64,000 nt of DNA, taken from positions 194 through 64,193 of the forward strand of contig JBHIBO010000009.1 of the NCBI GenBank assembly GCA_046759185.1, given 5' to 3'. The notes below the pieces were generated by a model. The model saw nothing but the letters and a program-made list of their open reading frames with translations. It was not told where the DNA came from and did not search any database. Numbering within the stretch: position 1 is the stretch's first letter; each line of letters begins with the position of its first letter. The translations under genes and the position numbers were made by a program. This DNA comes from Thermoplasmata archaeon. Lineage in GTDB: Archaea; Thermoplasmatota; Thermoplasmata; RBG-16-68-12; JAJISG01. Shown here in pieces: positions 1 to 64,000 of this stretch.

Positions 1-9
1 GGAGGCTGC

Positions 10-1980
10 CTAGGCAGGGCCCCCCTGGGCGGGATTCGCCAAGGTCAGGGACTGGAGAGACAGGTTGTAGGCGCAGAGGTCCCGCAGGCTGCACGCCTCG
101 CACGCCGGGTTCGTGGGGCGACAGGTCGTTTGACCGTGCCGTACGAACAGTTCGTTCACCTCCACCCATAGGGACTGCGGGAGGAGCTGCCGCAAAGCCT
201 CCTCCGTCTCCCATTCGTCGCTGGTGTGGATGAGACCGATTCGGTTGGGGATGCGGTGGCAGTGGACATCCACCGGGATGGCCGGTTCACCGTACCCGTA
301 CACGAGGACGCAGTTCGCCGTCTTCCGCCCGACCAGGGGAAGGGTCAGGAGCTCGTCCATGTCTCCGGGAACCTCGCCCGCATATTCCCCCACAACGCGT
401 GCGGCGATCTCGCGGATGGCCTTGGCTTTCGTGCGGTAGAAGTTGGCGGGCCGGATGATCGCTTCGATTTCCTCCAAGGGCGCGTTCGCCAGCGCCTTGG
501 CTGTGGGATAGCGTGCGAACAGGGCCTCGGAGACGGCAGCGGTGGTGGGGTCCGCCGTGCGTTGCGAGAGGACCGTGGAGACCAGGACCACGAAGGGGTC
601 CTCCGTCCTGCGGGTGATCCGCCCGAGGGCCGTCTCCAACTCCGCAGACGCAAACGTGCCCGGAAGGTATGCCTCCTTGAGCCTCTGAATCACCTCTCGC
701 GTCCGCTGTTCCTTCCAGCCCTCTAGGTGCGTGAGTGCCTCCCCGGCCGTGTAGAGCGAACCCGTGATGAGAACAACTTCATGGGGTTCCGCCTCCGCCA
801 GGGCAAATCCCACAGCTTTGGCGACGGGGGTAATGACCTTTGCATGAGGGACATCCAGGTCCTTGGCCGCCGCCTCAGCGGAAAGGGCCCGGTCCGTGTC
901 CGGTTGGGTGACGACGATTTGGCGAACCAAAGGTGCGAGTTCTGCGGCAATGCCACGCGGATCCTTGTCGTTCAAGACGCCCAAGACCGCGACAGCCTCG
1001 CGTCCGGGAAAGACCTCAGCCAGCGTCTCTCGGAGCCTCCGGGCTCCATCCGGGGTGTGGGTGGAATCGACCACAACGGTCGGTGCGTGGTGGACCACCT
1101 CAAACCGGGCGGGCCAACGGGTCGTCCGGAACCCCTCCCGGACCGATCGCCGGCCGACGTTCCATCCGCGCTCTCCCAGGCTTTGGAGGGCCCCGTACGC
1201 GAGAGCCGCGTTCTCCGGTTGGTAGGTCCCGAGGAGGGGAGTGCGATAAGTACGCCCTGCCAAGGTGAAGGTCTGCCCCTCCAGGCCGTTCGAGATACGG
1301 TTGAAGTGAATGTTCCGACCCACCACGTGGAGGGGTGCCCCGACCTCCTCGCAACGAACGGCGATCTCCCTCAGGGCCTCCTGGTCCACCGTCCAGAGGG
1401 GAGTCCCCTCCTTCACGATGCCCGCCTTTTCCCGAGCAATGCGTGACACGGTTTTGCCGAGGAACTGCGTGTGTTCCCGCTCGATGTGGGTGATGACGGT
1501 GACGAGAGGTCGGAGGACGTTGGTGGCATCCAGCCGTCCCCCCATGCCCACTTCCACCACCCCGAGGTCCACCTCGCGCTCCCGAAAGTAGCGAAAGGCC
1601 ATGGCCGTGGTGAACTCGAAGAAGGTGGGCTGAAACGCCTCGCTCCGAGCCTGGAGCGCCTCTGCGTGGGGGCGGATGGCCTCCGTCAACCGGACGACCT
1701 CCGCGTTCGAGATGGCCTTCCCATCGACCTGGATCCGCTCGTTGAAGTGGACCAAGTGGGGGGAGGTGTAGAGGCCCACCCGATACCCGGCCTGGCGTAA
1801 GATGGCATCCAGGAAAGCGCAGACGGACCCCTTCCCCTTGCTCCCTGCGACGTGAATGCTGGGGAGCGCCTCGTGAGGGTTCCCGAGGCGGTCCAGAAGC
1901 TGGAGGACGTTGTCGAGGCCGAGCCGGACGCCCAGGCGTTCCAGCCCGTAGAGGTAATCCAGGCTTGCCTCGTACCCCAT
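10..1980 (-). CDS. Fusion protein: folylpolyglutamate synthase-like Mur ligase (FolC) N-terminal part fused to endonuclease III (Nth, HhH-GPD with 4Fe-4S) C-terminal part
   Basis: One uninterrupted 694-aa ORF. The N-terminal part carries the Mur-ligase P-loop VAGSKGKGS and a FolC-like body. The C-terminal ~210 aa has the HhH motif LPLVGRKTANCVL, the VDVH catalytic region, and the C-x6-C-x2-C-x5-C cluster-binding motif (CRPTNPACEACSLRDLC) typical of Nth. Start assigned to the internal ATG at MGYEASLDYLYG (1980); ATG at 2043 is an alternative. Confidence 0.7.
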   Translation of the reverse strand: MGYEASLDYLYGLERLGVRLGLDNVLQLLDRLGNPHEALPSIHVAGSKGKGSVCAFLDAILRQAGYRVGLYTSPHLVHFNERIQVDGKAISNAEVVRLTEAIRPHAEALQARSEAFQPTFFEFTTAMAFRYFREREVDLGVVEVGMGGRLDATNVLRPLVTVITHIEREHTQFLGKTVSRIAREKAGIVKEGTPLWTVDQEALREIAVRCEEVGAPLHVVGRNIHFNRISNGLEGQTFTLAGRTYRTPLLGTYQPENAALAYGALQSLGERGWNVGRRSVREGFRTTRWPARFEVVHHAPTVVVDSTHTPDGARRLRETLAEVFPGREAVAVLGVLNDKDPRGIAAELAPLVRQIVVTQPDTDRALSAEAAAKDLDVPHAKVITPVAKAVGFALAEAEPHEVVLITGSLYTAGEALTHLEGWKEQRTREVIQRLKEAYLPGTFASAELETALGRITRRTEDPFVVLVSTVLSQRTADPTTAAVSEALFARYPTAKALANAPLEEIEAIIRPANFYRTKAKAIREIAARVVGEYAGEVPGDMDELLTLPLVGRKTANCVLVYGYGEPAIPVDVHCHRIPNRIGLIHTSDEWETEEALRQLLPQSLWVEVNELFVRHGQTTCRPTNPACEACSLRDLCAYNLSLQSLTLANPAQGGPA

Positions 1981-2056
1981 GTCATCTGCGCTAAGGCTGG
2001 CGTCGTTCCATAAACCTTCCCGATTCCTGGTTGCGTCCCCCATCCTGGCGCGAATA

Positions 2057-2065
2057 TCTATAAGA
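2057..2065 (+). promoter_or_regulatory. TATA-box-like element TCTATAAGA 24-32 nt upstream of the coaBC ATG (leaderless-type promoter) in the divergent intergenic region
   Basis: AT-rich TCTATAAGA lies inside an otherwise GC-rich 108-nt spacer between the divergent FolC-Nth and coaBC genes. Confidence 0.4.
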
Positions 2066-2088
2066 GACCTGAGGGGGATTGATGCGCG

Positions 2089-3291
2089 ATGCACCCCAGC
2101 GAGGCCATCAGGGGCACGGCGGGGGAAGAGCTGCTGGGGAAGACCGTGGTCCTAGCGGTCTCGGGGAGCATCGCTGCCGTCGAGGCGGTCAAGCTCGCCC
2201 GAGAACTGGTTCGTCACGGGGCCGACGTCTATGGGGTCATGAGCGAGGCGGCCCTAGGCATCATCCACCCCAACGCCCTCTGGTTCGCCTCGGGCCGCCC
2301 GCCCGTGGTCGAGCTCGACGGTTCGGTCGCCTACCTGGACCTCTGCGGAAGGCAGGGGAAGGCGGACCTCTTCCTCGTCGCCCCCGCCACGGCGAACACA
2401 ATTTCCAAGATGGCCACCGGGGTGGACGATACCACCGTCACGACGTTTGCCACCACCGCCCTCGGAGCCGGACTCCCGATTCTTGTGGCGCCTGCCATGG
2501 ACGCCGTCATGTTCGACCAGCCCCTTCTCCAAGAGAACATCCGAAAACTGGAGGACTTGGGCGTGGAGTTCGTCGAGCCCCTCCGGGCCGAGGAGAAGGC
2601 CAAGATGGCGGAGGTAGAGTCCGTCGTGGCCCGCACGATGCGTCGACTGGGGCCTCGCGACATGGTGGGACAGAGGGTCCTCGTCATCGCGGGCTCCACG
2701 GCGGAACCCTTGGACGATATTCGTGTTCTTACGAACCGGAGTACCGGTGAGATGGGAATCGAGCTTGCACGGTCGGCCTTCCTCCGTGGGGCCGACGTGG
2801 AACTGTGGTTGGGGCAAGCCTCGTCCGCCGTCCCCTCCTACCTGAGCGCGTGGGGGTTCGAGACGACGGAGGAACTCTTGGGCCGGGTCTCCGAGATTGA
2901 TCACGACCTCTGCGCCGTCCCCGCCGCCATCGGGGACTACGTTCCGGAACCCGTGGAGGGCAAGGTCCCCTCGGGATCTCCTTCTTGGACGGTGGAGCTG
3001 CGCCCGAACGATCGGGTTCTGGAGCGCATCCGGGACGCCTTTTCCGGGACCCTCATCGGGTTCAAGCTCGAGTCGGGCGTCGGGCGGAAGGAGCTCGTGA
3101 GCCGGGCGAAAGGGCGTCTCGAGGAACTGAAGCTGGACTACATGGTCGCCAATGAATGGCAGGACGTGAAGCCAGGCTACACTGAGGCGGTACTCCTCAA
3201 CGGTTCGGGTGACCGCCAGGAACTTAGGGGCTCCAAACGGGAGGTCGCGGCTAGTTTGTGGGGGGCCGTTCTCGGTGGCCTCGCAGGGTAG
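2089..3291 (+). CDS. coaBC: Bifunctional phosphopantothenoylcysteine decarboxylase / phosphopantothenate-cysteine ligase (CoaBC, Dfp)
   Basis: N-terminal flavoprotein domain (KTVVLAVSGSIAAVEAVKLAREL) plus a C-terminal CoaB ligase domain; 400 aa; ATG at 2089. Confidence 0.85.
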   Translation: MHPSEAIRGTAGEELLGKTVVLAVSGSIAAVEAVKLARELVRHGADVYGVMSEAALGIIHPNALWFASGRPPVVELDGSVAYLDLCGRQGKADLFLVAPATANTISKMATGVDDTTVTTFATTALGAGLPILVAPAMDAVMFDQPLLQENIRKLEDLGVEFVEPLRAEEKAKMAEVESVVARTMRRLGPRDMVGQRVLVIAGSTAEPLDDIRVLTNRSTGEMGIELARSAFLRGADVELWLGQASSAVPSYLSAWGFETTEELLGRVSEIDHDLCAVPAAIGDYVPEPVEGKVPSGSPSWTVELRPNDRVLERIRDAFSGTLIGFKLESGVGRKELVSRAKGRLEELKLDYMVANEWQDVKPGYTEAVLLNGSGDRQELRGSKREVAASLWGAVLGGLAG

Positions 3292-3328
3292 CGCGTTCTG
3301 TCCCGGGCACCTCACGGCCTTCTTCCAG

Positions 3329-4144
3329 ATGCGCCCGCACGCAGACCCGTATCGAGCCGGATCTCGGGGCGCTGGCCTCAGCCTGTCTCGGGGCGTTCAC
3401 ACAAAGGTCCAGGCGAAGGATGCCTCGAAGGAACGGATTACCGTTCGGCTCAACGGCTACCTGGAACCGGCGGAGACAACGGAGCGTGCTGTTTCGCTCT
3501 TCCTGGAGGAACCCCTTGATGTTCGGGTGGACTCGGAGGTCCAGCTTCCCATAGGCCAGGGCTTTGGCATGAGCGGAGCGGGGGCCCTCAGCACCGTGCT
3601 TGCGCTGAACGAAGCCTTGGGCGAGCCCCGCAGCCGCGACGAGGTCATCGCGGTCGCACACCGCGCGGAGGTCGAGGCGCAGACGGGTCTCGGGGATGTC
3701 TATCCACAGGCCCTGGGCGGGCTGGACATTCGGGAACGACCTGGCGCCCCTCCCCACGGCCTCGTCCACCGGGTTCCCTTGGAGGCGGATGTCGTCCTGG
3801 TCGTCCTCGGCGATCCCTCCTACACGAAGGCGGTCCTGGACAATCCCATGGTACGAAGAAGCGTGAATGGCGTAGGAAAGCGGATGGTGGATCGCTTCCT
3901 CCCGCGTCGTGACCTCGACAGCTTCTTCCGTCTCTCTTGGCTCTTCGCCCGCCAGACGCTGTTGGCCACGTCGGAGATCCAGGCCGCGGTCATGCTTGCG
4001 AGCCTGTACGGGCAAGCCTCGATGGTCTTCCTGGGAAATTCCGTATTCGCCATCGGACAGACGGAGCAGCTGAAGGAGGCGCTGGACGAATCGGGCGACG
4101 TCGTCGTCGTGGGTGTGGACAACCGTGGCGCCCAGGTTGTGTGA
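3329..4144 (+). CDS. GHMP-family kinase, probably archaeal pantoate kinase (CoA pathway)
   Basis: GHMP ATP-binding motif PIGQGFGMSGAGALS. The gene sits immediately downstream of coaBC, as pantoate kinase does in archaea. Start placed at the internal ATG (MRPHADPY) after the coaBC stop. Confidence 0.55.
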   Translation: MRPHADPYRAGSRGAGLSLSRGVHTKVQAKDASKERITVRLNGYLEPAETTERAVSLFLEEPLDVRVDSEVQLPIGQGFGMSGAGALSTVLALNEALGEPRSRDEVIAVAHRAEVEAQTGLGDVYPQALGGLDIRERPGAPPHGLVHRVPLEADVVLVVLGDPSYTKAVLDNPMVRRSVNGVGKRMVDRFLPRRDLDSFFRLSWLFARQTLLATSEIQAAVMLASLYGQASMVFLGNSVFAIGQTEQLKEALDESGDVVVVGVDNRGAQVV

Positions 4145-4444
4145 TCAGAGCAGGGTGAACAACTGGTCGTCGCCACCGGTATCCAAGACCCCGAGTCGGG
4201 CCCCCGCGTCGAGCCACCCATGGGCGTAGTTCACCGCGGCGAAGGCCTCCACAGACCGACCCGTCTTCCGAAAGTGCGTGGCGTCCTCGTAGTAGGCGCG
4301 CGCCATCCCCAGGTAGTCCTGGGCAATCTGCCCGACGTACGAGCGTTCCGGGGCGATGACCTCCACCGCCTCCAAGGCTCGCTTCGTCAGCTCCAAGTCC
4401 TTCTCCAGCTTCGCCTCCAAGGCCCCGCTCATGACCCGCCTCAT
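4145..4444 (-). CDS. Small conserved hypothetical protein (99 aa, helical)
   Basis: Clean ORF with ATG start and a balanced, charged/helical sequence; no recognisable catalytic motif. Confidence 0.45.
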   Translation of the reverse strand: MRRVMSGALEAKLEKDLELTKRALEAVEVIAPERSYVGQIAQDYLGMARAYYEDATHFRKTGRSVEAFAAVNYAHGWLDAGARLGVLDTGGDDQLFTLL

Positions 4445-4676
4445 CGCCTCCCGGCGGAAAAGGCCCGCGATTCGGCTCTCGTCTGGAATCAGGCCGGATT
4501 CTCACGGCGACAGCCTCAAGAAGCCCATCACGCCCGTCCGTGATAGTGAGCAGCAATCCCCCCGGATTGAAGCAGGTCTACGGCCGTGCATTTCTCATCC
4601 AATTGGACCGAGGGGATGTGGAACTCGCCCGGGTCTTTGCTCGCGCCATGCTCCTGACCAACGGGAACGGGAACGG

Positions 4677-5276
4677 CTAGGCCTGAAGGCGGGCGAGGAC
4701 CGCCTCCTCCGCGGCCTCGGCCATCTTGGTCCGGGGAAGCGAGCCATCGAGGTTCACGAAACGGGGGGACTGGGCAAGCTCCTCGTACACCTGCTGCACC
4801 CTGGTCAAGAACGCAGTCCGCTCGAAGGGGCTGCGAGCCCGGGTGGCCGAAATGCGCGCCAGTCCTTCGGCGGGGTCAACGAGGAGCAGCAGGGTGAGAT
4901 CGGGTTCGAGCGTGATGAAGCTGGAGGCCCGTTCCAGCCAGTCCCGGGGGTCGTCCACTCTTCCTTCCAAGGCGACTCGTTGGTACGCCAGGGTCGAGTC
5001 CTGAAAGCGATCGCAAAGGACCACCTTCCCCTCGGACAGCCACCCCGTTATCCTCTCGACATGTACACCTCGGTCGGCCAAGAAGAGGAGGGTCTGGACG
5101 CGGGGATCTTCGTCCTCCTCCACCGCCCGTCGGACGGCATCCCCCAGCCACGAGCTCGTCGGCTCCTTTGTCTGGACGACGTCGATTCTGGTCTCTTGCA
5201 GGCGACGGGCTAGGCTCCTCGTCAGGGTGCTCTTTCCGGCGCCATCGATCCCCTCGAGGGTCACGAAGAGGGCCAC
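4677..5276 (-). CDS. tmk: Thymidylate kinase
   Basis: P-loop LEGIDGAGKST and dTMP-kinase body. The first 26 codons of the ORF-track ORF (MRYIKVF...) overlap a TATA-like box and are not coding; start re-assigned to the in-frame GTG at 5276 (VALFVTLEG). Confidence 0.8.
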   Translation of the reverse strand: MALFVTLEGIDGAGKSTLTRSLARRLQETRIDVVQTKEPTSSWLGDAVRRAVEEDEDPRVQTLLFLADRGVHVERITGWLSEGKVVLCDRFQDSTLAYQRVALEGRVDDPRDWLERASSFITLEPDLTLLLLVDPAEGLARISATRARSPFERTAFLTRVQQVYEELAQSPRFVNLDGSLPRTKMAEAAEEAVLARLQA

Positions 5277-5340
5277 GGGGCTTCCAAGAAGACGGCTCAG
5301 ATAAAGAAGCCGGAGGGAGAGAGGTCCCCGATTGAAAACC

Positions 5341-5349
5341 TTAATATAA
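5341..5349 (-). promoter_or_regulatory. TATA-box-like element (TTATATTAA on the minus strand) upstream of tmk
   Basis: AT-rich TTATATTAA inside a GC-rich spacer. It falls within the first codons of the ORF-track tmk ORF, which supports the downstream GTG start. Confidence 0.4.
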
Positions 5350-5557
5350 CGCACGTTTCTCCCGCTGCAGCCGGGAGGTTTTGAGGGGGCCGGGCCATCG
5401 CGTTTGAGCTGCGTCGGGACAACAGGCGGTTCGAGGACGTGGAGGACCGAGTCGGTTATTGTCGTCGATGTGGAGCTAGGCTCATTCTTCTCCCCAACGA
5501 CCGAAGGCAGGGTTACTGCTTCGACTGTCTCGATCTGCTCGAGATTGAGCGGTGACG

Positions 5558-6223
5558 TTACGGGGCGTCGCTGCCCTCGACCGTCACGCGGAGGCGTCCG
5601 ACACCCGAGACGCGAAGGTCAAGGCGATCCCCGGGGCGGACACGAGGCACGTTGGCAGGGGTCCCCGTTGCGATGACGTCCCCCCGTTCGAGGGTGATGC
5701 GGGTCGAGATGGCAGCCACGATGCCCGGGATGCGATGCACCATCTCGGCCGTGGAACCTCTCTGACGCAACTCCCCGTTCACCTCCAGGCATATCTCCAG
5801 GTCGTGGGGATCTCCCACATCTTCCCGGGGACGAAGCTTGGAAATGGGGGCGAAGCCGTCCATGCCCTTCGCCAACGTCCAGGGCAAGCCTTCGGCCATG
5901 GCGACGCGCTGCAGCTCCCGGGCCGTGATGTCGAGGAAGGCGCAGTATCCGAGGATGGAACCCTCGGCCTCCGAGGCTGGAACGGATTTCGTAGTGGCCC
6001 CCATCACGAAGGCCAATTCCGCCTCCGCCTCGAGGACCCCTGCCCCGAGAGGAGTAACGACCCGTCCCTCCTCGTGAAGCAGGGCGGTGGCGGGTTTGAG
6101 GAAGTAGACCGGTTCCGGTGGCGGCTCTGTCCCGCCCTCTCGGGCGTGGGCGCGGTAGTTACGGACGAGGCCGAGAATCTTGCCGACCCGAATCCTGCCG
6201 TCCGGTGTCTCCACCCAGCTCAT
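5558..6223 (-). CDS. Fumarylacetoacetate hydrolase (FAH) family protein (2-keto-4-pentenoate hydratase-like)
   Basis: FAH-fold signatures: YFLKPATAL, EAELAFVMG, GDVIATGTP. Confidence 0.8.
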   Translation of the reverse strand: MSWVETPDGRIRVGKILGLVRNYRAHAREGGTEPPPEPVYFLKPATALLHEEGRVVTPLGAGVLEAEAELAFVMGATTKSVPASEAEGSILGYCAFLDITARELQRVAMAEGLPWTLAKGMDGFAPISKLRPREDVGDPHDLEICLEVNGELRQRGSTAEMVHRIPGIVAAISTRITLERGDVIATGTPANVPRVRPGDRLDLRVSGVGRLRVTVEGSDAP

Positions 6224-6230
6224 GGCATCC

Positions 6231-7040
6231 CTACGCAGGGGGCTGAGAGGTGCGATCGATACGGGCTACCCGGGAGCGGGCGAGACTGATGGCGATGAGG
6301 GCCATCACCGCCGCCACGATGATTCCGAAGGCCGCAGCGACCTCTCCGACGTCTTGGACGAAGAGCTCCCCCAGGCCGGCGAGGAAATTGAAGGTCCCGT
6401 GCATGAGGACGGCCAGGAGGTAGAAGGGGAGGAGGGTCTTGCCGGGCACCAACCTGCTCACGGCCACGCCGTACCCGAAGGTCCCGGTGGCGGAGGCATG
6501 AAGGAGGGCGGAGGAGAAGCTCCGCACACCGATGAGAACCAACGAGGCGCCCAGGCCGCCCGCGGCGAAGGCGACGGCCCCGAAGGCCAGGTTCTCCGTG
6601 GCCGCGAACCCGAGCCCGGCGGAGGCACCGTACACGATGCCGTCCTCCACTTCGTTGATGCTTTCCGCGACCCGGAAGACGCCGAGCCCCTTGGCAAACT
6701 CCTCCGTGACGGGAGCCACGATGATGAGGAGCACCAGGACCCCCAGGTTGAGCTGAGATTCCAGGGCATCGACGAGGCCGACGTGGATGTGGCGGAGCAG
6801 GAAGGTTCCGGCCTCGAGAAGGACCGTGGCGAGGAGGAGGCTCAGAATGACGGCGACGATGACCCCGATGAAGGCGCCCCAGAGAAACGCCCGGAACACC
6901 CGCTGCCAGGGCTCCCTATCGTACCGCTCCGAATTCCGGAACCAGGCCACGAAGATGATGGGCGGGAGGAAGGCAAAGAAGATGAGGACCAGGATTACGG
7001 GGATCGAGAGAAGCCCTATCTGGGCGACGATGTCGATCAT
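6231..7040 (-). CDS. PrsW-family intramembrane metalloprotease
   Basis: Multi-TM protein with the EEFAKG (EExxK) motif and downstream FxxxH/HxxxN-like motifs typical of PrsW (DUF2324). Confidence 0.65.
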   Translation of the reverse strand: MIDIVAQIGLLSIPVILVLIFFAFLPPIIFVAWFRNSERYDREPWQRVFRAFLWGAFIGVIVAVILSLLLATVLLEAGTFLLRHIHVGLVDALESQLNLGVLVLLIIVAPVTEEFAKGLGVFRVAESINEVEDGIVYGASAGLGFAATENLAFGAVAFAAGGLGASLVLIGVRSFSSALLHASATGTFGYGVAVSRLVPGKTLLPFYLLAVLMHGTFNFLAGLGELFVQDVGEVAAAFGIIVAAVMALIAISLARSRVARIDRTSQPPA

Positions 7041-9682
7041 GTGGGTTTCGTTTCCTCCAGCGCGGCGTGGGCGGCGGCAAGGCGCGCCACGGGGACCCTG
7101 AAGGGGGAACAGGACACGTAATCCAGGCCGAGGTCGTGGCAGAGAGCGATGCTCCGGGGCTCACCGCCGTGTTCGCCGCAGATACCGACCTTCAGGTCCG
7201 AGCGGGTGGCGCGTCCCTTCTGTACGGCGATTCGCATGAGTTCCCCCACCCCCTTCGCGTCCAAGACCTCAAACGGGTTCTCCTCCAGGATCCCCTCCTC
7301 CAAGTAGTGCGCCAAGAACTTTCCCTCGGCGTCGTCCCGACTGAACCCGTACGTGGTCTGGGTCAGGTCGTTGGTCCCAAAGGAGAAGAACTCCGCGTCC
7401 CGGGCGATCTCGTCGGCCGTCAGGGCACCTCGGGGGATCTCGATCATGGTTCCGAAGGCGTAGGGGACCTCGAGTCCCCGCTCCTTCATGACCTCATCGG
7501 CCACGCGAACAAGCTCCTCCTTCACCCGAGCCAGCTCGTTCGGGTGGCCCACGAGGGGAATCATGATCTCGGGGAGGACGTCGACTCCCTTCGCTGCGAG
7601 GTCGCAAGCCGCCTCCAAGATGGCCCGCACCTGCATCTCGTTGATTTCGGGGTAGAGGAGGCCGAGACGGCAGCCCCGGAGCCCCAGCATGGGATTGGCC
7701 TCTCGGAGGGCTGCCACTCGCTCCAGGAGCGCTTCCTTGGCGCGAAGGCCCTCCCCGCCGCCTCCGTGACGAAGTTCCGTGACTTCCACAAGCAGGTCCT
7801 CGAAGCTCGGGAGGAATTCATGGAGGGGCGGGTCCAGGAGCCGTATGGTGACCGGCCGTCCCTCCATCTCCTTCAGGATGCCCACGAAGTCCCCCCGCTG
7901 GAGGGGCAGGAGTCGTTCCAGCGCCCGGAGTCGCTCCTCGCGGGAGGTTGCGAGAATCATCTCCTGCATGACCGGGAGCCTGTCGGCCGCCATGAACATG
8001 TGTTCCGTGCGGCAGAGCCCGATTCCCTCGGCCCCCATTTCCCGAGCCCGGGCGGTGTCTTCGGGGGTGTCCGCGTTGGCGCGCACACCCAGGCGTCGGA
8101 TGCCGTCCGCCATCTCGAGGAGGCTCCGGAACTCCGGGGTCATCTCTGGCTCCACGAGGGGGGCTTCCCCCAGGACCACCCGGCCCGTCGTGCCGTCGAT
8201 GGTGAGGAGGTCCCCTTGCTGTACCACCCGCTCCCCCACGGTGAAAGACCCAGCTCCATAATCGATACGGAGCGCCTCGCAGCCCGTCACACACGGCTTG
8301 CCCATGCCCCGGGTGACGATGGCCGCGTGGGAGGTGCGGCCACCACGGCCCGTGAGGACTCCCTGGGCCGCTACGATGCCATGGATGTCGTCCGGGGTGG
8401 TCTCGAGGCGGACGAGGATGACGGGGTCTCCCCTCGACGCCGCCTCTTCCGCTTCCGCCGGATCGAACACCACGGCGCCCACGGCGGCCCCTGGGGAGGC
8501 GTTTAGACCCGTGGCCAGGACCTCCACCTCGGCGTTCGGGTCGATCTGCCGGTGGAGAAGCCGTTCGACCTGCTCCGGCGTCACGCGGTGGACGGCCTCC
8601 TCCGCGGCGATGAGCCCCTCCTCCGTCATGTCCACGGCCGTCTTCACCGCGGCACCTGCCGTCCGTTGGCCCGTCCGGGTCTGCAGCATGTACAGACGGG
8701 CCTCTTCGATGGTGAATTCGATGTCCTGGATGTCTCGGAAGTGATCCTCCAGCCGCTCGGCGATCCGAGAAAGCTCTTCGAAAATCGGGGGCATCTGCTC
8801 CTTGAGTCGGCGGATGGGCTGCGGGGTCCGAATGCCCGCGACCACGTCCTCGCCCTGGGCATTGAGGAGATACTCCCCGTACAGGACCCGTTGACCGGTA
8901 GCGGGGTCTCGCGTGAAGGCGACGCCCGTTCCGCTATCGTCACCCCGGTTGCCGAAGACCATGACCTGGACGTTCACGGCGGTGCCTAGGTCCTCTGGGA
9001 TGTCGCTCACGGCCCGGTATTTCACCGCCCGCGCGCTGTTCCACGACCGGAAGACGGCGGCGATCGCTTCCCAAAGCTGGTCATGGGGATCCTGGGGGAA
9101 CGACTTCCCTTGGGCGTCGAAGACCCCCTTGTAGGCCTCCAGGACCCCTCGCCAGGCGTCGCCGTCCAGCTCGGTATCGTCCTCGACGTCGGCGGAGGCC
9201 TTGGCCTCCTCCAGATGTTCCTCGAACAGGGAACGGTGGAGCCCCACGACGGTATCGCCAAACATGGAAAGGAGGCGGCGGTAGCTGTTGAGCGCAAAAC
9301 CCTCGTCCCCGGTTTGGCGCGCCAGTCCCTCAACCGTCTCGTCGTTCAAACCCAGGTTCAGAACGGTGTCCATCATCCCAGGCATGGAGACGGCACCGCC
9401 AGAACGGACCGAGACGAGGAGGGGATTCTCGGGATTACCGAACTCCCGTCCGGCTGCCTCTTCGAGTTCCCGAAGGTGTGCCTCCACCTCTTCCCTCAGC
9501 CCCGCAGGGAGTTCCTCGGATTCCAGGTACGCCCTGCAGGCGTCCGTCGTGATTGTGAAGCCGGGGGGTACGGGGAGGCCGAGGCCGGTCATCTCCGCCA
9601 GACCGTACCCCTTTCCCCCGAGGGTCGCTTTGTCCTGTCCGACACCCTCCTGGAAGCTGTAGACAAACCGCCGCATGGCCAC
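7037..9682 (-). CDS. ppdK: Pyruvate, phosphate dikinase
   Basis: 881 aa. N-terminal ATP-grasp (KATLGGKGYGLAEM), central phospho-His domain (GGRTSHAAIVTRGMGKPCV), C-terminal PEP-utilising TIM-barrel domain (CRTEHMF). Overlaps the PrsW start by 4 nt. Confidence 0.9.
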   Translation of the reverse strand: MAMRRFVYSFQEGVGQDKATLGGKGYGLAEMTGLGLPVPPGFTITTDACRAYLESEELPAGLREEVEAHLRELEEAAGREFGNPENPLLVSVRSGGAVSMPGMMDTVLNLGLNDETVEGLARQTGDEGFALNSYRRLLSMFGDTVVGLHRSLFEEHLEEAKASADVEDDTELDGDAWRGVLEAYKGVFDAQGKSFPQDPHDQLWEAIAAVFRSWNSARAVKYRAVSDIPEDLGTAVNVQVMVFGNRGDDSGTGVAFTRDPATGQRVLYGEYLLNAQGEDVVAGIRTPQPIRRLKEQMPPIFEELSRIAERLEDHFRDIQDIEFTIEEARLYMLQTRTGQRTAGAAVKTAVDMTEEGLIAAEEAVHRVTPEQVERLLHRQIDPNAEVEVLATGLNASPGAAVGAVVFDPAEAEEAASRGDPVILVRLETTPDDIHGIVAAQGVLTGRGGRTSHAAIVTRGMGKPCVTGCEALRIDYGAGSFTVGERVVQQGDLLTIDGTTGRVVLGEAPLVEPEMTPEFRSLLEMADGIRRLGVRANADTPEDTARAREMGAEGIGLCRTEHMFMAADRLPVMQEMILATSREERLRALERLLPLQRGDFVGILKEMEGRPVTIRLLDPPLHEFLPSFEDLLVEVTELRHGGGGEGLRAKEALLERVAALREANPMLGLRGCRLGLLYPEINEMQVRAILEAACDLAAKGVDVLPEIMIPLVGHPNELARVKEELVRVADEVMKERGLEVPYAFGTMIEIPRGALTADEIARDAEFFSFGTNDLTQTTYGFSRDDAEGKFLAHYLEEGILEENPFEVLDAKGVGELMRIAVQKGRATRSDLKVGICGEHGGEPRSIALCHDLGLDYVSCSPFRVPVARLAAAHAALEETKPT

Positions 9683-9727
9683 CCCGGGGAAGTTGATGGT
9701 GGGGTGAGTTAAAAGTCTTGGTCGAGG

Positions 9728-10264
9728 CTAGAACGCCTTCTCCTCCTCCCTGAGGGCCGGCCGCATGCCTTCCAGGTAGCGGTACACGGCGGCGTGCTCG
9801 CTTCCCCGGAGGAGCATCTCCACGGCCCGACACGCTACGTCCAGGGGAAACGTGCGACCAAGGAGAGATACGGTGAGGCCGTAAACTGAGACGTAGGCCC
9901 CAGTGAGCTCCTCAATGAGGGCGCGCGTCCTACCGTGGGCGCCGATGACCCGTCCCTTCAACTGCAACCGGCGCGGGCGCTTTTCGGCATAATCCTTCAC
10001 GGAGTAGATGCGTAGGTAGGTGTCATCCTCTAGCAGCTTGAGCGCCCGGGCCTCCGAGAAACCCCGGGCGATCGCCGTCACGACGTCCTTCACGCGGAGT
10101 CCCAAGGAGGGATCCTCGGCCTTTGACTCGTCGATGGTGACCTCCCCCGTCTTGGAATCGACCTCCAGGCGGACGCCCGTCGTCTCCTCGAGGGCCTTCT
10201 TCGTCCTACCTTCGGGTCCGATGAGGACCCCGAGTCGGTCCATGGGAATGCGCGTGTAGAGCAT
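9728..10264 (-). CDS. KH-domain RNA-binding protein (Dim2/Pno1-like)
   Basis: Two KH-like GxxG segments (IGPEGRTKK, IGAHGRTRA). Conserved archaeal position next to the Rio1 kinase and aIF-1A. Confidence 0.75.
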   Translation of the reverse strand: MLYTRIPMDRLGVLIGPEGRTKKALEETTGVRLEVDSKTGEVTIDESKAEDPSLGLRVKDVVTAIARGFSEARALKLLEDDTYLRIYSVKDYAEKRPRRLQLKGRVIGAHGRTRALIEELTGAYVSVYGLTVSLLGRTFPLDVACRAVEMLLRGSEHAAVYRYLEGMRPALREEEKAF

Positions 10265-11023
10265 CTAGCCCCCCCGGGCGCGGCGGCCGAGCTCCTCGGC
10301 GTCGATGTCGAGATCTAGACTACGCAGATAGCGCGCCAGGTTGCGCATGTCTCGGGCAAACCACTCCTCGGCCTGCGGGTGATCCAGAGGGACCGCCTGT
10401 CCCACGTCGATGACGTAGGGAAGGCCACGCCAGAAGAGGAGGTTGTACTCGCTCAAATCGCCGTGGACGAGGCCGGCCCGGTGGATCCGCCTTAAGTCCA
10501 GGAGGAGAAGGTGGAGCAGACGCTCGGGGTCGTCAACGTGAACATGACGCAACTCGGGAGCCGGGCGGGTCTTGCTGCCCAGGTAGCTCATGACCAGGAC
10601 GTTGTCTCGGACGACGTAGGGCCGGGGGACCCGGACGTGGTACTGCCGCATCCGCGCCAGGTTCTTGAATTCCTTCGTCGCCCATGCGAAGATCAACTTC
10701 CTTCGACCCCCTCCGACGCGAAGGAACCGCGGGTCCCCCTCGATGTAGCGCGAGAGCGACCGGAAGGTCGAGGTGGACATCCGGTAGATCTTGACCGCGC
10801 GGGCCCCGTCCCGACTCGTCGCCCGGAAGACGTTGCCCTCCTTTCCGGTGGCCACGGGGTAGTCCAGGGTCTCGATGACCCGGTGGCTGATGAGCCGTTG
10901 AAGAACGAAGAGGGTCGCGCGGTCAAAGACCTCATCGTAGGTCTTCCGTTCATCCTCGTCGCGAATGCGCCGACGCCAGGCCTCCACCTGGGTCTCGAGG
11001 AGCCGGAGCGCGCCCTCCTCCAT
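10265..11023 (-). CDS. rio1: RIO-type serine/threonine protein kinase (Rio1)
   Basis: RIO kinase motifs: GKEGNVF, the VHGDLSEYN catalytic loop, and IDVGQAV. Confidence 0.85.
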   Translation of the reverse strand: MEEGALRLLETQVEAWRRRIRDEDERKTYDEVFDRATLFVLQRLISHRVIETLDYPVATGKEGNVFRATSRDGARAVKIYRMSTSTFRSLSRYIEGDPRFLRVGGGRRKLIFAWATKEFKNLARMRQYHVRVPRPYVVRDNVLVMSYLGSKTRPAPELRHVHVDDPERLLHLLLLDLRRIHRAGLVHGDLSEYNLLFWRGLPYVIDVGQAVPLDHPQAEEWFARDMRNLARYLRSLDLDIDAEELGRRARGG

Positions 11024-11040
11024 CCTCCGACCGCCATCCG

Positions 11041-11352
11041 TTAGAAGATATCCACGCTTTCGGGGATCACGCCCTTCCGGCTGAGGTAGGTCGCCTCGGT
11101 CTTCAGGTAGCGATAGACGATGTCGGCTTTCTCAGGCTGGAAGTCCCAAGGCTTCAAGATAACGAGGTCCCCCTCCCGGATCCACATCCGCTTCCGCAAC
11201 TTACCCGGAATCCGGGCGAGTCGAGAGACACCGTCGGCGGATGCGACCTTGATGTGGGAGGCGCCTAGGAGCTGGTCCGCGATTCCGAACATCTCCCCCT
11301 TCTTCTTGTTCGGGAGACGACTGCGGATGTACTCGCCCTCTTCCCCTGCCAA
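11041..11352 (-). CDS. eif1a: Translation initiation factor 1A (aIF-1A)
   Basis: 103-aa S1/OB-fold eIF-1A, with sequence MFGIADQLLGASHIKVASADGVSRLARIPGKLRKRMWIREGDLV. Confidence 0.85.
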   Translation of the reverse strand: MAGEEGEYIRSRLPNKKKGEMFGIADQLLGASHIKVASADGVSRLARIPGKLRKRMWIREGDLVILKPWDFQPEKADIVYRYLKTEATYLSRKGVIPESVDIF

Positions 11353-11431
11353 GGGCTAATCCATGCGGGACCGCGTATATGAGCGTTGGCCAGCCTGTTA
11401 TCCGTTCGGATAATGAGCCTCCGGGAGGCCT

Positions 11432-12178
11432 TCATGAAAACTGCTGATCGTCCGCAATGAGGACGCCGTCGGGGAGCCGAAGCTCCACGTCATCCACGAA
11501 CCCGAACCAATACACCACGATCCCGTCGCCGAAGAGGTCCACGTAGGGGCTCAGCTGCCGGCGCACGTGGCGTTTGATTTCGTACGGGTCGCCGAAGCTG
11601 GCCTTGCTTTCAATCCACTGGACGCGCCGTCCATCGAAGTCCAGAGGATCTTGGAGCAAGGCGTCGGGGGTCTTGTCGAACTTCTCTCGGAGTTCGGCCT
11701 CCTTCCGGAAGGGAACGTCTTGGGCTTCCAGCCACTGCCAGAGGCGCGCCTCCCCCCAGGCCCCTCGCTGGTATTGGCGGTCCGTTCCTGCGGGGGAGTA
11801 GATGAGATCTTCCTCGGTCGTTTCGCGGAGCTCCCTCCGGAGCCGATCGTCCTCCACGCTGTCCAGGTCCTTGACCATCTTCCAGAACCGCTTCCGGGAC
11901 ACACCCTCCTCCCCCATCACAAGCAGAGCGAGAAGCATGGGAGGGAAATTGCGTCGGCGGGCGAGCTCCACGAAGGATGTCCCCTGCCTCCACTGATGAC
12001 GGAGCCGCCGGCTCTGGCGCTTCACCTTGTAGAAACGCTTCGTGGCGTCCCGGACGACCCGCTGCGTGTAGATCACGGTGAGGAGCTCCTCGTCGTAGGA
12101 CGATGTCCGAATCAGCCGTTCGAGGTCCCTTCGGGTCTCCAGGCCTCGGTACAGCCCCTTGTAAGTCTCGTGGTCCAT
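11432..12178 (-). CDS. TPD-motif protein, CDIN1/C15orf41-like predicted PD-(D/E)xK nuclease
   Basis: Contains the family's name-giving KTPD motif (FDKTPDALL) and a C-terminal D...ExK nuclease motif (DFDGRRVQWIESK); 248 aa. Confidence 0.5.
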   Translation of the reverse strand: MDHETYKGLYRGLETRRDLERLIRTSSYDEELLTVIYTQRVVRDATKRFYKVKRQSRRLRHQWRQGTSFVELARRRNFPPMLLALLVMGEEGVSRKRFWKMVKDLDSVEDDRLRRELRETTEEDLIYSPAGTDRQYQRGAWGEARLWQWLEAQDVPFRKEAELREKFDKTPDALLQDPLDFDGRRVQWIESKASFGDPYEIKRHVRRQLSPYVDLFGDGIVVYWFGFVDDVELRLPDGVLIADDQQFS

Positions 12179-12208
12179 CTCAGCGTTCCGGGTTCCTATC
12201 GGGGCGAG

Positions 12209-12219
12209 CTTTATTAAAG
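12209..12219. promoter_or_regulatory. Palindromic TATA-like element CTTTATTAAAG in a divergent intergenic region (could serve both the TPD-nuclease gene and the MBL-hydrolase gene)
   Basis: An AT-rich perfect palindrome 31-41 nt upstream of the minus-strand start at 12178. Confidence 0.35.
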
Positions 12220-12318
12220 CGTTATGAGGCCAGTTTTCGTTCCGGGAGGCGTGTTGGCCCGCCCCATCCCTTGGAAAAGCGTAAAGAGAAGCCCTCCATC
12301 CGGAGACTGGGTGGAGCC

Positions 12319-13002
12319 ATGAAGGTCACCTGGCTGGGTCACGCGGCTTTCCTCCTGGAGGGGCGCGATCGGATTCTCGTAGATCCCTTTCTCACAGGAA
12401 ACCCCGCGGCCGCGACGACCGCCGAGGAGGTGGATTGCGATCTGGTGTGCGTGACGCACGCCCACGGAGATCACTACGGGGACGCGGTCGCCATCGCTAC
12501 GCGTCTCGGCGTTCCCCTGGTGGGAATCTACGAGATTTCCGTTGCGGCGGAGGCTCAAGGTGCCAGTGCCGTGGGAATGAACATCGGTGGCTCGACCACG
12601 GTGGGAGGGACGCGCATCACCATGACCCATGCCGTCCACTCCTCGTGCTTCGTCGGGAACGGCAAGGTGGAGGCGGGGGGAAACCCCGCTGGCTTTGTCT
12701 TCGACTCCGGCGCGCGGGTCTACCACGCCGGCGACACGGGGGTCTTCACCGACATGGCCCTCATTGGAGAGCTCTACCAACCGGAGTTGGCGCTCCTGCC
12801 GATCGGCGACTTCTACACGATGGGCCTGAGGGAGGCCACCAAGGCCACGGAGCTCCTGGGGGCGAAGGAGGTCATTCCCATGCACTACAACACCTTTCCC
12901 GTCATCGAACAGGACCCTGCGGTCTTTCGCACGGCGGTGGCGGAGAAGACGCCGTCTCAGGTTACCGTTCTGCAGCCCGGGGAGAGCCATAACGTAAGAT
13001 AG
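12319..13002 (+). CDS. Metallo-beta-lactamase-fold hydrolase (UPF0173 family)
   Basis: MKVTWLGHAAFLLEG...VCVTHAHGDHYG (the HxHxDH metal motif). ATG at 12319; the upstream part of the ORF-track ORF is antisense overlap and was discarded. Confidence 0.75.
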   Translation: MKVTWLGHAAFLLEGRDRILVDPFLTGNPAAATTAEEVDCDLVCVTHAHGDHYGDAVAIATRLGVPLVGIYEISVAAEAQGASAVGMNIGGSTTVGGTRITMTHAVHSSCFVGNGKVEAGGNPAGFVFDSGARVYHAGDTGVFTDMALIGELYQPELALLPIGDFYTMGLREATKATELLGAKEVIPMHYNTFPVIEQDPAVFRTAVAEKTPSQVTVLQPGESHNVR

Positions 13003-13042
13003 CAAACCTAAAGAGCCGCCATCGGGATGAGCGTACCTGGCT

Positions 13043-13825
13043 ATGGCGGCAGAGATCGCTCGCGTTATCTCAGAGGCGGCTTACCAGGCATACGAGAAGA
13101 AGCTCATGCGGGAGGTCCTCACAGGCCCTGTTCCCAGACACCTCGCCATCATCATGGACGGAAATCGGCGTTTCGCCGAGGAGGTGGGCCTGAGCTCCGC
13201 GGACGGCCACGAGCGGGGGCGGGAGAAGCTGGAGGAGGTCTTGGAGTGGTGCATGGACCTGGACATCCGCATCCTCACCGTCTATGCCTTCTCCACGGAG
13301 AACCTGAACCGGGATGACGGGGAACTGGACGATCTGATGAGCCTCTTCGCGAGGAACTTCCGGCGGGCGGGCGACGACGAGCGGGTGCATGAGAACCAGA
13401 TTCGCATCCGGGTCCTAGGCCAGACGGAGCGTCTCCCGCCAGCCGTCCAGGAAGCCATTCGCTACGCCGAGGAGAAGACCGCGAATTACGATTCCTACCT
13501 CTTCAACCTCGCCGTGGCCTACGGGGGACGCCAGGAGATCCTCGACGCCATCCGGCACTTAGTGGAGGATGCGATGGAGGGAGACATCGCCCTGGAAGAC
13601 ATTGACGAGGGCGTCTTCTCCAAGCGCCTCTATACGGCCGACCTCCCCGACCCTGACCTCATCCTGCGCACATCGGGAGAGGAACGCGTCAGCAACTTCC
13701 TCCTTTGGCAGCTCGCGTACAGCGAACTGTATTTCGTCGATGTCTTCTGGCCCGGCTTCCGGAAGATCGACTTCTTGCGGGCGATTCGCTCCTTTCAGAT
13801 GCGCCGCCGGCGCTTTGGCAGCTAG
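13043..13825 (+). CDS. uppS: Undecaprenyl diphosphate synthase (cis-prenyltransferase)
   Basis: Motifs HLAIIMDGNRRFA, RILTVYAFSTENLNR and LILRTSGEERVSNFLLWQLAYSELYF. Confidence 0.85.
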   Translation: MAAEIARVISEAAYQAYEKKLMREVLTGPVPRHLAIIMDGNRRFAEEVGLSSADGHERGREKLEEVLEWCMDLDIRILTVYAFSTENLNRDDGELDDLMSLFARNFRRAGDDERVHENQIRIRVLGQTERLPPAVQEAIRYAEEKTANYDSYLFNLAVAYGGRQEILDAIRHLVEDAMEGDIALEDIDEGVFSKRLYTADLPDPDLILRTSGEERVSNFLLWQLAYSELYFVDVFWPGFRKIDFLRAIRSFQMRRRRFGS

Positions 13826-14289
13826 GCCCGGGTCCGAGAACGACGGACCTCCGCCCCGCAGACGGGGCACGCCTCTAGGGCCGTAGGCCAGGATCGCCCG
13901 CAACCACGACACCGAAAGGACCAACCGACCTGCTGGCGAATCCCCGGGAGGAGGGCGGGCTGGTAACGGAGGCCCAGGCGGTCGGCGACGTTTTGGATGG
14001 CATAATCGTCGGTCACCACCGCCGCATCCAACTGCAGGGCCAGGGCGAGGACCTCGTGATCCGTGGGGGACAGCGCGGCCTGGTCCCCCGTCTCCTGGGA
14101 CACCTCCGACACACGTCGAAGATCCGTTTCCCGAGGCTCGAAGACCCGACTCTTCGTCTCCAGCACGGCCTCGACACGGGGGTCCAGCCCTCCCCTGCGG
14201 GCCTCCCGCAGGACGCTGGAGGGAACGTAGACGTCCCCGGCGAAATCCATGCCGGAGAGAATCGCGGAGGTGTCGAGAACGAGCTTCAC
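13822..14289 (-). CDS. nob1: PIN-domain endonuclease with C-terminal zinc ribbon (Nob1-like)
   Basis: PIN acidic residues (LVLDTSA, VVTDDYAIQNVA) plus a C-terminal CRGCG...CPVCG zinc ribbon; sits in a ribosome-biogenesis neighbourhood. Confidence 0.65.
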   Translation of the reverse strand: MKLVLDTSAILSGMDFAGDVYVPSSVLREARRGGLDPRVEAVLETKSRVFEPRETDLRRVSEVSQETGDQAALSPTDHEVLALALQLDAAVVTDDYAIQNVADRLGLRYQPALLPGIRQQVGWSFRCRGCGRSWPTALEACPVCGAEVRRSRTRA

Positions 14290-14306
14290 GGGAATCCTCG
14301 GGTGAC

Positions 14307-14603
14307 CTACGCGGTGAGCCGCTCCGTGATCGCTAGTCGGTCGTAAATCTCCTCCACGGCCCGTCTCGCGTCGGGTTCTTCGCCCCCTTTCACCAGGATG
14401 CGGCCGGTCTTGTAGAGGGTCCGTTCGGGCTTGTCATGAATCAGGAGGAGCACACCGCAGTCCGTGATGCGGTACCCGTCCTGCGCCAGGGCGTCACGGG
14501 CCTCCGCGAGGTTCAGGACAAGGTGCTTCCTGAGCGTGGCCACATAAGCAGCGGTGGTTCGGCAAGGCCGCATCATGAAGTAGCTCATGCGCCCCCTCTT
14601 CAA
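14307..14603 (-). CDS. Small hypothetical protein, possibly TBP-like fold
   Basis: 98-aa ORF. The segment VLLLIHDKPERTLYKTGRILVKGGEEPDARRAVEEIYDRL resembles a TBP half-repeat; weak. Confidence 0.35.
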   Translation of the reverse strand: MKRGRMSYFMMRPCRTTAAYVATLRKHLVLNLAEARDALAQDGYRITDCGVLLLIHDKPERTLYKTGRILVKGGEEPDARRAVEEIYDRLAITERLTA

Positions 14604-14614
14604 TCGGTCGGGGC

Positions 14615-15265
14615 CTATGTAGCTTCCGCCGAAGGGGCGTGAACGAGAGAGACCTCCTCGAGCGTCGCCAGCGACCCCTCCAGGAGCGCATCATAATGCA
14701 TTTTTGCCTCCTCGGCCTCCACAATGTCGAGTCTAGCCCGGGTCGTCGGATGGGCTGGGCCCAGGACGTCGCACACCTCGGGGCCTACGGAGATGGGGTA
14801 GCTTCCGATGCGCTCGGCTTCGTGTACGATGTCCACCTTGTCCCATCCGATGAGGGGTCGCAGGACGGGGAGGTCCACGGCCGCCTCGATGGCGCGCAGG
14901 TTCCAGAGGGTCTGACTCGACACCTGGCCCAGGCTCTCACCGGTGATGAGGGATCCCGCCCCCTCTCGTATCGCGAGCGCCTCAGCGACGCGGAACATGA
15001 GGCGCTTGGAGAGGACGAAGTAGTAGCGCCGGCGACCTCGCCGGGCGATCTCGGCCAGGGCGTCCCCCAAGCGTGCAACGTACAGGGCCGAGAAACCGAG
15101 TCGTGCGGCCAATTTCCGGGACTTCTCCTCGGGAGAGCGGTCGGTGAAGGGTTCCAGCGAACAGTGGAGGGCGGTGACCTCGGTGCCCTGCCTGGTCATG
15201 AGGTGACCGGCTACCGGACTGTCAATGCCACCACTCAGGAGGAGCGTACCCTTCCCTGTTTTCAA
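14615..15265 (-). CDS. PP-loop ATPase, ThiI-like sulfurtransferase domain without N-terminal THUMP/ferredoxin-like domains
   Basis: PP-loop LLSGGIDSPVAGHLM; ThiI motifs LITGESLGQVSSQTLWNL and PLIGWDK; a single Cys in PEVCDV where ThiI has its catalytic Cys; only 216 aa. Confidence 0.7.
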   Translation of the reverse strand: MKTGKGTLLLSGGIDSPVAGHLMTRQGTEVTALHCSLEPFTDRSPEEKSRKLAARLGFSALYVARLGDALAEIARRGRRRYYFVLSKRLMFRVAEALAIREGAGSLITGESLGQVSSQTLWNLRAIEAAVDLPVLRPLIGWDKVDIVHEAERIGSYPISVGPEVCDVLGPAHPTTRARLDIVEAEEAKMHYDALLEGSLATLEEVSLVHAPSAEAT

Positions 15266-15308
15266 CGCTTAACGACTGCGAGAGGCACTTATAACGCTTG
15301 GCGGCGGG

Positions 15309-16307
15309 TCACAGGCCCACGTATCGTCGGTAGAGGGCCTGGGCAACTTCCGGGGACCGAGCGCCCCGGACGAGAGCGCGACCGTCTGGGAAGATGGAGA
15401 GACCGTAAGGTGGGACTTCCAGGGACAGCAGGTACGGTGTCAGACGAACGCGAGCGACGCGGGTGAGGCGGGCCGCGAGCCGTTCCAGGGACACGTCCTC
15501 CTCCCGGCCGGGGTCCACGGAAACGGTGTCTCCGCCGCAGAGCTGAACGACGGTCGGTCCGTTGTGTGGTCTGAGGAATTCCGGGGGGCTCCGCTGGCAT
15601 GCGGGGCACCCGACCCGAGGCGAAATCCTAACGCGTTGGACGTCCGGCTCGCCGTCTCGTAGGACATAGAGGCCCGGGGTTGTTGTTCCCGTCCGGAGGA
15701 AACCAAGTGCATGCGATGCGAGGAGATCCCCCACCCTGGCAGCGACGGGGGCGAGGCCCGTCATACACGGGATGGTCGGCCTTTCAAGCTGGGCTGGGAG
15801 AAGCAGGCATCGAAAGCACGGGGTTTCCGGAGGGTGGAGAGGGCTGGCCATCCCTAAGGCGCCGGCCGCTCCCCCGTAGAGGAAGGGGATGCGGTACTGG
15901 ATGCAAGCCTCGTTGAGAAGGAAGCGGGTCCGGAGGTTGTCCGTTCCGTCTACGACCACGTCGCTGTCCCCGACCAACGGGAGTACGGTTCCCGCGTGAA
16001 CGTCTCGTACCCAAGCTTCGACCCGGGCCTCCGGGTCGAGGGCTCGGAGTCGAGCCTGCGCAGCTATCGCCTTGGGGTCGCCGATGTCTTCCTTTTCGTA
16101 GAATGACGTCCTTTCCAGGTTCCGGCGGTCGACGAGGTCGCGATCGACGAGGACAATCTCCCGGGCTCCTCGTTGCACCAATCGCTCGGCCGCGACAGCC
16201 CCGACCGCTCCGAGCCCGACGACTACCACACGCCCTTTCGTGGGGGTCGGGGACGTGACGTGGTCAGAGGGCCTCGGATGAACCTGTTCGTCCGCCTGTC
16301 CCAACAT
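15309..16307 (-). CDS. ThiF/MoeB/HesA-family E1-like adenylyltransferase with a ~90 aa C-terminal extension
   Basis: Rossmann motif VVVVGLGAVGAVAAERL, plus VDRDLVDRRNLERT and a CxxC...CxxC zinc motif (CFRC...CPAC); 332 aa. Confidence 0.75.
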   Translation of the reverse strand: MLGQADEQVHPRPSDHVTSPTPTKGRVVVVGLGAVGAVAAERLVQRGAREIVLVDRDLVDRRNLERTSFYEKEDIGDPKAIAAQARLRALDPEARVEAWVRDVHAGTVLPLVGDSDVVVDGTDNLRTRFLLNEACIQYRIPFLYGGAAGALGMASPLHPPETPCFRCLLLPAQLERPTIPCMTGLAPVAARVGDLLASHALGFLRTGTTTPGLYVLRDGEPDVQRVRISPRVGCPACQRSPPEFLRPHNGPTVVQLCGGDTVSVDPGREEDVSLERLAARLTRVARVRLTPYLLSLEVPPYGLSIFPDGRALVRGARSPEVAQALYRRYVGL

Positions 16308-16424
16308 TGGCCTGGGCTCCAGCTCGGGGCCGGTCAGCCGCCGACCTCCGCCCTTTTCTCGCCCAAGGAACGAGGAGCTTTATAGTCCCCCCGGCGCGAA
16401 GACCACTCCTCTTATGGGCCCATT

Positions 16425-17435
16425 GTGTACGCCACGCGCATGAGCCGTCTGGAACCCAGCCCGGTGAGGGAGATTCAGGCCGCCCAGGAGCGCATCGCGG
16501 ACACGGCCGTGCGAACCCCCCTGGTCCGTCTCAATCTGGAGGACACACCGGCTGACATCTACCTGAAACTGGAGAATCTGCAGCCTGTAGGCTCCTTCAA
16601 AATGCGGGGGGCCGGCAACGCCGTCCTGAAGGCGGTCGAAGAGGGGCTCGAGGAGCGGGTTTGGACCGTGAGCGCGGGGAACATGGCTCAGGGCCTGGCC
16701 TGGTATGCGCACCACGTCGGCCTCCCGAGCAGCGTCCTCGTCCCGGAGGACGCTCCCGCGACGAAGCTCGCAGCCCTGGAACGCATGGGGACCGAAATCG
16801 TGTCCGTGTCCCACGAGGAGACGTTCCGGGTTGCCGCGTCAGGCCGGTACGCGGGCATCCAGGGTCACTTCGTCCATCCCTTCGCGGACCCGGACGTCAT
16901 CGCGGGTAACGGCACCATCGGGTTGGAGATTCTTGAGGATCTCCCGACCGTCGACGCCGTCGTGATTCCCTACGGGGGCGGTGGACTCAGTGTCGGGATC
17001 GCCTCCGCCCTCCAGGCCCAGTCTCCCGGCATGAGGGTCTTCGCCGCGGAGGTGGAGACGGCCGCTCCGTTAGCGGCGTCCCTGGCCGCGGGCTCGCCAC
17101 AGGAGGTCACCCGTACACCGAGCTTCATCGATGGGATCGGGCACCCCCTGGTGTACCCGGATATGTGGCACCTAGCGAGGCGTCTCCTGACCAGCTCCCT
17201 GGTGGTCCCCTTGGCGGAGGTTGTGGCGGCCATCCGCCTTCTCCTCGAACGCCATCGAATTGTCGTCGAGGGGGGAGGGGCGACGGCTCTGGCGGCCGCG
17301 TTGGCGGGGGGAGTCGACGGCGAGAAGATCGTCTGCATTGTTTCGGGAGGAAACCTGGATGCGAGGAGTCTTCGTGCCATTCTCCGGGGGGAAATTCCTG
17401 AAGGACCCCGCGGTGGGAAAGATCACAGCGGATAG
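16425..17435 (+). CDS. PLP-dependent threonine ammonia-lyase / serine-threonine dehydratase (fold type II)
   Basis: PLP-lysine motif GSFKMRGA and a glycine-rich IPYGGGGLSVG loop. GTG start at 16425; the in-frame ATG at 16440 is an alternative. Confidence 0.8.
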   Translation: MYATRMSRLEPSPVREIQAAQERIADTAVRTPLVRLNLEDTPADIYLKLENLQPVGSFKMRGAGNAVLKAVEEGLEERVWTVSAGNMAQGLAWYAHHVGLPSSVLVPEDAPATKLAALERMGTEIVSVSHEETFRVAASGRYAGIQGHFVHPFADPDVIAGNGTIGLEILEDLPTVDAVVIPYGGGGLSVGIASALQAQSPGMRVFAAEVETAAPLAASLAAGSPQEVTRTPSFIDGIGHPLVYPDMWHLARRLLTSSLVVPLAEVVAAIRLLLERHRIVVEGGGATALAAALAGGVDGEKIVCIVSGGNLDARSLRAILRGEIPEGPRGGKDHSG

Positions 17436-17491
17436 ACCGCGATGAGTGGCGGATCTTCACGCGGGGAAAGTGTCCGCTGGCTGATCTCGAA

Positions 17492-17662
17492 TCAATTGTA
17501 CATCGACAGGTCGTCGCGGGAGGGGAACTCCCCCGGTCCCTCCTCCTCCCCCATGTCCTCAAACACGACGCCGAACAAGGCACCGACCATTTCCCGAAGC
17601 TGGGCAATCTCTTCACGCAGGCGCTTGACCTCTGCCAAAAGCTCGTCCCGGCTCTCCTCCAT
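17492..17662 (-). CDS. Small coiled-coil hypothetical protein (56 aa)
   Basis: Internal ATG start (MEESRDELLAEVKRLREEIAQLRE...); weak support. Confidence 0.3.
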   Translation of the reverse strand: MEESRDELLAEVKRLREEIAQLREMVGALFGVVFEDMGEEEGPGEFPSRDDLSMYN

Positions 17663-17702
17663 GGGGCACTCCCCTGTGATTTGGCCTAAGTGAGGCCTTG
17701 CT

Positions 17703-18272
17703 TTAACCCTTTCTCCAGCCCACAACGGCGTCGTAAACGGTGGACACCTTGCGGGATTCCCTCCGCTCGCAGACACCGCAGTAGAGCTGGCGTCCCTGCT
17801 TCACCATGGGCGACCGATCCCGCGTACACAAGCCTCGGACGACGCCCAGCTGCGGCTCGTTGGTCGCGAGCTGCAGCGACGGCTTGACCTGGACGACCCG
17901 AGCCCGGATTAGGTCCGCGATGCGCATCTCCCGCTTCGCATCCTCGGTGTACTGGTCGGAGATCTTGGAGATGTGAATCGTACCCGACGTGTCACCGGTC
18001 ACGGCCCGTTCCATGCCTTCGACGGCCTCGACGTCCACGATGACCATGCTCGGTCGGACATCCCTCACCGTGGCGAGCACGAGGTCGCCCACCTTGAGCT
18101 CGACGGGCGGGTTGAAACCACGCACGCGGGCGACGCGGTCCTGGGCGTCGAGGTTCAATTCGCCCATCTGGGACGCGTAGATGTCTCCCTCTGCCTCGTA
18201 CGTTCCCTCCCCGGCGATGTACTCCTCCGTCACGGCCACGCGCTGTCCTGGAAATACAACTTTGGCTTTCAT
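17703..18272 (-). CDS. csl4: Exosome complex RNA-binding protein Csl4 (S1 domain + zinc ribbon)
   Basis: S1 fold followed by a C-terminal CTRD...CGVC zinc ribbon; 189 aa. Confidence 0.8.
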   Translation of the reverse strand: MKAKVVFPGQRVAVTEEYIAGEGTYEAEGDIYASQMGELNLDAQDRVARVRGFNPPVELKVGDLVLATVRDVRPSMVIVDVEAVEGMERAVTGDTSGTIHISKISDQYTEDAKREMRIADLIRARVVQVKPSLQLATNEPQLGVVRGLCTRDRSPMVKQGRQLYCGVCERRESRKVSTVYDAVVGWRKG

Positions 18273-18898
18273 GTGTCCTCCCGCAGAATGCGATAGTGGT
18301 GAACTTCAACCTCACCTGCGCTCTTTCGGTGGTAGGGTTGCGAAAGGGGCAGCGGGAACTTATAGGTTCTCCGCTCCCGGACCGTTCCTCCCAGGCGGTT
18401 CACCTCCTGCTCCACGAACGGCCCGGTGGCCGCGTTGTGGAACGTATACACCACGGGAGCCGCCCGAAGGGCGGCCTCGAGGAAGGGACGGTCCGCGTGT
18501 TTCCTCTGCCCGCCGAAAGGGGGGTTCATGAAGACCGTATCGACCTCTTCGGCGAAGGCACGGACGTCGCTGTGGACAAACACCACGTCGAGGTCGCGCC
18601 TCTCGGCGTTGCCCCGGGCGACCCGAAGGGCTTCCTCATCCGCATCCAGGGCGATCACTCCCGAGGCCTCGAGATGGGCTGCACCCACCGCCAGGACTCC
18701 GTTCCCACACCCGAGATCCGCCACCCGACGTCGCCAGACGTCCCGATGGCCGTAGGCCCGAAAGAGGACCTCAGCGGCGATGTCCGCCGGGACAGGGTAC
18801 TGCTCTAATGTGTCCTTGGGCTTCGGGAGGGGATCGAGGGTCTGGAGGAAGATGGCGAGGTCCTTCCGCTTGATCGTCGGACAGGCTACGGGCTCCAT
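18269..18898 (-). CDS. Class I SAM-dependent N6-adenine-type methyltransferase (putative RNA methylase, METTL5-like)
   Basis: SAM motif DLGCGNGVL and catalytic NPPFG; overlaps csl4 by 4 nt. Confidence 0.7.
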   Translation of the reverse strand: MEPVACPTIKRKDLAIFLQTLDPLPKPKDTLEQYPVPADIAAEVLFRAYGHRDVWRRRVADLGCGNGVLAVGAAHLEASGVIALDADEEALRVARGNAERRDLDVVFVHSDVRAFAEEVDTVFMNPPFGGQRKHADRPFLEAALRAAPVVYTFHNAATGPFVEQEVNRLGGTVRERRTYKFPLPLSQPYHRKSAGEVEVHHYRILREDT

Positions 18899-18926
18899 GG
18901 GCGGGAAACCACGCCCCGGGAAGATT

Positions 18927-20162
18927 TCAATCTTTTCGCTTGAGCTGCTGCCCGGCCTCCTCGGCTCTCTGGGTCGCGTCCCGGAGCGGGATGTTCAGGG
19001 CGTCCGCAGCCTCCCGGACGTCCTCAAACTCGGGCTTGATGCTCAGGACCTCTCCCTGGGCACCCCGGGCGACCTTGAACTGGATCTTCGCCCCCTCGAG
19101 GGCGGGCACCTCCAGGGTCCTGGTTTCCCGTTCCAAGACCATGCGTCGTTGGGTCCGGTTTACCCGGACTCCCAGGGTCCCCGTCTCCCGCTGAATCAGA
19201 CCCACGATTCGGTCCTCCTGGCCCGGCGGGCTGAACACTTGGAGGAGGTGACCCGGTCGATTCTTCTTCGTCACCGTCGGAACGAGATGGAAGTCCAGGA
19301 CCCCCGCCGCCGTCAAGCGTTGCGCCAGATGTCCCAGGACCTCCCCCGTCACGTCATCGAGGTTGGTCTCCAGGACAGAGATGACCTCCTCTCCGGGGGG
19401 GCCGGTTCGACCCAGAATGGCGCGGAGGACGTTGGGGACTCCCTCCAGATCACGGCTACCCGCGCCGTACCCGATGGCCTCGGCGCGGATCGTGAAAGTA
19501 GGATCGAAACTGTCCACGAGGGCGGCCAACAGGGCGACCCCCGTGGGCGTCGCCAACGCCCCCATCGTTGATGTCTGATGGAAGGGGATGGCATGCACCG
19601 TCAGGATCTCGGCCACAACCGGGGGTGGGACGGGGAGACGACCATGACGAGTCTCCACGGTTCCGCTTCCCACGGCGACCGGCGTTGAGACGATCTGGGT
19701 CTGCCCGTCCAGGATGTCCAAGTCGTCGAGGAGCAGAGCCGTACCGAGCAAGTCTAGGATGGTGTCCGATGAGCCGAGTTCATGAAGGAGGACCTTCTCG
19801 CCGTCTTCCCCGTGTACGTCGCCCTCCGCATGTACCAGGATGCTCCCGGCCCGAAGCGCCATCTCCAGAGCCTGGTCAGTCAAGGTGAGGCCCGCGGCCA
19901 CCTCTTCAAGGGCTGCGAGAAACGCCGCTCCCGATCTCTCTTCCTCCTTCGACGGAAGGGACCAGTCCATCCACTGCACGCCGAGGCCGCCTCGGTGGAC
20001 GCGTTTGGCCTCCAGGGAAGCCGGCTGCCCCGCGTGTTTGGAGACGGCTACGGCCAGCCCGTCGAGGGGCTCCTGATTCGCTCCCAGGTCCAGCAGGCAA
20101 CCCAGGAGCATGTTCCCGCTGACGCCGGCCAACGACGGGTCCAAGAGGAGCACGCCGGCCAA
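18927..20162 (-). CDS. larC: LarC-family nickel-insertion protein (DUF111)
   Basis: N-terminal LLLDPSLAGVSGNMLLGCLLDLG signature, 411 aa. Confidence 0.8.
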   Translation of the reverse strand: MAGVLLLDPSLAGVSGNMLLGCLLDLGANQEPLDGLAVAVSKHAGQPASLEAKRVHRGGLGVQWMDWSLPSKEEERSGAAFLAALEEVAAGLTLTDQALEMALRAGSILVHAEGDVHGEDGEKVLLHELGSSDTILDLLGTALLLDDLDILDGQTQIVSTPVAVGSGTVETRHGRLPVPPPVVAEILTVHAIPFHQTSTMGALATPTGVALLAALVDSFDPTFTIRAEAIGYGAGSRDLEGVPNVLRAILGRTGPPGEEVISVLETNLDDVTGEVLGHLAQRLTAAGVLDFHLVPTVTKKNRPGHLLQVFSPPGQEDRIVGLIQRETGTLGVRVNRTQRRMVLERETRTLEVPALEGAKIQFKVARGAQGEVLSIKPEFEDVREAADALNIPLRDATQRAEEAGQQLKRKD

Positions 20163-20172
20163 GGAACCACCT

Positions 20173-20448
20173 CTAAGCGATGTAGCGGTCGGCGGAGCCT
20201 TCGTAGTCCCTCAGCGCCACGACGCTCGAAAGCTGTCCGATGATCTCACGTGCGAGGTCTCGGGTAAAAGCATGCTCCGGAATCTCGTCCGTCTCCTGAA
20301 TCCACGTAAGGACCTCCCCCAGTGCCTCCTTCATCTCGTCCGTGGTGAGGTCCTGATCCATGCGGGAGACGGCTTCCTCCGTCCGAAGCATGGCCAAAAC
20401 GAAGTCCTTGCACAGGCCGACGAGGTGCGTGACCTTCTCCGCCGTCAT
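20173..20448 (-). CDS. Hypothetical protein (91 aa, acidic)
   Basis: ORF with ATG start lying between larC and the arsC-like gene on the same strand. Confidence 0.35.
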   Translation of the reverse strand: MTAEKVTHLVGLCKDFVLAMLRTEEAVSRMDQDLTTDEMKEALGEVLTWIQETDEIPEHAFTRDLAREIIGQLSSVVALRDYEGSADRYIA

Positions 20449-20507
20449 CGTGCGTCCCCGGTCCGAAGAAAGGCATCCTGGCGGAATAAAGGTTACTTGG
20501 GGGACAC

Positions 20508-20903
20508 CTACAGCTCCGCCAGGAGCCCCCGAACGCGCCCCTCAATCTCGTCCCGGAGGCCCCGGGCCTCCTCCTCCCCCATCCCGCCCGGGTCGGGGAG
20601 GGACCATTCCTCGGCGCGGTCGAGGATATTGGCGGGGCAAGCTTCCTCCGGGCTGCACCCCATGGTGACGATTCGGTCGGCCTGGCGTGCGAAGGCCATG
20701 TCCACCTCCTTCGGGACGTGGAGGGAGATATCGATGTTCCGCTCTCCCATGAGGCGCACCGCGACCGGGCTTACTTGCGAGGCGGGCTTCACGCCCCCGC
20801 TACGGACTAGGACCCCACGCGCCGCATGATGACGGGCGAACCCTTCCGCCATCTGGCTTCGGAAGCTGTTACCCACGCAGATGAAGAGGACCCGCTTGAC
20901 CAT
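20508..20903 (-). CDS. Low-molecular-weight phosphotyrosine phosphatase / arsenate reductase (ArsC, LMW-PTP family)
   Basis: CX5R P-loop in VLFICVGNSFRSQMAEGF. Confidence 0.8.
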   Translation of the reverse strand: MVKRVLFICVGNSFRSQMAEGFARHHAARGVLVRSGGVKPASQVSPVAVRLMGERNIDISLHVPKEVDMAFARQADRIVTMGCSPEEACPANILDRAEEWSLPDPGGMGEEEARGLRDEIEGRVRGLLAEL

Positions 20904-20927
20904 GGCCCACTCCCGGCGAAGTCCCGC

Positions 20928-22391
20928 TCAGTAGCGGGTAAGCGTGGGATCGACCTGCGCTGCCCAAGCATCGATGCCCCCCGCCATGTTCCAGACGCGG
21001 GTGAACCCCAGGTCCCGTAGGAACTGGGTGATGCGTGCGCTGCGGGATCCGGTGTGGCAGTGGACGACGATGTTGTCTGCCGTGCTGAGTTCCCCGACCT
21101 TGTACGGGACCTCCCCCACCGGCATGAGTTTCGCGCCGTCGATGTGAACGATCTGCCACTCGATCGGCTCCCGGACGTCCAGGAGTGTGGCGTCGCCCTT
21201 CTGGACCATCACCGCTGCTTCCTGCACATCGACCTGGAACTCGCTCGCCAGGGCGTTCTCCGCCCCCAGGCCGCAGAAGGCCTCGTAGTCGATCAGCTCC
21301 GTCACCGTTGGGTTCTCCCCGCAGACGGGACAGCCCGGGTCCTTCCGGAGCTTCAGCTCCCGGAAGCTCATCTTCATCGCATCGAAGAGCAGCAGGCGTC
21401 CGACCAGGGTGTCCCCTTTCCCGAGGAGGACCTTCAGTGCCTCGTTGGCTTGGAGACTCCCCACGATCCCTGGCAGGACTCCTAGGACGCCGCCCTCCGC
21501 GCAGCTGGGCACGAGGCCCGGCGGCGGGGGCTCGGGGTAGAGGCACCGGTAGCAGGGACCCTGCGACGCGTCGAAGACGGAGACCTGCCCCTCGAAGCGG
21601 AAGATGCTTCCGTAGATGTTGGGCTTGCCCAGGATGACGCTCACGTCGTTGACGAGGTACCGGGTCGGGAAGTTGTCCGTCCCGTCGATGATGACGTCAT
21701 AGTCTCCCAGGATGTCGAGGGCGTTCTCACTGGTCAGGCGAACCTCGTGGGACTCCACCTGCACCCCGGGGTTGAGCGCTTCTAGCCTCTCCTGGGCCGC
21801 CTTCAGCTTGGGCCGGGCGAGGTCGTTGGTGTTGAAGAGGACCTGACGCTGGAGGTTGCTTTCGTCCACGGCGTCAAAATCCACCAGGCCGAGGCGGCCC
21901 ACGCCCGCGGCGGTGAGGTACATCCCCAGGGGAGCCCCGAGACCGCCTACGCCCACGATCAGGGCGCTGGATCGACGGAGGGTCTCTTGCCCCTCCAGAC
22001 CCACTTCCGGGAGGATCAGGTGTCGGCTGTAGCGCTTAATCTCTTCCTGTGTCAACCCCGCCTGGGGAGGCGGGCGCGGGCCGAGGGTAACGTTGGGGAA
22101 GGCGCCGCCGGCCACGCTGGGCACGATGATGACGGTGTCCCCCTCGGTCACGGAGGTGGCCTCCCGTTCCAGGTAGCGAATGTCCTCCTCGTTCACGTAG
22201 ACGTTCACGAAATTTCGGAGCTTGCCGTTGTCCCCGAGGAGGTACCGTTTGAGGGGTTCGTACTCTACGGCGAGCCCGTCCAAGAGCTCCTGGATCGTCT
22301 CTCCCTCCACGTCCAGGCTGTCTCGGTTCCCCACGTACTGCCGCAACGGCGTGGGAATTCGGATGGTCACGTTCGGCTTACTCATGCGCAC
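20928..22391 (-). CDS. Tri-domain fusion: MoaD/ThiS/CysO-like ubiquitin-like domain (ends ...PSVAGG) + MoeZ/MoeB-type E1 adenylyltransferase + C-terminal rhodanese
   Basis: Residues 1-96 form a beta-grasp Ubl ending in the GG motif typical of MoaD (GDTVIIVPSVAGG). Then comes the E1 domain (HLILPEVGLEGQETL, LIVGVGGLGAP, CxxC...CPVC), then a rhodanese domain with its active-site Cys (VVHCHTGSRSAR). Confidence 0.8.
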   Translation of the reverse strand: MRMSKPNVTIRIPTPLRQYVGNRDSLDVEGETIQELLDGLAVEYEPLKRYLLGDNGKLRNFVNVYVNEEDIRYLEREATSVTEGDTVIIVPSVAGGAFPNVTLGPRPPPQAGLTQEEIKRYSRHLILPEVGLEGQETLRRSSALIVGVGGLGAPLGMYLTAAGVGRLGLVDFDAVDESNLQRQVLFNTNDLARPKLKAAQERLEALNPGVQVESHEVRLTSENALDILGDYDVIIDGTDNFPTRYLVNDVSVILGKPNIYGSIFRFEGQVSVFDASQGPCYRCLYPEPPPPGLVPSCAEGGVLGVLPGIVGSLQANEALKVLLGKGDTLVGRLLLFDAMKMSFRELKLRKDPGCPVCGENPTVTELIDYEAFCGLGAENALASEFQVDVQEAAVMVQKGDATLLDVREPIEWQIVHIDGAKLMPVGEVPYKVGELSTADNIVVHCHTGSRSARITQFLRDLGFTRVWNMAGGIDAWAAQVDPTLTRY

Positions 22392-22824
22392 TCTCTCCTA
22401 CTTTTCCACGACGTTTAAACCTCAAGGGCTCCTCCACCATCTCCTCCTCTTCCCGGCGCCAAGCGGTCACGTCTCCCGACGCCTCTAACGCCGTGGCCAG
22501 GATGAGATAGGTGTACCACGGCCACGCCCGTTCGGTATCGTAGCGGGAGGGGGCGGCGGGGTGGTCGGGGTGGGAGTGATAGAACCCGAGCATGAGGAGG
22601 CCGCGATCGCGGGCCTCCCGATCCGCGTCGACGATGTCCCGAGGATCGATTTCGTAGCGGTCGCGTGTCGTCGCGGCGCGGAGATTGGTGGCCCGCCGGA
22701 TCGCCGTGACCTTGCGAACCTCTCCATCGAGGCCCAGAAGCACGCCGCACACCTCCGAGGGGTAGCCTTCTCGGGCGTGCTCTCGAAGTTCCTGGAGCAA
22801 CCTCTCCTCGAGTTCGAGCATCAA
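22378..22824 (-). CDS. JAMM/MPN+ metalloprotease (Mec+-like)
   Basis: JAMM motif E...HSHPDHPAAPSRYD (HxHx7SxxD) plus an upstream conserved Glu; 148 aa; overlaps the neighbouring genes at both ends. Confidence 0.8.
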   Translation of the reverse strand: MMLELEERLLQELREHAREGYPSEVCGVLLGLDGEVRKVTAIRRATNLRAATTRDRYEIDPRDIVDADREARDRGLLMLGFYHSHPDHPAAPSRYDTERAWPWYTYLILATALEASGDVTAWRREEEEMVEEPLRFKRRGKVGESAHE

Positions 22825-23762
22825 CCCTCCTCCCAGTAGCGTTCCGTCAGGTAGCGGTCGCCTGCGTCAGGAAAGACGGTGACGACAGTCCCCCTTCGGA
22901 GCCCCTTCGCGACTTGCAGTGCGGCGGCGAGGGCCGCACCCGATGAGGTCCCCACGAGAAGGCCTTCCCGCTCGGCCAGAAGGCGGGCGTGCCGCTGGGC
23001 TTCCTCCGTCTCCACGAAGAGGGTGTCGTCCTGAATCGTGGCGTCAAAGATTCCGGGCCGTATGGAGCTCTCCATGTGCTTCAGTCCCTCGATGCCATGG
23101 AGGGGTTCTCCGGGTTGGATACCGAGGATTTGGACCGAGGGGTCGTCTTCCCTGAGGCGTCGCCCGGTGCCCACCAAGGTCCCGCCCGTCCCCACCCCTG
23201 CAACGAAGTGGGTTATCTCGCCCCCCGTCTGATCGAGGATTTCCGGTGCGGTGCCCTCGTAGTGGGCCGCCCAATTCGCCGGGTTGTTGTATTGATCCAC
23301 GTAGAGGTACGCCCCGGGGTCCTCCCGATGGATCCGTGCGGCCACCCGCTGGGCCCCGTCGGTTCCCGCCAACGGGTCCGTCAGGACGAGTTCTGCGCCG
23401 AAGGAGCGCATGATGGTCTGACGGCCCCGACTCGCGTTGGAGGGGAGGACCAGCTTGGTGGGGATGCCCGTCGCGGCGCCGAGCATGGCTAGGGCGATGC
23501 CCGTGTTGCCGGAGGTGGCTTCCAGCAGGGTCATCCCCGCGCGGTAGGCGCCCGAAGCCAGGGCGTCGCGGATCATCCACAGCGCGGGTCGGTCCTTGAC
23601 GCTGCCCCCCGGGTTGAACCACTCGGCCTTGGCACGAAGCGTGACCCCATCCAGATCCCAAGACGCGGCATCCAGTCGGAGGAGCGGCGTGTTTCCAATC
23701 AAGGCTGTGATCGAAGCCTCCTGGAGCCTCCGGCCTGGCGTGCTTCCCACGCTGTCCTGCAT
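22821..23762 (-). CDS. cysM: Cysteine synthase (CysM/CysK family, PLP fold type II)
   Basis: PLP-lysine motif NPGGSVKDRPA, plus TSGNTGIALA and GVGTGGTLVG. Confidence 0.85.
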   Translation of the reverse strand: MQDSVGSTPGRRLQEASITALIGNTPLLRLDAASWDLDGVTLRAKAEWFNPGGSVKDRPALWMIRDALASGAYRAGMTLLEATSGNTGIALAMLGAATGIPTKLVLPSNASRGRQTIMRSFGAELVLTDPLAGTDGAQRVAARIHREDPGAYLYVDQYNNPANWAAHYEGTAPEILDQTGGEITHFVAGVGTGGTLVGTGRRLREDDPSVQILGIQPGEPLHGIEGLKHMESSIRPGIFDATIQDDTLFVETEEAQRHARLLAEREGLLVGTSSGAALAAALQVAKGLRRGTVVTVFPDAGDRYLTERYWEEG

Positions 23763-24137
23763 CTACGTGCCGTCCCCTTGGTAGGCCTTGAGGCCGATGC
23801 GCAGGGTGCTCAGGGAGAGGAGGGCACACTTGAGGCGAGCGTGGCTGATGGGGATGCCGAGGGTCTGCAGGACGGCGTCCTCGTCGATCTCGAGGACCTC
23901 CTTCAGGGTCTTCCCCTTGAGCTTCACGGTGAGCATGGAGGCGGAGGCCTGGCTGATGGCGCACCCTTCTCCCTGGAACTTCACGTCCTCCACGACGGCG
24001 TCGTCATCGAGCTTGAGGTAGAGGGCAATCTCGTCCCCGCACAGGGGGTTGTCCTCCCGGGCCCAGATATCGGCTTCCGCCAGGTCTCCCTTGTTCCGGG
24101 GGTTTTGGTAGTGATCCAGGATGGCCTCCTGATACAT
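23763..24137 (-). CDS. sufU: SufU/IscU-like Fe-S cluster assembly scaffold (NifU N-terminal type)
   Basis: Conserved motifs NPLCGDEIALYL, GEGCAISQASASM and HARLKCALL. Start at the ATG at 24137. The upstream 240 codons of the ORF-track ORF overlap sufS out of frame and are spurious. Confidence 0.8.
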   Translation of the reverse strand: MYQEAILDHYQNPRNKGDLAEADIWAREDNPLCGDEIALYLKLDDDAVVEDVKFQGEGCAISQASASMLTVKLKGKTLKEVLEIDEDAVLQTLGIPISHARLKCALLSLSTLRIGLKAYQGDGT

Positions 24138-24145
24138 CTCGTAGC

Positions 24146-25423
24146 TCACAGCCGGAAGACCTCCTTGACCCTCTCCAAGCCCTCGGCCAAGCGGTCGGCC
24201 TCGTCCCGGGTGTTGTACACGTAGAAGCTTGCTCGGGTGGTAGCGGGCACGTCCAGGCGGTCCATGAGGGGCTGAGCGCAGTGGTGACCGGCCCGGACGG
24301 CGATGCCTTCTGCGTCCAGGATCGAGGCGATGTCGTGGGCATGGACCCCCTCGAGCAGGAACGACAGAACGCCGGCTCGCTCTTTCACGTCGGTGGGGCC
24401 GTAGACGTGCAAGCCGTCGATGGCACCGAGCCGCTCCAAGGCATGTGCGCCGAGGACCATCTCGTGCTCTCGGACCCGGTGCATGTCTAACCCCTGGAGG
24501 TAGTCCACCGCGGCCCCGAGGCCGATGGCCCCCACGATGTTGGGCGTTCCTGCCTCGAACTTCCAAGGCAGGTCGTTCCAGCGGGCCCACCCTAGGTGGA
24601 CTTCCCGGATCATCTCCCCACCCCCCAGGAAGGGCTCCATCTCCTCCAGGACCTCCTCCCGCCCACACAGGGCCCCGATGCCCGTAGGCCCCAGCATCTT
24701 GTGCCCGGAGACGGCAAGGAAGTCGGCATCGATGGCCTGGGCGTCCACGGGCATGTGGGGGGCCGACTGGGCGGCGTCGACGAGGCAGAGGGCGTCGACC
24801 TCGTGGGCCCGCTTGGCGATCTCCGCCACGGGATTGATCGTCCCCAACACGTTGGAGCACTGGGTGACCGTGACGAGCTTGGTCTTCGAGGTAATGAGCT
24901 CGTCGTAGTCCTCCATTTTCAGCGTGCCGTCATCGTGAACATCCACCCACTTGAGGACCACGCCCTTCTGGTCCTGCAGGAAGTACCAGGGGATCGTGTT
25001 GGAGTGGTGCTCCATCACCGTGGAGACGATCTCGTCTCCCTCTTGGAGGCCCCCCTTCATCCCCCAGCCGTAGGCCACGGCGTTGATGGCCTCCGTCGTC
25101 CCGCTGGTGTAGACGACCTCTTCGCGAGCCCGGACGTTGAGGAAGGCCTGGAGCTTGTCCCGGGCGTCCTCGTACTCCTCCGTTGCCCGCTCCCCGAGTT
25201 CGTGGATGGCCCGATGGACGTTGGCCGTGTAGTGGTCCAGGTACTCGTTCATCTTCTCCACCACGGCCCGGGGTTTCTGGGACGTGGCCGCGTTGTCCAA
25301 GTAAACCAGCCGCTTCCCGTGGACCTCCTGGTCCAGAACGGGGAAGTCCTTCCGGACGACTCGTGCGTCCAAAACGCCCTCCTTCACCTTGCCCACCATC
25401 GCTATGCCTCCTCTCGCAACCAA
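24146..25423 (-). CDS. sufS: Cysteine desulfurase SufS (class II aminotransferase fold)
   Basis: Motifs YLDNAATSQKP and SGHKMLGPTGIGAL (PLP-Lys), and a C-terminal catalytic Cys region (RAGHHCAQP); 425 aa. Confidence 0.85.
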   Translation of the reverse strand: MVARGGIAMVGKVKEGVLDARVVRKDFPVLDQEVHGKRLVYLDNAATSQKPRAVVEKMNEYLDHYTANVHRAIHELGERATEEYEDARDKLQAFLNVRAREEVVYTSGTTEAINAVAYGWGMKGGLQEGDEIVSTVMEHHSNTIPWYFLQDQKGVVLKWVDVHDDGTLKMEDYDELITSKTKLVTVTQCSNVLGTINPVAEIAKRAHEVDALCLVDAAQSAPHMPVDAQAIDADFLAVSGHKMLGPTGIGALCGREEVLEEMEPFLGGGEMIREVHLGWARWNDLPWKFEAGTPNIVGAIGLGAAVDYLQGLDMHRVREHEMVLGAHALERLGAIDGLHVYGPTDVKERAGVLSFLLEGVHAHDIASILDAEGIAVRAGHHCAQPLMDRLDVPATTRASFYVYNTRDEADRLAEGLERVKEVFRL

Positions 25424-26145
25424 TCGTACCCTCGTTCCTCCAGCTCGGCCGCCAACTCTCTGCCGCCCGATCGGGCGATACGCCCCTCCATCAAGACGTG
25501 CACTTCCTGGGGGAGGATGTACCGGAGGATGCGCTGATAGTGCGTGATGAGGAGGATCCCCGTACCCTCCCGGGCGAGCCGATTCATCGCGTCGGCGACG
25601 ACCTGGAGGGAGTCGATGTCGAGCCCGGAGTCCGTCTCGTCCATGACGGCCAAGGGAGGACGCAACAGGGCCAACTGAAGGACCTCCGCTCGCTTCTTCT
25701 CGCCCCCGGAGAATCCCTGGTTCACGTACCGGTGGAGAAACGCATCCTCGATCCCCAGATGTTCGAGCTCCTGCCGCACCTGCGCGTCGAACGCCTCCCC
25801 GTTGGACTCCTCGGGCCGCAGGGACCGGTAGGCCTCCCGCAGGAACCGCTTCATCTTGACCCCCGGAAGGTCGGTGGGGTATTGGAAGCCTAGGAACAGG
25901 CCGCGACGGGCCCGTTCGTCTGTGTCCATGGCCAGGAGGTCCTCTCCATCCAGAAGCACTTGGCCGTCGAACACGCGGTATCCAGGATGCCCCAGCAGAA
26001 CGTACGCGAGGGTGGACTTCCCACTCCCGTTGGGCCCCATGAGGGCGTGAACCTCTCCCTGCCGAACCGAGAGGCTGATGCCTCGGAGGATCTGCTTCTC
26101 CTCGATGCCGGCACGGAGGTCTAGGATGTCCAACTGGGCTGGCAT
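25402..26145 (-). CDS. sufC: Fe-S cluster assembly ATPase SufC (copy 1)
   Basis: ABC ATPase with Walker [10 protein letters not shown] and signature [14 protein letters not shown]. Confidence 0.85.
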   Translation of the reverse strand: MPAQLDILDLRAGIEEKQILRGISLSVRQGEVHALMGPNGSGKSTLAYVLLGHPGYRVFDGQVLLDGEDLLAMDTDERARRGLFLGFQYPTDLPGVKMKRFLREAYRSLRPEESNGEAFDAQVRQELEHLGIEDAFLHRYVNQGFSGGEKKRAEVLQLALLRPPLAVMDETDSGLDIDSLQVVADAMNRLAREGTGILLITHYQRILRYILPQEVHVLMEGRIARSGGRELAAELEERGYDWLREEA

Positions 26146-26169
26146 GAACGCTCCCGAACCCTGATTCGC

Positions 26170-26182
26170 ATAACGGCGTTAT
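26170..26182. promoter_or_regulatory. Palindrome ATAACG-G-CGTTAT about 25-35 nt upstream of the sufC (copy 1) start: candidate operator
   Basis: Perfect 6-bp arms flank a single central base. The identical motif, in the same gene-relative orientation, occurs upstream of the divergent sufC copy 2. Confidence 0.5.
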
Positions 26183-26281
26183 CGGTTAAGTACTTCTTCT
26201 CTCCCATGCGGCCCCGAAACAATCGAAAGCCGACTTTAAGGGTTTGTGACAGGTGAGGGGAGGCGACGGTCGCAAGGACTC

Positions 26282-27016
26282 TCACGCTGGGTTGCGCGAG
26301 GCCTCCTTGCCGAGCACTTCAGAACGAATCTGGACGCAGGCCTCGCAGATGGCCTTCTTCCGGTCCGGATCGGAGACGCCTCCTGCGAGGCGCTCCTCCA
26401 AGCCGTCGAGCTGCTCCTCCACGACAGGGTGGCTGCGAAGGGTCGCGTCCTCCCCCCGCCGCCCGCTCATGTATTGGCTTACGGCGGGTTGGCTGACTCC
26501 CAGAAGGGAGGCTACACGTACCTGGCCCCGCTCGGGGACCAGGCGTCGAGCGATCTCGGAGCGAACGAAGGGAAGCAGACGTTCGACCACGAAGGTCTCA
26601 CACGGCTGCTTGGGGAACCCGCCAGGCTCCCCGAGGGCGAGGAGGAATTTGGGTTTCGAGACGCCGCCGAGGATGCACGAGCACGGACCGACGCCCTCCA
26701 TTCTCCGGTAGGAGGTGCATGCCCCACAGATCGCGGCCGTCAGCTTGGGCCCCGACAGGCCGTTCGCGATCCGGGCAGCCAATCGTTCCCCATACTTGCC
26801 CAGTTGTGGGTTTCGCTGTGGGGAGCGCCGGCCGCGCCGCTTCGTGATATAGTGGCTGACCGCCGCCTGGGTGAGCCCCATACGCTCGGCGATATCCCGC
26901 TGGCTCAGCTCGTGCTCGGTAGCGAGGCTCTGGGCGATGCCGGCGCGGAGCGCAGGAAGAAACGCCGGGACGGAGTGCTCACACCATTGGCGCCTACCGA
27001 GGTCGTCCATGTTCAA
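26282..27016 (-). CDS. Putative transcriptional regulator with two HTH domains and conserved cysteine clusters (candidate Fe-S/redox-sensing regulator of the suf locus)
   Basis: Two HTH-like segments (SQRDIAERMGLTQAAVSHYITKRRG and VRVASLLGVSQPAVSQYMSGRRG). Cys clusters CGACTSY...GPCSC and CEAC. Located between the two divergent suf units. Confidence 0.55.
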   Translation of the reverse strand: MNMDDLGRRQWCEHSVPAFLPALRAGIAQSLATEHELSQRDIAERMGLTQAAVSHYITKRRGRRSPQRNPQLGKYGERLAARIANGLSGPKLTAAICGACTSYRRMEGVGPCSCILGGVSKPKFLLALGEPGGFPKQPCETFVVERLLPFVRSEIARRLVPERGQVRVASLLGVSQPAVSQYMSGRRGEDATLRSHPVVEEQLDGLEERLAGGVSDPDRKKAICEACVQIRSEVLGKEASRNPA

Positions 27017-27097
27017 TACGGTGTGATATGGAGGGTGACAGATAAAAAGTTGCGGACCCTTTATCGTCGGCGAGAGCCGGGCTGGTTACGCTTAAAT

Positions 27098-27112
27098 AAT
27101 AACGCCGTTATT
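27098..27112. promoter_or_regulatory. Palindrome AATAACG-C-CGTTATT directly abutting a TTAAATAAT TATA-like element upstream of sufC copy 2: candidate operator
   Basis: Same ATAACG-N-CGTTAT core as at 26170-26182. It sits about 42 nt upstream of the sufC2 ATG and is adjacent to AT-rich TATA-like sequence. Confidence 0.5.
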
Positions 27113-27153
27113 GATTTCATGGGGTCAGGGAGACCATCGAGAGGTCGTCAGGA

Positions 27154-27912
27154 ATGTCGGTGCTCGAAATCAAGAATCTACACGCCGGGGTCGATGGAAA
27201 GGCCATCCTCCACGGCCTCAATCTCACCGTCAGGGCCGGGGAGATTCACGCCCTCATGGGGCCCAACGGCAGCGGCAAATCGACGCTCTCCCATGTCTTG
27301 ATGGGGCACATCCGCTACGAGGTCTACGAGGGCGACGTCCTTCTCGACGGGACATCCATTCTCGGGCTCCTGCCTCACTACCGGGCGCGGCTTGGCCTCT
27401 TCCTCGGGTTCCAATACCCTCAGGAGGTCCCCGGGGTCAAAATGGGGAGCTTCCTGAACGCCGCCTACAAGCGGATGCATCCGGAGGAGGAGATGGAGAT
27501 CCCCGAGTTCTTCGCCTACGTGGGTGAGCGGATGAAACTGCTGAAGCTGGATCCAAGCTTCGGGGCCCGGTACCTGAACGACGGCTTCTCGGGCGGTGAG
27601 AAGAAACGGGCGGAGGTTCTCCAGATGCTCGTCCTCGCGCCTCGAATTGCTGTCCTGGACGAGAGCGACTCGGGCCTGGATATCGACGCGCTCAAGACGG
27701 TAGCCGAAGCCATCGACCACTATGCCGGTCCGGAGGTGGGCATCCTGTTGATTACCCACTATCAACGGCTCCTCGACTACGTGATCCCCGACTTCGTCCA
27801 CGTCCTGGTGGATGGCAAGATCGCCCTCTCAGGGGGCAGCGACCTGGCCCACAAGCTGGAGGAGCTCGGCTACAAGTGGATAAAGGAAGAAACCACTGTG
27901 GAGGTGGTCTAG
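27154..27912 (+). CDS. sufC: Fe-S cluster assembly ATPase SufC (copy 2)
   Basis: Walker [10 protein letters not shown] and signature [14 protein letters not shown]; paralogous to copy 1. Confidence 0.85.
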
Positions 27913-27913
27913 C

Positions 27914-29314
27914 ATGGCCCTGGAGCCCGAGATGGCGAACCGAGAGTACAAATACGGCTTCCGAGACGACATCCAGTACGTTTACCGGACGCCCAAGGGT
28001 CTCAGCGAGGACGTGGTCCGGGAGATCTCCGGGCTGAAGAACGAGCCCGAGTGGATGCTCAAGATGCGCCTTCGCGGCTACAACCACTTCCTGGAGCGGG
28101 TCATGCCCGATTGGGGCGGGGACCTCCACGACATCGACTTCGATGACATCAGCTATTACCTCAAGCCCTCGGAGAAGGAGGGTCGAACCTGGGAGGAGGT
28201 CCCAGAGAAGATTCGGGAGACCTTCGACCGTCTGGGGATTCCGGAGGCCGAGCGCAAGTTCCTGGCCGGGGTGGGGGCCCAATATGACTCCGAGGTGGTC
28301 TACCACAAAACCCTGAAACACCTCGAGGAACAGGGCGTCGTCTTCATGGGCACGGACGCCGCGCTGAAGGAGTACCCCGAGATCTTCCAGGAGTACTTCG
28401 GGACCCTGGTGCCACCGGAGGACAACAAGTTCGCCGCCCTGAACACCGCCGTCTGGAGCGGCGGAAGCTTCGTCTACGTTCCCAAGGGAGTCAAACTGGA
28501 GCAGCCGCTGCAGGCCTACTTCCGCATCAACTCGGAGAACATGGGACAGTTCGAGCGCACCCTCATCGTCGGGGACGAGGACAGCTACTTCCACTACATC
28601 GAGGGCTGCACGGCTCCCACGTACACGACCAACTCTCTCCACGCCGCCGTCGTGGAGGTGATCGCACGACCCGGGGCGAACGTCCGCTACACAACGCTGC
28701 AGAACTGGTCGGACAACGTGTACAACCTGGTCACGAAGCGGGCCTACGCCTACGAGAACAGCACGGTGGAGTGGGTGGACGCCAACATCGGGAGCCGGCT
28801 GACCATGAAGTACCCGTCCGTCTACCTCGTGGGCAAGGGGGCCAAGGCGGAGATCCTGTCCGTGGCCTACGCGGGGAAGGGGATGCACCAGGACGCCGGG
28901 GCCAAGGCCATCCACCTCGCATCCGACACCCAGTCCCGGATCACGAGCAAGTCGGTCTCCCAGAACGGCGGACGGGTGACCTACCGGGGACAGCTGGCCG
29001 TCGCCAAGGGGGCCGAGAACGTGAAATCCAACGTCCGTTGCGACGCCCTCATGCTCGATGCCGTTTCCCGCTCGGACACCTACCCCTACATGGACATCGA
29101 GGAGGAGGACGCCTCCATCACCCACGAGGCGACGGTGGGGAAGATCAGCGAAGACGTGCTCTACTACCTAATGTCCCGGGGCCTCACGGAGAACGAGGCG
29201 ATGAACATGGTGGTCCTGGGCTTCCTGGAGGTCTTCACCAAGGAGCTGCCCATGGAGTACGCTGTGGAGTTTAACCGCCTCATCAAGATGGAGATCGAGG
29301 GAAACGTCGGATAG
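27914..29314 (+). CDS. sufB: Fe-S cluster assembly protein SufB
   Basis: 466-aa SufB/SufD beta-helix family protein with SufB-type N-terminal region; starts 2 nt after the sufC2 stop. Confidence 0.9.
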
Positions 29315-29341
29315 GCCCGGCGCGTCCTTGGGCGAGATTTC

Positions 29342-30649
29342 ATGGAATTCGAACTGGGGTACGCCACCGAGGAGCGGGTCGGCGAGCTCTCCGCAAGACG
29401 CGGTGAGCCGGCCTGGTTACACAAGGATCGGGCCCGGGCGCTGGACGCCTTCCTCGTGATGCCGGTGGAGCCCCTAGCCCTCTTCACGCGTCACACGGAT
29501 CTGCGGGGTGTGGAGGTCGGGAAGGTCACCCCCGTGGAAGACGGGCAGGCGGAAGCGGTCGTACCGGTCTACGATGGCGAGGACAGGGCAGCCTTCGCCC
29601 GCGTGAGCGAGGGCCGACTTCGAGAGGTCCGAATCACCGAGAAACTCCGGGGACGCGACTTCTACCTGAACGAGGCCCTCGGCCTCCTCGAGGAGCGGCC
29701 CAAGGTAGCGAAGAGCCTGCTGGCCCGACCCGATTCCCTGCCCAAGGACGACAAGTTCGGGATGATGAGCCGCGCCCTGTTCTCGACCGCCCTTGTCCTC
29801 TCTGTGCCGCCCCGCGTAGACATCACGCGTCCCATTCACCTCCAGTGGTCGTTTGCGGACCCCGCGTCTGCGCTGCACACCCGTACTCTCATCCACCTCG
29901 GGGCCGGGAGCCGCGTCTCCGTGATCGAGGAGTTCGTCTCGGATGGCGCCGGCGGGGACATGGAGGAACAGAGCCTCTTCGGGAACGCCACAGAGGTGTA
30001 CCTGGAGGAAGGTGCCCGCCTGGACTATGTAGCCATCGAGCGGTTCGCCAACCACGTTGTGTCCTTCTTCACTCGGCAGGCGACCGTCGGTCCCGATGGG
30101 AGCTTCCATCAGGCCTTGGGGAGTTTCGGTGGGTTCCTGACGAAGTCTCGGGCGGACAGCATCCTAGCGGGCCAGGGCTCGCGGATCCGACAGGTGGAGG
30201 TGGTCTACGGCACGGGCCAGGAACGGTACGATAACACGAACTTCGTCACCCACCGGGGCCGTGACTCGGTTAGCGACCTCCTTTCCAAAGCCGTCATGCA
30301 AGAGCGGTCTCGCTCGACACTGAAAGGGGTCATCACCATCGAGGAGGAGGCGGGCAACGCCGACTCCTACTTGGGACAGTACTCCATGCTCCTCAGCCGC
30401 AAGTCCAAGTCCACGGCCATCCCCAGCCTGGAGATCAAGACCAACGATGTCCAGCGTGCTCAACACGCGGCGTCCGTCGCCCAGCTCGATGAGGACCAGG
30501 TCTTCTACCTCATGAGCCGGGGGATCCCCAGGGACTCGGCGCGGCGTATGCTCGTCGAAGGTTTTCTGACGCCCATCGTGGAGACGGTACCTCTCCCCGA
30601 TGCTCGGGCCCAACTGTACGATCTTATCGGCACGAAGTGGGTCGCGTAG
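29342..30649 (+). CDS. sufD: Fe-S cluster assembly protein SufD
   Basis: 435-aa SufB/D-family paralogue downstream of sufB. Confidence 0.8.
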   Translation: MEFELGYATEERVGELSARRGEPAWLHKDRARALDAFLVMPVEPLALFTRHTDLRGVEVGKVTPVEDGQAEAVVPVYDGEDRAAFARVSEGRLREVRITEKLRGRDFYLNEALGLLEERPKVAKSLLARPDSLPKDDKFGMMSRALFSTALVLSVPPRVDITRPIHLQWSFADPASALHTRTLIHLGAGSRVSVIEEFVSDGAGGDMEEQSLFGNATEVYLEEGARLDYVAIERFANHVVSFFTRQATVGPDGSFHQALGSFGGFLTKSRADSILAGQGSRIRQVEVVYGTGQERYDNTNFVTHRGRDSVSDLLSKAVMQERSRSTLKGVITIEEEAGNADSYLGQYSMLLSRKSKSTAIPSLEIKTNDVQRAQHAASVAQLDEDQVFYLMSRGIPRDSARRMLVEGFLTPIVETVPLPDARAQLYDLIGTKWVA

Positions 30650-30650
30650 G

Positions 30651-30962
30651 ATGGCGGACCGGGTCCTCCTCGGCAAGCTCGGTGACTTTGACGAGGGTCG
30701 CATCCACGGCCTCGAGGTCGAGGGACGCCAGCTCATTCTCGTCAACCTCGGAGGGACCCTTCACGTGCTCGACGGAATCTGCACCCACGCCTATGCCGAG
30801 CTCGCCATGGGGTTCCTGACCGGGGAGTATGTGCGCTGTCCTCTGCACCTGTCCCAATTCGACGTGGAGACGGGCGAGGCGATCGGCCCTCCTGCGGAGG
30901 AGCCGCTGCAAACGTACCCCGTGGAGGTAGAGGGCGACTCGGTCTACGTCCTCGTCGGCTGA
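30651..30962 (+). CDS. Rieske [2Fe-2S] ferredoxin-like protein
   Basis: Rieske motifs CTHAYAEL and CPLHLSQF (CxH...CxxH). ATG starts 2 nt after the sufD stop. Confidence 0.75.
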   Translation: MADRVLLGKLGDFDEGRIHGLEVEGRQLILVNLGGTLHVLDGICTHAYAELAMGFLTGEYVRCPLHLSQFDVETGEAIGPPAEEPLQTYPVEVEGDSVYVLVG

Positions 30963-30974
30963 AAGGCCGACACC

Positions 30975-32111
30975 TTACGCTTCCAAAGAGAATTCCTCGT
31001 ACGCGGTCTCGCACGGAGGCCCGTAAGCGATGAGAAACCGCCTCTCGTCGACATCCATGATCGCGGAGACGGCGGTCTGGTAACGCTGTTCCTCCGGCAG
31101 CTCGGTCATGGGGTGACGACAGAGGGACTTGGGGGCGTTCTCGTGGTCCTGGAGTATGGCCTGGATGTCTGGGATGGTAAGCTCTTGTTCCCCCCTGCGC
31201 GTGAGGAGTTCGTCGATGCGATCCTGCCGCTCGAAAGTGGAAGTAATCTCGTAGATGAGGGGCTGCCAGATGCCCAACGCGTCCGGGTCGTGGAAGTGGT
31301 TGGCATGGGTTAGAATCCCCTCCGACGGAGTCTGCTCGGACGTCCCCACCGGGGAGGATTCCAGGTCTAGGACCCGGGCGTAGTTCCCGAGGGCCTGCCC
31401 GACGACGAAGTTCGCCGAACACGATCCGGGGGTGTCGTGCACAACCCGAGCGGCGTCGTCCACGGTCTTCGCCTGGAGAATCTGCCAGCAGCGGACATGG
31501 AAGGGCACGCCGAAGCGCTCCCAACTGTCCTTGTCCGACAGCATGCCGTTAATGAGGAGTCCGAGTCCCGCCGAGTTCAGGCCGATCTTGGGCCCCACGA
31601 TGCCTGCCTCGGTGAAGGCGAGGACTGTGGGGCCTCCGTCAACACGGTAGCGGACCACGAGCGCTTCGATGCCGGGGAGCCAGTCCCAATTCTGGGCCAT
31701 GAGGAGGTGGGCACCCCGGGTTCGATGGGGGAGGAGCGCGAGGGACGTGCAGCCACTAGGGAGCCGGTCGCTCGCCAGATTCTGGCCGCGCTGCGAGGAC
31801 GCCGTGTAGACGACTTCGTAGCGAAGGTTGAGGGCCAAGACCTCGTCTTCGGGGAGGTTTGCACCCTCCGCCACCCCCCGCATCGCCTCCAAATAGCCCC
31901 TGTCCGCCTGTGCCACGACGGTCTCGTACTGCTGGGCCCGATTCAGGACCTCGTCCTTGGGGAGGCCCCACTCGGCCTCGAAGCGGTAGAAGTAGAGGTC
32001 CAGGTTGCGGCGGATCTGGGAAGGCGCTTGGTTGCCCTGGGCATACCCGATGTCCCACGGACCCCCCTCCGATTCCACGTACGCGACGTCCCCCGACCCG
32101 GCCATCATCAA
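30975..32111 (-). CDS. Peptidase C45 / acyl-CoA:6-aminopenicillanic acid acyltransferase-like Ntn hydrolase
   Basis: 378 aa with the conserved SGCTSL nucleophile region and family-like AQNWDW and FTEAG segments. Confidence 0.6.
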   Translation of the reverse strand: MMMAGSGDVAYVESEGGPWDIGYAQGNQAPSQIRRNLDLYFYRFEAEWGLPKDEVLNRAQQYETVVAQADRGYLEAMRGVAEGANLPEDEVLALNLRYEVVYTASSQRGQNLASDRLPSGCTSLALLPHRTRGAHLLMAQNWDWLPGIEALVVRYRVDGGPTVLAFTEAGIVGPKIGLNSAGLGLLINGMLSDKDSWERFGVPFHVRCWQILQAKTVDDAARVVHDTPGSCSANFVVGQALGNYARVLDLESSPVGTSEQTPSEGILTHANHFHDPDALGIWQPLIYEITSTFERQDRIDELLTRRGEQELTIPDIQAILQDHENAPKSLCRHPMTELPEEQRYQTAVSAIMDVDERRFLIAYGPPCETAYEEFSLEA

Positions 32112-32129
32112 CCGTCCTTGCGGTCCTCC

Positions 32130-33113
32130 CTAGAACGCCAAGGTCTCACGCATGCCTTGGAGGATGCGTTCCTCGCTGGGAAGGTAGAGCTGTTCCCGCG
32201 CGAAGAGGGGCACTTGTACGTCATAGCCCGTGATGCGCCTGACGGGGGCCTCGAGGCTGAGAAAGGACTCTTCCGTGATTCGGGCCGCGACCTCTGCGCC
32301 CACGCCTAACGTCCGGGGCGCCTCATGGATGACTACGGCCCGCCCGGTCTTCTGCACGGACGCGTTGACCGTGTCACTGTCCAAAGGCGCGATCATCTGA
32401 AGGTCGATGATCTCGACGTTGACGACGTCCTCCTTCTCAAGGGTCTTGACTGCCTCCCTAGCCCGCTGCAGCATGCTTCCGTAGGCGACGACCGTGAGGT
32501 CTTCCCCCTCTTGGATGATCTCCGCCCCGTTCAGGGGAGGGACCTTGCGTCGGTCCTTGGGCAACTCCTCCCGTCCGCGCCGATAGAGCGCCTTGGGCTC
32601 CATGAAAACTACGGGATCGGGGTCGCGGATGGAGGCCTTGAGCAGCTCCCAGGCCTTTCGCGGTGACCGGGGGATGACCACCTTCAGGCCTGGTGTATGG
32701 GCGTAGTAGGCCTCCCGGCTCTCCGAGTGGTGCTCCAAGGCCCGCACGCCGGCCCCGTAGGGCATCCGGAGCACCAAGGGGACGGTGTACCGGCCCTGGC
32801 TGCGCTTGCGGTATCGGGCGGCGTGGCCTTCCACCTGGTGAAAGGCCTGATAGGCAAAGCCACTGAACTGGAGTTCGGCGATGGGATGGAAGCCGTAAAG
32901 GGCGAGGCCAATGGCCGAACCGACGATGGCCACTTCCGAGAGCGGCGTGTCCACGATCCGTTTCTCGCCAAATTCCTCGAGGAGCCCGTCGCTGACGCGG
33001 AAGATGCCGCCATCCACCCCCACGTCCTCCCCCAGGAGCAGAACGGTCTCGTCCCGGGCCATCTCCTCCCGCAGGGCCTGGTTCAGCGCCTGGACCATGG
33101 TGACGCCCGCCAA
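32130..33113 (-). CDS. 2-oxoacid dehydrogenase E1 component beta subunit (transketolase-like)
   Basis: Typical E1-beta N-terminus MVQALNQALREEMARDETVLLLGEDVG and transketolase C-terminal domain. Confidence 0.85.
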   Translation of the reverse strand: MAGVTMVQALNQALREEMARDETVLLLGEDVGVDGGIFRVSDGLLEEFGEKRIVDTPLSEVAIVGSAIGLALYGFHPIAELQFSGFAYQAFHQVEGHAARYRKRSQGRYTVPLVLRMPYGAGVRALEHHSESREAYYAHTPGLKVVIPRSPRKAWELLKASIRDPDPVVFMEPKALYRRGREELPKDRRKVPPLNGAEIIQEGEDLTVVAYGSMLQRAREAVKTLEKEDVVNVEIIDLQMIAPLDSDTVNASVQKTGRAVVIHEAPRTLGVGAEVAARITEESFLSLEAPVRRITGYDVQVPLFAREQLYLPSEERILQGMRETLAF

Positions 33114-34229
33114 CTACTCCCCTCCGTCCTCTTCCTGACGGGCGCGCACCCAGTCTTCCACCTCGCGGCGCTGCCGTTCCACGTAAGGGGGATTCTTCGC
33201 GTACGCGTGGTCAAAGATGACGTTCGGATTGCCATCGAGCCGTCGCTCGAAGCGCTCCACTGCGTGGTCTACCTCGATGACCGCCGCCGTGGTCCAGTTC
33301 TTGACCATCTCCTCGTCCAAGTGCCCCCGCCTGATGAGGTACTCCTGGAACCGGGGAAGGGGATCCCGCTTCTCCCACTCCTTCACCTCCTCCGCGGGAC
33401 GGTACTTCGAGGGGTCGTCCGCTGTGGTGTGGAAGCTCAGGCGGTAGGTCAGCGCCTCGATGAAGGTAGGGCCTCCTCCCTTCCGCGCGCGCTCTGCGGC
33501 CTCCCGCGTGGCCACGTAGACGGCCAGGATGTCGTTGCCGTCCACCTGGAGGGACCGCATTCCATACGCGATCCCCTTCTGCGCCAGGGTTTTGGATCGG
33601 GTCTGCTTGTGCAGGGGGACGCTGATGGCCCACCGGTTGTTCTGGCAGAGAAAGACCACGGGAAGCTCGAGGACCTGGGCAAGATTCAGCGCCTCGTGGA
33701 AGTCCCCCTCGCTGGTAGCCCCGTCGCCGAAGAAGGTGAGGACCACGTCGTCCTTGCCCTGCAGCTGGATGCCCCACGCAATCCCCACGCCGTGGGGAAT
33801 CTGGCTAGCCACAGGGACGGCGATGGGCAGGTCCCGGGACTCCTTCGGGAAGCGAATGCCCTCCTCGTACCCCGCCGTGAAGACCAGGTCGTCCTCCAGG
33901 CGGATCCCTCTCCAGATCGTGGCGGCGGCCTCCCGAAAGGAGGGCACGAACCAGTCCGTCTTCCGGAGGGCGTAGATGCTTCCGAGCTGAGCGGCCTCCT
34001 GCCCCCGGGACGGCGCGAAGGTCCCGATGCGGCCCTGGCGTTGCAGCTTCTCCTTTCGCTCGTCAAACTCTCGGGTGAGAAGCATCGTCCTGAAGAGGTC
34101 GAGCAGGTCCTCCTCCGGGATGTCGGGTTCGAGATCTTCGTCCACCTCCCCCTTCTCGTCGAGGATCGACAGATGCGTGATCTCAGAATCCAGGTCCACC
34201 GTCACACGAGGCATCGCGGTCCTCTCCAT
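33114..34229 (-). CDS. 2-oxoacid dehydrogenase E1 component alpha subunit (TPP-binding)
   Basis: TPP motif GDGATSEGDFHEALNLA...NNRWAIS; directly upstream of the beta subunit. Confidence 0.85.
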   Translation of the reverse strand: MERTAMPRVTVDLDSEITHLSILDEKGEVDEDLEPDIPEEDLLDLFRTMLLTREFDERKEKLQRQGRIGTFAPSRGQEAAQLGSIYALRKTDWFVPSFREAAATIWRGIRLEDDLVFTAGYEEGIRFPKESRDLPIAVPVASQIPHGVGIAWGIQLQGKDDVVLTFFGDGATSEGDFHEALNLAQVLELPVVFLCQNNRWAISVPLHKQTRSKTLAQKGIAYGMRSLQVDGNDILAVYVATREAAERARKGGGPTFIEALTYRLSFHTTADDPSKYRPAEEVKEWEKRDPLPRFQEYLIRRGHLDEEMVKNWTTAAVIEVDHAVERFERRLDGNPNVIFDHAYAKNPPYVERQRREVEDWVRARQEEDGGE

Positions 34230-34400
34230 GAGCAGCGGTGCCGGGGAGGCTGTCGGACGCCTTCCTCGTCTCCGCCGTTGGCATCCGGGGGACTAGGACA
34301 TCCCGCCCTCTTAAGTTCCCAGGGTACAGCGTGGCCCCGGTGCCGTCTTAGGTAATCTGAACCATTTCCACGAGGAGGGGACGACGCCGGACACCGTGCT

Positions 34401-37001
34401 CTAGGGCAGGCGTGCCAGCCACTCCGCCACTGCGCTCCTGTTCCGTTCCAGCCAGATGGAATTGAGGCGAATCCGCTCAAGGGCCTGCTGGATTCGCCGC
34501 TTGGCAGCCGGGGCCGGGTTCGCTTTGAAGAAGGTCTCCACCTCCTCCATCCGCTCGGGCGTCGTGAAGGCATCGGTGATGCCCACCACTCTTGCGATGC
34601 TGAATCCCCCTGGGCTGTAACGGCGGTCAAGCTCCGCCCAGTTGTCCTTGACAAACTCCCAGGCCAGGTCGCGCCCGTGCCGGTTCGCGGCAACCCCGAC
34701 GATCACGCTCACGGTGTCCTGGGTGCGCACTTCTTCCTCTTCAAGCGAACGACCCAGGGTCTCCTTCAGGAGCTCGGCCGCCTTGGGTCGAGTCGTGGCG
34801 GTGAGGAGACGAAGCTTCTCCTCGTTCAAATCCGCTTCCCGTTCGAGGTGCCAGAGGGCCTCGTACGACGCCCTGTCTCCCTCCTGTCCCGCGATGCCGT
34901 ACGTGACCCCCTTCAGATCGGGAGCTAGTGTGGTCGGGTCGCCCAGGTACGCATCGAAGCGCCGCAGGGCCTCTGCCACGGTCCCTTGGTCCTCGACCCA
35001 GCCCAAACGACCCAGGACGGCGCTGCGCATGAGGGCCTCCAGATGGCTCTCTTCGGGGGTGGCATCCCAACCGACCCGTTCGGCGACAGGACGGAAGAGG
35101 CGGCGCACATACCCCTGGAAGTCCGGGAGGTAGGGCTCATCGGCGATGAGGACTTCGAAGGCATGAAGGTTGGAGGCAATCTCGCGCCAGATAGTCGAGT
35201 CCGTCTCCTCCACGTAGGCTTGTGTGAGGGACAGATAGAGGGTGGCCGGCACGTAGCCCGCCCGCATGAGGGCGTAGGCATCGCTCTGGAGGCCGAGACG
35301 GTCCACCGAGGGGAGTCCTGCCGCCCGGAGGGCTGAGAACAGATGTTCCCATTCTTCCGACGGGTAGTTCACGCGGTAAAAACCGGTCTGGCCCGCGTTC
35401 ACCTTGAACCAGTCAAGCTTCTCGCGGGTGGTGGCAGGAAAGACATGGCCCACGGCCCGATTTTCAGCAAGGAGGGAAGCCGGCGAGCCTCCCGCGCGCT
35501 GAATGGCAATCGGCACCTTCCACAGGGTCTCGTCCTTTCCGGGCCCCTCGAGGTGCTCGTAGAGGAAGCGAGATTGCGTTAGACCCACGCGCAGTTCCGT
35601 GTTCTCGCGTTGACTCTCCACCTCGAGTAGGGGGAATCCGGTCTGCCGCACCCAGCTGGCCATGAGGGCCCGCACCGGCTCCCCCGAGGCGGTCTCCAAG
35701 GCATTCCATAGGTCCCCGGTGCGAGCGTTACCATACGCGTGGGCATCCATGTACGCCCGCAGCCCCTTCTGGAACGTCTCCTCCCCCAGGAACTGCTCCA
35801 ACATCCGCAAGACGCTGGCACCCTTGGCGTAACTGATGTTGTCAAAGATCTCCCGGATCTCCGCGGGGTTATGCACCGGGACCTCGATAGGATGGGAGTT
35901 TCGGAGACCGTCCAACGTCAGGCCCACCGCCGTGTCCTGATAGAGGAACTGGGTCCACATGTGCCACTCCGGGTAGAGCGCCGCCACCGCCTTGGTTCCG
36001 ATCCACGAGGCGAAGCTCTCGTTGAGCCAGAGGTCGTCCCACCACTCCATGGTCACAAGATCGCCAAACCACATGTGGGCGACCTCGTGGGCCATGACGT
36101 CCACGATGTACTGGCGGGTGATACGGGCCGATTCCTTCGGGTCGAATAGGAGGATGCGTTCCCGATAAGTGATGGCCCCCCAGTTCTCCATGGCCCCAGC
36201 CGCGAAGTCGGGAAGGGCCAGGTGATCCAACTTGGGGAGCGGGTAGGGGATGCCAAAGTAGTCGTTGAAATAGTCCAGGATCTGAACGGCACTCTCCAGG
36301 GCGAAGCGGCCCAGTTCCTCCTTGCCCCTCACCGTGACGACGCGCACCTGGGTCCCTCCGCCCGCGGTCGTTTCCACGGCGGCCAGGTCTCCCACAACAA
36401 AGGCGAGCAGGTAGGTGGACATCCGTGGGGTCTCCGCGAACCGCACGGCCTTCGTCCCGTCGCCGAGGTCCTTCTCTTCCACCACCGGTGTGTTTGACAC
36501 GGCGGTGAGCTGGGAGGGCACGACGAGGGTGAGGTCGAAGGTGGCCTTTCGCGCGGGTTCATCCCAGCAGGGGAACGCCCTCCGGGCATCCGTGGCCTCG
36601 AACTGCGTCGTCGCCATGAAGTGGTCCTCGCCCTCGGGGTTCGTGTATTGACTCCGATAGAACCCCCGGAGCTGATCGTTCAGAATCCCAGTGAAACGGA
36701 GGGACACAACGGCCTTCCCGGCCGGGAGGCTCTTGGCAAACCTCAGCGTGACCCGTTGCATCTCAGCATCCAGGTCGATGTTCTCGGGCTCCAGCACCTC
36801 TTCGTCTCTTCCGGTCAGCTGGGCCCCGAGGATCTCCAGCTCGATGGCGTTCAGGGAAACCTCGGACGTCGCCTCACGCACGGTCACATCGATGTCCACC
36901 TCCCCCTCGAAGGTGAGAGCCTCCAAGTCGGGCGTGAGAGACAGGGTGTACTTTTCCGGGATCACGCTGGTCGGCAGGCGATAGGTTTGTTCCTCACTCA
37001 T
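34401..37001 (-). CDS. pepN: M1-family aminopeptidase N (tricorn-interacting factor F3-like)
   Basis: GAMEN motif and zinc site HEVAHMWFGD...WLNESFA. Start placed at the ATG giving MSEEQTYRLPTS. Confidence 0.85.
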   Translation of the reverse strand: MSEEQTYRLPTSVIPEKYTLSLTPDLEALTFEGEVDIDVTVREATSEVSLNAIELEILGAQLTGRDEEVLEPENIDLDAEMQRVTLRFAKSLPAGKAVVSLRFTGILNDQLRGFYRSQYTNPEGEDHFMATTQFEATDARRAFPCWDEPARKATFDLTLVVPSQLTAVSNTPVVEEKDLGDGTKAVRFAETPRMSTYLLAFVVGDLAAVETTAGGGTQVRVVTVRGKEELGRFALESAVQILDYFNDYFGIPYPLPKLDHLALPDFAAGAMENWGAITYRERILLFDPKESARITRQYIVDVMAHEVAHMWFGDLVTMEWWDDLWLNESFASWIGTKAVAALYPEWHMWTQFLYQDTAVGLTLDGLRNSHPIEVPVHNPAEIREIFDNISYAKGASVLRMLEQFLGEETFQKGLRAYMDAHAYGNARTGDLWNALETASGEPVRALMASWVRQTGFPLLEVESQRENTELRVGLTQSRFLYEHLEGPGKDETLWKVPIAIQRAGGSPASLLAENRAVGHVFPATTREKLDWFKVNAGQTGFYRVNYPSEEWEHLFSALRAAGLPSVDRLGLQSDAYALMRAGYVPATLYLSLTQAYVEETDSTIWREIASNLHAFEVLIADEPYLPDFQGYVRRLFRPVAERVGWDATPEESHLEALMRSAVLGRLGWVEDQGTVAEALRRFDAYLGDPTTLAPDLKGVTYGIAGQEGDRASYEALWHLEREADLNEEKLRLLTATTRPKAAELLKETLGRSLEEEEVRTQDTVSVIVGVAANRHGRDLAWEFVKDNWAELDRRYSPGGFSIARVVGITDAFTTPERMEEVETFFKANPAPAAKRRIQQALERIRLNSIWLERNRSAVAEWLARLP

Positions 37002-37126
37002 CGGACTCCTCCTTCCTCCGCAGGCTCGCCCAAGGCCCCTCCCATGTATGTATTTGACGACCACCAAGAGTATTTACCCAACGCAAGAATATTCTGACAA
37101 GCTGGCGAGCGTCAAGGCGGTGTGCC

Positions 37127-38875
37127 ATGCCAGAAGGAGATGTCGCAGTCCGAATTGGAGGCGCCGCCGGGGATGGGGTCACCTCGACGGGCGAGATTTA
37201 CGCCATTACCTGCGCCCGGAGCGGCCTCCACGTCACGACCTACGAGAGCTATCAGTCGGTCATCCGTGGCGGCCACGTGTGGTTTCAGATCCGGGCGGCT
37301 AATGAGAAGCGGTACTCGCAGGGGGACACCTTCCACCTCCTCGCTGGCTTGGATCAGCAGACCTTGGACATCCACGTGCCCTTGCTCACGCCGCCGGGGG
37401 GCGTGATCTTCGACGCCGATCGACACGACCTGGACGCAAGCACGCTCCCGGAAGGGGTGCGATCCTTCCCCTTGCCGTCCCAGGCCATTTCCATGGACGT
37501 GAGCGGGAAGCCCCTCATGCAGAACGTCGCCACCCTCGGGGCGATCGTTCACCACGTCGGGCTCGATCTGAAGGTCCTCAACAGCGGCCTCGCCAAGATG
37601 TTCGGGCGAAAGGGGGAGGAGATCGTCAAGCTCAACGAGACGGTGGCGGAGAGGGGCTACGAGCACGCCCAGGAGCACCACAAGGCCCACGCGTTCGGCC
37701 TGCGACCCAACGAGGAGGGTCGGCCCCTCATGTCCGGGAACCAGTCCATCTGCCTCGGCGCCCTGGCGGGGGGCGTGAAGCTGGTGGCCCAGTACCCCAT
37801 GACCCCTGCCTCCTCCATCATGCACTGGATGGCCGCGCACGCCAAGGATTACGGGGTCCTCTTGAAGCAGACGGAGGACGAGCTGGCGGCCATGAACCTC
37901 ATCATCGGAGCCAACTACGCGGGGGCCCGGGCGATGACCGCCACGTCCGGCGGCGGCTACTCCCTCATGGTGGAAGCGACAGGCCTGGCGGGAATGACGG
38001 AGACCCCGGCCGTGATTGTGGAAGTCCAGCGAGCGGGCCCCTCGACGGGACTGCCTACCAAGACGGAGCAAGGCGACCTCCAGATGGTTTTCGGGGCCTC
38101 TCAGGGGGACTTCCCGCGGATCATTTTGGCTCCTCGGAACCCGGAGGAGTGCTTCGAGGCCGCCTGGCGCGCCTTCAACCTGGCCGAGAGCTACCAGTGT
38201 CCCGTGTTCATCATGTCCGACCTCTACCTCGGGGAAATGTGGCGGACGGTGGAACCCCCTGACTTCCAGGTGCCCATCGTTCGGGGCCTCGTTGTCGAGG
38301 AGGGGGAGGAGGACTACCACCGGTACAAGATTACAGAATCCGGTATCTCACCTCGGGCGCTTCCCGGAGAGTCCGGCCTCATGTTCGTCGCTGGTAGTGA
38401 CGAGCACAACGAGAAGGGCGAGCTTCTCAGCGACGTTCTGGCCGGCATTCCGGAGCACATCGATACGCGCGCTCGGATGATGGACAAAAGGATGCGAAAG
38501 CTCGAGACAGCCCTGAATGAAATGAAGCCGCCGGAGCTGTGGGGGCCGGAGAGCGCGGACCTGACCCTCGTCTCCTGGGGGTCCACCCAGGCGGCCGTGC
38601 GAGACGCCCTCGAGATTCTCCAGGGGAATGGGGTGACCGCCAATTCCCTTGAGTTCTCGGACCTATGGCCGCTCCGAGTGGAAGAGGCACGAAATGCGTT
38701 GGAGGCCGCCTCCGAGACGCTTATCATAGAGGCGAACCACACAGGCCAATTCCACCGTCTGCTGCGGTCGGAGACGGGCATCCGATCGGATCACGAGTTC
38801 CTCAAGTATGACGGGGAGCCCTTCTACCCGCGGGAGGTCGCGCGGAAGGCGCAGGAGGTGCTGCGTGGCCGTTGA
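37127..38875 (+). CDS. 2-oxoacid:ferredoxin oxidoreductase subunit alpha (fused gamma-alpha type, two-subunit OFOR)
   Basis: 582 aa. N-terminal gamma-like domain followed by an alpha domain (GYPMTPASSIM). Confidence 0.85.
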   Translation: MPEGDVAVRIGGAAGDGVTSTGEIYAITCARSGLHVTTYESYQSVIRGGHVWFQIRAANEKRYSQGDTFHLLAGLDQQTLDIHVPLLTPPGGVIFDADRHDLDASTLPEGVRSFPLPSQAISMDVSGKPLMQNVATLGAIVHHVGLDLKVLNSGLAKMFGRKGEEIVKLNETVAERGYEHAQEHHKAHAFGLRPNEEGRPLMSGNQSICLGALAGGVKLVAQYPMTPASSIMHWMAAHAKDYGVLLKQTEDELAAMNLIIGANYAGARAMTATSGGGYSLMVEATGLAGMTETPAVIVEVQRAGPSTGLPTKTEQGDLQMVFGASQGDFPRIILAPRNPEECFEAAWRAFNLAESYQCPVFIMSDLYLGEMWRTVEPPDFQVPIVRGLVVEEGEEDYHRYKITESGISPRALPGESGLMFVAGSDEHNEKGELLSDVLAGIPEHIDTRARMMDKRMRKLETALNEMKPPELWGPESADLTLVSWGSTQAAVRDALEILQGNGVTANSLEFSDLWPLRVEEARNALEAASETLIIEANHTGQFHRLLRSETGIRSDHEFLKYDGEPFYPREVARKAQEVLRGR

Positions 38876-39731
38876 GGTCCACGTCATCAAGTCGGACACG
38901 AAGGTCACCTGGTGCCCCGGCTGTGGTGACTTCGGCGTCCTGAACGCGACCTTGAAGGCGGTTCAGGCCACGCAGCTCGATCCCAAGGACCTGGTCGTGG
39001 TCTCCGGGATCGGCTGTTCATCCAACTTCCCCCACTTCCTCCGGTCCTACGGCTTCCATGGCATCCACGGGCGTGTCATGCCCGTCGCCTCGGGAATTCG
39101 CTTGGCCAACCCGGAACTCACGGTCATCGCGACGGGCGGCGACGGGGACGGGTACGGCATCGGCCTCGGCCACTTCATTCACGCCATGCGGCGCAACTTC
39201 GACCTCACGTACATCGTGATGAACAACGAAATCTACGGTCTCACCACGGGGCAAGCCTCCCCCACGAGCGAGAAGGGCCACGTCACGAAGTCCACGCCTT
39301 GGGGGTCCATCGAGTGGCCCGTGAACCCCATTGCCCTTGCTCTCAGTGCCGGTGCCTCGTACATCTCGCGGGGCTTCTCCGGGGACCCCAAGCAGATGGC
39401 CACCCTCATCGAAGGTGGTCTCCGACACAAGGGATTCGCCCTCGTGGACGTCTTCTCTCCCTGCGTGACGTACAACAAGGTGAACACCTACCCCTTCTTC
39501 CGGGAACGGATCTACAAGCTGGAGGATGAAAGCCACGACACGTCGGACCTCATGGCGGCGTACGCGAGAGCGCACGAATGGGGGGATAGGATCCCGATCG
39601 GTCTTTTCTACCAGGTTGAGAAGCCTACGTACGAGGAGGAGGAGCCTGCGTTGAAACTCGGCCCGCTGGTGAGGCAGCCCCTGGCCCTCTCCAAGGAGCA
39701 GAGGAGACAGCTCCTCACAGAGTTCCTCTGA
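38865..39731 (+). CDS. 2-oxoacid:ferredoxin oxidoreductase subunit beta (TPP-binding)
   Basis: Motifs WCPGCGDFG and GIGCSS...ATGGDGDGYGIG. GTG start overlaps the alpha-subunit stop. Confidence 0.8.
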   Translation: MAVEVHVIKSDTKVTWCPGCGDFGVLNATLKAVQATQLDPKDLVVVSGIGCSSNFPHFLRSYGFHGIHGRVMPVASGIRLANPELTVIATGGDGDGYGIGLGHFIHAMRRNFDLTYIVMNNEIYGLTTGQASPTSEKGHVTKSTPWGSIEWPVNPIALALSAGASYISRGFSGDPKQMATLIEGGLRHKGFALVDVFSPCVTYNKVNTYPFFRERIYKLEDESHDTSDLMAAYARAHEWGDRIPIGLFYQVEKPTYEEEEPALKLGPLVRQPLALSKEQRRQLLTEFL

Positions 39732-39908
39732 TCTCCAACCCGCAGGTGGTGTCGCCCTCGAATCAGTGGGCTCAGGCCCTATCCCAGCGAGGCGGGACCC
39801 TGCAAGAACTCAGTGTCCTTTAACTCCGACAGTTTCGATTCCGATGACCCCAGATCGGCCTTGGTCAGAGTCGCATCTCGGCTCAGCCGGAATCAAGAGA
39901 AGAGAAGT

Positions 39909-39933
39909 GAGGGAGACGACGGTGGCCTCCCTC
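39909..39933. terminator. 7-bp stem hairpin (GAGGGAG-N11-CTCCCTC) in a convergent intergenic region
   Basis: Perfect inverted repeat between the convergent OFOR beta subunit and the cupredoxin gene. There is no T-tract, so a terminator function is uncertain. Confidence 0.25.
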
Positions 39934-39951
39934 GTGGGACGTTTGCCACGC

Positions 39952-40494
39952 CTAGCTGACGACGAATCCACCCTCCAGTTTCATGAACTGGTGGCCCCAG
40001 CCGCAGAACTGGTTGCACTGGATGTCAAAGGTTCCGGCCGTATCTGCGAGGAAGGTTACGATCGTGGGGGAGGCCGAGTCCCCTACGGCGGGAATGTTCA
40101 GGTCGTACCCGCTGATCATGACGGAGTGGTCTTCCAAGCCTTGGTTCTCCGCCTCTTCGATGAGGTCGCGGAGTTCCAGGCCCGTCTTTCCGCCAAACTG
40201 GGTGTTGTTCTCCCACGCTGCAATCGTCCGATCCATGAACTGTCCATGAATCGCATGGCTCAGGGCCTCGGCACCCATGACCAAGAGGGTCACTTCCGTG
40301 CCTCGTGCTGCTTCGATGCGGGGCACTTCGGTGCCGTCCTCGTCGTAGATGACGAAGCCCCAGTGATGCGCGACGACAGTGAACGTCGCCTGGGGTGCCG
40401 GAGCCGGGACCGTCAGAGCGATGACGCCCCCTCCGATCGCGAGGCCGGCGACTAGTGCGACACCAATCCAGATCCAGAGCCTCCTATTCTCCAT
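39952..40494 (-). CDS. CuA-type cupredoxin, cytochrome c oxidase subunit II-like (single N-terminal TM)
   Basis: CuA ligand pattern H...CNQFCGWGHQFM (CxxxCxxxHxxM); a TCTATAAAG TATA-like box lies 24-32 nt upstream on its strand. Confidence 0.6.
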   Translation of the reverse strand: MENRRLWIWIGVALVAGLAIGGGVIALTVPAPAPQATFTVVAHHWGFVIYDEDGTEVPRIEAARGTEVTLLVMGAEALSHAIHGQFMDRTIAAWENNTQFGGKTGLELRDLIEEAENQGLEDHSVMISGYDLNIPAVGDSASPTIVTFLADTAGTFDIQCNQFCGWGHQFMKLEGGFVVS

Positions 40495-40517
40495 GAGAAT
40501 GACGTTCGCCTTTCGAA

Positions 40518-40526
40518 TCTATAAAG
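40518..40526. promoter_or_regulatory. TATA-like element TCTATAAAG in a divergent intergenic region
   Basis: AT-rich element 24-32 nt upstream of the minus-strand cupredoxin start (leaderless spacing) and about 50 nt upstream of the plus-strand wHTH gene. Confidence 0.4.
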
Positions 40527-40575
40527 AGAGAGGGCAATTCCCCGAGCTGAGTCCCAGAGTTGGGAATGAGCTCCC

Positions 40576-40938
40576 ATGCTTATCAAGGACCGCAGGCTCC
40601 AAGACGCGCTCTTACGAGCGCTTGCCGACGAGCAGAGCAGGCGGATTCTCGCGGCGACGAGCAACCGTCCCCGGTCTGCGGCGGACCTGATCCATGAGGA
40701 AGGACTCCCCAGTTCGTCGACCTACCGGCGGCTCCACGAACTGGAGGAGGAGGGCCTGCTGGCGGTGGCTCGGACCGTCCTGACGTCGGAGGGGAAGAAG
40801 TACCTGATGTACAAGGCGACCTTTCGTGAGGTGAGCTTGAAGTTCCAATCCGGAGAGGTGGTTGTCTCGGCCGTCCCCAACCTCGATGCGGTCCAGAAGG
40901 CGTTCCGCCTCTTCCACTCCTTCCAGGAGGAGCAATAG
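40576..40938 (+). CDS. ArsR/TrmB-like winged-HTH transcriptional regulator
   Basis: wHTH segment RRILAATSNRPRSAADLIHEEGLPSSSTYRRLHELEEEGLL; its stop overlaps the start of the first small membrane gene. Confidence 0.6.
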   Translation: MLIKDRRLQDALLRALADEQSRRILAATSNRPRSAADLIHEEGLPSSSTYRRLHELEEEGLLAVARTVLTSEGKKYLMYKATFREVSLKFQSGEVVVSAVPNLDAVQKAFRLFHSFQEEQ

Positions 40939-41222
40939 TGGTCGACCACCCCTACCTCGTGGCAGCCAAGATCACCGTCCTCCTCCTCGGTAGTGCCATC
41001 GCCCTCCTGTCGTACCTGGCGCATCGGCGGAACGGCGGACCTATCATGCTGGCCCTCTCCGCGGGGTTCGCCCTCATCGCGTTCGGTTCCTTCCTGGAGG
41101 GCCTTCTCTTCGAGGTCCTTCGGTGGGACCTCCCTACGGTCCATCTGGTCGAGTCCGTCTTCGTCCTCGCAGGACTCGTGACCTTGGCCATCGTGCTACG
41201 TCCGAGGGGCGTGAGAAGCTGA
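40938..41222 (+). CDS. Small two-TM membrane protein (paralogue A1)
   Basis: 94 aa with two hydrophobic helices separated by a basic loop (HRRNGGP); the segment AGFALIAFGSFLEGLLFEVLRWDL is shared with the fourth gene of the array. Confidence 0.5.
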   Translation: MVDHPYLVAAKITVLLLGSAIALLSYLAHRRNGGPIMLALSAGFALIAFGSFLEGLLFEVLRWDLPTVHLVESVFVLAGLVTLAIVLRPRGVRS

Positions 41223-41245
41223 CCATCTGGGCCTCCCTCAGTATT

Positions 41246-41485
41246 GTGGCCCTCATCGTGGCCGCCTTCCCACCCACGTACTTCGCGGTGAGACTGCGTA
41301 AGTCGAATCCCGCCTATGCGCGCCTAGCCGGTTTCCTCGCCCTCGCCCTCGCCGTCCACGTCATCTTCCACGTTGCCGACCTGTTCGTAGGAATCTCGGC
41401 ACTCGTCTTGGGCGTGGAGGCCCTCTCCGCCGCGTTTATCTTGGTTTTCGCGGCGCTATACTGGAAGCTTCGTGAGGAGGGATAG
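41246..41485 (+). CDS. Small two-TM membrane protein (paralogue B1); start uncertain (GTG)
   Basis: Hydrophobic helix, basic loop (RLRKSNP), second helix. The upstream part of the ORF-track ORF overlaps gene A1 in another frame and was trimmed. Confidence 0.4.
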   Translation: MALIVAAFPPTYFAVRLRKSNPAYARLAGFLALALAVHVIFHVADLFVGISALVLGVEALSAAFILVFAALYWKLREEG

Positions 41486-41514
41486 CCACCGTCCTCGAGT
41501 CCCCCCTCCAGATC

Positions 41515-41787
41515 GTGGTCCTGTCATTCCTAGGGCTCTCCTTGGCCATCTTCCTTGTTCGCATGCTCCGCGATCGGACCCCCCGTAGGGGAAAGGTCCT
41601 GGGCTTCGGGATTGGGTTCTCGACCTTCCTCTCTGCTTGGATTCTCGTTGAGCTCATCGGCACGCTGGCGCCTCTAGCCTGGGCGGAGATCAGCGACACC
41701 TTGCACTTCGGCGTCTTGCTCGCGCTCGCCGTCTGGCTGAACGTGCGTTGGGGATGGGCGTTTCTGGCAGCCCGGGAGGGGAGCTGA
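41515..41787 (+). CDS. Small two-TM membrane protein (paralogue B2)
   Basis: 90 aa with the same helix / basic loop (RMLRDRTPRRG) / helix layout. Confidence 0.45.
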   Translation: MVLSFLGLSLAIFLVRMLRDRTPRRGKVLGFGIGFSTFLSAWILVELIGTLAPLAWAEISDTLHFGVLLALAVWLNVRWGWAFLAAREGS

Positions 41788-42068
41788 CGGAGCACCCCAC
41801 CCTCGCCGTCTTTCGCCTCGCCATCGTCGCTGCGGGGGCGATCGTGACCCTCTGGGGGCTGCGGATGGTCGTTCAGGCCCGCGGTCACCGGGATACGTTT
41901 CTCTTTTTGACCGCAGGATTCGCCCTTCTGACCCTCGGGGCGGTGGTTGAGGGCGTCCTCTTCGAGTTCTTCGGATGGGACCTGACCCCGGCCCACACTG
42001 CCGAGGCACTGATAGCAGCGCTCGGATTCGCCCTCATCTTAATCTCCATCCAACGGAGCCAGATATGA
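41748..42068 (+). CDS. Small two-TM membrane protein (paralogue A2); start uncertain
   Basis: Clear similarity to A1 (HP.L...AGFAL..G..EG.LFE..WDL...H). Overlaps B2 by about 40 nt if the TTG at 41748 is used. Confidence 0.5.
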   Translation: MGMGVSGSPGGELTEHPTLAVFRLAIVAAGAIVTLWGLRMVVQARGHRDTFLFLTAGFALLTLGAVVEGVLFEFFGWDLTPAHTAEALIAALGFALILISIQRSQI

Positions 42069-42223
42069 GAGCACAAGGAGCGGGCCGTCAAGGAAGCCGT
42101 CAGACATCGTTCTGAGGTCGATGGCGCCTCAGTCTAGTCATGTCGGTCTCGACCCGCGCGTGACGCTTCACGACGGTACCCGTCCAGGTCGGAGCCAGGC
42201 GGTTCCTCGCAAGAGGGGCGTTC

Positions 42224-43360
42224 TTAGGGCCGGAAGCGCGTGGGCCGCCCCCGTCTCCGGCCCACCCTCTGAGAGAGCTGGGCCTTCGAGAGCAGCTTCT
42301 CCTCAACGCTGGCCAGGAGTCTCGCTTCAAAGTCCTCCCCATCCCCTCGTCCAAATACGAGGGACCAGTCAAGCAAGTACTCTCCATTCGTGGCTCCCTC
42401 CACCGCCCCGATGCCCGCCTCCGTTCGCATCAGCACCGTGTCGAACCCGGTCGGAGACCCGGTACGGCCCACGGAGAGATCGGCAAAGCGGTTGGAGTAG
42501 TCAAGGCAGGAGAGGCAGCTGGAATCAAAGGCCAGATAGAACTCGGCCAGATCGATGCGCGAATCGGTCCCGTCCGAGTATCGAACGCGAACATCGTCGG
42601 GGACGGTGATGGATTCAACGAGCCGGCCCTGGGGGCTCACGGCCCGCTCGAAGAATCCCCTCTTCCATCGGGCATTCGAGAGGGCACCATAGCAGAACTC
42701 CCCGATGATGAGGGCGATGTCCTGACTTGGCGGGACCCCGTTGAGCTGCATCCGTCGAATCATCCGGGTCTGGCAGGGCTTGCTCACTACGGCCAGGCGC
42801 AGGGGCTTTGGCTCCGAGCGCCAGAGGTCGCGCAGGAAGCGTACCGTCTGAGGCTTGCGGAACGGGTCTCCCCGCGGCACTTCGACCGGGTCCTCTCGGC
42901 GGATCAGGGCGTGTCCGGTCGGGTTCGTGCCAGGAGGTGCCGGAACGACTGCGGCATCGATCTTCCCTGCCTCGAGGAGGTAGGTCAAGAGCGCGCGGAG
43001 GGTTCCCCGGTCATCTGGGCGAGGTTCCCACGAGGAGGAAGTCAGGCAGGTTGCCCGCAGGACGCGGCCCAAGGGACTCTCGCGGATCCCGTATCGGGTC
43101 TCCAGGGCCAGGTCCAGCTCTTCGACTTCCGGACAGGAGACGTAGCACATCCCAGCGGTCGCGCACTCGGAGGGCGCGTACTCGAAGGCGTCGCCACTGA
43201 CGGCGGCCGCGTCACATCCCTCCCGGGCACAGGCATCGAGACAGATGAGACAGAAGGTGCACCTACCGGGGTCGTAGACCTCGCGCAGGAGGTCCGCGAA
43301 TGTCTTGGGGGCCTCCCAAAGAGATCCGTCGGAGGTTCTCACTGCCACGGGCTGGGGCAT
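42224..43360 (-). CDS. FrhB/FdhB-family protein (coenzyme F420 hydrogenase/dehydrogenase beta subunit-like) with N-terminal 4Fe-4S motifs
   Basis: N-terminal Cys clusters CTFCLICLDAC and CYVSCP, followed by an FrhB-like body; 378 aa. Confidence 0.65.
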   Translation of the reverse strand: MPQPVAVRTSDGSLWEAPKTFADLLREVYDPGRCTFCLICLDACAREGCDAAAVSGDAFEYAPSECATAGMCYVSCPEVEELDLALETRYGIRESPLGRVLRATCLTSSSWEPRPDDRGTLRALLTYLLEAGKIDAAVVPAPPGTNPTGHALIRREDPVEVPRGDPFRKPQTVRFLRDLWRSEPKPLRLAVVSKPCQTRMIRRMQLNGVPPSQDIALIIGEFCYGALSNARWKRGFFERAVSPQGRLVESITVPDDVRVRYSDGTDSRIDLAEFYLAFDSSCLSCLDYSNRFADLSVGRTGSPTGFDTVLMRTEAGIGAVEGATNGEYLLDWSLVFGRGDGEDFEARLLASVEEKLLSKAQLSQRVGRRRGRPTRFRP

Positions 43361-43453
43361 GACACGGCCTGTCTAAGGCCTTTGAGAAAGGCATGTATAT
43401 GCTGACGCTTAGAGTAAGTATACCGCGCCACATAGAATGTACTGGAGGTATCC

Positions 43454-43807
43454 ATGCGCATTCGGACCCCCGTCGACGAACGGATTACCCTTCACGTGCT
43501 CCGGCATCCGCCCTCGGCCGGAGAGGCGGCGGAAGACGCTCGCGAGGTCGAAAGGCCCCGTGGAGCCTTGCGGGAGGCCCTGGGACGTGCAGACCAGGAA
43601 TATCGGAGCGTCCTCCGGGAGGTGAAACCCGTCTTCTATTACGGAAACGCCACGCCAACCGTCATGCGCATCCCTCGCCCAACGGCCGATCGACTCCGCT
43701 CATCTCTGCGCCTCCGGGAGACCGTTCACGGGGTGTGGGGGCCAGAGACCGTCCAACATGGTGACGCCCTGTACGAGCTCTGGATCCAGCATCAGCTCTG
43801 CGGCTAG
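43454..43807 (+). CDS. Hypothetical protein with internal duplication (MRIRTPVDERI / MRIPRPTADRL)
   Basis: ATG preceded by a GGAGGT Shine-Dalgarno sequence 5 nt upstream and TATA-like AAGTATAC about 30 nt upstream. Confidence 0.45.
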   Translation: MRIRTPVDERITLHVLRHPPSAGEAAEDAREVERPRGALREALGRADQEYRSVLREVKPVFYYGNATPTVMRIPRPTADRLRSSLRLRETVHGVWGPETVQHGDALYELWIQHQLCG

Positions 43808-44015
43808 CCGTCGGGGAGAGATTACCCAATGAGACCCCAGATCGCGGTCCCTCTGTCCATGGCGGAGGCGGGCCCCGAGCATCAGGGCCCGGTCTATGAA
43901 GAATGGGATGGGCGGGCGAGATAAACTAAATGACACTGATAGCCTATACTCTCCTCTCGATAGATACGCAAAACTAAAGGGCAGTTTGCGCGTTTTTCGC
44001 ATCACGGTGCGTACC

Positions 44016-44549
44016 ATGGCTGGAACTGAGGGTGGAAGTGCGTGGGCCAACCGCTTCATCGTGGCGGGGATCCTGCTGGGGGCGGTCACGTTCGGCGTCT
44101 TCGCCGGGCTCCTTCTCTTGACGCTCACGGGGCAGCCGATCTCCCGGGCCCTTGCGGCAGGAGGCATCGGCGTGTGGTTGCTCGTGGGCGGTGTCGGCCT
44201 CCTGATTCTCACGATTGGCGTCGTGACCACGGCACTCTTCTATCAGCACATCGAGGTGACCATGGGGAGGCCCTACAGGGGCGTGATGATGAACATCCTG
44301 GCATGGCTTCACCTGACGCTGCTGCCCATCGCGGGTCTGGTGGCAGCGTTGATGTTCACATATGTGGGATGGGCGGGAGGCATTGGCGGGGTCGCCCCTG
44401 AGTTTGGCGGGGGAGGCCTAAACCCCGGGGAGATTCATGCGATCGCGGCCCCGTTTGTCGACCCCATCGGCTACGCCTTGGCCGTGGCGTTCCTGGGGGT
44501 CCTCCTGGGCGGCCTCGGTTACGTCATCATGTGGATAAGGAAGCGCTAG
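44016..44549 (+). CDS. Polytopic membrane protein, hypothetical
   Basis: Four or five hydrophobic helices. The start was moved to the ATG (MAGTEGG) downstream of an AT-rich promoter-like region that the ORF-track ORF had included. Confidence 0.5.
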   Translation: MAGTEGGSAWANRFIVAGILLGAVTFGVFAGLLLLTLTGQPISRALAAGGIGVWLLVGGVGLLILTIGVVTTALFYQHIEVTMGRPYRGVMMNILAWLHLTLLPIAGLVAALMFTYVGWAGGIGGVAPEFGGGGLNPGEIHAIAAPFVDPIGYALAVAFLGVLLGGLGYVIMWIRKR

Positions 44550-44644
44550 CCGCCCCTCTTGGGCTACCCGTCGCCTGGTCGGGCGAGGCGTCCCGGTGAG
44601 TAGCGGAGCGACTCGATCGGCCACCTCCGCGAACCAGCTGGGGT

Positions 44645-45214
44645 CTAGGCGGTGCGAGGAGGGCCGTCGGCCGACGTGCGAAGTCTCTCGTGGAACTGTT
44701 TCCGGAACCTCGCCACCTTCGGGGCGACAATGGCACGGCAATAGGGCTGCTCGGGATTCTTGAGGAAGTAGTCCTGGTGATACTCCTCCGCGCGATAGAA
44801 CGAGTCAAAGGCGACGACCTCTGTGACGATGGGATCTTGCCAAACGCCGGGATGAAACTCGGCGATGACCCGCTTCGCGCTATCCTCCTGCGTGGGGGTG
44901 TGATAGAAGATGGCGGAGCGGTACTGCGGTCCCACGTCGGGACCCTGCCGGTTGAGGGTCGTGGGATCGTGGACGGAGAAGAAGACCCTGAGGAGGTCTT
45001 CGTACGAGAGGAGGGTGGAATCAAAGCGCATCTGGACCGCCTCTGCGTGTCCCGTGGTCCCTCTGCCGACCTGCCGGTATGAGGGATTGACGACGGTCCC
45101 GCCCGAGTACCCGACCTCGACGCTCTCGACGCCGCGGAGGGTCTCGAAGAGAGGCTGTAGGCACCAAAAGCACCCTCCTGCGAGGGTCGCCGTTTCCAGG
45201 CCGTCCTCGTTCAT
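44645..45214 (-). CDS. msrA: Peptide methionine sulfoxide reductase MsrA
   Basis: Active site GCFWC. Start placed at the ATG (MNEDGLETATLAGGCFWC). Confidence 0.85.
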   Translation of the reverse strand: MNEDGLETATLAGGCFWCLQPLFETLRGVESVEVGYSGGTVVNPSYRQVGRGTTGHAEAVQMRFDSTLLSYEDLLRVFFSVHDPTTLNRQGPDVGPQYRSAIFYHTPTQEDSAKRVIAEFHPGVWQDPIVTEVVAFDSFYRAEEYHQDYFLKNPEQPYCRAIVAPKVARFRKQFHERLRTSADGPPRTA

Positions 45215-45240
45215 GTGGGATGTCCTTCCACGCCTAGGAC

Positions 45241-45663
45241 TTAGAGGAGCTCGGCGTTGAGCGTGATCTCGGTGTTGAGTAGGCGGGAGATGGGACAATC
45301 CTCCTTTGCCCCCTCAGCCGCCTTTAGAAAGGCTTCGCTCGTCGCGCCTGGCACCTTAGCCACCACGTCGAGGTTGACGGAGGTCGTTGTCCACCCCCCT
45401 CCCGTCTTCTCAAAGTTCAGTGTCGCCGTGGTGCGGATGTCCTCCGGAGAGAATCCCGCGTTGCCCAGGGCGCTCGAGAGGGCCATGGAGAAGCAGCCTG
45501 CGTGAGCCGCCGCAACGAGCTCCTCGGGGTTCGTCCCCGGTTCGTCCTTGAACCGGGTGGTGAAGGAATAGGGGACCCCCTTCAGTACGCCGCTATCCGT
45601 CGAGAACGATCCCTTTCCGTCTTGGAGCCCGCCCAACCAGATGGCGCTAGCGTGTCGCTTCAA
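45241..45663 (-). CDS. osmC: OsmC/Ohr-family peroxiredoxin-like protein
   Basis: OsmC fold with two conserved Cys (AHAGCFSM and KEDCPIS); 140 aa. Confidence 0.8.
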   Translation of the reverse strand: MKRHASAIWLGGLQDGKGSFSTDSGVLKGVPYSFTTRFKDEPGTNPEELVAAAHAGCFSMALSSALGNAGFSPEDIRTTATLNFEKTGGGWTTTSVNLDVVAKVPGATSEAFLKAAEGAKEDCPISRLLNTEITLNAELL

Positions 45664-45835
45664 TTGTCACTCCCCGAGAAGACGACGGCCGGGCAGTGCC
45701 TTTAATGCTTGCCCCTGCGCAGAGTCCCCGGGCCGAGGGACAGAGGCGAACGCGGCACCGCCCAGCCGACACCAGGGTGTGAGCCGGCTCAGGATCGCCC
45801 TTACCTTCTTTATCGAGAGATCCCTCCTCTTACAG

Positions 45836-46486
45836 GTGGCGTCCCTCCTGGTCGAGTTCCGCGTGGCCTCCGACCGGTGTCCACTGATCCGCCTAACACG
45901 CGAATTTGAGAGTGTAGAGGTCGAGTACCTGGACATGGCCCAGACTTCAGGGGACGCGTTCCTGGAGGTTTTCGAGGTTCGGGGCCCTCGGGCAGTGGCG
46001 TTCGGCGAGGCCCTCGCGTCCACCAAGGGCGTCTCGCAGGTTCAAGTCCAGGAAGAGGGTTCCGACAAGATTGTTGGCCAGGGGGTCATCGCGCAACGCT
46101 GCGTTCGGAGGGTGTTGGCTCAGGACGGGTGGATGCCTTCGAAGGTCGTGGCGGCCGGGGGCAAGGAAACGATTTCCGTGTTTGTCTCCGATCTGGATGA
46201 GGCCCGCGATCTGGTCAACCACGTCCAGAACCAATACCCAAGCTTTGAGTTGGCAAAGATCACCTCTCAGGGATCGGGAGCTAGGGCCTTCGGGAGGGCG
46301 GGGGGCTTCGGTCTGACGCGGCGGCAGGAGGAGGTCCTGCGAAGGGCCATCTCCGAAGGCTACTTCGACTCCCACAGGAGAAAATCTGCCAAAGAGATCG
46401 CCGATCGCATGGGGGTCGACCGCAGCACCTTCGCACGCCACCTGCGCGCGGCTTTGAAGAAAGTGCTCTCGAACCTGCTGGGGTGA
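45836..46486 (+). CDS. HTH_10 (bacterio-opsin activator-like) DNA-binding protein
   Basis: C-terminal HTH_10-like segment LTRRQEEVLRRAISEGYFDSHRRKSAKEIADRMGVDRSTFARHLRAALKKV. Start uncertain (GTG at 45836 or ATG at 45935). Confidence 0.55.
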   Translation: MASLLVEFRVASDRCPLIRLTREFESVEVEYLDMAQTSGDAFLEVFEVRGPRAVAFGEALASTKGVSQVQVQEEGSDKIVGQGVIAQRCVRRVLAQDGWMPSKVVAAGGKETISVFVSDLDEARDLVNHVQNQYPSFELAKITSQGSGARAFGRAGGFGLTRRQEEVLRRAISEGYFDSHRRKSAKEIADRMGVDRSTFARHLRAALKKVLSNLLG

Positions 46487-46494
46487 GAGAGGAC

Positions 46495-47289
46495 TCAGAG
46501 ATTCAGAAACGGCTTCAGTGCGTCCGCCAGGGCCTGGACCTTCTCCTCCAAGGTTCCCGGAATGAACTGCCGCTTCCGTTCCACGGGTTCTCCCTCCACC
46601 AGGTCGTCCACGATGGTGAAGGAGCCCGCCAGTCCCACCTCCTCGTCCCGCAAGCCCAGGTCCGCCGCCGTCCATACCTGCACCCACCCGGACTCGGCTG
46701 CTGCCTCCACCCTGTCGAAGTCGGGGAACCGAGGCTCGTTGGAGCCCACCACCACGGATACGACGGCTGGCATCGGAGCGGCCAGGACCTCGTAGCTGGA
46801 TTCGAGAGCGCGTCGGGCGATGACGGAGTCCCCCTCCACCCGCACGTCGTCCGCAAAGGTGATCTGCGGGACGTCCAACCACTCCGCGAGGCCCGGGGGC
46901 ACCTGCCCTGTGCTGGAATCGGCGGACTCTTCCCCACAGATGACCAGATCGTACTTTCCCAGCTTCTCGACCGCCCGCGCCAGGGTGAGGGAGGTCGGGT
47001 AGGTGTCGGCACCGGCGAAGGCTCGATCGCTCAGCAAGACTGCCCGATCGGCCCCCATGCCCAGACAGAGCTCCAAGTATTCCTTGAACAAGGGCGGTCC
47101 CATGGAGATGAGGGTGACCGTGCCGCCGTAGGCGTCTCTGAGCGCCAAGGCCACCTCCAACGCGTTCTTGTCCGGCGGGTTCAGCACGTTCTCCGCGGCC
47201 GCCCGATCCAGGGTCTTCGTCTCCGGGTTCAGCGTGACCTCCTCGGGCTTGGGGACCACCTTCAGCGAGACGACGATGTGCATGCTCAT
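46495..47289 (-). CDS. etfB: Electron transfer flavoprotein beta subunit
   Basis: EtfB N-terminus MHIVVSLKVVPKPEEV; 264 aa. Confidence 0.85.
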   Translation of the reverse strand: MSMHIVVSLKVVPKPEEVTLNPETKTLDRAAAENVLNPPDKNALEVALALRDAYGGTVTLISMGPPLFKEYLELCLGMGADRAVLLSDRAFAGADTYPTSLTLARAVEKLGKYDLVICGEESADSSTGQVPPGLAEWLDVPQITFADDVRVEGDSVIARRALESSYEVLAAPMPAVVSVVVGSNEPRFPDFDRVEAAAESGWVQVWTAADLGLRDEEVGLAGSFTIVDDLVEGEPVERKRQFIPGTLEEKVQALADALKPFLNL

Positions 47290-48299
47290 GCCGCCACCAT
47301 CCTCGTCTCCTCAAGCTTTTCAATGAGGGGAGGGAGAAGTTCGAAGAGGTCCCCGACCACGCAGAGGTCCGCCTGGTCGAAGATCGGAGCATTCTCGTCG
47401 GTGTTGATGGCCACCACCGTGCTGACATCTTTCAGGCCGGAGACGAAGTGGCTGGCGCCACTGGCTCCGAGGATAATGGCCAGCTTGGATCGCAGGGAAA
47501 TGCCCGTGGAACCGACCTGTTTCTCGCGGCCAGCGACCCCAATGTCCACGAGCGGCCGGGTCACCCCGATGGCCGCGTCCAGCAGCGAGGCCAGCTCTTC
47601 CACCAGGGCGAGGTCGCCCCCAGTGCCCATGCCCGCCACGAGCGCCCGGAGGGCGGAATTGACCTCCTCCCGGGGCAAGACTCTTCGCTCCAAGACGCGG
47701 CAGCGAATCTCCTCCGGTCGGAGGTCCACGGCAACAGTCTCGACGTGCCCTTCCCGCGCGTCATCGGCTTCGAGAGGTGCAAAGATACCCGGGCGCACCG
47801 TAGACATCTGAGGGCGTCCCGTCTCCGACGTGATGATGGCAAGGATGCTTCCGCCAAAGCCCGGGACGGCGGATAGTAGGAGGCCCTTCTCACGATCCAC
47901 GTCGAGGCGGGTAGCATTGGCCGTGAGTCCCGTCCCAAGCCGGACGGCCAACCGACCGGCGAGATCTCTTCCATTATTCGTCGCGCCGAGGAGGAGGATG
48001 TTGGGTCTGCGCTCCTCGATGAGGTGGGCCATGACCTTCGCATAACCGTCCGTTGTGTACCCTGCCAAGAGGGGATGGTTCACCAAGAGGACCTCGTCCG
48101 CTCCGAATCGAATGGCCTCCCTTCCCAGGTCGTCTGTCTTGTGACCCAGGATGATGGCCGCGAGGGACTCGTCCAACTCGTCCGCCAACGCCCGGCCCCT
48201 GCCTAGGAGTTCGAGTCCCACCGGGAGGAGATGGCCTTGCTCCTGCTCCAGGTAGACCCAGAGACCCTGGTGGGCATCCCCCTGCGCCTTGGGGCTCAT
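47286..48299 (-). CDS. etfA: Electron transfer flavoprotein alpha subunit
   Basis: EtfA FAD-binding C-terminal domain; overlaps etfB by 4 nt. Confidence 0.85.
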   Translation of the reverse strand: MSPKAQGDAHQGLWVYLEQEQGHLLPVGLELLGRGRALADELDESLAAIILGHKTDDLGREAIRFGADEVLLVNHPLLAGYTTDGYAKVMAHLIEERRPNILLLGATNNGRDLAGRLAVRLGTGLTANATRLDVDREKGLLLSAVPGFGGSILAIITSETGRPQMSTVRPGIFAPLEADDAREGHVETVAVDLRPEEIRCRVLERRVLPREEVNSALRALVAGMGTGGDLALVEELASLLDAAIGVTRPLVDIGVAGREKQVGSTGISLRSKLAIILGASGASHFVSGLKDVSTVVAINTDENAPIFDQADLCVVGDLFELLPPLIEKLEETRMVAA

Positions 48300-49450
48300 C
48301 CCCGCACCGCCTTCGTTGGGGCAAGCAGCTCCATCACGTCGACGACGCGGGCCCCCTGCATCCGGTGCGTGCTATCCTCGAAGTTCTGGATGCAGTAAGG
48401 ACACGAGGTGGCCAGAAGCGGGATGTCCGCCTCCTTCACCTGCTCCATCCGCTTGTCGGACAGCCTCTCTCCCCCCTCCTCCCGCCACATGCCTCCGCCG
48501 CCCCCTCCGCAACAGAGGGCGTTCAGCCGGTTGTCCCGCAATTCCTCAAGCTCCAGGCCGGGCACCGACTCCAAGAGCTTCCTTGGAGGTTCGAAGATGC
48601 CGTTGTAGCGACCCAGGTAGCAGGGATCGTGGTAGGCCACCCGGGAACCCTTCACCTTGGCCGGCTTCAGGATCCCCTTGTCCAGCATGTGCTCCAGGTA
48701 CTCCGTGTAGTGAAGCACCTCGGCCTCCAGGCCGTAGCGGGGGTACAGATTCCGGAACATGTCGAAGCAGTGAGGAGAGATGGCCACGATGGTGTTCGCT
48801 CCTGTACCCTCGAAGGTCTTCACGTTCTCCTCGACGAGCCCCTGCAGGTAGCCCCTCTCGCCGGTGACGCGCACCGCGTCCCCGCAGCACCTCTCCCGGC
48901 TCCCCAGGATACCCACCTCCACGCCGGCCTGGTTGAGAACCTGCATTAGGCCTCGGGCCACGCCCTGCAAGCGGGGATCGTAGGAGCCTGCACATCCCAC
49001 ATACAGCAGGACGGACACCCCCTCGGCGGCGTCCCGCACCTTCAGGCCCTCGGCCCACCTAGCCCGCTCGGACCGGGGGTCGTTCCAGGGATTTCCCTCC
49101 TCCAGGGTCGACCAGAGGAGCTTGTTCATCTCGCGTGGAACCGTCCTCGCCTTGAAGGCCAGGGCCCGGAGCCCCATGATGGCCTCCACAATGTGGACAT
49201 CTCGGGGGCAGCGGACTTCGCAGGAGCGGCAGGCGCTGCACATCCAGATGTCTTCCATCCCCCCCTCCAGACCCAGCTGGGCCCGCCGAAGAATCCTTCG
49301 GGCTGAGAGGGGGCGATCGAGGTAGGACAGGAGGGGGCAAGACGCGGTGCAGGTCCCGCATTGGAAGCAGGGATTCATGGCCCCAGCCGTGATCTCATAC
49401 ACCTTCTGCCAGAGCTCGTCGTCCAGCTCCACCACGGCCTCGGCCATCAT
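48296..49450 (-). CDS. HdrD/GlpC-like Fe-S oxidoreductase with two 4Fe-4S ferredoxin motifs and two CCG domains (soluble, no TM)
   Basis: Ferredoxin motifs CFQCGTCTASCP and CSACRSCEVRCP; CCG domains CCGD...PHCF and CCGGGGG...CPYC. Confidence 0.8.
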   Translation of the reverse strand: MMAEAVVELDDELWQKVYEITAGAMNPCFQCGTCTASCPLLSYLDRPLSARRILRRAQLGLEGGMEDIWMCSACRSCEVRCPRDVHIVEAIMGLRALAFKARTVPREMNKLLWSTLEEGNPWNDPRSERARWAEGLKVRDAAEGVSVLLYVGCAGSYDPRLQGVARGLMQVLNQAGVEVGILGSRERCCGDAVRVTGERGYLQGLVEENVKTFEGTGANTIVAISPHCFDMFRNLYPRYGLEAEVLHYTEYLEHMLDKGILKPAKVKGSRVAYHDPCYLGRYNGIFEPPRKLLESVPGLELEELRDNRLNALCCGGGGGGMWREEGGERLSDKRMEQVKEADIPLLATSCPYCIQNFEDSTHRMQGARVVDVMELLAPTKAVRG

Positions 49451-52400
49451 TCCGCCCCCTCCGCGACCTCCGCTTCGCGCGTGCTGTCTTGCAGTTCCTG
49501 AATCCGCTCGTGCAGCTGCTGCATTCGCTGGGCGAACAGCTTCCCCTCCGCGGCGGTGAACCAGCCCAGATCGAGCTTCTGGGGGTCATAGCCCCGGGCC
49601 TCCACCTTCTTCTTCCACCGACGGAACCGTTTCTCCGTCTCGTAGTTGGCCGTTAGGTAGTGGCAGTCGCCCAGGTGGCAACCGCTGATCATGACCGCCC
49701 CCGCCGAACGCTCGAAGGCCCGGAGGATAAACTTCTCCGAGACCCGGCCGGAGCACATGGTTCGGATGATACGGGAGGACGGCGGGTACTGGAACTTGGC
49801 GATGCCCGCCTGGTCCGCTCCGGCGTAGGAACACCAGTTGCAGGCGAAGACCACGGCCTTGTCCTCGGGGTTCTCCTCCGTCGCGGCGTCGACCTGGGCG
49901 AGTATCTGTTCGTCGGTGTACCCGGGCATGGTGATGGCGTCTACGGGGCAGGCCGCGGCGCAGGTGCCACAGCCCGTGCACGCCGCCTCCACCACGATGG
50001 CGGGTTCCTTCACCTCCGCGATGATGGCATGATAGGGGCAGACCTTGGCGCAGAGGGTGCAGCCCGTGCACGCCTCGGCGTCCACGATGGCCGTCAGCGG
50101 CTCCATCTCCACCTCATCCCGAGCCAGGAGCACGGACGCCTTGCCCGCGGCGCCCAGTCCCTGGGAGATGGACTCCCCGACGTCCTTCGGCCCCTGGCAG
50201 GCACCGGCCAGGTACACCCCTTGGACCGCAGCCTCCGTGGGTCCTAGCTTGGGGTGGCTCTCCAGGAGGAAGCCGTCCTGTCCTATGGACAACTTGAGTT
50301 GCTCCTCCACCGCGCCAGGGACGGGGGGGTCGAGGCCCACTACCAGGACCAGCTGGTCCGAGGGAATGGCCACGTCCTCGTCCGAAAGCGTGTCATGGAG
50401 GAGGAGGCGGCCGTCCTCCCAGGCGACCTGCTCCTCTGTGGCCGCCTCGTCCGAAATCCGAAAGAACTGGACGCCCCAACGGCCTGCTTCCTCGTAGAGC
50501 TCCTCGGCGTGACGGCTGTAGGTCCGGATGTCTTTGGAGACCACGCGGACCCTCTTGCCCTGCTTGCGCAGTCGGAGGGCCTGCTGAATCATGGACTGGC
50601 AGCAGTACCGGGAGCAGCCCTTGTCGCCCTGGCGGGAGCCGATGCAGCCCAGGAAGGTGACCTTCTCGGCCTCCGCGGAGGGCATCGTCTGCTCTAGGTC
50701 CAGGTTGGTGATGACCCGGGCATCCTCCCCGTATCCCAGCGTGTCCGGGACGAAGGGCGTGGCCCCCGTGGCCATCACGATGCCGCCGACGTTCAGATTC
50801 TCGTCGTTAGTCAAGGTGACGTCAAAGTTGCCGACGTAACCGCTGACCACCTCGACCTCCGTGCCGAGGTGGACCTTCACGCCGGCCTGGGCCACCTCCC
50901 GTTTCTTCTCTCGCACGACCTCCCGGCCGGGGAGTCCGATGCCCGACACGTGGTCCAGCTTCCGGACAATCCCCCCGAGCTGCAGCTCCCGCTCGACGAG
51001 GTGGGTCTCGAAGCCCTGATCCGCGAGGGCCGTAGCGGCGCTCATACCGGCCACGCCTCCGCCGACCACCAGTGCCTTCCGGACGACCTGCTGCCGCACC
51101 TTCGCCAAGGGCTGGAGGCGTCGGGCCTTCTCCACCGCCATCCTCACCAAGTCCTGGGCCTTCCCCGTGGCCGCCTCGGGCTCCTTCTTGTGAACCCACG
51201 AGTCCTGGTTCCGGATGTTGGCCATCTCCAGCAGGTAGGGGTTCAGGCCCGCCCGTGCACAGGCCTTCATGAAGGTGGGCCCGTGGGTCTTCGGGGAGCA
51301 CGCCGCCACCACGGCCCGATTGAGCTTCTTATCCCGAATGGTCTCAGTGATCTGCCTCAGGGTGTTGGCCGAGCAGGAGAACATCTGCCGTTGAGCATGG
51401 GCGACCCCATCCAGATCTCCTGCGGCGTCCACGACCTCCGGGACGTTCACGGTGCCCGCGATGTTGGACCCGCAGTCGCAGATGAAGACGCCCACCTTGG
51501 GGTCCCCCGAGACGTCGATGGGCTCCACGGCCTCAGGGACGGGCCAGGTCCGGGTCTCGACGTAGCTCAGGGCGCTCGCGGCGGCGCCGCTGGCCCCCGC
51601 CACGCTGTCCGGGATGTCCTTGGGACCGGAGGCGCAACCGGCCACGTAGATACCGTCCCGGGTCGTCTGTTCCAGGCTGCCTCGGGTCCCGACGGTCCGA
51701 ACGAAGCCGTCGGTGTCGACCTCCACTTCGAGGACGGAGGCCAGGTCCTCCAGCCCCCTGGACGGCAGCAGGGCCGGGGCCAGGACCACGAGGTCGAAAT
51801 CCTCCTCCTGGACAGCGCCCGCGTAGGTGTCCTCGTAGCGCACACGGACATCCCCACCGTTGCCTTGAATCTGGGAAGGCCGTCCGCGAATGTACCGGAC
51901 GCCCTCTTCCTGGCTCCGGTGGAAGAAGTCGTCGAAGCCCTTTCCGTAGGCCCGGATGTCCATGTAGAGGACCGTGACGTCCTCAATCCCGTGGTCCACG
52001 GCCTGGACGGCCTCCTTGATGGAGTACATGCAACAGACCCGAGAGCAGTAGTGGCAGAACCGGTGGTCCCGAGAGCCCACGCACAGGACGAAGAGGAGGC
52101 GACCAGGATGGGTCCCGTCACTGGGCTTCACCACCTCTCCGGCCGTGGGCCCTGCGGCGTTCAGGAGCCGCTCGAACTCCATGGAGGTGAGGATGTCCGG
52201 GTGTTCGCCGTATCCGTATTCCGGCAGGTTGCGGGGGTCGAAGAGATCGAAGCCCGTTGTTACGATGACGGCGGCGGCCTCGCGGACGTGGCGCGTGACG
52301 GGTTTCATGTTGAAGTCGATGCATTTCGGCAGGCAGGCCTCGACACATCGACCGCAAGGGAGGTAGTTGGGGGGTTCGTTGAGACACGCGTCGACATCGA

Positions 52401-52836
52401 TGGTGTAGGCGCCGGGCTCCGCCTGTTCGAAGGGCGTGTAGATGGCCTTCCTCGCACCCACGCCCACGTCGAACTCGTTGGGCAGAATCTGAGGGCACAC
52501 AGGCACGCAGTCGTCGCATCGGGTGCACTCGTCGGTGACGTAACGGGCCGCCTGATCGATAGTGACGGTAAACGCCCCCGCGCTACCCTCGACCTCCGTT
52601 ACCTCGGCTAGGGGTAGGACCTCAATGTTCTCGTTCTGGATGACCTCGCTGATCTTCGGAGCCTCGATGCAAATGGAACAGTCCAACGTGGGGAAATTCT
52701 TGTCCAGGGCGGCCATCTTCCCGCCGATGGAGGGGGTCCGTTCCACCAAGGTGACCCGGCAGCCTGCGTCCGCCAGGTCCAAGCAGGCCTGGATGCCTGC
52801 GATGCCTCCGCCGATGACGACGACACGGTTCTCCAT
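49447..52836 (-). CDS. hdrA: Heterodisulfide reductase subunit A-like flavoprotein fused to MvhD (HdrA-MvhD, 1129 aa, second Rossmann/FAD-like region present)
   Basis: N-terminal region VVVIGGGIAGIQACLDLADAG with the HdrA Cys cluster, several 4Fe-4S motifs, a second region ALVVGGGVAGMSAATALADQG, and a C-terminal MvhD domain (VVFACNWCSYAGAD...GCHLGDCHY). Confidence 0.8.
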   Translation of the reverse strand: MENRVVVIGGGIAGIQACLDLADAGCRVTLVERTPSIGGKMAALDKNFPTLDCSICIEAPKISEVIQNENIEVLPLAEVTEVEGSAGAFTVTIDQAARYVTDECTRCDDCVPVCPQILPNEFDVGVGARKAIYTPFEQAEPGAYTIDVDACLNEPPNYLPCGRCVEACLPKCIDFNMKPVTRHVREAAAVIVTTGFDLFDPRNLPEYGYGEHPDILTSMEFERLLNAAGPTAGEVVKPSDGTHPGRLLFVLCVGSRDHRFCHYCSRVCCMYSIKEAVQAVDHGIEDVTVLYMDIRAYGKGFDDFFHRSQEEGVRYIRGRPSQIQGNGGDVRVRYEDTYAGAVQEEDFDLVVLAPALLPSRGLEDLASVLEVEVDTDGFVRTVGTRGSLEQTTRDGIYVAGCASGPKDIPDSVAGASGAAASALSYVETRTWPVPEAVEPIDVSGDPKVGVFICDCGSNIAGTVNVPEVVDAAGDLDGVAHAQRQMFSCSANTLRQITETIRDKKLNRAVVAACSPKTHGPTFMKACARAGLNPYLLEMANIRNQDSWVHKKEPEAATGKAQDLVRMAVEKARRLQPLAKVRQQVVRKALVVGGGVAGMSAATALADQGFETHLVERELQLGGIVRKLDHVSGIGLPGREVVREKKREVAQAGVKVHLGTEVEVVSGYVGNFDVTLTNDENLNVGGIVMATGATPFVPDTLGYGEDARVITNLDLEQTMPSAEAEKVTFLGCIGSRQGDKGCSRYCCQSMIQQALRLRKQGKRVRVVSKDIRTYSRHAEELYEEAGRWGVQFFRISDEAATEEQVAWEDGRLLLHDTLSDEDVAIPSDQLVLVVGLDPPVPGAVEEQLKLSIGQDGFLLESHPKLGPTEAAVQGVYLAGACQGPKDVGESISQGLGAAGKASVLLARDEVEMEPLTAIVDAEACTGCTLCAKVCPYHAIIAEVKEPAIVVEAACTGCGTCAAACPVDAITMPGYTDEQILAQVDAATEENPEDKAVVFACNWCSYAGADQAGIAKFQYPPSSRIIRTMCSGRVSEKFILRAFERSAGAVMISGCHLGDCHYLTANYETEKRFRRWKKKVEARGYDPQKLDLGWFTAAEGKLFAQRMQQLHERIQELQDSTREAEVAEGAE

Positions 52837-53375
52837 TAGCTGGCACCTCCTCGGGCAAGCTCTCGGCCCTTCCGGAAGGCCTCCTCGTTGAGCTGTTCTG
52901 TGCCCTTGGGTACGCTGTCCAGAATCGCTCTCCGAGCGCCCTCCTCGGTCACGACATCGGTGAGCTCGACCAGGGCCCCGATCATGACGATGTTCGCCAC
53001 GACCTTCTTGCCCATCGCTTCGGCGGCCTTGAGGGCCGGAATGAAGCTAGTCCTCCGGCTCCATTCCCTCGTCGGGTGGACCAGTCCCTTCTCGAAGAGG
53101 GCCTGGCCATCGGGCTTCATTGTCTCGTGGAATCGGTCGAACGCGTCTTGGGCCATGGCCATGAAGATGTCAGGCTTCTCCACGAGCGGGTAGCGAATCT
53201 CCTTCTCGCTGATGACCAGGTCCGCCTTGGACCAGCCCCCCATCTTCTCCGGGCCGTAGTCCTCCGTCAGGACGGCGGCCCCATGGTCGTATAGGACGGC
53301 GGCCCGACCAAGGATCTTGCCCGTGGTGATGATGCCCTGGCCGCCGAAACCCGCCATACGAATTTCGGTCCTCAC
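52836..53375 (-). CDS. korC: 2-oxoacid:ferredoxin oxidoreductase gamma subunit
   Basis: Gamma-subunit signature GFGGQGIITTGKIL; 179 aa. Confidence 0.8.
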   Translation of the reverse strand: MRTEIRMAGFGGQGIITTGKILGRAAVLYDHGAAVLTEDYGPEKMGGWSKADLVISEKEIRYPLVEKPDIFMAMAQDAFDRFHETMKPDGQALFEKGLVHPTREWSRRTSFIPALKAAEAMGKKVVANIVMIGALVELTDVVTEEGARRAILDSVPKGTEQLNEEAFRKGRELARGGAS

Positions 53376-54223
53376 GGCAACCCCTCCCGGACCTTCCGGA
53401 GGAGCTTGTCCTTGCCGACATGGTATGCGGCTCGCTCCACGTCCACGAAGTTGCCCACGACGATGGGATCTCCCCGCCGCATGGTAATCCCCACCTCCCT
53501 GAGGTCGGCATCGTTGTCCACGACGGCCTCGTGACGGAAGTGAGTCATCTCGTCCATCGCGTCCGCGAACCTGTTCTTCCGGCCGAAGCCGATGGGGCAG
53601 GGAGAGATCATCTCCACAAATGCCAGCCCATCCACTTCGAAGGCTCGCCGGATGGCGTCTTTCAGTTGGCGCACGTGGAGCGTGGTCCAGCGAGCCACAA
53701 AGGGTGCACCGCAGGCCGCGGCCAGCAGAGGCATGTTGAAGGCTTGCTCAAAGTTACCGTAGGGCGTGGTGGTCGTCCGGGCGGCGTAGGGCGTCGTGGC
53801 CCCGAACTGCCCTCCTGTCATGCCATAGTTGAAGTTGTTCACGAACAGGAGATTGAGGTCGAGGTTGCGGCGGACCGCGTGGATGAAATGGTTGCCTCCA
53901 ATGGTGATCAGGTCCCCGTCGCCCGAGAAAACGGTCACCTCAAGTTCCGGCCTCATTAGTTTGAGGCCCGTCGCGAAGGGAATGGGCCTCCCGTGGGTGG
54001 TGTGGTACGAATCGATGTTGACGTAGCCGGCCACGCGCGCGCTACAACCAATCCCCGAGACGACGACGTGCTTGTCTGAAGGCGTCTCGGACTCCTCAAT
54101 GGCCTCCACGTAGCACCGAACGGCGTTCCCCAGTCCGCAGCCGGGGCACCAGATGTGAGGGAACCTCTCCTTCCGCAGCAGGACGTCTTCTGGATGGCTG
54201 TCCGTCAGCGATGTGCCGCTCAT
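53372..54223 (-). CDS. korB: 2-oxoacid:ferredoxin oxidoreductase beta subunit (TPP)
   Basis: Motifs WCPGCGLGNAV and GIGCSA...FSGDGDLITIGGNH. Confidence 0.85.
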   Translation of the reverse strand: MSGTSLTDSHPEDVLLRKERFPHIWCPGCGLGNAVRCYVEAIEESETPSDKHVVVSGIGCSARVAGYVNIDSYHTTHGRPIPFATGLKLMRPELEVTVFSGDGDLITIGGNHFIHAVRRNLDLNLLFVNNFNYGMTGGQFGATTPYAARTTTTPYGNFEQAFNMPLLAAACGAPFVARWTTLHVRQLKDAIRRAFEVDGLAFVEMISPCPIGFGRKNRFADAMDEMTHFRHEAVVDNDADLREVGITMRRGDPIVVGNFVDVERAAYHVGKDKLLRKVREGLP

Positions 54224-55395
54224 GCGACCGCCCTCCTCAGAGCACGCAAGATCTCCTTCGGATGGAAGATGCGTCCCCCAGGGAGCCCCAGGTGATGCAC
54301 ATCGCAGTCGGCCGCCTCTCTAGCAGGATGGACCATCTGGCCCATGTTGACCTCGGCGACGACAATCGAGTCGACTTGCCCGGAAAGCCGGCGCACGGGT
54401 TTCCTGGGAAAGGGCCACGCCGTGATGAGGCGCAACATGCCAGCTTTGATGCCCTCCTTCCGAGCCGCCTGGACGGCTTCCCAACCAGGTCCCGAAGTGG
54501 AGCCGTAGACCACGAGTCCCACCTCGGCGTCGTCAACGAGCCGCTGCTCGTACTCGACGATCTCTTCCTCGTTCTCCCTGATCTTCCCCGCGAGCCGGGG
54601 GACGAGGGCCTCCTGGCTCAGGGGGCTCGTGACCGGGTAGCCGATGTCATTGTGGGTTAGCGCCGTCATGTGAAACCGGTAGCCCTCCCCAGGTAGGGCC
54701 ATGGGGGGCACAAGGTGCGAGCTGTCGAAGGGCAAGTAGCCCTCCGCCGGGACGTCGGGTATGGGCCGGTACGCCGTCTCGATCTCCTCTTCGGGTGGAA
54801 TGACGAGCCTCGTGGTCATCTGGCCGATGATCTGGTCTGCCATCACCATGACGGGAATGCGATACGTCTCCGCCGCGTTGAAGGCCTTGATGGCAAAATC
54901 GAACATCTCCTGGACCGTGCCCGGAGCGTAGGCCACCATCTCGTAGTCCCCATGGGAGCCCCAGCGGGCTTGCATCATGTCCCCTTGGGAGGTCAAGGTC
55001 GGTAGGCCTGTGCTCGGCCCGCCCCGTTGCACGTCCACGATGACACACGGGGCCTCGAGCATGAAGGCCAGGCCGACATGCTCCATCATCAGGGACAGCC
55101 CGGGGCCCGAGGTGGCGGTCATGGCCTTCGCCCCCCCGCAGGAAGCTCCGATGACGGCCGCGAGACTCCCCATCTCGTCCTCCATCTGGATGTATTCGCC
55201 GCCCACCAGCGGAAGCCTCTGGGAGGCCCTCTCGGCGATTTCTGAGGAGGGCGTGATGGGGTATCCGGCGTAGAATCGACAGCCGGCAGCGATGGCCCCC
55301 TCCATCACGGCGATGTCACCTTTGACGAAGTGCTCTCCTGTCAGCACGGGGCGGGGATCAAGCAACGGCTTCCACCTCCAAGGAGTAGATGGCAA
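54220..55395 (-). CDS. korA: 2-oxoacid:ferredoxin oxidoreductase alpha subunit
   Basis: [10 protein letters not shown] region and alpha-subunit body, 391 aa; 4-nt overlaps with neighbours. Confidence 0.85.
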
Positions 55396-56068
55396 ACTCC
55401 GGACACACGTCTCGGCACATTCCGCAGTTGACGCAGGCGTCCTCCTTCCCCTCCCTCACCCTCGGGTAGCGGTAGCCCTTCTCGTTGAGCTCCTCGCTCT
55501 TCTCGAGGACGTCCAACGGACAGAGCTCCCAGCAGAAGGAGCACTCCTTGCACCGGTGGGGGAGGACGTAGACCCGTCCCCGGGGGGCGGCTTGCCGATC
55601 GAGATCGACGGGGGTTCGCAACGATTGGAGGTAAAGGGCTTCCCGGGAGACGGGCTGCAAGCTCGGCCTTGGGAAGGTCTCCGCCAAGACGGGGGGCTCC
55701 AGAGGAGCCCCTTCGACCTCCATCGACTCGGAGGGTGGGACCACCAGGTGTTGCTCGACCTCCTCCATCGGCAGGTCGCCAAACAGAGCACGAACGGCCT
55801 CACCCATCGTCTGGAGGAACTCGTCTCGAATGTCTCGGTACTCATAGACGTAGCGAAAGCGACCCCGGAAAGACTTCTTCCTTCGGTCGATGATGCCACG
55901 GGCGTGGAGGCGATCAAGGACTGTGCTCACGGTGGCGTAGGTGACCTCCGTGCCGGAGTCACTCAATGCCTCCTTCACGCGTCGAGTCGGCGCGCTGTGG
56001 AGGCTCCGGAGGACACCCAGAACGCGTGTCTCGAGAGGGCCTAACCTCAAGGTCCGAACCTCGGACAA
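55358..56068 (-). CDS. Fusion: N-terminal BlaI/TrmB-like winged HTH + C-terminal 2x[4Fe-4S] ferredoxin (OFOR delta-subunit-like)
   Basis: wHTH region [15 protein letters not shown]...[34 protein letters not shown]. The C-terminus carries [12 protein letters not shown] and [12 protein letters not shown], typical of PorD/KorD. TTG start; in-frame ATG alternatives exist further downstream. Confidence 0.55.
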
Positions 56069-56082
56069 TTGTAATAGTACAA
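56069..56082. promoter_or_regulatory. Overlapping palindromes ACAATTGT / TTGTA-ATAG-TACAA immediately upstream of the wHTH-ferredoxin gene start
   Basis: Inverted repeat TTGTAatagTACAA abutting the annotated start codon, in a 178-nt intergenic spacer. Confidence 0.35.
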
Positions 56083-56246
56083 CTATCCGTAAAGCCGGTC
56101 TGCAACTATGCGGAGGCTTTTTGAGGGGATGCCAGCAGCCCCGAACGACCCTTCTCCTGGGAGGCTGCGGCTAGGAAGCCACCGGTCCGGTTGATGCCCA
56201 CGCCTTCGGACGTTCTGAGGATCGGACAACGAGGAAGACAACGCCG

Positions 56247-56690
56247 CTAGTGGAACTGGAGCTTCTCCCCGAGAGCGGCCTGGAGGAGGTCCGCGTGTTC
56301 TCGGTAGCTCTCCTCGTCCGTGAGGGAGAACGCCTCTGTGCCGGTGGCCGTCTCCACCTCCAGGGTGCCCTTGGCCACGACGTCGGGATCGTCCATCCTC
56401 GCGCTCCGAATCTCCGAGTACGGCAAGGCATGGTTCAGCTTGTGGGCGCTAACCACGGCCTCCGGCGCCTGCTCGGAGAGTTTCTCGGTCCTCCTCTTGG
56501 CCCGCGCTTTCGCCATGAGGATGCCGCCGACTTCAAGGGCCGCTCCCAGCCCCGCCTTCCCCACGGTCGCAGCGATGATGCGTTCCGAAGTGACCATGAG
56601 GCTCCAATGTCTCTTCCCGCTTCGGACGCCGCCAATGACTCCAAGGGTCTTCTCATCCATCGAGGTTCCACCTCCGAGCTCGGGGACCAT
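56247..56690 (-). CDS. Hypothetical protein
   Basis: 147-aa ORF (probably starting at the ATG giving MDEKTLGV); no recognisable motif. Confidence 0.4.
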   Translation of the reverse strand: MVPELGGGTSMDEKTLGVIGGVRSGKRHWSLMVTSERIIAATVGKAGLGAALEVGGILMAKARAKRRTEKLSEQAPEAVVSAHKLNHALPYSEIRSARMDDPDVVAKGTLEVETATGTEAFSLTDEESYREHADLLQAALGEKLQFH

Positions 56691-56700
56691 GGCCCCGAAG

Positions 56701-56773
56701 TGGGCTCAGCCGGATTCGAACCGGCGATCTTCGCTGTGTGAGAGCGACGTCATAACCGCTAGACCATGAGCCC
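56701..56773 (-). tRNA. tRNA-Val (anticodon CAC)
   Basis: Cloverleaf folded by hand. Acceptor stem GGGCUCA/UGAGCCC, D-arm GUC-UAGCGGUUAU-GAC, anticodon stem UCGCU/AGCGA with loop CUCACAC, 5-nt variable loop, T-arm GCCGG-UUCGAAU-CCGGC, discriminator A; no intron. Confidence 0.8.
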
Positions 56774-56868
56774 GCCGTTGCTCATCGAACATGGCCGTAA
56801 AGTTCCTTTGGCCGCGGACGAGGGCGTCAGCCTTAAGGAGGCCTCGCGGGATGGCTGGGCGGAAGACC

Positions 56869-57177
56869 ATGGCCAAGACGGATGCGCGGGACTCCTCGAT
56901 GAAGGAGGTGCAGGGCGCGTTGGAGGACCGGGGATACGCCCTCCACTTCACCACGGAGCGGAAGGGCGAAACCATCACCGCCAACCTAGAGTTGCGCAAC
57001 TTGGAAGAGGAGAAGTCCTTGGTGAGGCTCGTGGCTTCCGGTCGGATCGAAGACATCGACCTCACCCTGGGTTTCGACGTGGAGGAGGAAGAGCTCTGGA
57101 ACTTCGTCATGCGATTGATGGGACTCTGGGAGGCCACACAGGGCTCCGGTGATTTGGACCTGGACACCACTGAGTAG
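56869..57177 (+). CDS. Hypothetical protein
   Basis: Acidic 103-aa ORF from an internal ATG (MAKTDARD...); weak. Confidence 0.3.
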   Translation: MAKTDARDSSMKEVQGALEDRGYALHFTTERKGETITANLELRNLEEEKSLVRLVASGRIEDIDLTLGFDVEEEELWNFVMRLMGLWEATQGSGDLDLDTTE

Positions 57178-57221
57178 CCCGATGGGTTTTATAGCGACCG
57201 CGGGTTTCACGAGGGCAGCAC

Positions 57222-57455
57222 ATGGATTCTTCTAACGTGCTCACCGCCCTCGAAGAGCTCGAGAAGTGGCGCGCCCGCCGGGTCAAGATTCAGAATCGTC
57301 TGGCCGCCAGCCGGCGTGAACGGTGGACCTTGGAGAGGGAGCTGGAGAAGCTGGGTCGGCAACTCTCGGGGCTGGCCGACGCCCTATTTAGCCCCGAGGA
57401 GCGAGACGCGGACGCTCATCTCATTCCACCCTTCCTCCTGGGGAGGCAGCCATGA
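57222..57455 (+). CDS. Small coiled-coil hypothetical protein
   Basis: 77-aa ORF. Its TGA stop overlaps the ATG of the next small ORF (ATGA), which suggests translational coupling. Confidence 0.35.
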   Translation: MDSSNVLTALEELEKWRARRVKIQNRLAASRRERWTLERELEKLGRQLSGLADALFSPEERDADAHLIPPFLLGRQP

Positions 57456-57676
57456 GTCTCGCACCAATGTGGGACGAATACCGCCGCCTCCTCCGACAGC
57501 GAAAGGCCCTCCATCGGGCGATCGAGGACTTGGACGATGAGGAGGCTCTCCTCCTTGAGGAGATCGTGCAGGTGGAGGGGCAGATCGCCTACTACACCTC
57601 GCTCACGAAGGACATGAAGAAGGCGCTGGAGCCCCATCGCCTCGGCCAACTCCTACGCTCTTTGAACAAGGGTTAG
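57452..57676 (+). CDS. Small coiled-coil hypothetical protein
   Basis: 74-aa ORF coupled to the preceding one. Confidence 0.35.
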   Translation: MSLAPMWDEYRRLLRQRKALHRAIEDLDDEEALLLEEIVQVEGQIAYYTSLTKDMKKALEPHRLGQLLRSLNKG

Positions 57677-57702
57677 TCGCACTCCGGGGTCAGAGGAAGG
57701 GC

Positions 57703-58701
57703 ATGGATCTGCGTACCGTTTGGATGGAAGGAGACGTGGTCCACCTTATCGACCAGCGCCTTCTCCCCGCGGAGTACAAAGTGTTCGAGGCCTCCGACTA
57801 CAACGACGTGGGCTTCGCCATCGCGGAGATGGTCGTGCGGGGTGCTCCGGCCATCGGGGCCACCGCTGCCTACGGGATGGCCCAGGCCTCCCTGCAAGGA
57901 CGTGACTTGAAGGAGGTCGCGGCGTACTTCCGGGCCACCCGCCCCACAGCTCACGACCTCTTCTTCGCCGTGGACCACATGCTGGAGGCGGCCAAGGAGG
58001 GCCGCGATCTCGTGGAGGCGGCGGAGGCCTACGCGGAGGACAGCCTGGCGCGATGTCGCGCCATGGGGAAGCACGGCCTCCCCCTCGTGGGGGACGGCGC
58101 AAGAGTTCTTACGCACTGCAACGCCGGCGCCCTGGCCACGGTGGGGTACGGGACGGCGTTGGCGCCCATCCGAGCCGCCATAGAGGCGGGCCGCAACGTG
58201 TTCGTCTTCGTGGATGAAACCCGACCGCGGCTGCAGGGAGCGAAGCTCACGGCCTGGGAACTGGACCGCGAGGGGATTGACCACGCCGTCATCGCGGACA
58301 ACGCCGCTGGCCTCTTCATGGCCCGAGGAGACGTGGACCTCGTCATCACCGGGGCGGACCGCATCGCGGCCAATGGCGATGTGGCGAACAAGATCGGCAC
58401 CTATGAGAAGGCCGTCCTCGCGAAGGAGAATGGGATACCCTTCTACGTCGCGGCGCCGGTGAGCACGTTTGATTTCTCGTTGGCCAGCGGGAACGACATC
58501 CCCATCGAGGAGCGGAACGACGAGGAGGTCCGGGAGGTGGGTGGCGAGAGCCTGACACCCCCCGGAAGCCCGGTGCGTAACCCCGCTTTCGACGTGACTC
58601 CGGCACGCTACATCTCAGGGTACATCACCGAGCGGGGGGTCCTCCGGGTCGACGATCTCCACGAGCTCAAGGACGAGGTCGTCGGGCGAAACCGTAAGTA
58701 A
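57703..58701 (+). CDS. eIF-2B alpha/beta/delta-family isomerase (methylthioribose-1-phosphate isomerase MtnA / ribose-1,5-bisphosphate isomerase)
   Basis: Family motifs VRGAPAIGATAAYG, THCNAGALATVGYGTAL and VITGADRIAANGDVANKIGT. Confidence 0.8.
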   Translation: MDLRTVWMEGDVVHLIDQRLLPAEYKVFEASDYNDVGFAIAEMVVRGAPAIGATAAYGMAQASLQGRDLKEVAAYFRATRPTAHDLFFAVDHMLEAAKEGRDLVEAAEAYAEDSLARCRAMGKHGLPLVGDGARVLTHCNAGALATVGYGTALAPIRAAIEAGRNVFVFVDETRPRLQGAKLTAWELDREGIDHAVIADNAAGLFMARGDVDLVITGADRIAANGDVANKIGTYEKAVLAKENGIPFYVAAPVSTFDFSLASGNDIPIEERNDEEVREVGGESLTPPGSPVRNPAFDVTPARYISGYITERGVLRVDDLHELKDEVVGRNRK

Positions 58702-58727
58702 ACGCATCCCCTCCGAGCCGGGATTGC

Positions 58728-59081
58728 ATGGTCCTGACCAGCAGCGCCGTGAGCCACATCTGGTTCTTGGTCAAAGACCTGGACGCCGCGATTCGCTTCT
58801 TTGGCGACGTCCTCGGTTTCCGACTCCTGGAGGCCCGACCTAAGGCCGCCCGATTCGACGCGAACAACCTGACCATCGGCCTCTTCCAGGTGGAGGACGG
58901 CGATGGCGCATCCCCTGTAGTGACCTTTCGGATGGAGCACGGGATGGAGGGCTTCCACGCCTTCCTCCGAGAGAAGGGGGTCAAGACCAAGGCCGTAGAC
59001 CTCGACTTTATTGGCAAGGTTCTGGCCGTGGAGGACCCCGACGGCCACCTGCTCTGGGTCCACGAGCCCAAGGGCGAATAG
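58728..59081 (+). CDS. VOC-family (glyoxalase/bleomycin-resistance) protein
   Basis: 117 aa with the VOC beta-alpha-beta-beta-beta module (HIWFLVKDLDAAIRFFGDVLGF...LLWVHE). Confidence 0.7.
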   Translation: MVLTSSAVSHIWFLVKDLDAAIRFFGDVLGFRLLEARPKAARFDANNLTIGLFQVEDGDGASPVVTFRMEHGMEGFHAFLREKGVKTKAVDLDFIGKVLAVEDPDGHLLWVHEPKGE

Positions 59082-59110
59082 GCTATGTAGCGCCCCTTCG
59101 ATGGACGACT

Positions 59111-60166
59111 GTGCTTCTCCATTCCACCTGGTTCGGCACCTTCCTCCTCGAGGACGGAGAGGTCGTGAAGGCCCGTTTGTACCCCAAGAGCCCCGAGGTT
59201 CTCGCGACCAATATGCTCCGGGTGGAGGATGGCAAGGTGTTGCGGGAGGAGCGTCGGATCGTGGAGGGGATGGGGGAGTACCTCGTCACCGAGGGTCGGC
59301 TCGAGAGGCTGGGGGGAACGCGCACGAAGGAGCCCCCACCCTTCCTCAATCCCGCGGAATTTGGTTTCGACGTCGACCTCCTTCGGCGGGCCATGATCGT
59401 TCTGGGGAAGAAGCGGATGCAGCGCGCGGTTCAACCGGCGGACCACGTGATCCAGGGCATCCGAACCCTCGACGAGCTGACCCATGCCCGGGACCTCCTG
59501 ATGGAACGGCTCCGTGACTGGTACGCCCTCCACTTCCCGGAGCTAGCGCGCATGGTGGAGGCCGTCCGGTTCACGGAGCTCGTGGCCGAGCGGGGACACC
59601 GGAACGAGATGCCCCTCGAGGCGGGAGACTCCCTGGGAGCCGACATCGAGGCGAAAGATCTGCATCCCATCCAAGAGCTCGCGTCCAACCTCCGTGCCCT
59701 GCAGCGTGAGCGAACGAAGCTGGAGGGGTACCTGGAGGGGCGCATGCAGGAGGTGGCCCCCAACGTGGCCCACCTGGCAGGCCCCCTCGTCGGCGCGCGG
59801 CTTCTCGCCCTGGCCGGAGGGTTGGAGGAGCTCTCGCGGAAGCCGGCCAGCACGATCCAACTCCTGGGTGCCGAGAAGGCGATGTTTCGCCATCTGCGCA
59901 AGGGGACGAAACCACCCAAACACGGTGTCCTCTTCCAGCACCCCTGGGTCCACTCGGCCCCCTACTGGCAACGCGGCCCCATCGCCCGTGCCCTCGCAGG
60001 GAAGATCGCCATCGCGTCCCGGGCGGACGCCTACACGGGACGATTCATTGCGGAGGATCTCAAGAAGGAGGTAGTGACGGCCGTCGAAGAGGCCAAGAGG
60101 ACCCACCCGAAGCCGGCACCCCGCCGCGGGAAGAGGGGCCGCCGACGGAAGGGTTATCGCAAATAG
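59111..60166 (+). CDS. nop5: C/D box sRNP protein Nop5 (Nop56/58 homologue)
   Basis: Nop domain (LAGPLVGARLLALAGGLEELSRKPASTIQLLGAEKAMFRHL) and a lysine-rich C-terminal tail. Confidence 0.8.
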   Translation: MLLHSTWFGTFLLEDGEVVKARLYPKSPEVLATNMLRVEDGKVLREERRIVEGMGEYLVTEGRLERLGGTRTKEPPPFLNPAEFGFDVDLLRRAMIVLGKKRMQRAVQPADHVIQGIRTLDELTHARDLLMERLRDWYALHFPELARMVEAVRFTELVAERGHRNEMPLEAGDSLGADIEAKDLHPIQELASNLRALQRERTKLEGYLEGRMQEVAPNVAHLAGPLVGARLLALAGGLEELSRKPASTIQLLGAEKAMFRHLRKGTKPPKHGVLFQHPWVHSAPYWQRGPIARALAGKIAIASRADAYTGRFIAEDLKKEVVTAVEEAKRTHPKPAPRRGKRGRRRKGYRK

Positions 60167-60202
60167 GTCATCGCTATAAGCCTCCTCCTCCTAGTTCCCG
60201 GC

Positions 60203-60529
60203 ATGGGTTCGAAGCCGACCGATGTCAGCGACGCCGAGCTCAAGGAACTCGTTCAATCCGGCTCCGTAGTTGTCGTGGACTTCTGGGCGCCTTGGTGCCA
60301 ACCCTGCAAGTTCGTCTCTCCCGTTGTGGAGAAACTGGCCGGCCGGTACGGCGATGACATCGAATTCGTGAAAGTGAACATCGACGACAACCCAGACTCC
60401 GCCACGAGGTACCAGATCATGGGCGTGCCCACCCTCCTCTTCTTCAAGAAAGGGGACGTGGCCGAGCGCATCGTGGGCGTGGTCCCTGAGGACCGGATCG
60501 AGAGCAGCGTCCAAGAGCTCCTGGCGTAA
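60203..60529 (+). CDS. trxA: Thioredoxin
   Basis: WCQPC active site and thioredoxin fold, 108 aa. Confidence 0.85.
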   Translation: MGSKPTDVSDAELKELVQSGSVVVVDFWAPWCQPCKFVSPVVEKLAGRYGDDIEFVKVNIDDNPDSATRYQIMGVPTLLFFKKGDVAERIVGVVPEDRIESSVQELLA

Positions 60530-60545
60530 TCAGGACCTGATGGGG

Positions 60546-62210
60546 CTACGCCTCATTCGTGTCCCGCAGTTTGCGGCGCAGCACCTTCCCCACGAGGGTG
60601 GTCGGCAGTTCGTCCCGGAACTCCAAGGTTTTCGGGACGCTCCGCTTTGCCATGTTCTTCGCCAGGTAGTCGAGGAGATCCCCGTCGGTGACCTTCCCTT
60701 CGTACCCCTCCTGCAGCTTGACGAACGCCTTCGGCACCTCGCCTGAGAACTCATCAGGGACGCCGATGACGGCCGCCTGTTCCACGGCCTCGTGCTCGAA
60801 GAGCACCTCCTCGATGTCTCGAGGGTAGACGTTCTGGCCGCCGACGATGATCATGTCTTTCTTTCGGTCCACGATGTGGAAGTAGCCGTCCTCATCCATT
60901 TTGGCGATGTCGCCGGTGTAGAACCAGCCGTCCCGGAGGACGAGGGACGTCTCGTCGGGCCTGTTCCAATACCCCTTCATCACCTGGGGACCGCGTATGA
61001 CGAGTTCGCCAATCTCGCCCAGTGGGATCTCTTGGGTACCCGTCTCGACGTCCATGATTTTCGCTTCTGTGTCGGGGATGGGAATGCCGATGGAGCCGAA
61101 CCGAACCTTGGCTCGGTCGTCCATGGGGTTCGCGTGGGTGATGGGGCTGGTCTCCGTGAGCCCGTATCCCTCCACGATCATGGCCCCCGTGGCGTCCTCC
61201 CATTGGCGGGCCACCTCCTGGGGCAGCGGGGCCGCCCCGGATAAGCAGTATTGGATGGAGCGGAGATCGTACTTCCGCAGGCTCGGGTCGGAGAGGAGTG
61301 CCACGTACATCGTGGGAACCCCCGGGAAGTGAGTGGGCCGGTGCTTCTGGATCGCCTTAAAGGTGTCCTTCTTGTGGAACTGGGGGAGGAGGATGATGGA
61401 CGCGCCATTGTGGAGGGCCACGTTCATGCAGACGGTCATTCCATACGTGTGGAAGAACGGGATGACCGCCAGGACCACACCCTGATCCCCCATGTAGCTA
61501 AGGGCGCTCCCCTGGAGGGCGTTGGACACCTGGTTGTAATGGGTCAACATGACCCCCTTGGGGGTCCCCGTCGTCCCGCCAGTGTAGAGGAGCACGGCCA
61601 GGTCTTCCCGGGGGTCGATGTCCACCGGCTCAAGGTCTCCTTCCGCGGCTTCAAGTTCATCGGGGAGACGGGTGGTGCCTGGGAACTTGCGAGGCTGGGC
61701 TTTCTTGAGGAATGCGAGTCGGGCGAGCATGCGCGGCATGTACTCGGTAACGCTCGTGAGGATGACCCGCTCCAGCGGGGAGTCCTGTCGCACATTATGG
61801 ACAGGCTCGTAGACGAGATCCAGTGCGATCATGATCTTGGCGCCGCAGTCCTTGAGCTGGGCCTTGATCTCCCGCTCAACACGGGTCGGGTCGAAGGGAA
61901 CGGTAATGCCCCCCGCTTTCAGGATGCCAAAGTGGGCAATGAGGAACTGGGGGCAGTTGGGGAGGAAGAGCGCCACGCGGTCCCCCTTCTGCACGCCGAG
62001 CTGTTGGAGGCGGACGGCCATCCTGTCAGAGAGGGCGTCCAGCTCTCCGTACGTCATCTCCCGATTGAAGAAGATCGTGACCGGACGATTCGGGACACGG
62101 GCTGCCGTGTCCTGAAGGAGCTGATACAAGGGCATCTCCGGGTACTCTATGGTCTCCGGAACACCTTCTGGCCACGCGTCTACCCAAATCCGATCTTTCG
62201 CTTCCGCCAT
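60546..62210 (-). CDS. Long-chain fatty acid-CoA ligase (AMP-dependent synthetase/ligase)
   Basis: AMP-binding motif LLYTGGTTGTPKGV plus GYGLTE and a C-terminal GKVLRR. Confidence 0.85.
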   Translation of the reverse strand: MAEAKDRIWVDAWPEGVPETIEYPEMPLYQLLQDTAARVPNRPVTIFFNREMTYGELDALSDRMAVRLQQLGVQKGDRVALFLPNCPQFLIAHFGILKAGGITVPFDPTRVEREIKAQLKDCGAKIMIALDLVYEPVHNVRQDSPLERVILTSVTEYMPRMLARLAFLKKAQPRKFPGTTRLPDELEAAEGDLEPVDIDPREDLAVLLYTGGTTGTPKGVMLTHYNQVSNALQGSALSYMGDQGVVLAVIPFFHTYGMTVCMNVALHNGASIILLPQFHKKDTFKAIQKHRPTHFPGVPTMYVALLSDPSLRKYDLRSIQYCLSGAAPLPQEVARQWEDATGAMIVEGYGLTETSPITHANPMDDRAKVRFGSIGIPIPDTEAKIMDVETGTQEIPLGEIGELVIRGPQVMKGYWNRPDETSLVLRDGWFYTGDIAKMDEDGYFHIVDRKKDMIIVGGQNVYPRDIEEVLFEHEAVEQAAVIGVPDEFSGEVPKAFVKLQEGYEGKVTDGDLLDYLAKNMAKRSVPKTLEFRDELPTTLVGKVLRRKLRDTNEA

Positions 62211-62366
62211 GCTACTCCCCCGCGAGGCTCGATGAGCACGACGCGGCTATTAAACGGTTGCTCTGGCCTGGCTGAGTCCAAACACTCATCTGGACAACAC
62301 GTCTGGGACGATCGAGGGTGAAAGGCTGGGGCAGACCGAGGGTCGAGGGGGTGGGCAGTTCTGGCG

Positions 62367-63569
62367 ATGTTCAACAGAAACACCACACTCTTGATTCTCG
62401 GCGGCGCCCTCGTGAGCGTCCCCATTGGCCTGGTTCTCGTCTCCCTTCCGGTCTATCTCGAACGCCTCCCGATGTTCGGGACGACGCTTATTGGGTTCGT
62501 GCTGACCGTGACGGGCGTGACAGCCGTTGCGCTGATGATCCCGGTCGGGCTGATGGCCGACCGTTTCGGGCGGCGGCGCATTCTCGCACTCGGCGGCCTC
62601 GTGGCGGCCCTCGCCCTGTATCTCTTGGGCTTGGCGGACTCTGTCCTGAGCGTGCTCGTCTTCGCGGTCCTCTTCGGTGCCTCCGAGGCGTTCTTCTACT
62701 CGACCTGGAACGCCTTGCTTGCGGATGCGAGTTCGGAACGGACCCGAACGATGGTCTTCGGGGTGAGCTTCACCGCGAGCGCCATCGGAATGGCGGCTGG
62801 AACCCTCATAGGGAGCGTGGCCGACCAAGGCATCCTGGGAGGCCTCACTCCTCAGGCTGCCTACCAGCCCCTCTTTCTCCTCCTGGGGACCCTCCTGCTC
62901 GTAGTCCCGGCAATCATACCCCTCCTGCGCTTGCCCCACAGAGGGAAGCCGACGGTACGGGGCCTCCTCCCTGCCGAATCCCGACGCGTGATAACCCGCT
63001 TTCTGGCCGCGAACATCCTCATCGGGACCGGGGCGGGCATGATTATCCCTCTCTTCTCGTTGTGGTTCTTCCGTCAGTTCGGCGTCGGCGAGACCTTCCT
63101 GGGACCCCTATTCGCTGTCTCGAGCATGGTTGCGGCCGCGGCCTTCTTGGTCGCCCCCTCCATCGCGCGACGTGCGGGCCTCATTCGGGCGGTCGTTTCC
63201 CTCCAGGTCGTGGCGACGCTCGTGCTCTTCCTCATACCGCCCGCGGCGGCCCTCGGAGCCTCGGCTCTGCTGGCGGTTTCCGTTCTCTACGTAGTCCGCA
63301 ACGCTCTGATGAACATGACCTGGCCCGTTCTCACGTCCTTCCTCATGGGGGCCGTGGACGTGAACGCCCGGTCCGCCGCAAGCGCGGTGACGTCCGTGTC
63401 CTTCCGCCTCCCCTTCGCGCTGAGCGTGAGCCTAGGCGCCTACCTGTTGGATATCGACCTCGCGCTCCCCTTCTTCGTCACGGGAGTCCTCTACGCTTTG
63501 GGTACCGCGGCCTTTTGGGCGTTCTTCCGAGGCTATGAGTTGCCCGAGGGGGAGGCGGTTCCCACATGA
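62367..63569 (+). CDS. MFS transporter
   Basis: Twelve predicted TM helices; MFS loop motif MADRFGRRRIL. Confidence 0.8.
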   Translation: MFNRNTTLLILGGALVSVPIGLVLVSLPVYLERLPMFGTTLIGFVLTVTGVTAVALMIPVGLMADRFGRRRILALGGLVAALALYLLGLADSVLSVLVFAVLFGASEAFFYSTWNALLADASSERTRTMVFGVSFTASAIGMAAGTLIGSVADQGILGGLTPQAAYQPLFLLLGTLLLVVPAIIPLLRLPHRGKPTVRGLLPAESRRVITRFLAANILIGTGAGMIIPLFSLWFFRQFGVGETFLGPLFAVSSMVAAAAFLVAPSIARRAGLIRAVVSLQVVATLVLFLIPPAAALGASALLAVSVLYVVRNALMNMTWPVLTSFLMGAVDVNARSAASAVTSVSFRLPFALSVSLGAYLLDIDLALPFFVTGVLYALGTAAFWAFFRGYELPEGEAVPT

Positions 63570-63618
63570 TCGCCGTCGAACACGACCCGTCCTCGACCGA
63601 TACCGCGGAGCCTGGGGG

Positions 63619-63985
63619 CTAGTAGGGCGGATTCCGGTAGGGCTCGGGGGTCTCCGGCTTCTCCACCTCGCGCCGGAGCACCTCCATGAGCTGTTTCTGG
63701 CGGATCTTGTCGAACCCGATGTAGAAGAGAAGGAGGCCTACGATGACGGTGGCTATGGACCCCATGAGGAAGAACGCCCGTCCCACCTCGTCGCTCAGCG
63801 TGAGGGCGATGAGTGCATCCGTGATGGCCGGGAACCCCGCCAAGACGGTGGCGATCCCCCCCCAACGCCACGAAGAAGGTGTCGATGACGATCAGCCCGC
63901 CGTAGATGAGCTGGCCCGCCGTGAGGAGGCCGTTGACGATCGTGTTCGCGAGGCTCCCGAGCCAGTCCCAGAAGTCCTGGGGCAT
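63619..63985 (-). pseudogene. Small membrane protein gene interrupted by a +1 frameshift in a C8/G8 homopolymer (63856-63863)
   Basis: ORF 63985-down (MPQDFWDWLGSLANTIVNGLLTAGQLIYGGLIVIDTFFVALGG...) loses frame exactly at the run of eight C. Removing one base joins it in frame to ORF 63619-63843 (...IATVLAGFPAITDALIAL...). Confidence 0.5.
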
Positions 63986-64000
63986 GGTGCCGGTGGGGCC

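Follow-up and report, generated by a model that had tools for sequence, protein, structure and literature searches.

A conserved archaeal operon of an ArsR-like regulator and four three-transmembrane mini-proteins divergent from a cupredoxin gene

Organization and conservation of the locus

The locus lies in a 64,000-nt stretch of DNA from a Thermoplasmata archaeon (the window), to whose positions all coordinates refer. It consists of a five-gene operon and, on the opposite strand, a gene for a membrane-anchored cupredoxin, with a promoter region between them:

39952..40494, minus strand: gene for a membrane-anchored, stand-alone CuA-type cupredoxin of 180 aa, divergent from the regulator gene, assigned by CuA alignment
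40520..40525, no strand: putatively shared TATA box, TATAAA, at fixed spacing to both start codons
40537..40567, no strand: putative operator with three half-sites (ATTCCC, 40537-40542; TCCCAG, 40552-40557; inverted TGGGAAT, 40561-40567), of conserved geometry and covarying with the recognition helix
40576..40938, plus strand: operon gene 1, ArsR-like wHTH regulator of 120 aa, with HTH_20, HTH_IclR and PDB profile matches
40938..41222, plus strand: m1, DUF7521 three-TM mini-protein of 94 aa, GTG start within the regulator stop codon, Pfam E = 5e-19
41219..41485, plus strand: m2, three-TM mini-protein of an unrecognized family, 88 aa from the conserved start position, supported by conservation and dN/dS
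41488..41787, plus strand: m3, three-TM mini-protein of a second unrecognized family, 99 aa from the conserved start position, supported by conservation and dN/dS
41784..42068, plus strand: m4, second DUF7521 three-TM mini-protein, 94 aa from the conserved start position (CTG), Pfam E = 1.3e-11

The regulator gene is followed by four consecutive small hydrophobic ORFs, the last ending at 42068, and the five genes are joined by overlaps of 1-4 nt, the TAG stop codon of the regulator sharing one base with the GTG of m1. The first-pass annotation, made from the sequence by eye, had described this succession and the overlap of the regulator stop with the next start correctly, and the search for the same array in relatives that it proposed recovered the gene order in approximately 40 independent Thermoplasmata loci, where it is strictly regulator-DUF7521-m2-m3-DUF7521. 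The order is the same even in distant low-GC relatives, in which m3 identity falls to about 24%. Locus variants are the DUF7521 pair alone, found in Halobacteria and a few Thermoplasmata, and the m2-m3 pair, which also occurs alone. Comparison with relatives gave dN/dS values of 0.10-0.71 for all five genes (0.16-0.60 for m2 and 0.23-0.71 for m3), indicating purifying selection. The five genes are real and tightly coupled. The setting in the window is chromosomal and metabolic, with a 2-oxoacid:ferredoxin oxidoreductase, the cupredoxin and an FrhB-like protein encoded nearby. A second cassette in the same MAG adjoins a cation-efflux (CDF-family) gene.

The conserved start positions of the mini-genes are occupied in relatives by ATG, GTG or TTG; the window has CTG for m2 (41219), ACC for m3 (41488) and CTG for m4 (41784), and a canonical start codon is thus absent from the conserved position in three of the four mini-genes. 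The long ORF overlaps apparent in the window are an effect of these missing start codons. The m2 start codon and m1 stop codon overlap in relatives as NTGA (ATGA 21, GTGA 7, TTGA 2, CTGA 4), as do the m4 start and m3 stop (ATGA 23, GTGA 5, CTGA 3). Alternative starts in the window are GTG 41123 and GTG 41246 for m2 and ATG 41754 for m4, and the real start of m3 is likely GTG 41515, giving a protein of 90 aa. The weak or noncanonical start codons suggest low expression of the mini-proteins, and the locus supplies naturally occurring examples of translational coupling at genes that have a CTG or lack a canonical start codon.

Three mini-protein families

The outer mini-proteins m1 and m4 belong to Pfam family DUF7521 (PF24365), scoring 68.8 and 45.0 bits against a gathering cutoff of 27, and their orthologs in related loci also carry PF24365. 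Their homology, already noticed in the first-pass annotation, is borne out by local alignment (131, versus 30.6 ± 5.6 for shuffles; z = 18) and by hhalign (98.7-98.8%). DUF7521 has been described as a family without an assigned function, for which the locus provides a first functional context. The families of m2 and m3 are unrecognized: m2 has no match in Pfam, NCBIfam, PADLOC or PHROGs and m3 none in Pfam or NCBIfam. The earlier statement that no described family could be recognized does not hold for the outer pair. A search for m3 among 1.84 billion proteins returned only 25 representative clusters, and m2 and m3 each represent an additional mini-protein family whose genes are shortened or overlooked by gene callers.

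The four mini-proteins had been taken for paralogs in an A-B-B-A arrangement, with the second and third resembling each other. However, the m2-m3 comparison gave z = 0.4 versus shuffles and at most 2% in hhalign with 32-36 sequences per profile, and neither protein has a Pfam DUF7521 match or exceeds 12% in hhalign against m1, m4 or both halobacterial paralog profiles. Only m1 and m4 are paralogous, so the layout is A-B-C-A' with three distinct families, and nucleotide comparison of the mini-genes, proposed earlier as a check for tandem duplication, revealed no duplication at the DNA level.

Each of the four proteins has three hydrophobic segments, not the two originally proposed, and the AlphaFold2 model of m1 (pLDDT 84.6) consists of three helices at residues 4-32, 35-60 and 65-86. 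Conserved in m1 are an AYRR loop, EGxLFE and HxxES; the DUF7521 AYRR loop, predicted to be cytoplasmic, is kept across both archaeal classes, and the halobacterial DUF7521 pair has one conserved His only. In m2, TM2 carries an HxxxH motif that is kept without exception, distant relatives included; the invariant residues of m3 are W51, E55 and A81, with H73, R87 and F47 almost as strictly conserved. None of m1-m4 contains Cys or a conserved Met, the Cu(I)-type TM motifs MxxxM, CPC and CC are absent, and Pfam, NCBIfam and fold-neighbor searches found no similarity to transporter families.

The regulator, the cupredoxin and the region between them

The regulator was originally called ArsR/TrmB-like, and an ArsR-like assignment agrees with its match to Pfam HTH_20 (28.3 bits, marginal against a cutoff of 27), with a match to HTH_IclR, and with a PDB profile search in which the ArsR-family structure 2p4w (E = 0.003) was followed by HlyU, CadC and SmtB. 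Identity is 69-88% across nine aligned Thermoplasmata loci. The score against the NCBIfam metalloregulator model NF033788 is 19.9 bits, under the cutoff of 55, and the protein is devoid of Cys. Inspection of the alignment, rather than of a structure, found neither an alpha3 Cys pair nor an alpha5 Asp/His/Glu site, and no Cys or His kept throughout the family, His54 and His114 not being conserved in halobacterial and distant homologs. The lack of a family-wide conserved Cys or His argues for sensing that is delegated to another component. The fixed pairing across loci is that of the regulator with three-TM proteins, and the adjacent genes differ.

The adjacency of the cupredoxin gene, which falls outside the interval described in the first-pass annotation, is the main new result of the analysis. 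Its product has an N-terminal hydrophobic anchor and, when aligned to the CuA domain of the Thermus ba3 oxidase, has every ligand in place (H...CNQFCGWGHQFM), so that the CuA pattern His...Cys-x3-Cys-x3-His-x2-Met is present on a cupredoxin fold. The protein resembles the Thermus domain in both its H...CxxxCGxxHxxM motif and its membrane anchor; unlike oxidase subunit II, it stands alone with no adjacent subunit I gene, and the overall similarity is weak (E ~0.007). Matches to NCBIfam CoxB and NosZ are likewise weak and the Pfam COX2 match is under threshold. A divergent membrane-anchored cupredoxin is encoded at 39 of the 42 loci with enough upstream sequence, or in 14 of 16 lineages after de-replication. 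The cupredoxins at related loci have three types of copper site, type-1 copper taking the place of CuA at some. In locus L075 the cupredoxin gene is followed by one for a Fer4_5 (NapH/NosR/CcoG-like) polyferredoxin.

The TATA box was recognized in all but one of the 29 distinct upstream sequences, 56 nt ahead of the regulator ATG (55 nt in one lineage), and its distance to the cupredoxin ATG is 25-26 nt in the window and most lineages. From this arrangement we infer that the box may drive transcription to either side, with start sites that are predicted only from spacing. The putative operator sits between the TATA box and the regulator start codon, its motif is unique within the window, and every lineage keeps its geometry. 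What varies is the sequence of the half-sites, together with the recognition helix of the regulator, in few independent events: half-site ATTCCCAG pairs with recognition helix YRRLHE, TTCCAAG is found in L011 and L012, where regulator R51 is replaced by H or L, and TTCTCATG in L075 pairs with YRKIKD. A reading of the operator region as an RNA hairpin was unsupported (z = -0.19). In Halobacteria, a different perfect palindrome occupies the equivalent position.

The halobacterial DUF7521 genes directly follow an HTH_20 regulator gene, which often overlaps them by 4 nt, and these regulators are homologous to the window regulator over their full length (hhalign 98.4%). The window and the pair HVO_B0192-HVO_B0193 have in common both a DUF7521 protein above threshold and a homologous upstream HTH_20 regulator, although the window has two DUF7521 genes split by two genes of other families. 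On halobacterial plasmids the same divergent layout is found with genes annotated as plastocyanin or azurin (L061, L064-66 and L068) or with a neighbor containing Pfam Copper-bind (L062); the partner cupredoxins bear long His/Asp-rich tracts, and DUF302, SHOCT, DoxX and permease genes are plasmid neighbors. Culturable haloarchaea with the cupredoxin-HTH-DUF7521x2 arrangement include Halorubrum sp. CBA1229, Salinigranum rubrum and Haloplanus rallus. Further DUF7521 loci adjoin a multicopper oxidase or pcy-nosZ, and some adjoin cytochrome bd. In Haloferax volcanii, HVO_B0192 (DUF7521) and the regulator HVO_B0193 are cotranscribed (PMC8406309) and strongly regulated (PMC8406309; bioRxiv 10.1101/2025.11.10.687552). 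The link between DUF7521 and a divergent cupredoxin gene was not found in the literature searched.

A candidate membrane-linked switch and its alternatives

Recurrence of the module in two archaeal classes, together with a promoter region that it has in common with a copper-protein gene, makes it a candidate for a previously undescribed membrane-linked copper-protein switch. The explanation that we prefer, with a probability of roughly 0.4, is an autoregulated operon in which an ArsR-like repressor and a hetero-oligomeric membrane sensor or partner built of the mini-proteins control the divergent cupredoxin gene. Bound to the putative half-sites, the regulator would mask the region around the start site of its operon as well as the cupredoxin promoter on its BRE-proximal flank, and so repress both units. 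The membrane complex would be formed from two pairs, the outer m1/m4 and the inner m2/m3. The mini-proteins would insert with the N terminus out and the C terminus in, a topology suggested by the basic first loop and the C-terminal tail, which would then face the cytoplasm, and a conserved His/Glu/Asp cluster (EGxLFE and HxxES in DUF7521, HxxxH and E in m2, E and H in m3) would come to lie near the outer leaflet. As sensor or partner of the regulator they could respond to a signal from outside the cytoplasm, for which Cu(II) and redox state are candidates, and through their conserved cytoplasmic loops could hold the regulator at the membrane or release it.

Several observations count against this explanation. 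Haloferax mediterranei has a single DUF7521 gene beside pcy-nosZ with no regulator, and at several halobacterial loci the regulator-DUF7521 pair lacks a copper-protein neighbor. Five genes for one cupredoxin is a heavy apparatus, and ArsR-type resistance operons, in which the membrane proteins are the output, just as typically have a regulator gene followed by membrane protein genes. A broader proposal, which we regard as tentative and somewhat unlikely, is that the DUF7521 and m2/m3 pairs of three-TM proteins, with a dedicated ArsR-like wHTH regulator, constitute an undescribed, widespread archaeal "split one-component system" that sets the expression of extracytoplasmic copper or redox proteins. 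Tiny hetero-oligomeric membrane sensors would gate a soluble repressor, and the targets would be cupredoxins, multicopper oxidase and the pcy-nosZ unit.

The mini-proteins could instead be the output of the operon, a hetero-oligomeric metal-handling or transport complex that works together with the cupredoxin to acquire, deliver or detoxify copper, comparable to MerT/MerP, CopC/CopD or Ctr, with the regulator sensing a cytoplasmic signal. The classic layout of the ArsR/SmtB family, with the regulator first and resistance genes behind, agrees with such a role, as do the conserved membrane-embedded His/Glu/Asp residues, including the invariant HxxxH of m2, and the His/Asp-rich tracts of the halobacterial partner cupredoxins, which are typical of metal-binding proteins; the DUF302, SHOCT, DoxX and permease neighbors and the CDF-family gene suggest metal or stress islands. 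We nevertheless consider an output complex unlikely, given that m1-m4 lack the usual Cu(I) ligands and resemble no transporter family, that a set of metal ligands is not conserved in the regulator, and that where contexts vary DUF7521 tracks the regulator and not the cupredoxin. It is very unlikely that the mini-proteins dock the cupredoxin at the membrane or exchange electrons with it, for example as a small quinol-linked or anchoring complex, in a respiratory module that the regulator merely autoregulates. The cupredoxin is indeed an electron-transfer protein with a CuA or type-1 copper site, the polyferredoxin gene of L075 and the nosZ-pcy and cytochrome bd genes at other DUF7521 loci have respiratory associations in keeping with this role, and the generic fold neighbors of m1 are respiratory three-TM subunits (NuoK, SdhD and MrpF/G), none of them significant; however, there is no heme- or quinone-binding signature, the halobacterial pair has its single conserved His, the start codons suggest low expression, and the mini-proteins share the transcription unit of the regulator and not that of the cupredoxin.

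The original reading of the locus, four paralogous two-TM mini-proteins encoded as an A-B-B-A tandem array and serving as a generic small transporter or as a holin-like or immunity system, is highly improbable. It drew on the paralogy of m1 and m4 and on the size, basic first loop and overall hydrophobic pattern common to all four proteins, but is contradicted by the three helices per protein and by the unrelatedness of m2 and m3 to each other and to DUF7521 without DNA-level duplication. The four proteins have no PHROGs or PADLOC match and their consistent neighbor is a cupredoxin rather than phage or toxin genes, so the holin-like and immunity options are without support, and a generic transporter is disfavored because the divergent cupredoxin gene points to control of a copper or redox protein. 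An uncharacterized membrane system under a dedicated regulator remains a fair description.

The preferred repressor-sensor arrangement would have a functional analog in SdpR/SdpI of Bacillus subtilis, in which an ArsR-family autorepressor is sequestered by a membrane protein of the same operon. In both systems the gene for an ArsR-like protein, here a presumptive autorepressor, comes first with polytopic membrane protein genes behind it, and sequestration is what we propose here. There is no sequence relationship, however: the SdpR model scores 13 bits (cutoff 100), there is no SdpI-like match, and the partner is four three-TM proteins rather than one six-TM protein. In the cyanobacterial PetR/PetP system and in systems of the BlaI/BlaR1-CopY type, a wHTH repressor and a membrane protease control plastocyanin in response to copper. 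A wHTH regulator and membrane partner in one operon tied to a cupredoxin gene would be a comparable arrangement, although, unlike BlaR1 and PetP, the mini-proteins (88-99 aa, three helices) have no M56/M48 protease, sensor or soluble domain, and the regulator, unlike BlaI, is ArsR/HTH_20-like. With the ArsR/SmtB metal-sensor operons such as arsRBC, cadCA and czrAB, the locus shares the wHTH fold class, the leading regulator gene and a palindromic putative operator overlapping the promoter, but not the Cys or conserved alpha3/alpha5 metal site, an above-cutoff NCBIfam score, or downstream genes for known transporters.

To our knowledge, the regulation of extracytoplasmic copper proteins in archaea (halocyanins, sulfocyanin-like and CuA proteins, NosZ and partners) is largely unknown. 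The module is a genetically tractable candidate in which the regulator, putative operator and target gene are all readable from sequence, and it has close relatives on plasmids of culturable haloarchaea of the genera Haloarcula, Halorubrum, Haloplanus, Salinigranum and Haloferax.

Composition and coding status of the array

Four small hydrophobic ORFs (m1-m4, or ORF1-ORF4) follow the ArsR-like regulator gene of the window, whose G+C content is approximately 64%.

Features of the locus (window positions)
upstream of the locus: 2-oxoacid:ferredoxin oxidoreductase, two subunits
39952-40494, minus strand: cupredoxin, 180 aa, N-terminal membrane anchor, immediately upstream of the regulator
40520-40525: TATA box
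40537-40542: half-site 1, ATTCCC
40552-40557: half-site 2, TCCCAG
40561-40567: half-site 3, inverted TGGGAAT
40576-40938, plus strand: winged-helix regulator, 120 aa, HTH_20 and HTH_IclR matches
41219-41221: conserved m2 start position, CTG
41488-41490: conserved m3 start position, ACC
41784-41786: conserved m4 start position, CTG
42068: end of the last ORF
downstream of the locus, opposite strand: FrhB-like protein

The regulator scored 28.3 bits against HTH_20 (cut-off 27) and also matched HTH_IclR, and a PDB profile search returned the ArsR-family proteins 2p4w, HlyU, CadC and SmtB. Its TAG overlaps the GTG of m1, as the first-pass annotation had read it. The exact database match to m1 is annotated as a hypothetical protein from a 'Thermoplasmata archaeon' MAG.

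The first-pass annotation described an A-B-B-A arrangement of two-TM proteins in which no described family could be recognized. The outer genes are indeed paralogous: ORF1 and ORF4 align with a z-score of 18 (500 shuffles), their profiles match at 98.7-98.8% in hhalign, and both belong to a described family, Pfam DUF7521 (68.8 and 45.0 bits, cut-off 27). The inner genes are not: ORF2 and ORF3 are dissimilar (z = 0.4; hhalign <=2%), and neither resembles DUF7521, even when 28-40-sequence profiles and halobacterial DUF7521 profiles were used, and the array is therefore A-B-C-A'. Nucleotide comparison, proposed as a check for tandem duplication, found no DNA-level duplication among the four genes. 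Each mini-protein possesses three hydrophobic segments rather than two, and the AlphaFold2 model of m1 consists of three helices (4-32, 35-60 and 65-86; pLDDT 84.6). The dN/dS values of 0.10-0.71 for all five genes, calculated against four relatives, show each to be genuine and coding in its own frame. The m3 family is tiny; a set of 1.84 billion proteins yielded 25 representative clusters, each of approximately 100 aa.

The basic loop 1 and C-terminal tail suggest an N-out/C-in topology for m1-m4, which would cluster their conserved polar residues toward the outer leaflet. In DUF7521 these are EGxLFE ending TM2 and W-D...HxxE(S) beginning TM3; in m2, TM2 contains an invariant HxxxH and TM3 a Glu; and in m3, TM2 contains a Trp and a Glu that are both invariant, and a His lies where TM3 begins. 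The AYRR loop of DUF7521, predicted to be cytoplasmic, is conserved in both Halobacteria and Thermoplasmata. None of the five proteins contains cysteine or a conserved methionine, and no family-wide conserved histidine was found in the regulator in alignments including halobacterial and distant homologs.

Relatives have an NTGA overlap between the m1 stop and the m2 start (ATGA 21, GTGA 7, TTGA 2, CTGA 4) and likewise between the m3 stop and the m4 start (ATGA 23, GTGA 5, CTGA 3, TTGA none), with a GTA codon at one locus per junction, and their m3 start lies two bases past the m2 stop. At positions where relatives start with ATG, GTG or TTG, three of the four window mini-genes have a noncanonical codon. 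The m2 CTG is shared with the closest relatives L001, L003 and L007 (L numbers denote related loci gathered for comparison), and the m3 start is ACG in L003 and L007. Because the conserved positions read CTG, ACC and CTG, mechanically called ORFs seem to overlap by 40-100 bases, database matches to window m2 and m3 are just 79 and 81 aa, and the first-pass annotation called the starts uncertain. In L012 the GTG is closely preceded by an in-frame stop, which shows that the long N-terminal extension of the 120-aa window ORF2 lacks conservation. Together with the 4-nt NTGA overlaps, the missing start codons suggest that the mini-genes may be translated by termination-reinitiation or near-cognate initiation. 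In L008 (716-1285), m2 and m3 are fused in frame as a 189-aa ORF with no intervening stop; a true fusion would invert m3, because both proteins are predicted to be N-out/C-in, and the fusion probably reflects loss of the stop codon or misassembly of this 1.6-kb MAG contig.

Conservation and modular architecture

Approximately 70 related loci were gathered by protein look-ups, a DUF7521-seeded genome scan and a regulator-seeded metagenome scan, and family HMMs were run against their six-frame translations. The array recurs in relatives: the strict order regulator-m1-m2-m3-m4 was found in approximately 40 loci, across different genomic contexts and in distant low-GC relatives in which m3 is only ~24% identical. 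Three architectures exist: the five-gene form of the window; the regulator with two DUF7521 genes, in Halobacteriales and three Thermoplasmata loci; and the regulator with m2 and m3 only, without any DUF7521 (L079 and L080, a type-1 copper cupredoxin being still upstream in L079). The mini-proteins thus form two pairs, either of which can accompany the one regulator family alone or together with the other. Homology of the halobacterial regulators to that of the window extends over 108 of 120 residues (hhalign 98.4%). Regulator-m1-m4 without m2 and m3 is encoded at L035, L036 and L043. At least two MAGs possess two diverged copies of the whole cassette: L011 and L012 are both from FS_3_bin.22, and the second copy in the window MAG is L003 (shared locus-tag prefix ACE5JE), downstream of which are genes for a thioredoxin-like protein, a cation-efflux (CDF-family) protein and a DUF7343 regulator.

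The divergent cupredoxin and a putative shared operator

All CuA ligands are present in the cupredoxin of the window, which can be aligned with the CuA domain of Thermus ba3 (H...CNQFCGWGHQFM). At least 650 nt of upstream sequence was available for 42 related loci, and a divergent cupredoxin bearing a copper-site motif occurs in 39 of them; the only exceptions are L035, L036 and L043, which also lack m2 and m3. After de-replication at 92% regulator identity, a cupredoxin is present in 14 of 16 lineages. The sites are CuA-like (6 loci), GDHSF...Cx10CHPDH (25 loci), classical type 1 (CxxHxPTM; 7 loci) or, at 1 locus, halocyanin-like; Pfam supports the cupredoxin assignment, with the three types related at fold level only. 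The commonest site (e.g., L004 2988-3551, minus strand; L009, L017, L023 and L038) is unusual and putative and lacks a Met ligand, and its proteins have a conserved CxC near the domain N terminus and Pfam Cupredoxin_1 matches below threshold. In the distant low-GC locus L075 (1-1879, minus strand), a 485-aa Fer4_5 protein (NapH/NosR/CcoG-like polyferredoxin) is encoded downstream of the cupredoxin gene on the same strand, which hints at an electron-transfer or cupric-reductase partner. Naive clustering of neighboring genes was dominated by Arg-rich antisense ORFs, the high G+C producing long spurious ORFs antisense to real genes; a 229-aa ORF at 39766-40455 (plus strand), antisense to the cupredoxin gene, is one such.

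In almost all Thermoplasmata lineages the TATA box precedes the regulator ATG by 56 nt (by 55 nt in one lineage), and on its other side, in the window and most lineages, the cupredoxin ATG is 25-26 nt away. Given the usual archaeal TATA-to-start spacing, the cupredoxin mRNA would be leaderless and a start site would lie ~27 nt ahead of the regulator ATG. The interval from the TATA box to that ATG contains three half-sites in fixed geometry, a motif unique within the window. Half-site 1 would occupy the BRE position of the opposite promoter, and the palindrome would cover the predicted start site. The half-site sequence covaries with the regulator recognition helix, and L011 and L012 encode the only regulators in that set with R51 replaced.

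Half-sites and regulator recognition helices
ATTCCCAG: helix SSSAYRRLHE
TTCCAAG at all three sites: L011 and L012, R51 replaced by H and L, respectively
ATTCCA/G: L079, helix AYRLISQ
TTCTCATG: L075, helix STIYRKIKD

Half-site geometry and helix covariation together give good support to the prediction that the regulator binds this putative operator, with its own operon and the cupredoxin gene both under its control. An RNA-hairpin reading of the region found no support, its stability being no greater than that of shuffles, and Rfam returned no match. In halobacterial loci, the corresponding intergenic region contains a perfect palindrome of another sequence, GATTTGCTG-N3-CAGCAAATC, flanked by two TATA-like boxes.

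Possible role of the mini-proteins and other DUF7521 contexts

We tentatively favor a role for the mini-proteins as sensor or partner of the regulator (probability approximately 0.4), because the regulator is invariably associated with a three-TM pair whereas its targets differ, no ligand site is conserved in the regulator, and the mini-proteins, which lack Cu(I)-type ligands, conserve their cytoplasmic loops and a His/Glu cluster predicted to face outward. SdpR/SdpI and PetR/PetP, the latter effecting copper control of plastocyanin, are known systems of this kind; the proposed mechanism is alike, but family searches place the window locus outside SdpR/SdpI, and it is also outside the PetR/PetP family. 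The main rival, that the mini-proteins are cargo, a small metal-handling complex serving the cupredoxin, would resemble classic ArsR-type operons and appears rather unlikely; an electron-transfer or anchoring role is more improbable still. Earlier suggestions of holin or immunity functions found no backing, the membrane proteins having no PHROGs or PADLOC match. The pairing of DUF7521 with an HTH gene is already on record, as is the family itself. In the literature searched, we did not find descriptions of a systematic association with cupredoxin genes, of the promoter and operator that the cupredoxin and regulator units share, of the m2 and m3 families, or of the modular pair architecture.

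On halobacterial plasmids, the HTH plus two-DUF7521 layout always adjoins a divergent plastocyanin/azurin-family gene. At one locus, a plastocyanin gene is separated by a single gene. The partner cupredoxins of L013 (1489-2283, minus strand) and L014 (1535-2221, minus strand) contain long His/Asp/Glu-rich tracts, e.g., HGHGHDHDDHGDDHHDDHHDDEHDDDHH, which point to the binding or buffering of metal and not to electron transfer alone. A multicopper oxidase adjoins one single-DUF7521 pair; others have unrelated neighbors (cytochrome bd, MFS transporter, pilin, and the Haloferax volcanii pHV3 context). In Haloferax mediterranei pHME322 (L067), a lone DUF7521 gene (2501-2812) with no adjacent regulator lies between the pcy-nosZ unit, from which it is divergent, and a DUF2249 gene that is strongly induced during denitrification (PMC11218638); the DUF7521 gene is not discussed in that study. 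The H. volcanii HVO_B0192-B0193 pair is cotranscribed and responds strongly to cdrS repression and qarA deletion (PMC8406309; bioRxiv 10.1101/2025.11.10.687552), and is probably the L074 pair (18141-18825, pHV3), in which Pfam places DUF7521 in a 102-aa membrane protein and HTH_20 in a 122-aa regulator. The wording of the bioRxiv study can be read as assigning DUF7521 to the regulator.

What the first reader, a model, noticed from the sequence alone, without database searches (positions are those of the whole stretch)
46495..56068. Eight-gene co-directional cluster joining a four-subunit 2-oxoacid:ferredoxin oxidoreductase to HdrA-MvhD, an HdrD-like CCG protein and EtfAB: candidate flavin-based electron-bifurcating assembly
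The genes korD(wHTH-Fd)-korA-korB-korC-hdrA::mvhD-(CCG-domain Fe-S protein)-etfA-etfB are consecutive on one strand with 1-4 nt overlaps. That pattern suggests one transcript and one complex. HdrA is the bifurcating flavoprotein of methanogens and sulfate reducers, and Etf is bifurcating in other contexts. Combining an OFOR (low-potential ferredoxin), HdrA-MvhD, a soluble HdrD-like disulfide-reductase module and Etf is not a described complex. It could link 2-oxoacid oxidation to NAD(H)/Etf and a disulfide or quinone-type acceptor. The HdrA is unusually long (1129 aa) with a second Rossmann/FAD-like region.
Basis: partly seen in the sequence, partly recalled or inferred. Interest (0 to 1): 0.7.

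Follow-up and report, generated by a model that had tools for sequence, protein, structure and literature searches.

The report
OFOR–double HdrA–EtfD-like–Etf redox cassette
Eight tightly packed genes of a Thermoplasmata archaeon, kept in the same order in many unrelated archaea and bacteria, appear to encode one soluble machine that wires a 2-oxoacid-oxidising enzyme to two kinds of energy-splitting flavoproteins; nobody seems to have described or tested this combination.

Summary
Eight minus-strand genes (46495-56068) overlap by 1-8 nt: korD (fused to a wHTH), korA, korB, korC, a 1129-aa double HdrA fused to MvhD, a CCG iron-sulfur protein, etfA and etfB. All 18 related loci long enough to judge keep the same eight genes, order and tight spacing. 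They come from Thermoplasmata, Nitrososphaeria/Caldarchaeales, Chloroflexota, Elusimicrobiota and others, and no flanking gene is shared, so this is a self-contained, horizontally moving cassette.

The reading needs two corrections.
- The CCG protein is not Hdr-like at the decisive residues. Its closest solved relative is mycobacterial EtfD, which takes electrons from Etf, and it keeps EtfD's His-ligated, non-catalytic cluster site. That His is present in 21/21 Etf-containing cassettes. It is Glu in 24/24 related cassettes that lack Etf.
- The long HdrA is an asymmetric fusion. Only the N-terminal core keeps the inserted ferredoxin domain and the Lys needed for bifurcation.

Best model: OFOR, via KorD, connects to the HdrA low-potential arm. 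The HdrA high-potential arm connects through the EtfD-like wire to Etf. No disulfide or quinone site is evident. Direction and the third substrate are unknown. I found no description of this cassette; related ideas exist (Flx-Hdr-Kor clusters, type II HdrA).

The parts
56051..56120 (-). Promoter/operator region of the cassette. It holds a TATA-like TTTA (56090-56093) and a TGTA-N4-TACA dyad (56070-56081), 20-31 nt upstream of the g1 start.
   Evidence: About 180 nt of non-coding DNA separates g1 from the upstream gene. The blocks CATAGTTGCA...TTTA...GTGTACTnTTACAAT are conserved between the window and L001, with the dyad half-sites kept and the spacer varied. A function as an operator is inferred, not shown.
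55358..56050 (-). g1: BlaI/MecI/CopY-type winged helix fused to the KorD delta subunit (2x[4Fe-4S]). The longest ORF starts at 56068.
   Evidence: Pfam Penicillinase_R at residues 9-88 and Fer4_7 at 172-224; the best NCBIfam hit is OGOR_delta. The fusion (~230 aa) is conserved in 23 protein clusters down to 45% identity, all in a Thermoplasmata clade. Elsewhere KorD is a plain ferredoxin, mostly 70-112 aa with one of 134 aa.
54220..55365 (-). g2: OFOR alpha subunit (KorA).
   Evidence: POR_N + PFOR_II. NCBIfam PRK08659 scores 509.7 bits, above its cut-off of 411. Best solved relatives are P. furiosus 2-ketoacid:Fd oxidoreductase alpha (9e-112), 2-oxoglutarate synthase alpha (2e-78) and OGOR 6n2n (5e-62); PFORs are far weaker.
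53372..54223 (-). g3: OFOR beta subunit (KorB), binding TPP and a [4Fe-4S] cluster.
   Evidence: TPP_enzyme_C. The sequence shows CPGC, GIGC, SPC and GDGD...NN.
52836..53375 (-). g4: OFOR gamma subunit (KorC).
   Evidence: POR domain across the full length. The best NCBIfam hit is PRK08537, below its cut-off.
51547..52836 (-). g5 residues 1-430: HdrA core N. It has a FAD core, DCSIC, an inserted 2x[4Fe-4S] ferredoxin domain, a CxGSRD...CSRxCC cluster, and equivalents of E356 and K409.
   Evidence: Aligns to HdrA residues 151-514 (362 bits). The motifs are conserved in 21 orthologues, and K274, E222 and R223 are invariant in 43 sequences. The AF2 half superposes on HdrA cores with TM 0.9.
51097..51516 (-). 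g5 residues 441-580: homologue of the HdrA N-terminal [4Fe-4S] domain, placed between the two cores.
   Evidence: Aligns to HdrA residues 7-182 (171 bits). CxCGSNI...ACSPKTH is conserved.
50122..51084 (-). g5 residues 585-905: HdrA core C. GxGxxG and CxGSR...CSRYCC are kept. It has no inserted ferredoxin domain and no DCSxC, and the K409 position is variable (Gln in the window).
   Evidence: (alignment to 5odc_A, numbering counted there).
49873..50109 (-). g5 residues 910-988: C-terminal 2x[4Fe-4S] ferredoxin domain.
   Evidence: Fer4_21 at 916-970. Aligns to HdrA residues 514-655.
49489..49866 (-). g5 residues 991-1116: fused MvhD ([2Fe-2S]) domain.
   Evidence: FlpD 5.6e-42. MvhD chains score 1e-32 to 4e-36. 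The Cys pattern CNWC...CSGR...GC..CHY is invariant.
48296..49450 (-). g6: soluble EtfD-like iron-sulfur protein. The N-terminal half is HdrC-like (2x[4Fe-4S]). The C-terminal half has two CCG domains. The complete site is C277, C313, C314, C350, C353 plus H227. The incomplete site is C153, C188, C189, S225, C228.
   Evidence: There is no hydrophobic segment (maximum KD19 0.97).
47286..48299 (-). g7: EtfA (large subunit; holds the electron-transfer FAD).
   Evidence: ETF + ETF_alpha. Best solved relatives are bifurcating Etfs (CarE 6e-71). The ET-site Arg is kept. SGAIQH has become SGAx[H/Q]F, and the Arg of TRPAFGGN has become V/T throughout the family.
46495..47289 (-). g8: EtfB (small subunit; site of the second nucleotide).
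   Evidence: ETF. Best solved relatives are bifurcating Etfs at 2e-50, against 4e-19 for canonical Etfs. The T94/T97 equivalents are kept. KQVPD has become KVVPK/R, and GRQAIDGDTAQVG has become GEESSDGxTGQVP.
45641..46486 (+). BAT/HTH_10 (DmsR_N-like) regulator, convergent with etfB. It is associated with the cassette only in Thermoplasmata.
   Evidence: Pfam. A homologue lies next to the cassette in L001 and L081 as well.

Best explanation
The eight genes encode one soluble, membrane-free redox complex built around a fused, asymmetric double HdrA-MvhD.

Shown by sequence:
- An OGOR-type four-subunit OFOR.
- An HdrA whose N-terminal core has every feature of a bifurcating HdrA, including the inserted ferredoxin domain. 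In methanogens that domain is the low-potential exit.
- A second HdrA core that carries the other accessory domains (the N-terminal-type cluster domain, the C-terminal ferredoxin and MvhD) but lacks the bifurcation Lys.
- An iron-sulfur protein that is HdrC-like in its N-terminal half and EtfD-like in its C-terminal half (His-ligated noncubane cluster).
- An Etf of the bifurcating lineage.

Inferred wiring:
- Low-potential arm: TPP/[4Fe-4S] of KorAB, then KorD, then the inserted ferredoxin domain, then the FAD of core N.
- High-potential arm: the FAD of core N, then the HdrA [4Fe-4S], then the two cubane clusters of g6, then its His-ligated cluster, then the electron-transfer FAD of Etf.

Etf then connects to the mid- and high-potential pools. 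These would be NAD(H) at its remodelled second nucleotide site and/or FAD dehydrogenases that dock on Etf.

Net effect: a reversible flavin-based bifurcation/confurcation that couples the 2-oxoacid / acyl-CoA + CO2 couple (about -500 mV) to Etf-level and NAD(H)-level electrons, without free ferredoxin and without a disulfide.

This archaeon also has a housekeeping two-subunit OFOR and 2-oxoacid dehydrogenase E1 genes. I therefore think the oxidative, confurcating direction is more likely: 2-oxoglutarate electrons pull Etf-level electrons up to NADH level. Direction and the third substrate are guesses.
For: Cassette behaviour:
- Same eight genes, order, strand and -4/-1 nt junctions in 18 of 18 sufficiently long related loci from several archaeal and bacterial phyla. 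Independent gene calls in L081 and L082 agree.
- No flanking gene is conserved across phyla.
- Identity ranks of seven of the eight genes track each other (rho 0.66-0.83; EtfB only 0.39, p = 0.11). Bacterial copies are as close to the window as other Thermoplasmata copies, which fits transfer as a unit.
- None of the eight cassette genes is a stand-alone ferredoxin, and no flanking gene is shared across phyla; I did not screen the flanks specifically for ferredoxins.

HdrA:
- Domain map from alignments to solved HdrA and MvhD and motif conservation.
- The AF2 model is confident as a whole (pLDDT 84.6, pTM 0.86). Both halves superpose on HdrA.
- In methanogens the inserted ferredoxin domain is the low-potential exit and is wired by a polyferredoxin directly to the CO2-reducing Fwd.

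g6:
- EtfD is the best solved relative (5.5e-55), and all six ligands of its non-catalytic D2 cluster are present.
- His227 is present in 21/21 and Ser225 in 21/21 Etf-containing cassettes. Etf-less cassettes have Glu in 24/24 and Cys in 24/24 at those positions.
- Its N-terminal half matches HdrC (2e-20).

Others:
- The Etf is nearest to bifurcating Etfs.
- KorA is nearest to OGOR-type enzymes, and sucCD lies beside the cassette in L081.
- Precedent for the idea: korABCD sits inside flxABCD-hdrABC in rTCA clusters and is co-expressed.
Against: - There are no biochemical, transcript or co-purification data for any member.
- Every contact between subunits is inferred from homology and gene order. 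I could not model complexes.
- A bifurcating scheme needs three redox partners, and the third is not encoded in the cassette.
- The Etf site that should bind the bifurcating FAD and NADH has lost the conserved Arg. Its replacement in R. palustris Etf lowers FAD binding. The equivalence of positions is my inference. It also differs in two EtfB motifs, so NAD(H) use is uncertain.
- The incomplete CCG site of g6 matches neither EtfD nor HdrB.
- The role of core C and its FAD is unknown.
- In Etf-less cassettes the same OFOR-HdrA core is paired with an Hdr-like CCG protein and an HdrA::MvhD-HdrC-HdrB set. The core logic may therefore not depend on Etf.
- OFOR substrate specificity is not established.
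Confidence: 0.5

Rival explanations
1. Flx-Hdr-like scheme. EtfAB is only the NADH dehydrogenase module that feeds MvhD. HdrA bifurcates. The low-potential electron goes to the OFOR (or comes from it). The high-potential electron goes through g6, acting as a true HdrD-type disulfide reductase, to an unknown thiol/disulfide.
For: - g6 has the HdrC + two-CCG architecture and keeps the Hdr-type CC pair in its first CCG domain.
- FlxABCD-HdrABC with interspersed korABCD is the published analogue.
- MvhD is the usual entry point for the mid-potential donor.
Against: - g6 carries the His that in EtfD completes the cluster coordination and makes it non-catalytic, and it has Ser in place of the first Cys of CxxC. 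Both hold in 21/21 cassettes. Etf-less cassettes keep the Hdr pattern in 24/24.
- g6 scores better against EtfD than against HdrB/C or against the CCG partners of related HdrAs.
- No thiol-carrier gene lies in or near the cassette.
Confidence: 0.15
2. A plain two-port enzyme: a ferredoxin-independent 2-oxoacid:NAD+ oxidoreductase. HdrA, g6 and Etf only relay electrons downhill from the OFOR to NAD+, with no energy coupling.
For: - Only two substrates, a 2-oxoacid and possibly NAD(H), can be read from the cassette.
- NCBIfam lists an OFOR-related NADH-dependent phenylglyoxylate dehydrogenase (Pad subunits appear as weak hits). A 2-oxoglutarate:NADP+ oxidoreductase of Azoarcus is known to me from memory only.
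Against: - Those enzymes, as I recall, need only one small flavoprotein.
- Here two large flavoproteins with four predicted flavin sites are kept intact across phyla.
- The bifurcation residues of core N are invariant.
Confidence: 0.12
3. Reductive, serial bifurcation. Etf bifurcates NADH and passes its low-potential electron through MvhD to HdrA. HdrA bifurcates again, and Etf/g6 collects the high-potential electrons. The result is reductant strong enough to drive acyl-CoA carboxylation (2-oxoglutarate or pyruvate synthase) in respiring organisms.
For: - Two bifurcation-type flavoproteins sit in one cassette.
- In variant 2 the Etf is replaced by another bifurcation-type module, HdrA::MvhD-HdrC-HdrB.
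- A double bifurcation was proposed for type II HdrA clusters.
- HdrA in methanogens is wired to a CO2 reductase.
- rTCA clusters with kor inside flx-hdr are a further precedent.
Against: - No ATP-citrate lyase or other autotrophy genes were seen in the annotated part of the window or loci.
- The scheme is wasteful, since three of four electrons go downhill.
- The Etf bifurcating site is remodelled.
- The final high-potential sink is not identified.
Confidence: 0.1
4. There is no physical complex. An OFOR, an Hdr-like protein pair and an Etf are separate enzymes that share ferredoxin and a regulator and travel together as a metabolic island.
For: - Castelle et al. treated co-located Hdr, PFOR and OGOR genes of Zixibacteria as separate ferredoxin-dependent complexes.
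- No interaction data exist.
Against: - Invariant order and 1-4 nt overlaps persist across domains of life despite 40-60% sequence divergence.
- No ferredoxin gene is included.
- The CCG-protein subtype co-varies with the presence of Etf.
Confidence: 0.1

Closest known systems
Mvh/Fdh-HdrABC-Fmd/Fwd supercomplexes of methanogens (PDB 5ODC, 7BKB; Hdr-Vhu-Fwd, PMC13518236)
   Same: - HdrA with FAD, an inserted ferredoxin domain and MvhD.
- The low-potential arm is wired directly to a CO2-handling enzyme without free ferredoxin.
- Core N keeps the E356 and K409 equivalents.
   Different: - Here the two HdrA protomers are fused into one asymmetric chain.
- The low-potential partner is an OFOR.
- There are no hydrogenase or formate dehydrogenase genes and no HdrB.
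- The HdrC-like protein ends in an EtfD-like module next to Etf.
flxABCD-hdrABC with interspersed korABCD in rTCA clusters of Ca. Endoriftia and Thioflavicoccus mobilis (PMC6315080, PMC11636981)
   Same: - A four-subunit OGOR is genetically embedded in an Hdr-type bifurcating system.
- The authors proposed direct electron shuttling to the OGOR, and the genes are co-expressed.
   Different: - The NADH module there is FlxABCD, not EtfAB.
- Those clusters carry the standard hdrABC gene set and thiol:fumarate reductase genes (tfrAB).
- The context is an rTCA/ACL cluster in autotrophs.
- It is also untested biochemically.
Type II HdrA (two thioredoxin-reductase cores) of methane-metabolising archaea (PMC12054007)
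   Same: - Two TrxR-type cores in one chain.
- Clusters sometimes hold an extra HdrA and HdrD.
- No biochemistry is available.
   Different: - That paper reports both cores keeping E356 and K409. Here core C does not keep the Lys.
- The partners there are a catalytically dead molybdopterin protein and FdhB (F420). Here they are an OFOR and Etf.
EtfD of mycobacteria (PDB 9OJN, PMC13083937) and the related Etf:menaquinone oxidoreductases
   Same: - Two cubane clusters plus two CCG domains.
- A noncubane [4Fe-4S] site with five Cys and one His, all conserved in g6.
- The partner is Etf.
   Different: - g6 has no transmembrane, haem b or quinone part.
- The linear [3Fe-4S] ligand set is not kept (Ser at C581, Cys at T539).
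- The other end presumably docks on HdrA instead of a membrane domain.
Bifurcating EtfAB complexes (Bcd-Etf 5OL2, CarCDE 6FAH, LctBCD 7QH2, EtfABCX 7KOE)
   Same: g7 and g8 are 30 or more orders of magnitude closer to these than to canonical Etfs. The ET-site Arg and the T94/T97 equivalents are kept.
   Different: - No FAD dehydrogenase partner is encoded in the cassette.
- The Arg near the bifurcating flavin is lost.
- The EtfB motifs KQVPD and GRQAIDGDTAQVG and the EtfA motif SGAIQH are altered throughout the family.

Membership tests
Four-subunit 2-oxoacid:ferredoxin oxidoreductase (KorDABC / OGOR type) | Alpha (POR_N + PFOR_II), beta (TPP_enzyme_C), gamma (POR) and delta (2x[4Fe-4S]) subunits encoded together | tested here: met
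   Pfam hits are all above gathering cut-offs. KorA is above the NCBIfam cut-off.
Four-subunit 2-oxoacid:ferredoxin oxidoreductase (KorDABC / OGOR type) | Beta-subunit TPP motif GDG...NN and Cys ligands for the proximal [4Fe-4S]; two CxxCxxCxxxCP motifs in delta | tested here: met
   Read directly from the translations: CPGC, GIGC, SPC and GDGD...NN in g3; [12 protein letters not shown] and [12 protein letters not shown] in g1.
Four-subunit 2-oxoacid:ferredoxin oxidoreductase (KorDABC / OGOR type) | Specificity for 2-oxoglutarate | not testable with these tools
   The best family and PDB hits are OGOR-type, and sucCD lies beside the cassette in L081. KorB, KorC and KorD fall below the equivalog cut-offs.
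HdrA (bifurcating flavoprotein of heterodisulfide reductase) | TrxR-type FAD core with the CxGSRD...CSxxCC [4Fe-4S] cluster | tested here: met
   Both cores have it. NCBIfam HdrA2 scores 1171 bits against a cut-off of 1100. Foldseek TM is 0.78-0.9 to HdrA chains.
HdrA (bifurcating flavoprotein of heterodisulfide reductase) | Inserted ferredoxin domain and the E356/K409 pair (M. thermolithotrophicus numbering) | tested here: met
   Met by core N only; these residues are invariant in 43 sequences. Core C lacks the inserted domain, and its K409 position is variable.
HdrABC heterodisulfide reductase (whole enzyme) | HdrB-type subunit with two complete CX(n)CCGX(m)CXXC motifs forming catalytic noncubane clusters | tested here: not met
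   In g6 the first CCG site has Ser in place of one Cys. The His that makes the EtfD cluster non-catalytic is present in 21/21 cassettes.
Type II HdrA (PMC12054007) | Two thioredoxin-reductase cores in one polypeptide | tested here: met
Type II HdrA (PMC12054007) | Both cores retain the two key FBEB residues | tested here: not met
   The K409 equivalent of core C is Gln in the window and variable in orthologues.
MvhD | FlpD fold with the conserved Cys set for a [2Fe-2S] cluster | tested here: met
   FlpD 5.6e-42. MvhD chains score ~1e-36. The Cys residues are invariant.
EtfD / Etf:quinone oxidoreductase of the HdrD-like type | Noncubane [4Fe-4S] D2 site: five Cys plus His583 | tested here: met
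   C277, C313, C314, C350, C353 and H227 align to C637, C672, C673, C709, C712 and H583. They are conserved in 21/21 cassettes.
EtfD / Etf:quinone oxidoreductase of the HdrD-like type | Linear [3Fe-4S] D1 ligand set (C503, C538, C581, C584; Thr at 539) | tested here: not met
   g6 has Ser at the C581 position and Cys at the T539 position.
EtfD / Etf:quinone oxidoreductase of the HdrD-like type | Transmembrane haem b / quinone domain | tested here: not met
   g6 is 384 aa with a maximum 19-residue hydropathy of 0.97, and the alignment covers only the soluble part of EtfD.
Bifurcating Etf (group 2) | Overall similarity to the bifurcating clade rather than to canonical Etf | tested here: met
   EtfB scores 2e-50 against 4e-19; EtfA scores 6e-71 against 2e-23.
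Bifurcating Etf (group 2) | Residues around the bifurcating FAD: T94/T97 of EtfB and the conserved Arg of EtfA (R165 in R. palustris numbering) | tested here: inconclusive
   The T94/T97 equivalents are kept (GADTYPTS; numbering counted on the A. fermentans sequence). The Arg of TRPAFGGN is V/T in all orthologues. That this Arg equals R165 is my inference.
Bifurcating Etf (group 2) | NADH-dependent bifurcation with two FAD per heterodimer | not testable with these tools
   This needs flavin analysis and enzyme assays.
FlxABCD-HdrABC | FlxA-D subunits (an NAD(P)H-binding flavoprotein plus FeS subunits) | tested here: not met
   There is no Flx homologue among the eight genes or the flanks.

The most novel reading that the evidence does not exclude
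The cassette is a ferredoxin-free, two-flavoprotein energy converter of a kind not yet seen. An OFOR is hard-wired to a fused double HdrA, whose high-potential arm ends in Etf through a soluble EtfD-like wire. The cassette is spread by horizontal transfer among mostly respiring, uncultured archaea and bacteria.

It could work in either of two ways:
- It runs two bifurcations in series to make reductant strong enough for 2-oxoacid synthesis from NADH.
- It confurcates 2-oxoacid and Etf-level electrons into NADH.

Either would answer how organisms without Rnf or hydrogenases, and perhaps aerobic archaea, handle OFOR electrons.
Probability: 0.2. Interest if true: 0.85.

Novelty: new variant of a known kind. 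Interest (0 to 1): 0.68.

Why it matters
Flavin-based electron bifurcation is known from about a dozen enzyme types. Each new type has changed how the energy budgets of anaerobes and microaerobes are drawn.

This cassette joins modules that have never been reported together:
- an OFOR;
- a fused double HdrA-MvhD;
- an EtfD-like wire;
- an Etf of the bifurcating lineage.

Its distribution argues for a selectable, self-sufficient function:
- The Etf-containing form occurs in at least 18 species-level genomes of Thermoplasmata, Nitrososphaeria/Caldarchaeales, Chloroflexota, Elusimicrobiota and, by protein names, Methylomirabilota and Armatimonadota.
- A sister form occurs in Zixibacteria, Planctomycetota, Gemmatimonadota and others.

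If it is a complex, it gives a concrete, testable answer to an open point. That point is how the very low-potential electrons of 2-oxoacid oxidation are conserved, or produced for carboxylation, in organisms that respire and lack the classical ferredoxin sinks.

Two further findings come from the analysis:
- A clear sequence marker, His versus Glu at the CxxC of the first CCG domain, separates Etf-docking CCG proteins from Hdr-type ones.
- An Etf subfamily has a rebuilt bifurcating site.

Tried and rejected
- **Conserved neighbours.** I looked for genes beyond the eight that might reveal the third substrate, such as acyl-CoA dehydrogenase, a thiol carrier or a hydrogenase. All-against-all comparison of flanking ORFs in 23 loci found none shared across phyla. 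sucCD lies near the cassette only in L081 and L029.
- **FrhB/FdhB-like gene.** The gene 3 kb away (42224-43360) could be a mid-potential module, but it is not linked to the cassette elsewhere.
- **Glutamate synthase or another FAD family for g5.** Rejected. All top sequence and fold hits are HdrA.
- **Membrane or quinone link.** Rejected. No hydrophobic segment exists in g6, and the other proteins have none beyond normal core strands.
- **Literature.** Ten searches found no description of the cassette. The Etf classification paper (Garcia Costas 2017) is not held, so I could not assign an Etf group.
- **Bacterial promoter/terminator scan.** Uninformative for an archaeon, apart from the absence of minus-strand terminators.
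- **AF2 of g5.** It gave a confident model, but the tools give no coordinates. I could not test whether the two cores pack like the HdrA homodimer, or measure cluster-to-flavin distances. Complexes cannot be modelled here.
- **wHTH-KorD as an assembly or annotation artefact.** Rejected. The fusion is conserved in 23 protein clusters.

Full report
**1. What is in the sequence**

Window 46495-56068 holds eight consecutive minus-strand ORFs. Pfam and NCBIfam assign them as follows.
- g1: a BlaI/CopY-type winged helix (Penicillinase_R, residues 9-88) fused to a KorD-like 2x[4Fe-4S] domain.
- g2: KorA (POR_N + PFOR_II; NCBIfam PRK08659 at 509.7 bits, above its cut-off of 411).
- g3: KorB (TPP_enzyme_C).
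- g4: KorC (POR).
- g5: 1129 aa, matching the NCBIfam HdrA2 model at 1171 bits (cut-off 1100) in three stretches, plus FlpD/MvhD.
- g6: Fer4_8 plus two CCG domains.
- g7: ETF + ETF_alpha.
- g8: ETF.

Six junctions overlap by 1 or 4 nt. The g1/g2 junction depends on the start chosen; TTG 55365 gives the same 8-nt overlap as the called genes of L081. g1 most likely starts at the second TTG, at 56050. GC3 is 0.79-0.87 for g1-g6, the cassette ORFs reported by the crude caller. Long antisense ORFs in the same stretch are high-GC shadows. About 180 nt of non-coding DNA precede g1. A convergent regulator gene ends 9 nt from etfB. The contig is a 'Thermoplasmata archaeon' MAG. Archaeal markers (aIF-2B, Nop56/58) lie nearby.

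**2. Conservation**

A scan of one genome per GTDB species with g5 found 583 relatives, of which the best 80 were fetched. I ran tblastn with the eight window proteins on these loci and made ORF calls. The full order korD-korA-korB-korC-hdrA-CCG-etfA-etfB is on one strand, mostly with -4/-1 nt junctions, in every locus of the closest group whose contig is long enough (18 of 18). Four more loci are cut off by contig ends but are consistent.

The hosts of these loci are:
- Thermoplasmata and Thermoplasmatota;
- MAGs labelled Halobacteriales;
- Nitrososphaerales and Nitrosopumilales MAGs;
- Ca. Caldarchaeum, Ca. Geocrenenecus and Ca. Thermofontivivens;
- Anaerolineae, Dehalococcoidia and other Chloroflexota;
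- Elusimicrobiota.

Protein names add Rokubacteria/Methylomirabilia, Armatimonadota and Kariarchaeaceae. Independent gene calls with precomputed Pfam confirm the cassette in L081 (archaeal) and L082 (Armatimonadota).

No flanking gene is shared across phyla. Per-gene identities to the window rise and fall together across loci (Spearman 0.66-0.83 against HdrA; EtfB 0.39). Bacterial copies (57-59% HdrA identity) are as close to the window as other Thermoplasmata copies (52-55%). The cassette is therefore self-contained and moves horizontally as a unit.

Two sister architectures exist.
- **Variant 2:** korDAB(C), a double hdrA, a separate mvhD, a CCG protein, then hdrA::mvhD-hdrC-hdrB, with no Etf. 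It occurs in Zixibacteria, Phycisphaerae/Planctomycetales, Gemmatimonadota, Eisenbacteria, Ignavibacteria and others.
- **Variant 3:** no OFOR. It occurs in Desulfobacteraceae, Syntrophales, Archaeoglobus, Methanoperedens and Asgard archaea.

**3. The long HdrA**

Alignments to solved HdrA and MvhD chains give the following map.
- Residues 1-430 are an HdrA thioredoxin-reductase-type core with the inserted 2x[4Fe-4S] ferredoxin domain.
- Residues 441-580 are a homologue of the HdrA N-terminal cluster domain.
- Residues 585-905 are a second core.
- Residues 910-988 are the C-terminal ferredoxin domain.
- Residues 991-1116 are MvhD.

I counted residues on the 5odc_A alignment. The two residues that PMC12054007 uses as markers of bifurcation (E356, K409) are present in core N (E222, K274), and these are invariant in 43 family members. 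Core C keeps GxGxxG and the CxGSR...CSRYCC cluster. It has no inserted domain and no DCSxC, and its K409 position is variable (Gln in the window).

The protein thus holds two cores but only one copy of each accessory domain. It is a fused, asymmetric version of the HdrA dimer. AlphaFold2 with 43 homologues gives pLDDT 84.6 and pTM 0.86. Foldseek superposes one part on whole HdrA subunits (TM 0.78, 654 columns) and another part on HdrA cores (TM 0.9). I could not test how the two cores pack. 'Type II HdrA' with two cores has been named in methane-metabolising archaea, with no biochemistry and with different partners.

**4. The CCG protein is EtfD-like**

Its best solved relative is 9ojn_A at 5.5e-55 (190 bits), compared with 2e-20 for HdrC (N-terminal half only) and 1e-4 for HdrB. 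9OJN is M. smegmatis EtfD. EtfD takes electrons from Etf and passes them through a linear [3Fe-4S] cluster (D1), a noncubane [4Fe-4S] cluster (D2) and two cubane clusters to haem b and menaquinone. In EtfD, His583 completes the coordination of D2 and makes it non-catalytic and shielded, unlike HdrB.

The alignment shows all six D2 ligands in g6: C277, C313, C314, C350, C353 and H227. At the D1 site g6 has C153, C188, C189, S225 and C228, which matches neither the EtfD set nor the Hdr set.

The subtype tracks Etf:

| Cassette type | Position of H227 | Position of S225 | Local motif |
|---|---|---|---|
| With Etf (21) | His, 21/21 | Ser, 21/21 | SPHC |
| Without Etf, variants 2/3 (24) | Glu, 24/24 | Cys, 24/24 | CPEC-type, Hdr-like |

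g6 also scores higher against the EtfD fragment (191 bits) than against the variant 2/3 CCG proteins (106-159 bits). g6 has no hydrophobic segment.

I conclude that g6 is a soluble EtfD-like wire. Its HdrC-like end most plausibly docks on HdrA, and its CCG end on Etf. It is probably not a disulfide reductase.

**5. The Etf**

Both subunits are far closer to structurally characterised bifurcating Etfs (CarDE, Bcd-Etf, A. fermentans Etf, LctBC, 7KOE) than to canonical Etfs. The ET-site Arg is kept. So is the Thr pair that hydrogen-bonds the ribose of the bifurcating FAD (T94/T97; numbering counted on the A. fermentans sequence; role).

The whole family nevertheless differs from the references at several conserved motifs:
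- EtfB KQVPD has become KVVPK/R.
- EtfB GRQAIDGDTAQVG has become GEESSDGxTGQVP.
- EtfA SGAIQH has become SGAx[H/Q]F.
- The Arg of EtfA TRPAFGGN has become Val or Thr.

I infer that this last Arg is the conserved Arg beside the bifurcating flavin. Its replacement by neutral residues lowers FAD binding in R. palustris Etf. Whether this Etf binds a second FAD and uses NADH therefore cannot be decided from sequence.

**6. The OFOR**

KorA is nearest to P. furiosus 2-ketoacid:ferredoxin oxidoreductase alpha, 2-oxoglutarate synthase alpha and M. marinus OGOR. PFORs are distant. The best NCBIfam hits of all four subunits are OGOR-type, but only KorA passes a cut-off. L081 has sucCD 2.4 kb from the cassette; most other loci do not.

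The window also encodes a two-subunit OFOR (37127-39731) and 2-oxoacid dehydrogenase E1 subunits (32130-34229). The cassette OFOR is therefore an extra, specialised copy.

**7. Regulation**

The wHTH-KorD fusion is confined to a Thermoplasmata clade. It is conserved there in 23 protein clusters of ~230 aa, down to 45% identity. Other hosts have a plain KorD, mostly 70-112 aa, with one of 134 aa.

Upstream of g1, the window and L001 share CATAGTTGCA, a TTTA box and a TGTA-N4-TACA dyad, which lies 20-31 nt before the start. The half-sites are conserved and the spacer differs. This suggests autoregulation by the fused subunit, but that was not tested. A BAT/HTH_10 regulator lies next to the cassette in the window, L001 and L081.

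**8. Mechanism**

*Shown:* the domain and ligand inventory above, and the conservation.

*Taken from established knowledge of homologues:*
- In HdrA, the inserted ferredoxin domain is the low-potential exit.
- The core [4Fe-4S] cluster leads to HdrC on the high-potential side.
- MvhD brings in mid-potential electrons.
- EtfD accepts electrons from the Etf flavin.

*Inferred:*
- KorD docks on the inserted ferredoxin domain. The OFOR then exchanges electrons at about -500 mV directly with the bifurcating FAD of core N.
- g6 links the high-potential arm to the ET-FAD of Etf.
- Etf links to NAD(H) and/or to FAD dehydrogenases.

A purely two-substrate reaction (2-oxoacid and NAD+) could run only downhill and would not need this machinery. 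A third partner at Etf level is therefore expected but is not encoded in the cassette. I favour the oxidative, confurcating direction in this heterotroph, with the reverse reaction possible. Rivals are listed with their weights in the rival explanations.

**9. Comparison with the literature**

Ten full-text searches found no description of this cassette. The nearest items are:
- korABCD interspersed in flxABCD-hdrABC of rTCA clusters, proposed to shuttle electrons directly to the OGOR;
- type II HdrA;
- the remark that Zixibacteria co-locate Hdr, PFOR and OGOR genes, read there as separate complexes;
- methanogen Hdr-Fwd/Fmd supercomplexes;
- EtfD.

The library does not hold most subscription-journal papers, so absence from it is not proof of novelty.

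**10. Verdict**

The finding is real, conserved and unexplained, and it is built from known modules in a new arrangement. It is a new variant of the known kind 'Hdr/Etf-type flavin-based bifurcating complexes'.

Noticed in passing
L019:10001-11750 (Ca. Caldarchaeum MAG JAWBJZ010000029): The hdrA of the same cassette carries an in-frame ~500-aa intein. It runs from Cys to VSN, is followed by Cys, and has LAGLIDADG-type motifs. It is inserted exactly before the Cys of DCSI|C, the site equivalent to C197/U197 of methanogen HdrA.
   Followed up: partly
L052:~10190, L022, L037; second hdrA of L052 at ~15470: In the Etf-less sister cassettes, both HdrA genes have an in-frame TGA at the same DCSI[TGA] position. 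This is likely selenocysteine. The window and the other Etf-containing cassettes have Cys there.
   Followed up: partly
window 55720-56050 (N-terminal part of g1) and 56070-56081: A BlaI/CopY-type DNA-binding domain is fused to the ferredoxin subunit of an OFOR, and a conserved TGTA-N4-TACA dyad lies in its own promoter. This could be a redox-sensing autoregulator. The fusion is limited to one Thermoplasmata clade.
   Followed up: partly
window 37127-39731 (+) and 32130-34229 (-): A second OFOR of the two-subunit type (gamma-alpha fusion plus a beta subunit with PFO_beta_C) and 2-oxoacid dehydrogenase E1 alpha/beta genes lie in the same window. The organism thus has at least three systems for 2-oxoacid oxidation.
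   Followed up: no
window 42224-43360 (-): An FrhB/FdhB-like protein with a 4Fe-4S domain (a possible F420- or flavin-dependent module) lies 3 kb from the cassette. It is not linked to the cassette in other genomes.
   Followed up: partly
window 20928-22391 (-): A single 487-aa ORF combines ThiS, ThiF and rhodanese domains, a triple fusion of a sulfur-carrier system.
   Followed up: no
window 45641-46486 (+); L001:6054-6707; L081:5070-5723: A BAT/HTH_10 (DmsR_N-like) regulator stays next to the cassette in three Thermoplasmata genomes, although its position and orientation change.
   Followed up: partly
window 46483-47811 (+), 50869-52611 (+), 45947-47428 (-): ORFs of 442-580 aa that are antisense to, or out of frame with, the cassette genes are artefacts of the 65% G+C content. 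A naive longest-ORF caller picked one of them instead of etfAB.
   Followed up: yes
L070 and L075 (Asgard MAGs), about 5-7.7 kb into each locus, upstream of hdrA: CCG proteins of 714-736 aa have the EtfD-type SPH motif but lack the Cys residues of the first CCG site. They resemble the FadF/DgcB-type EtfD homologues mentioned in PMC13083937.
   Followed up: no
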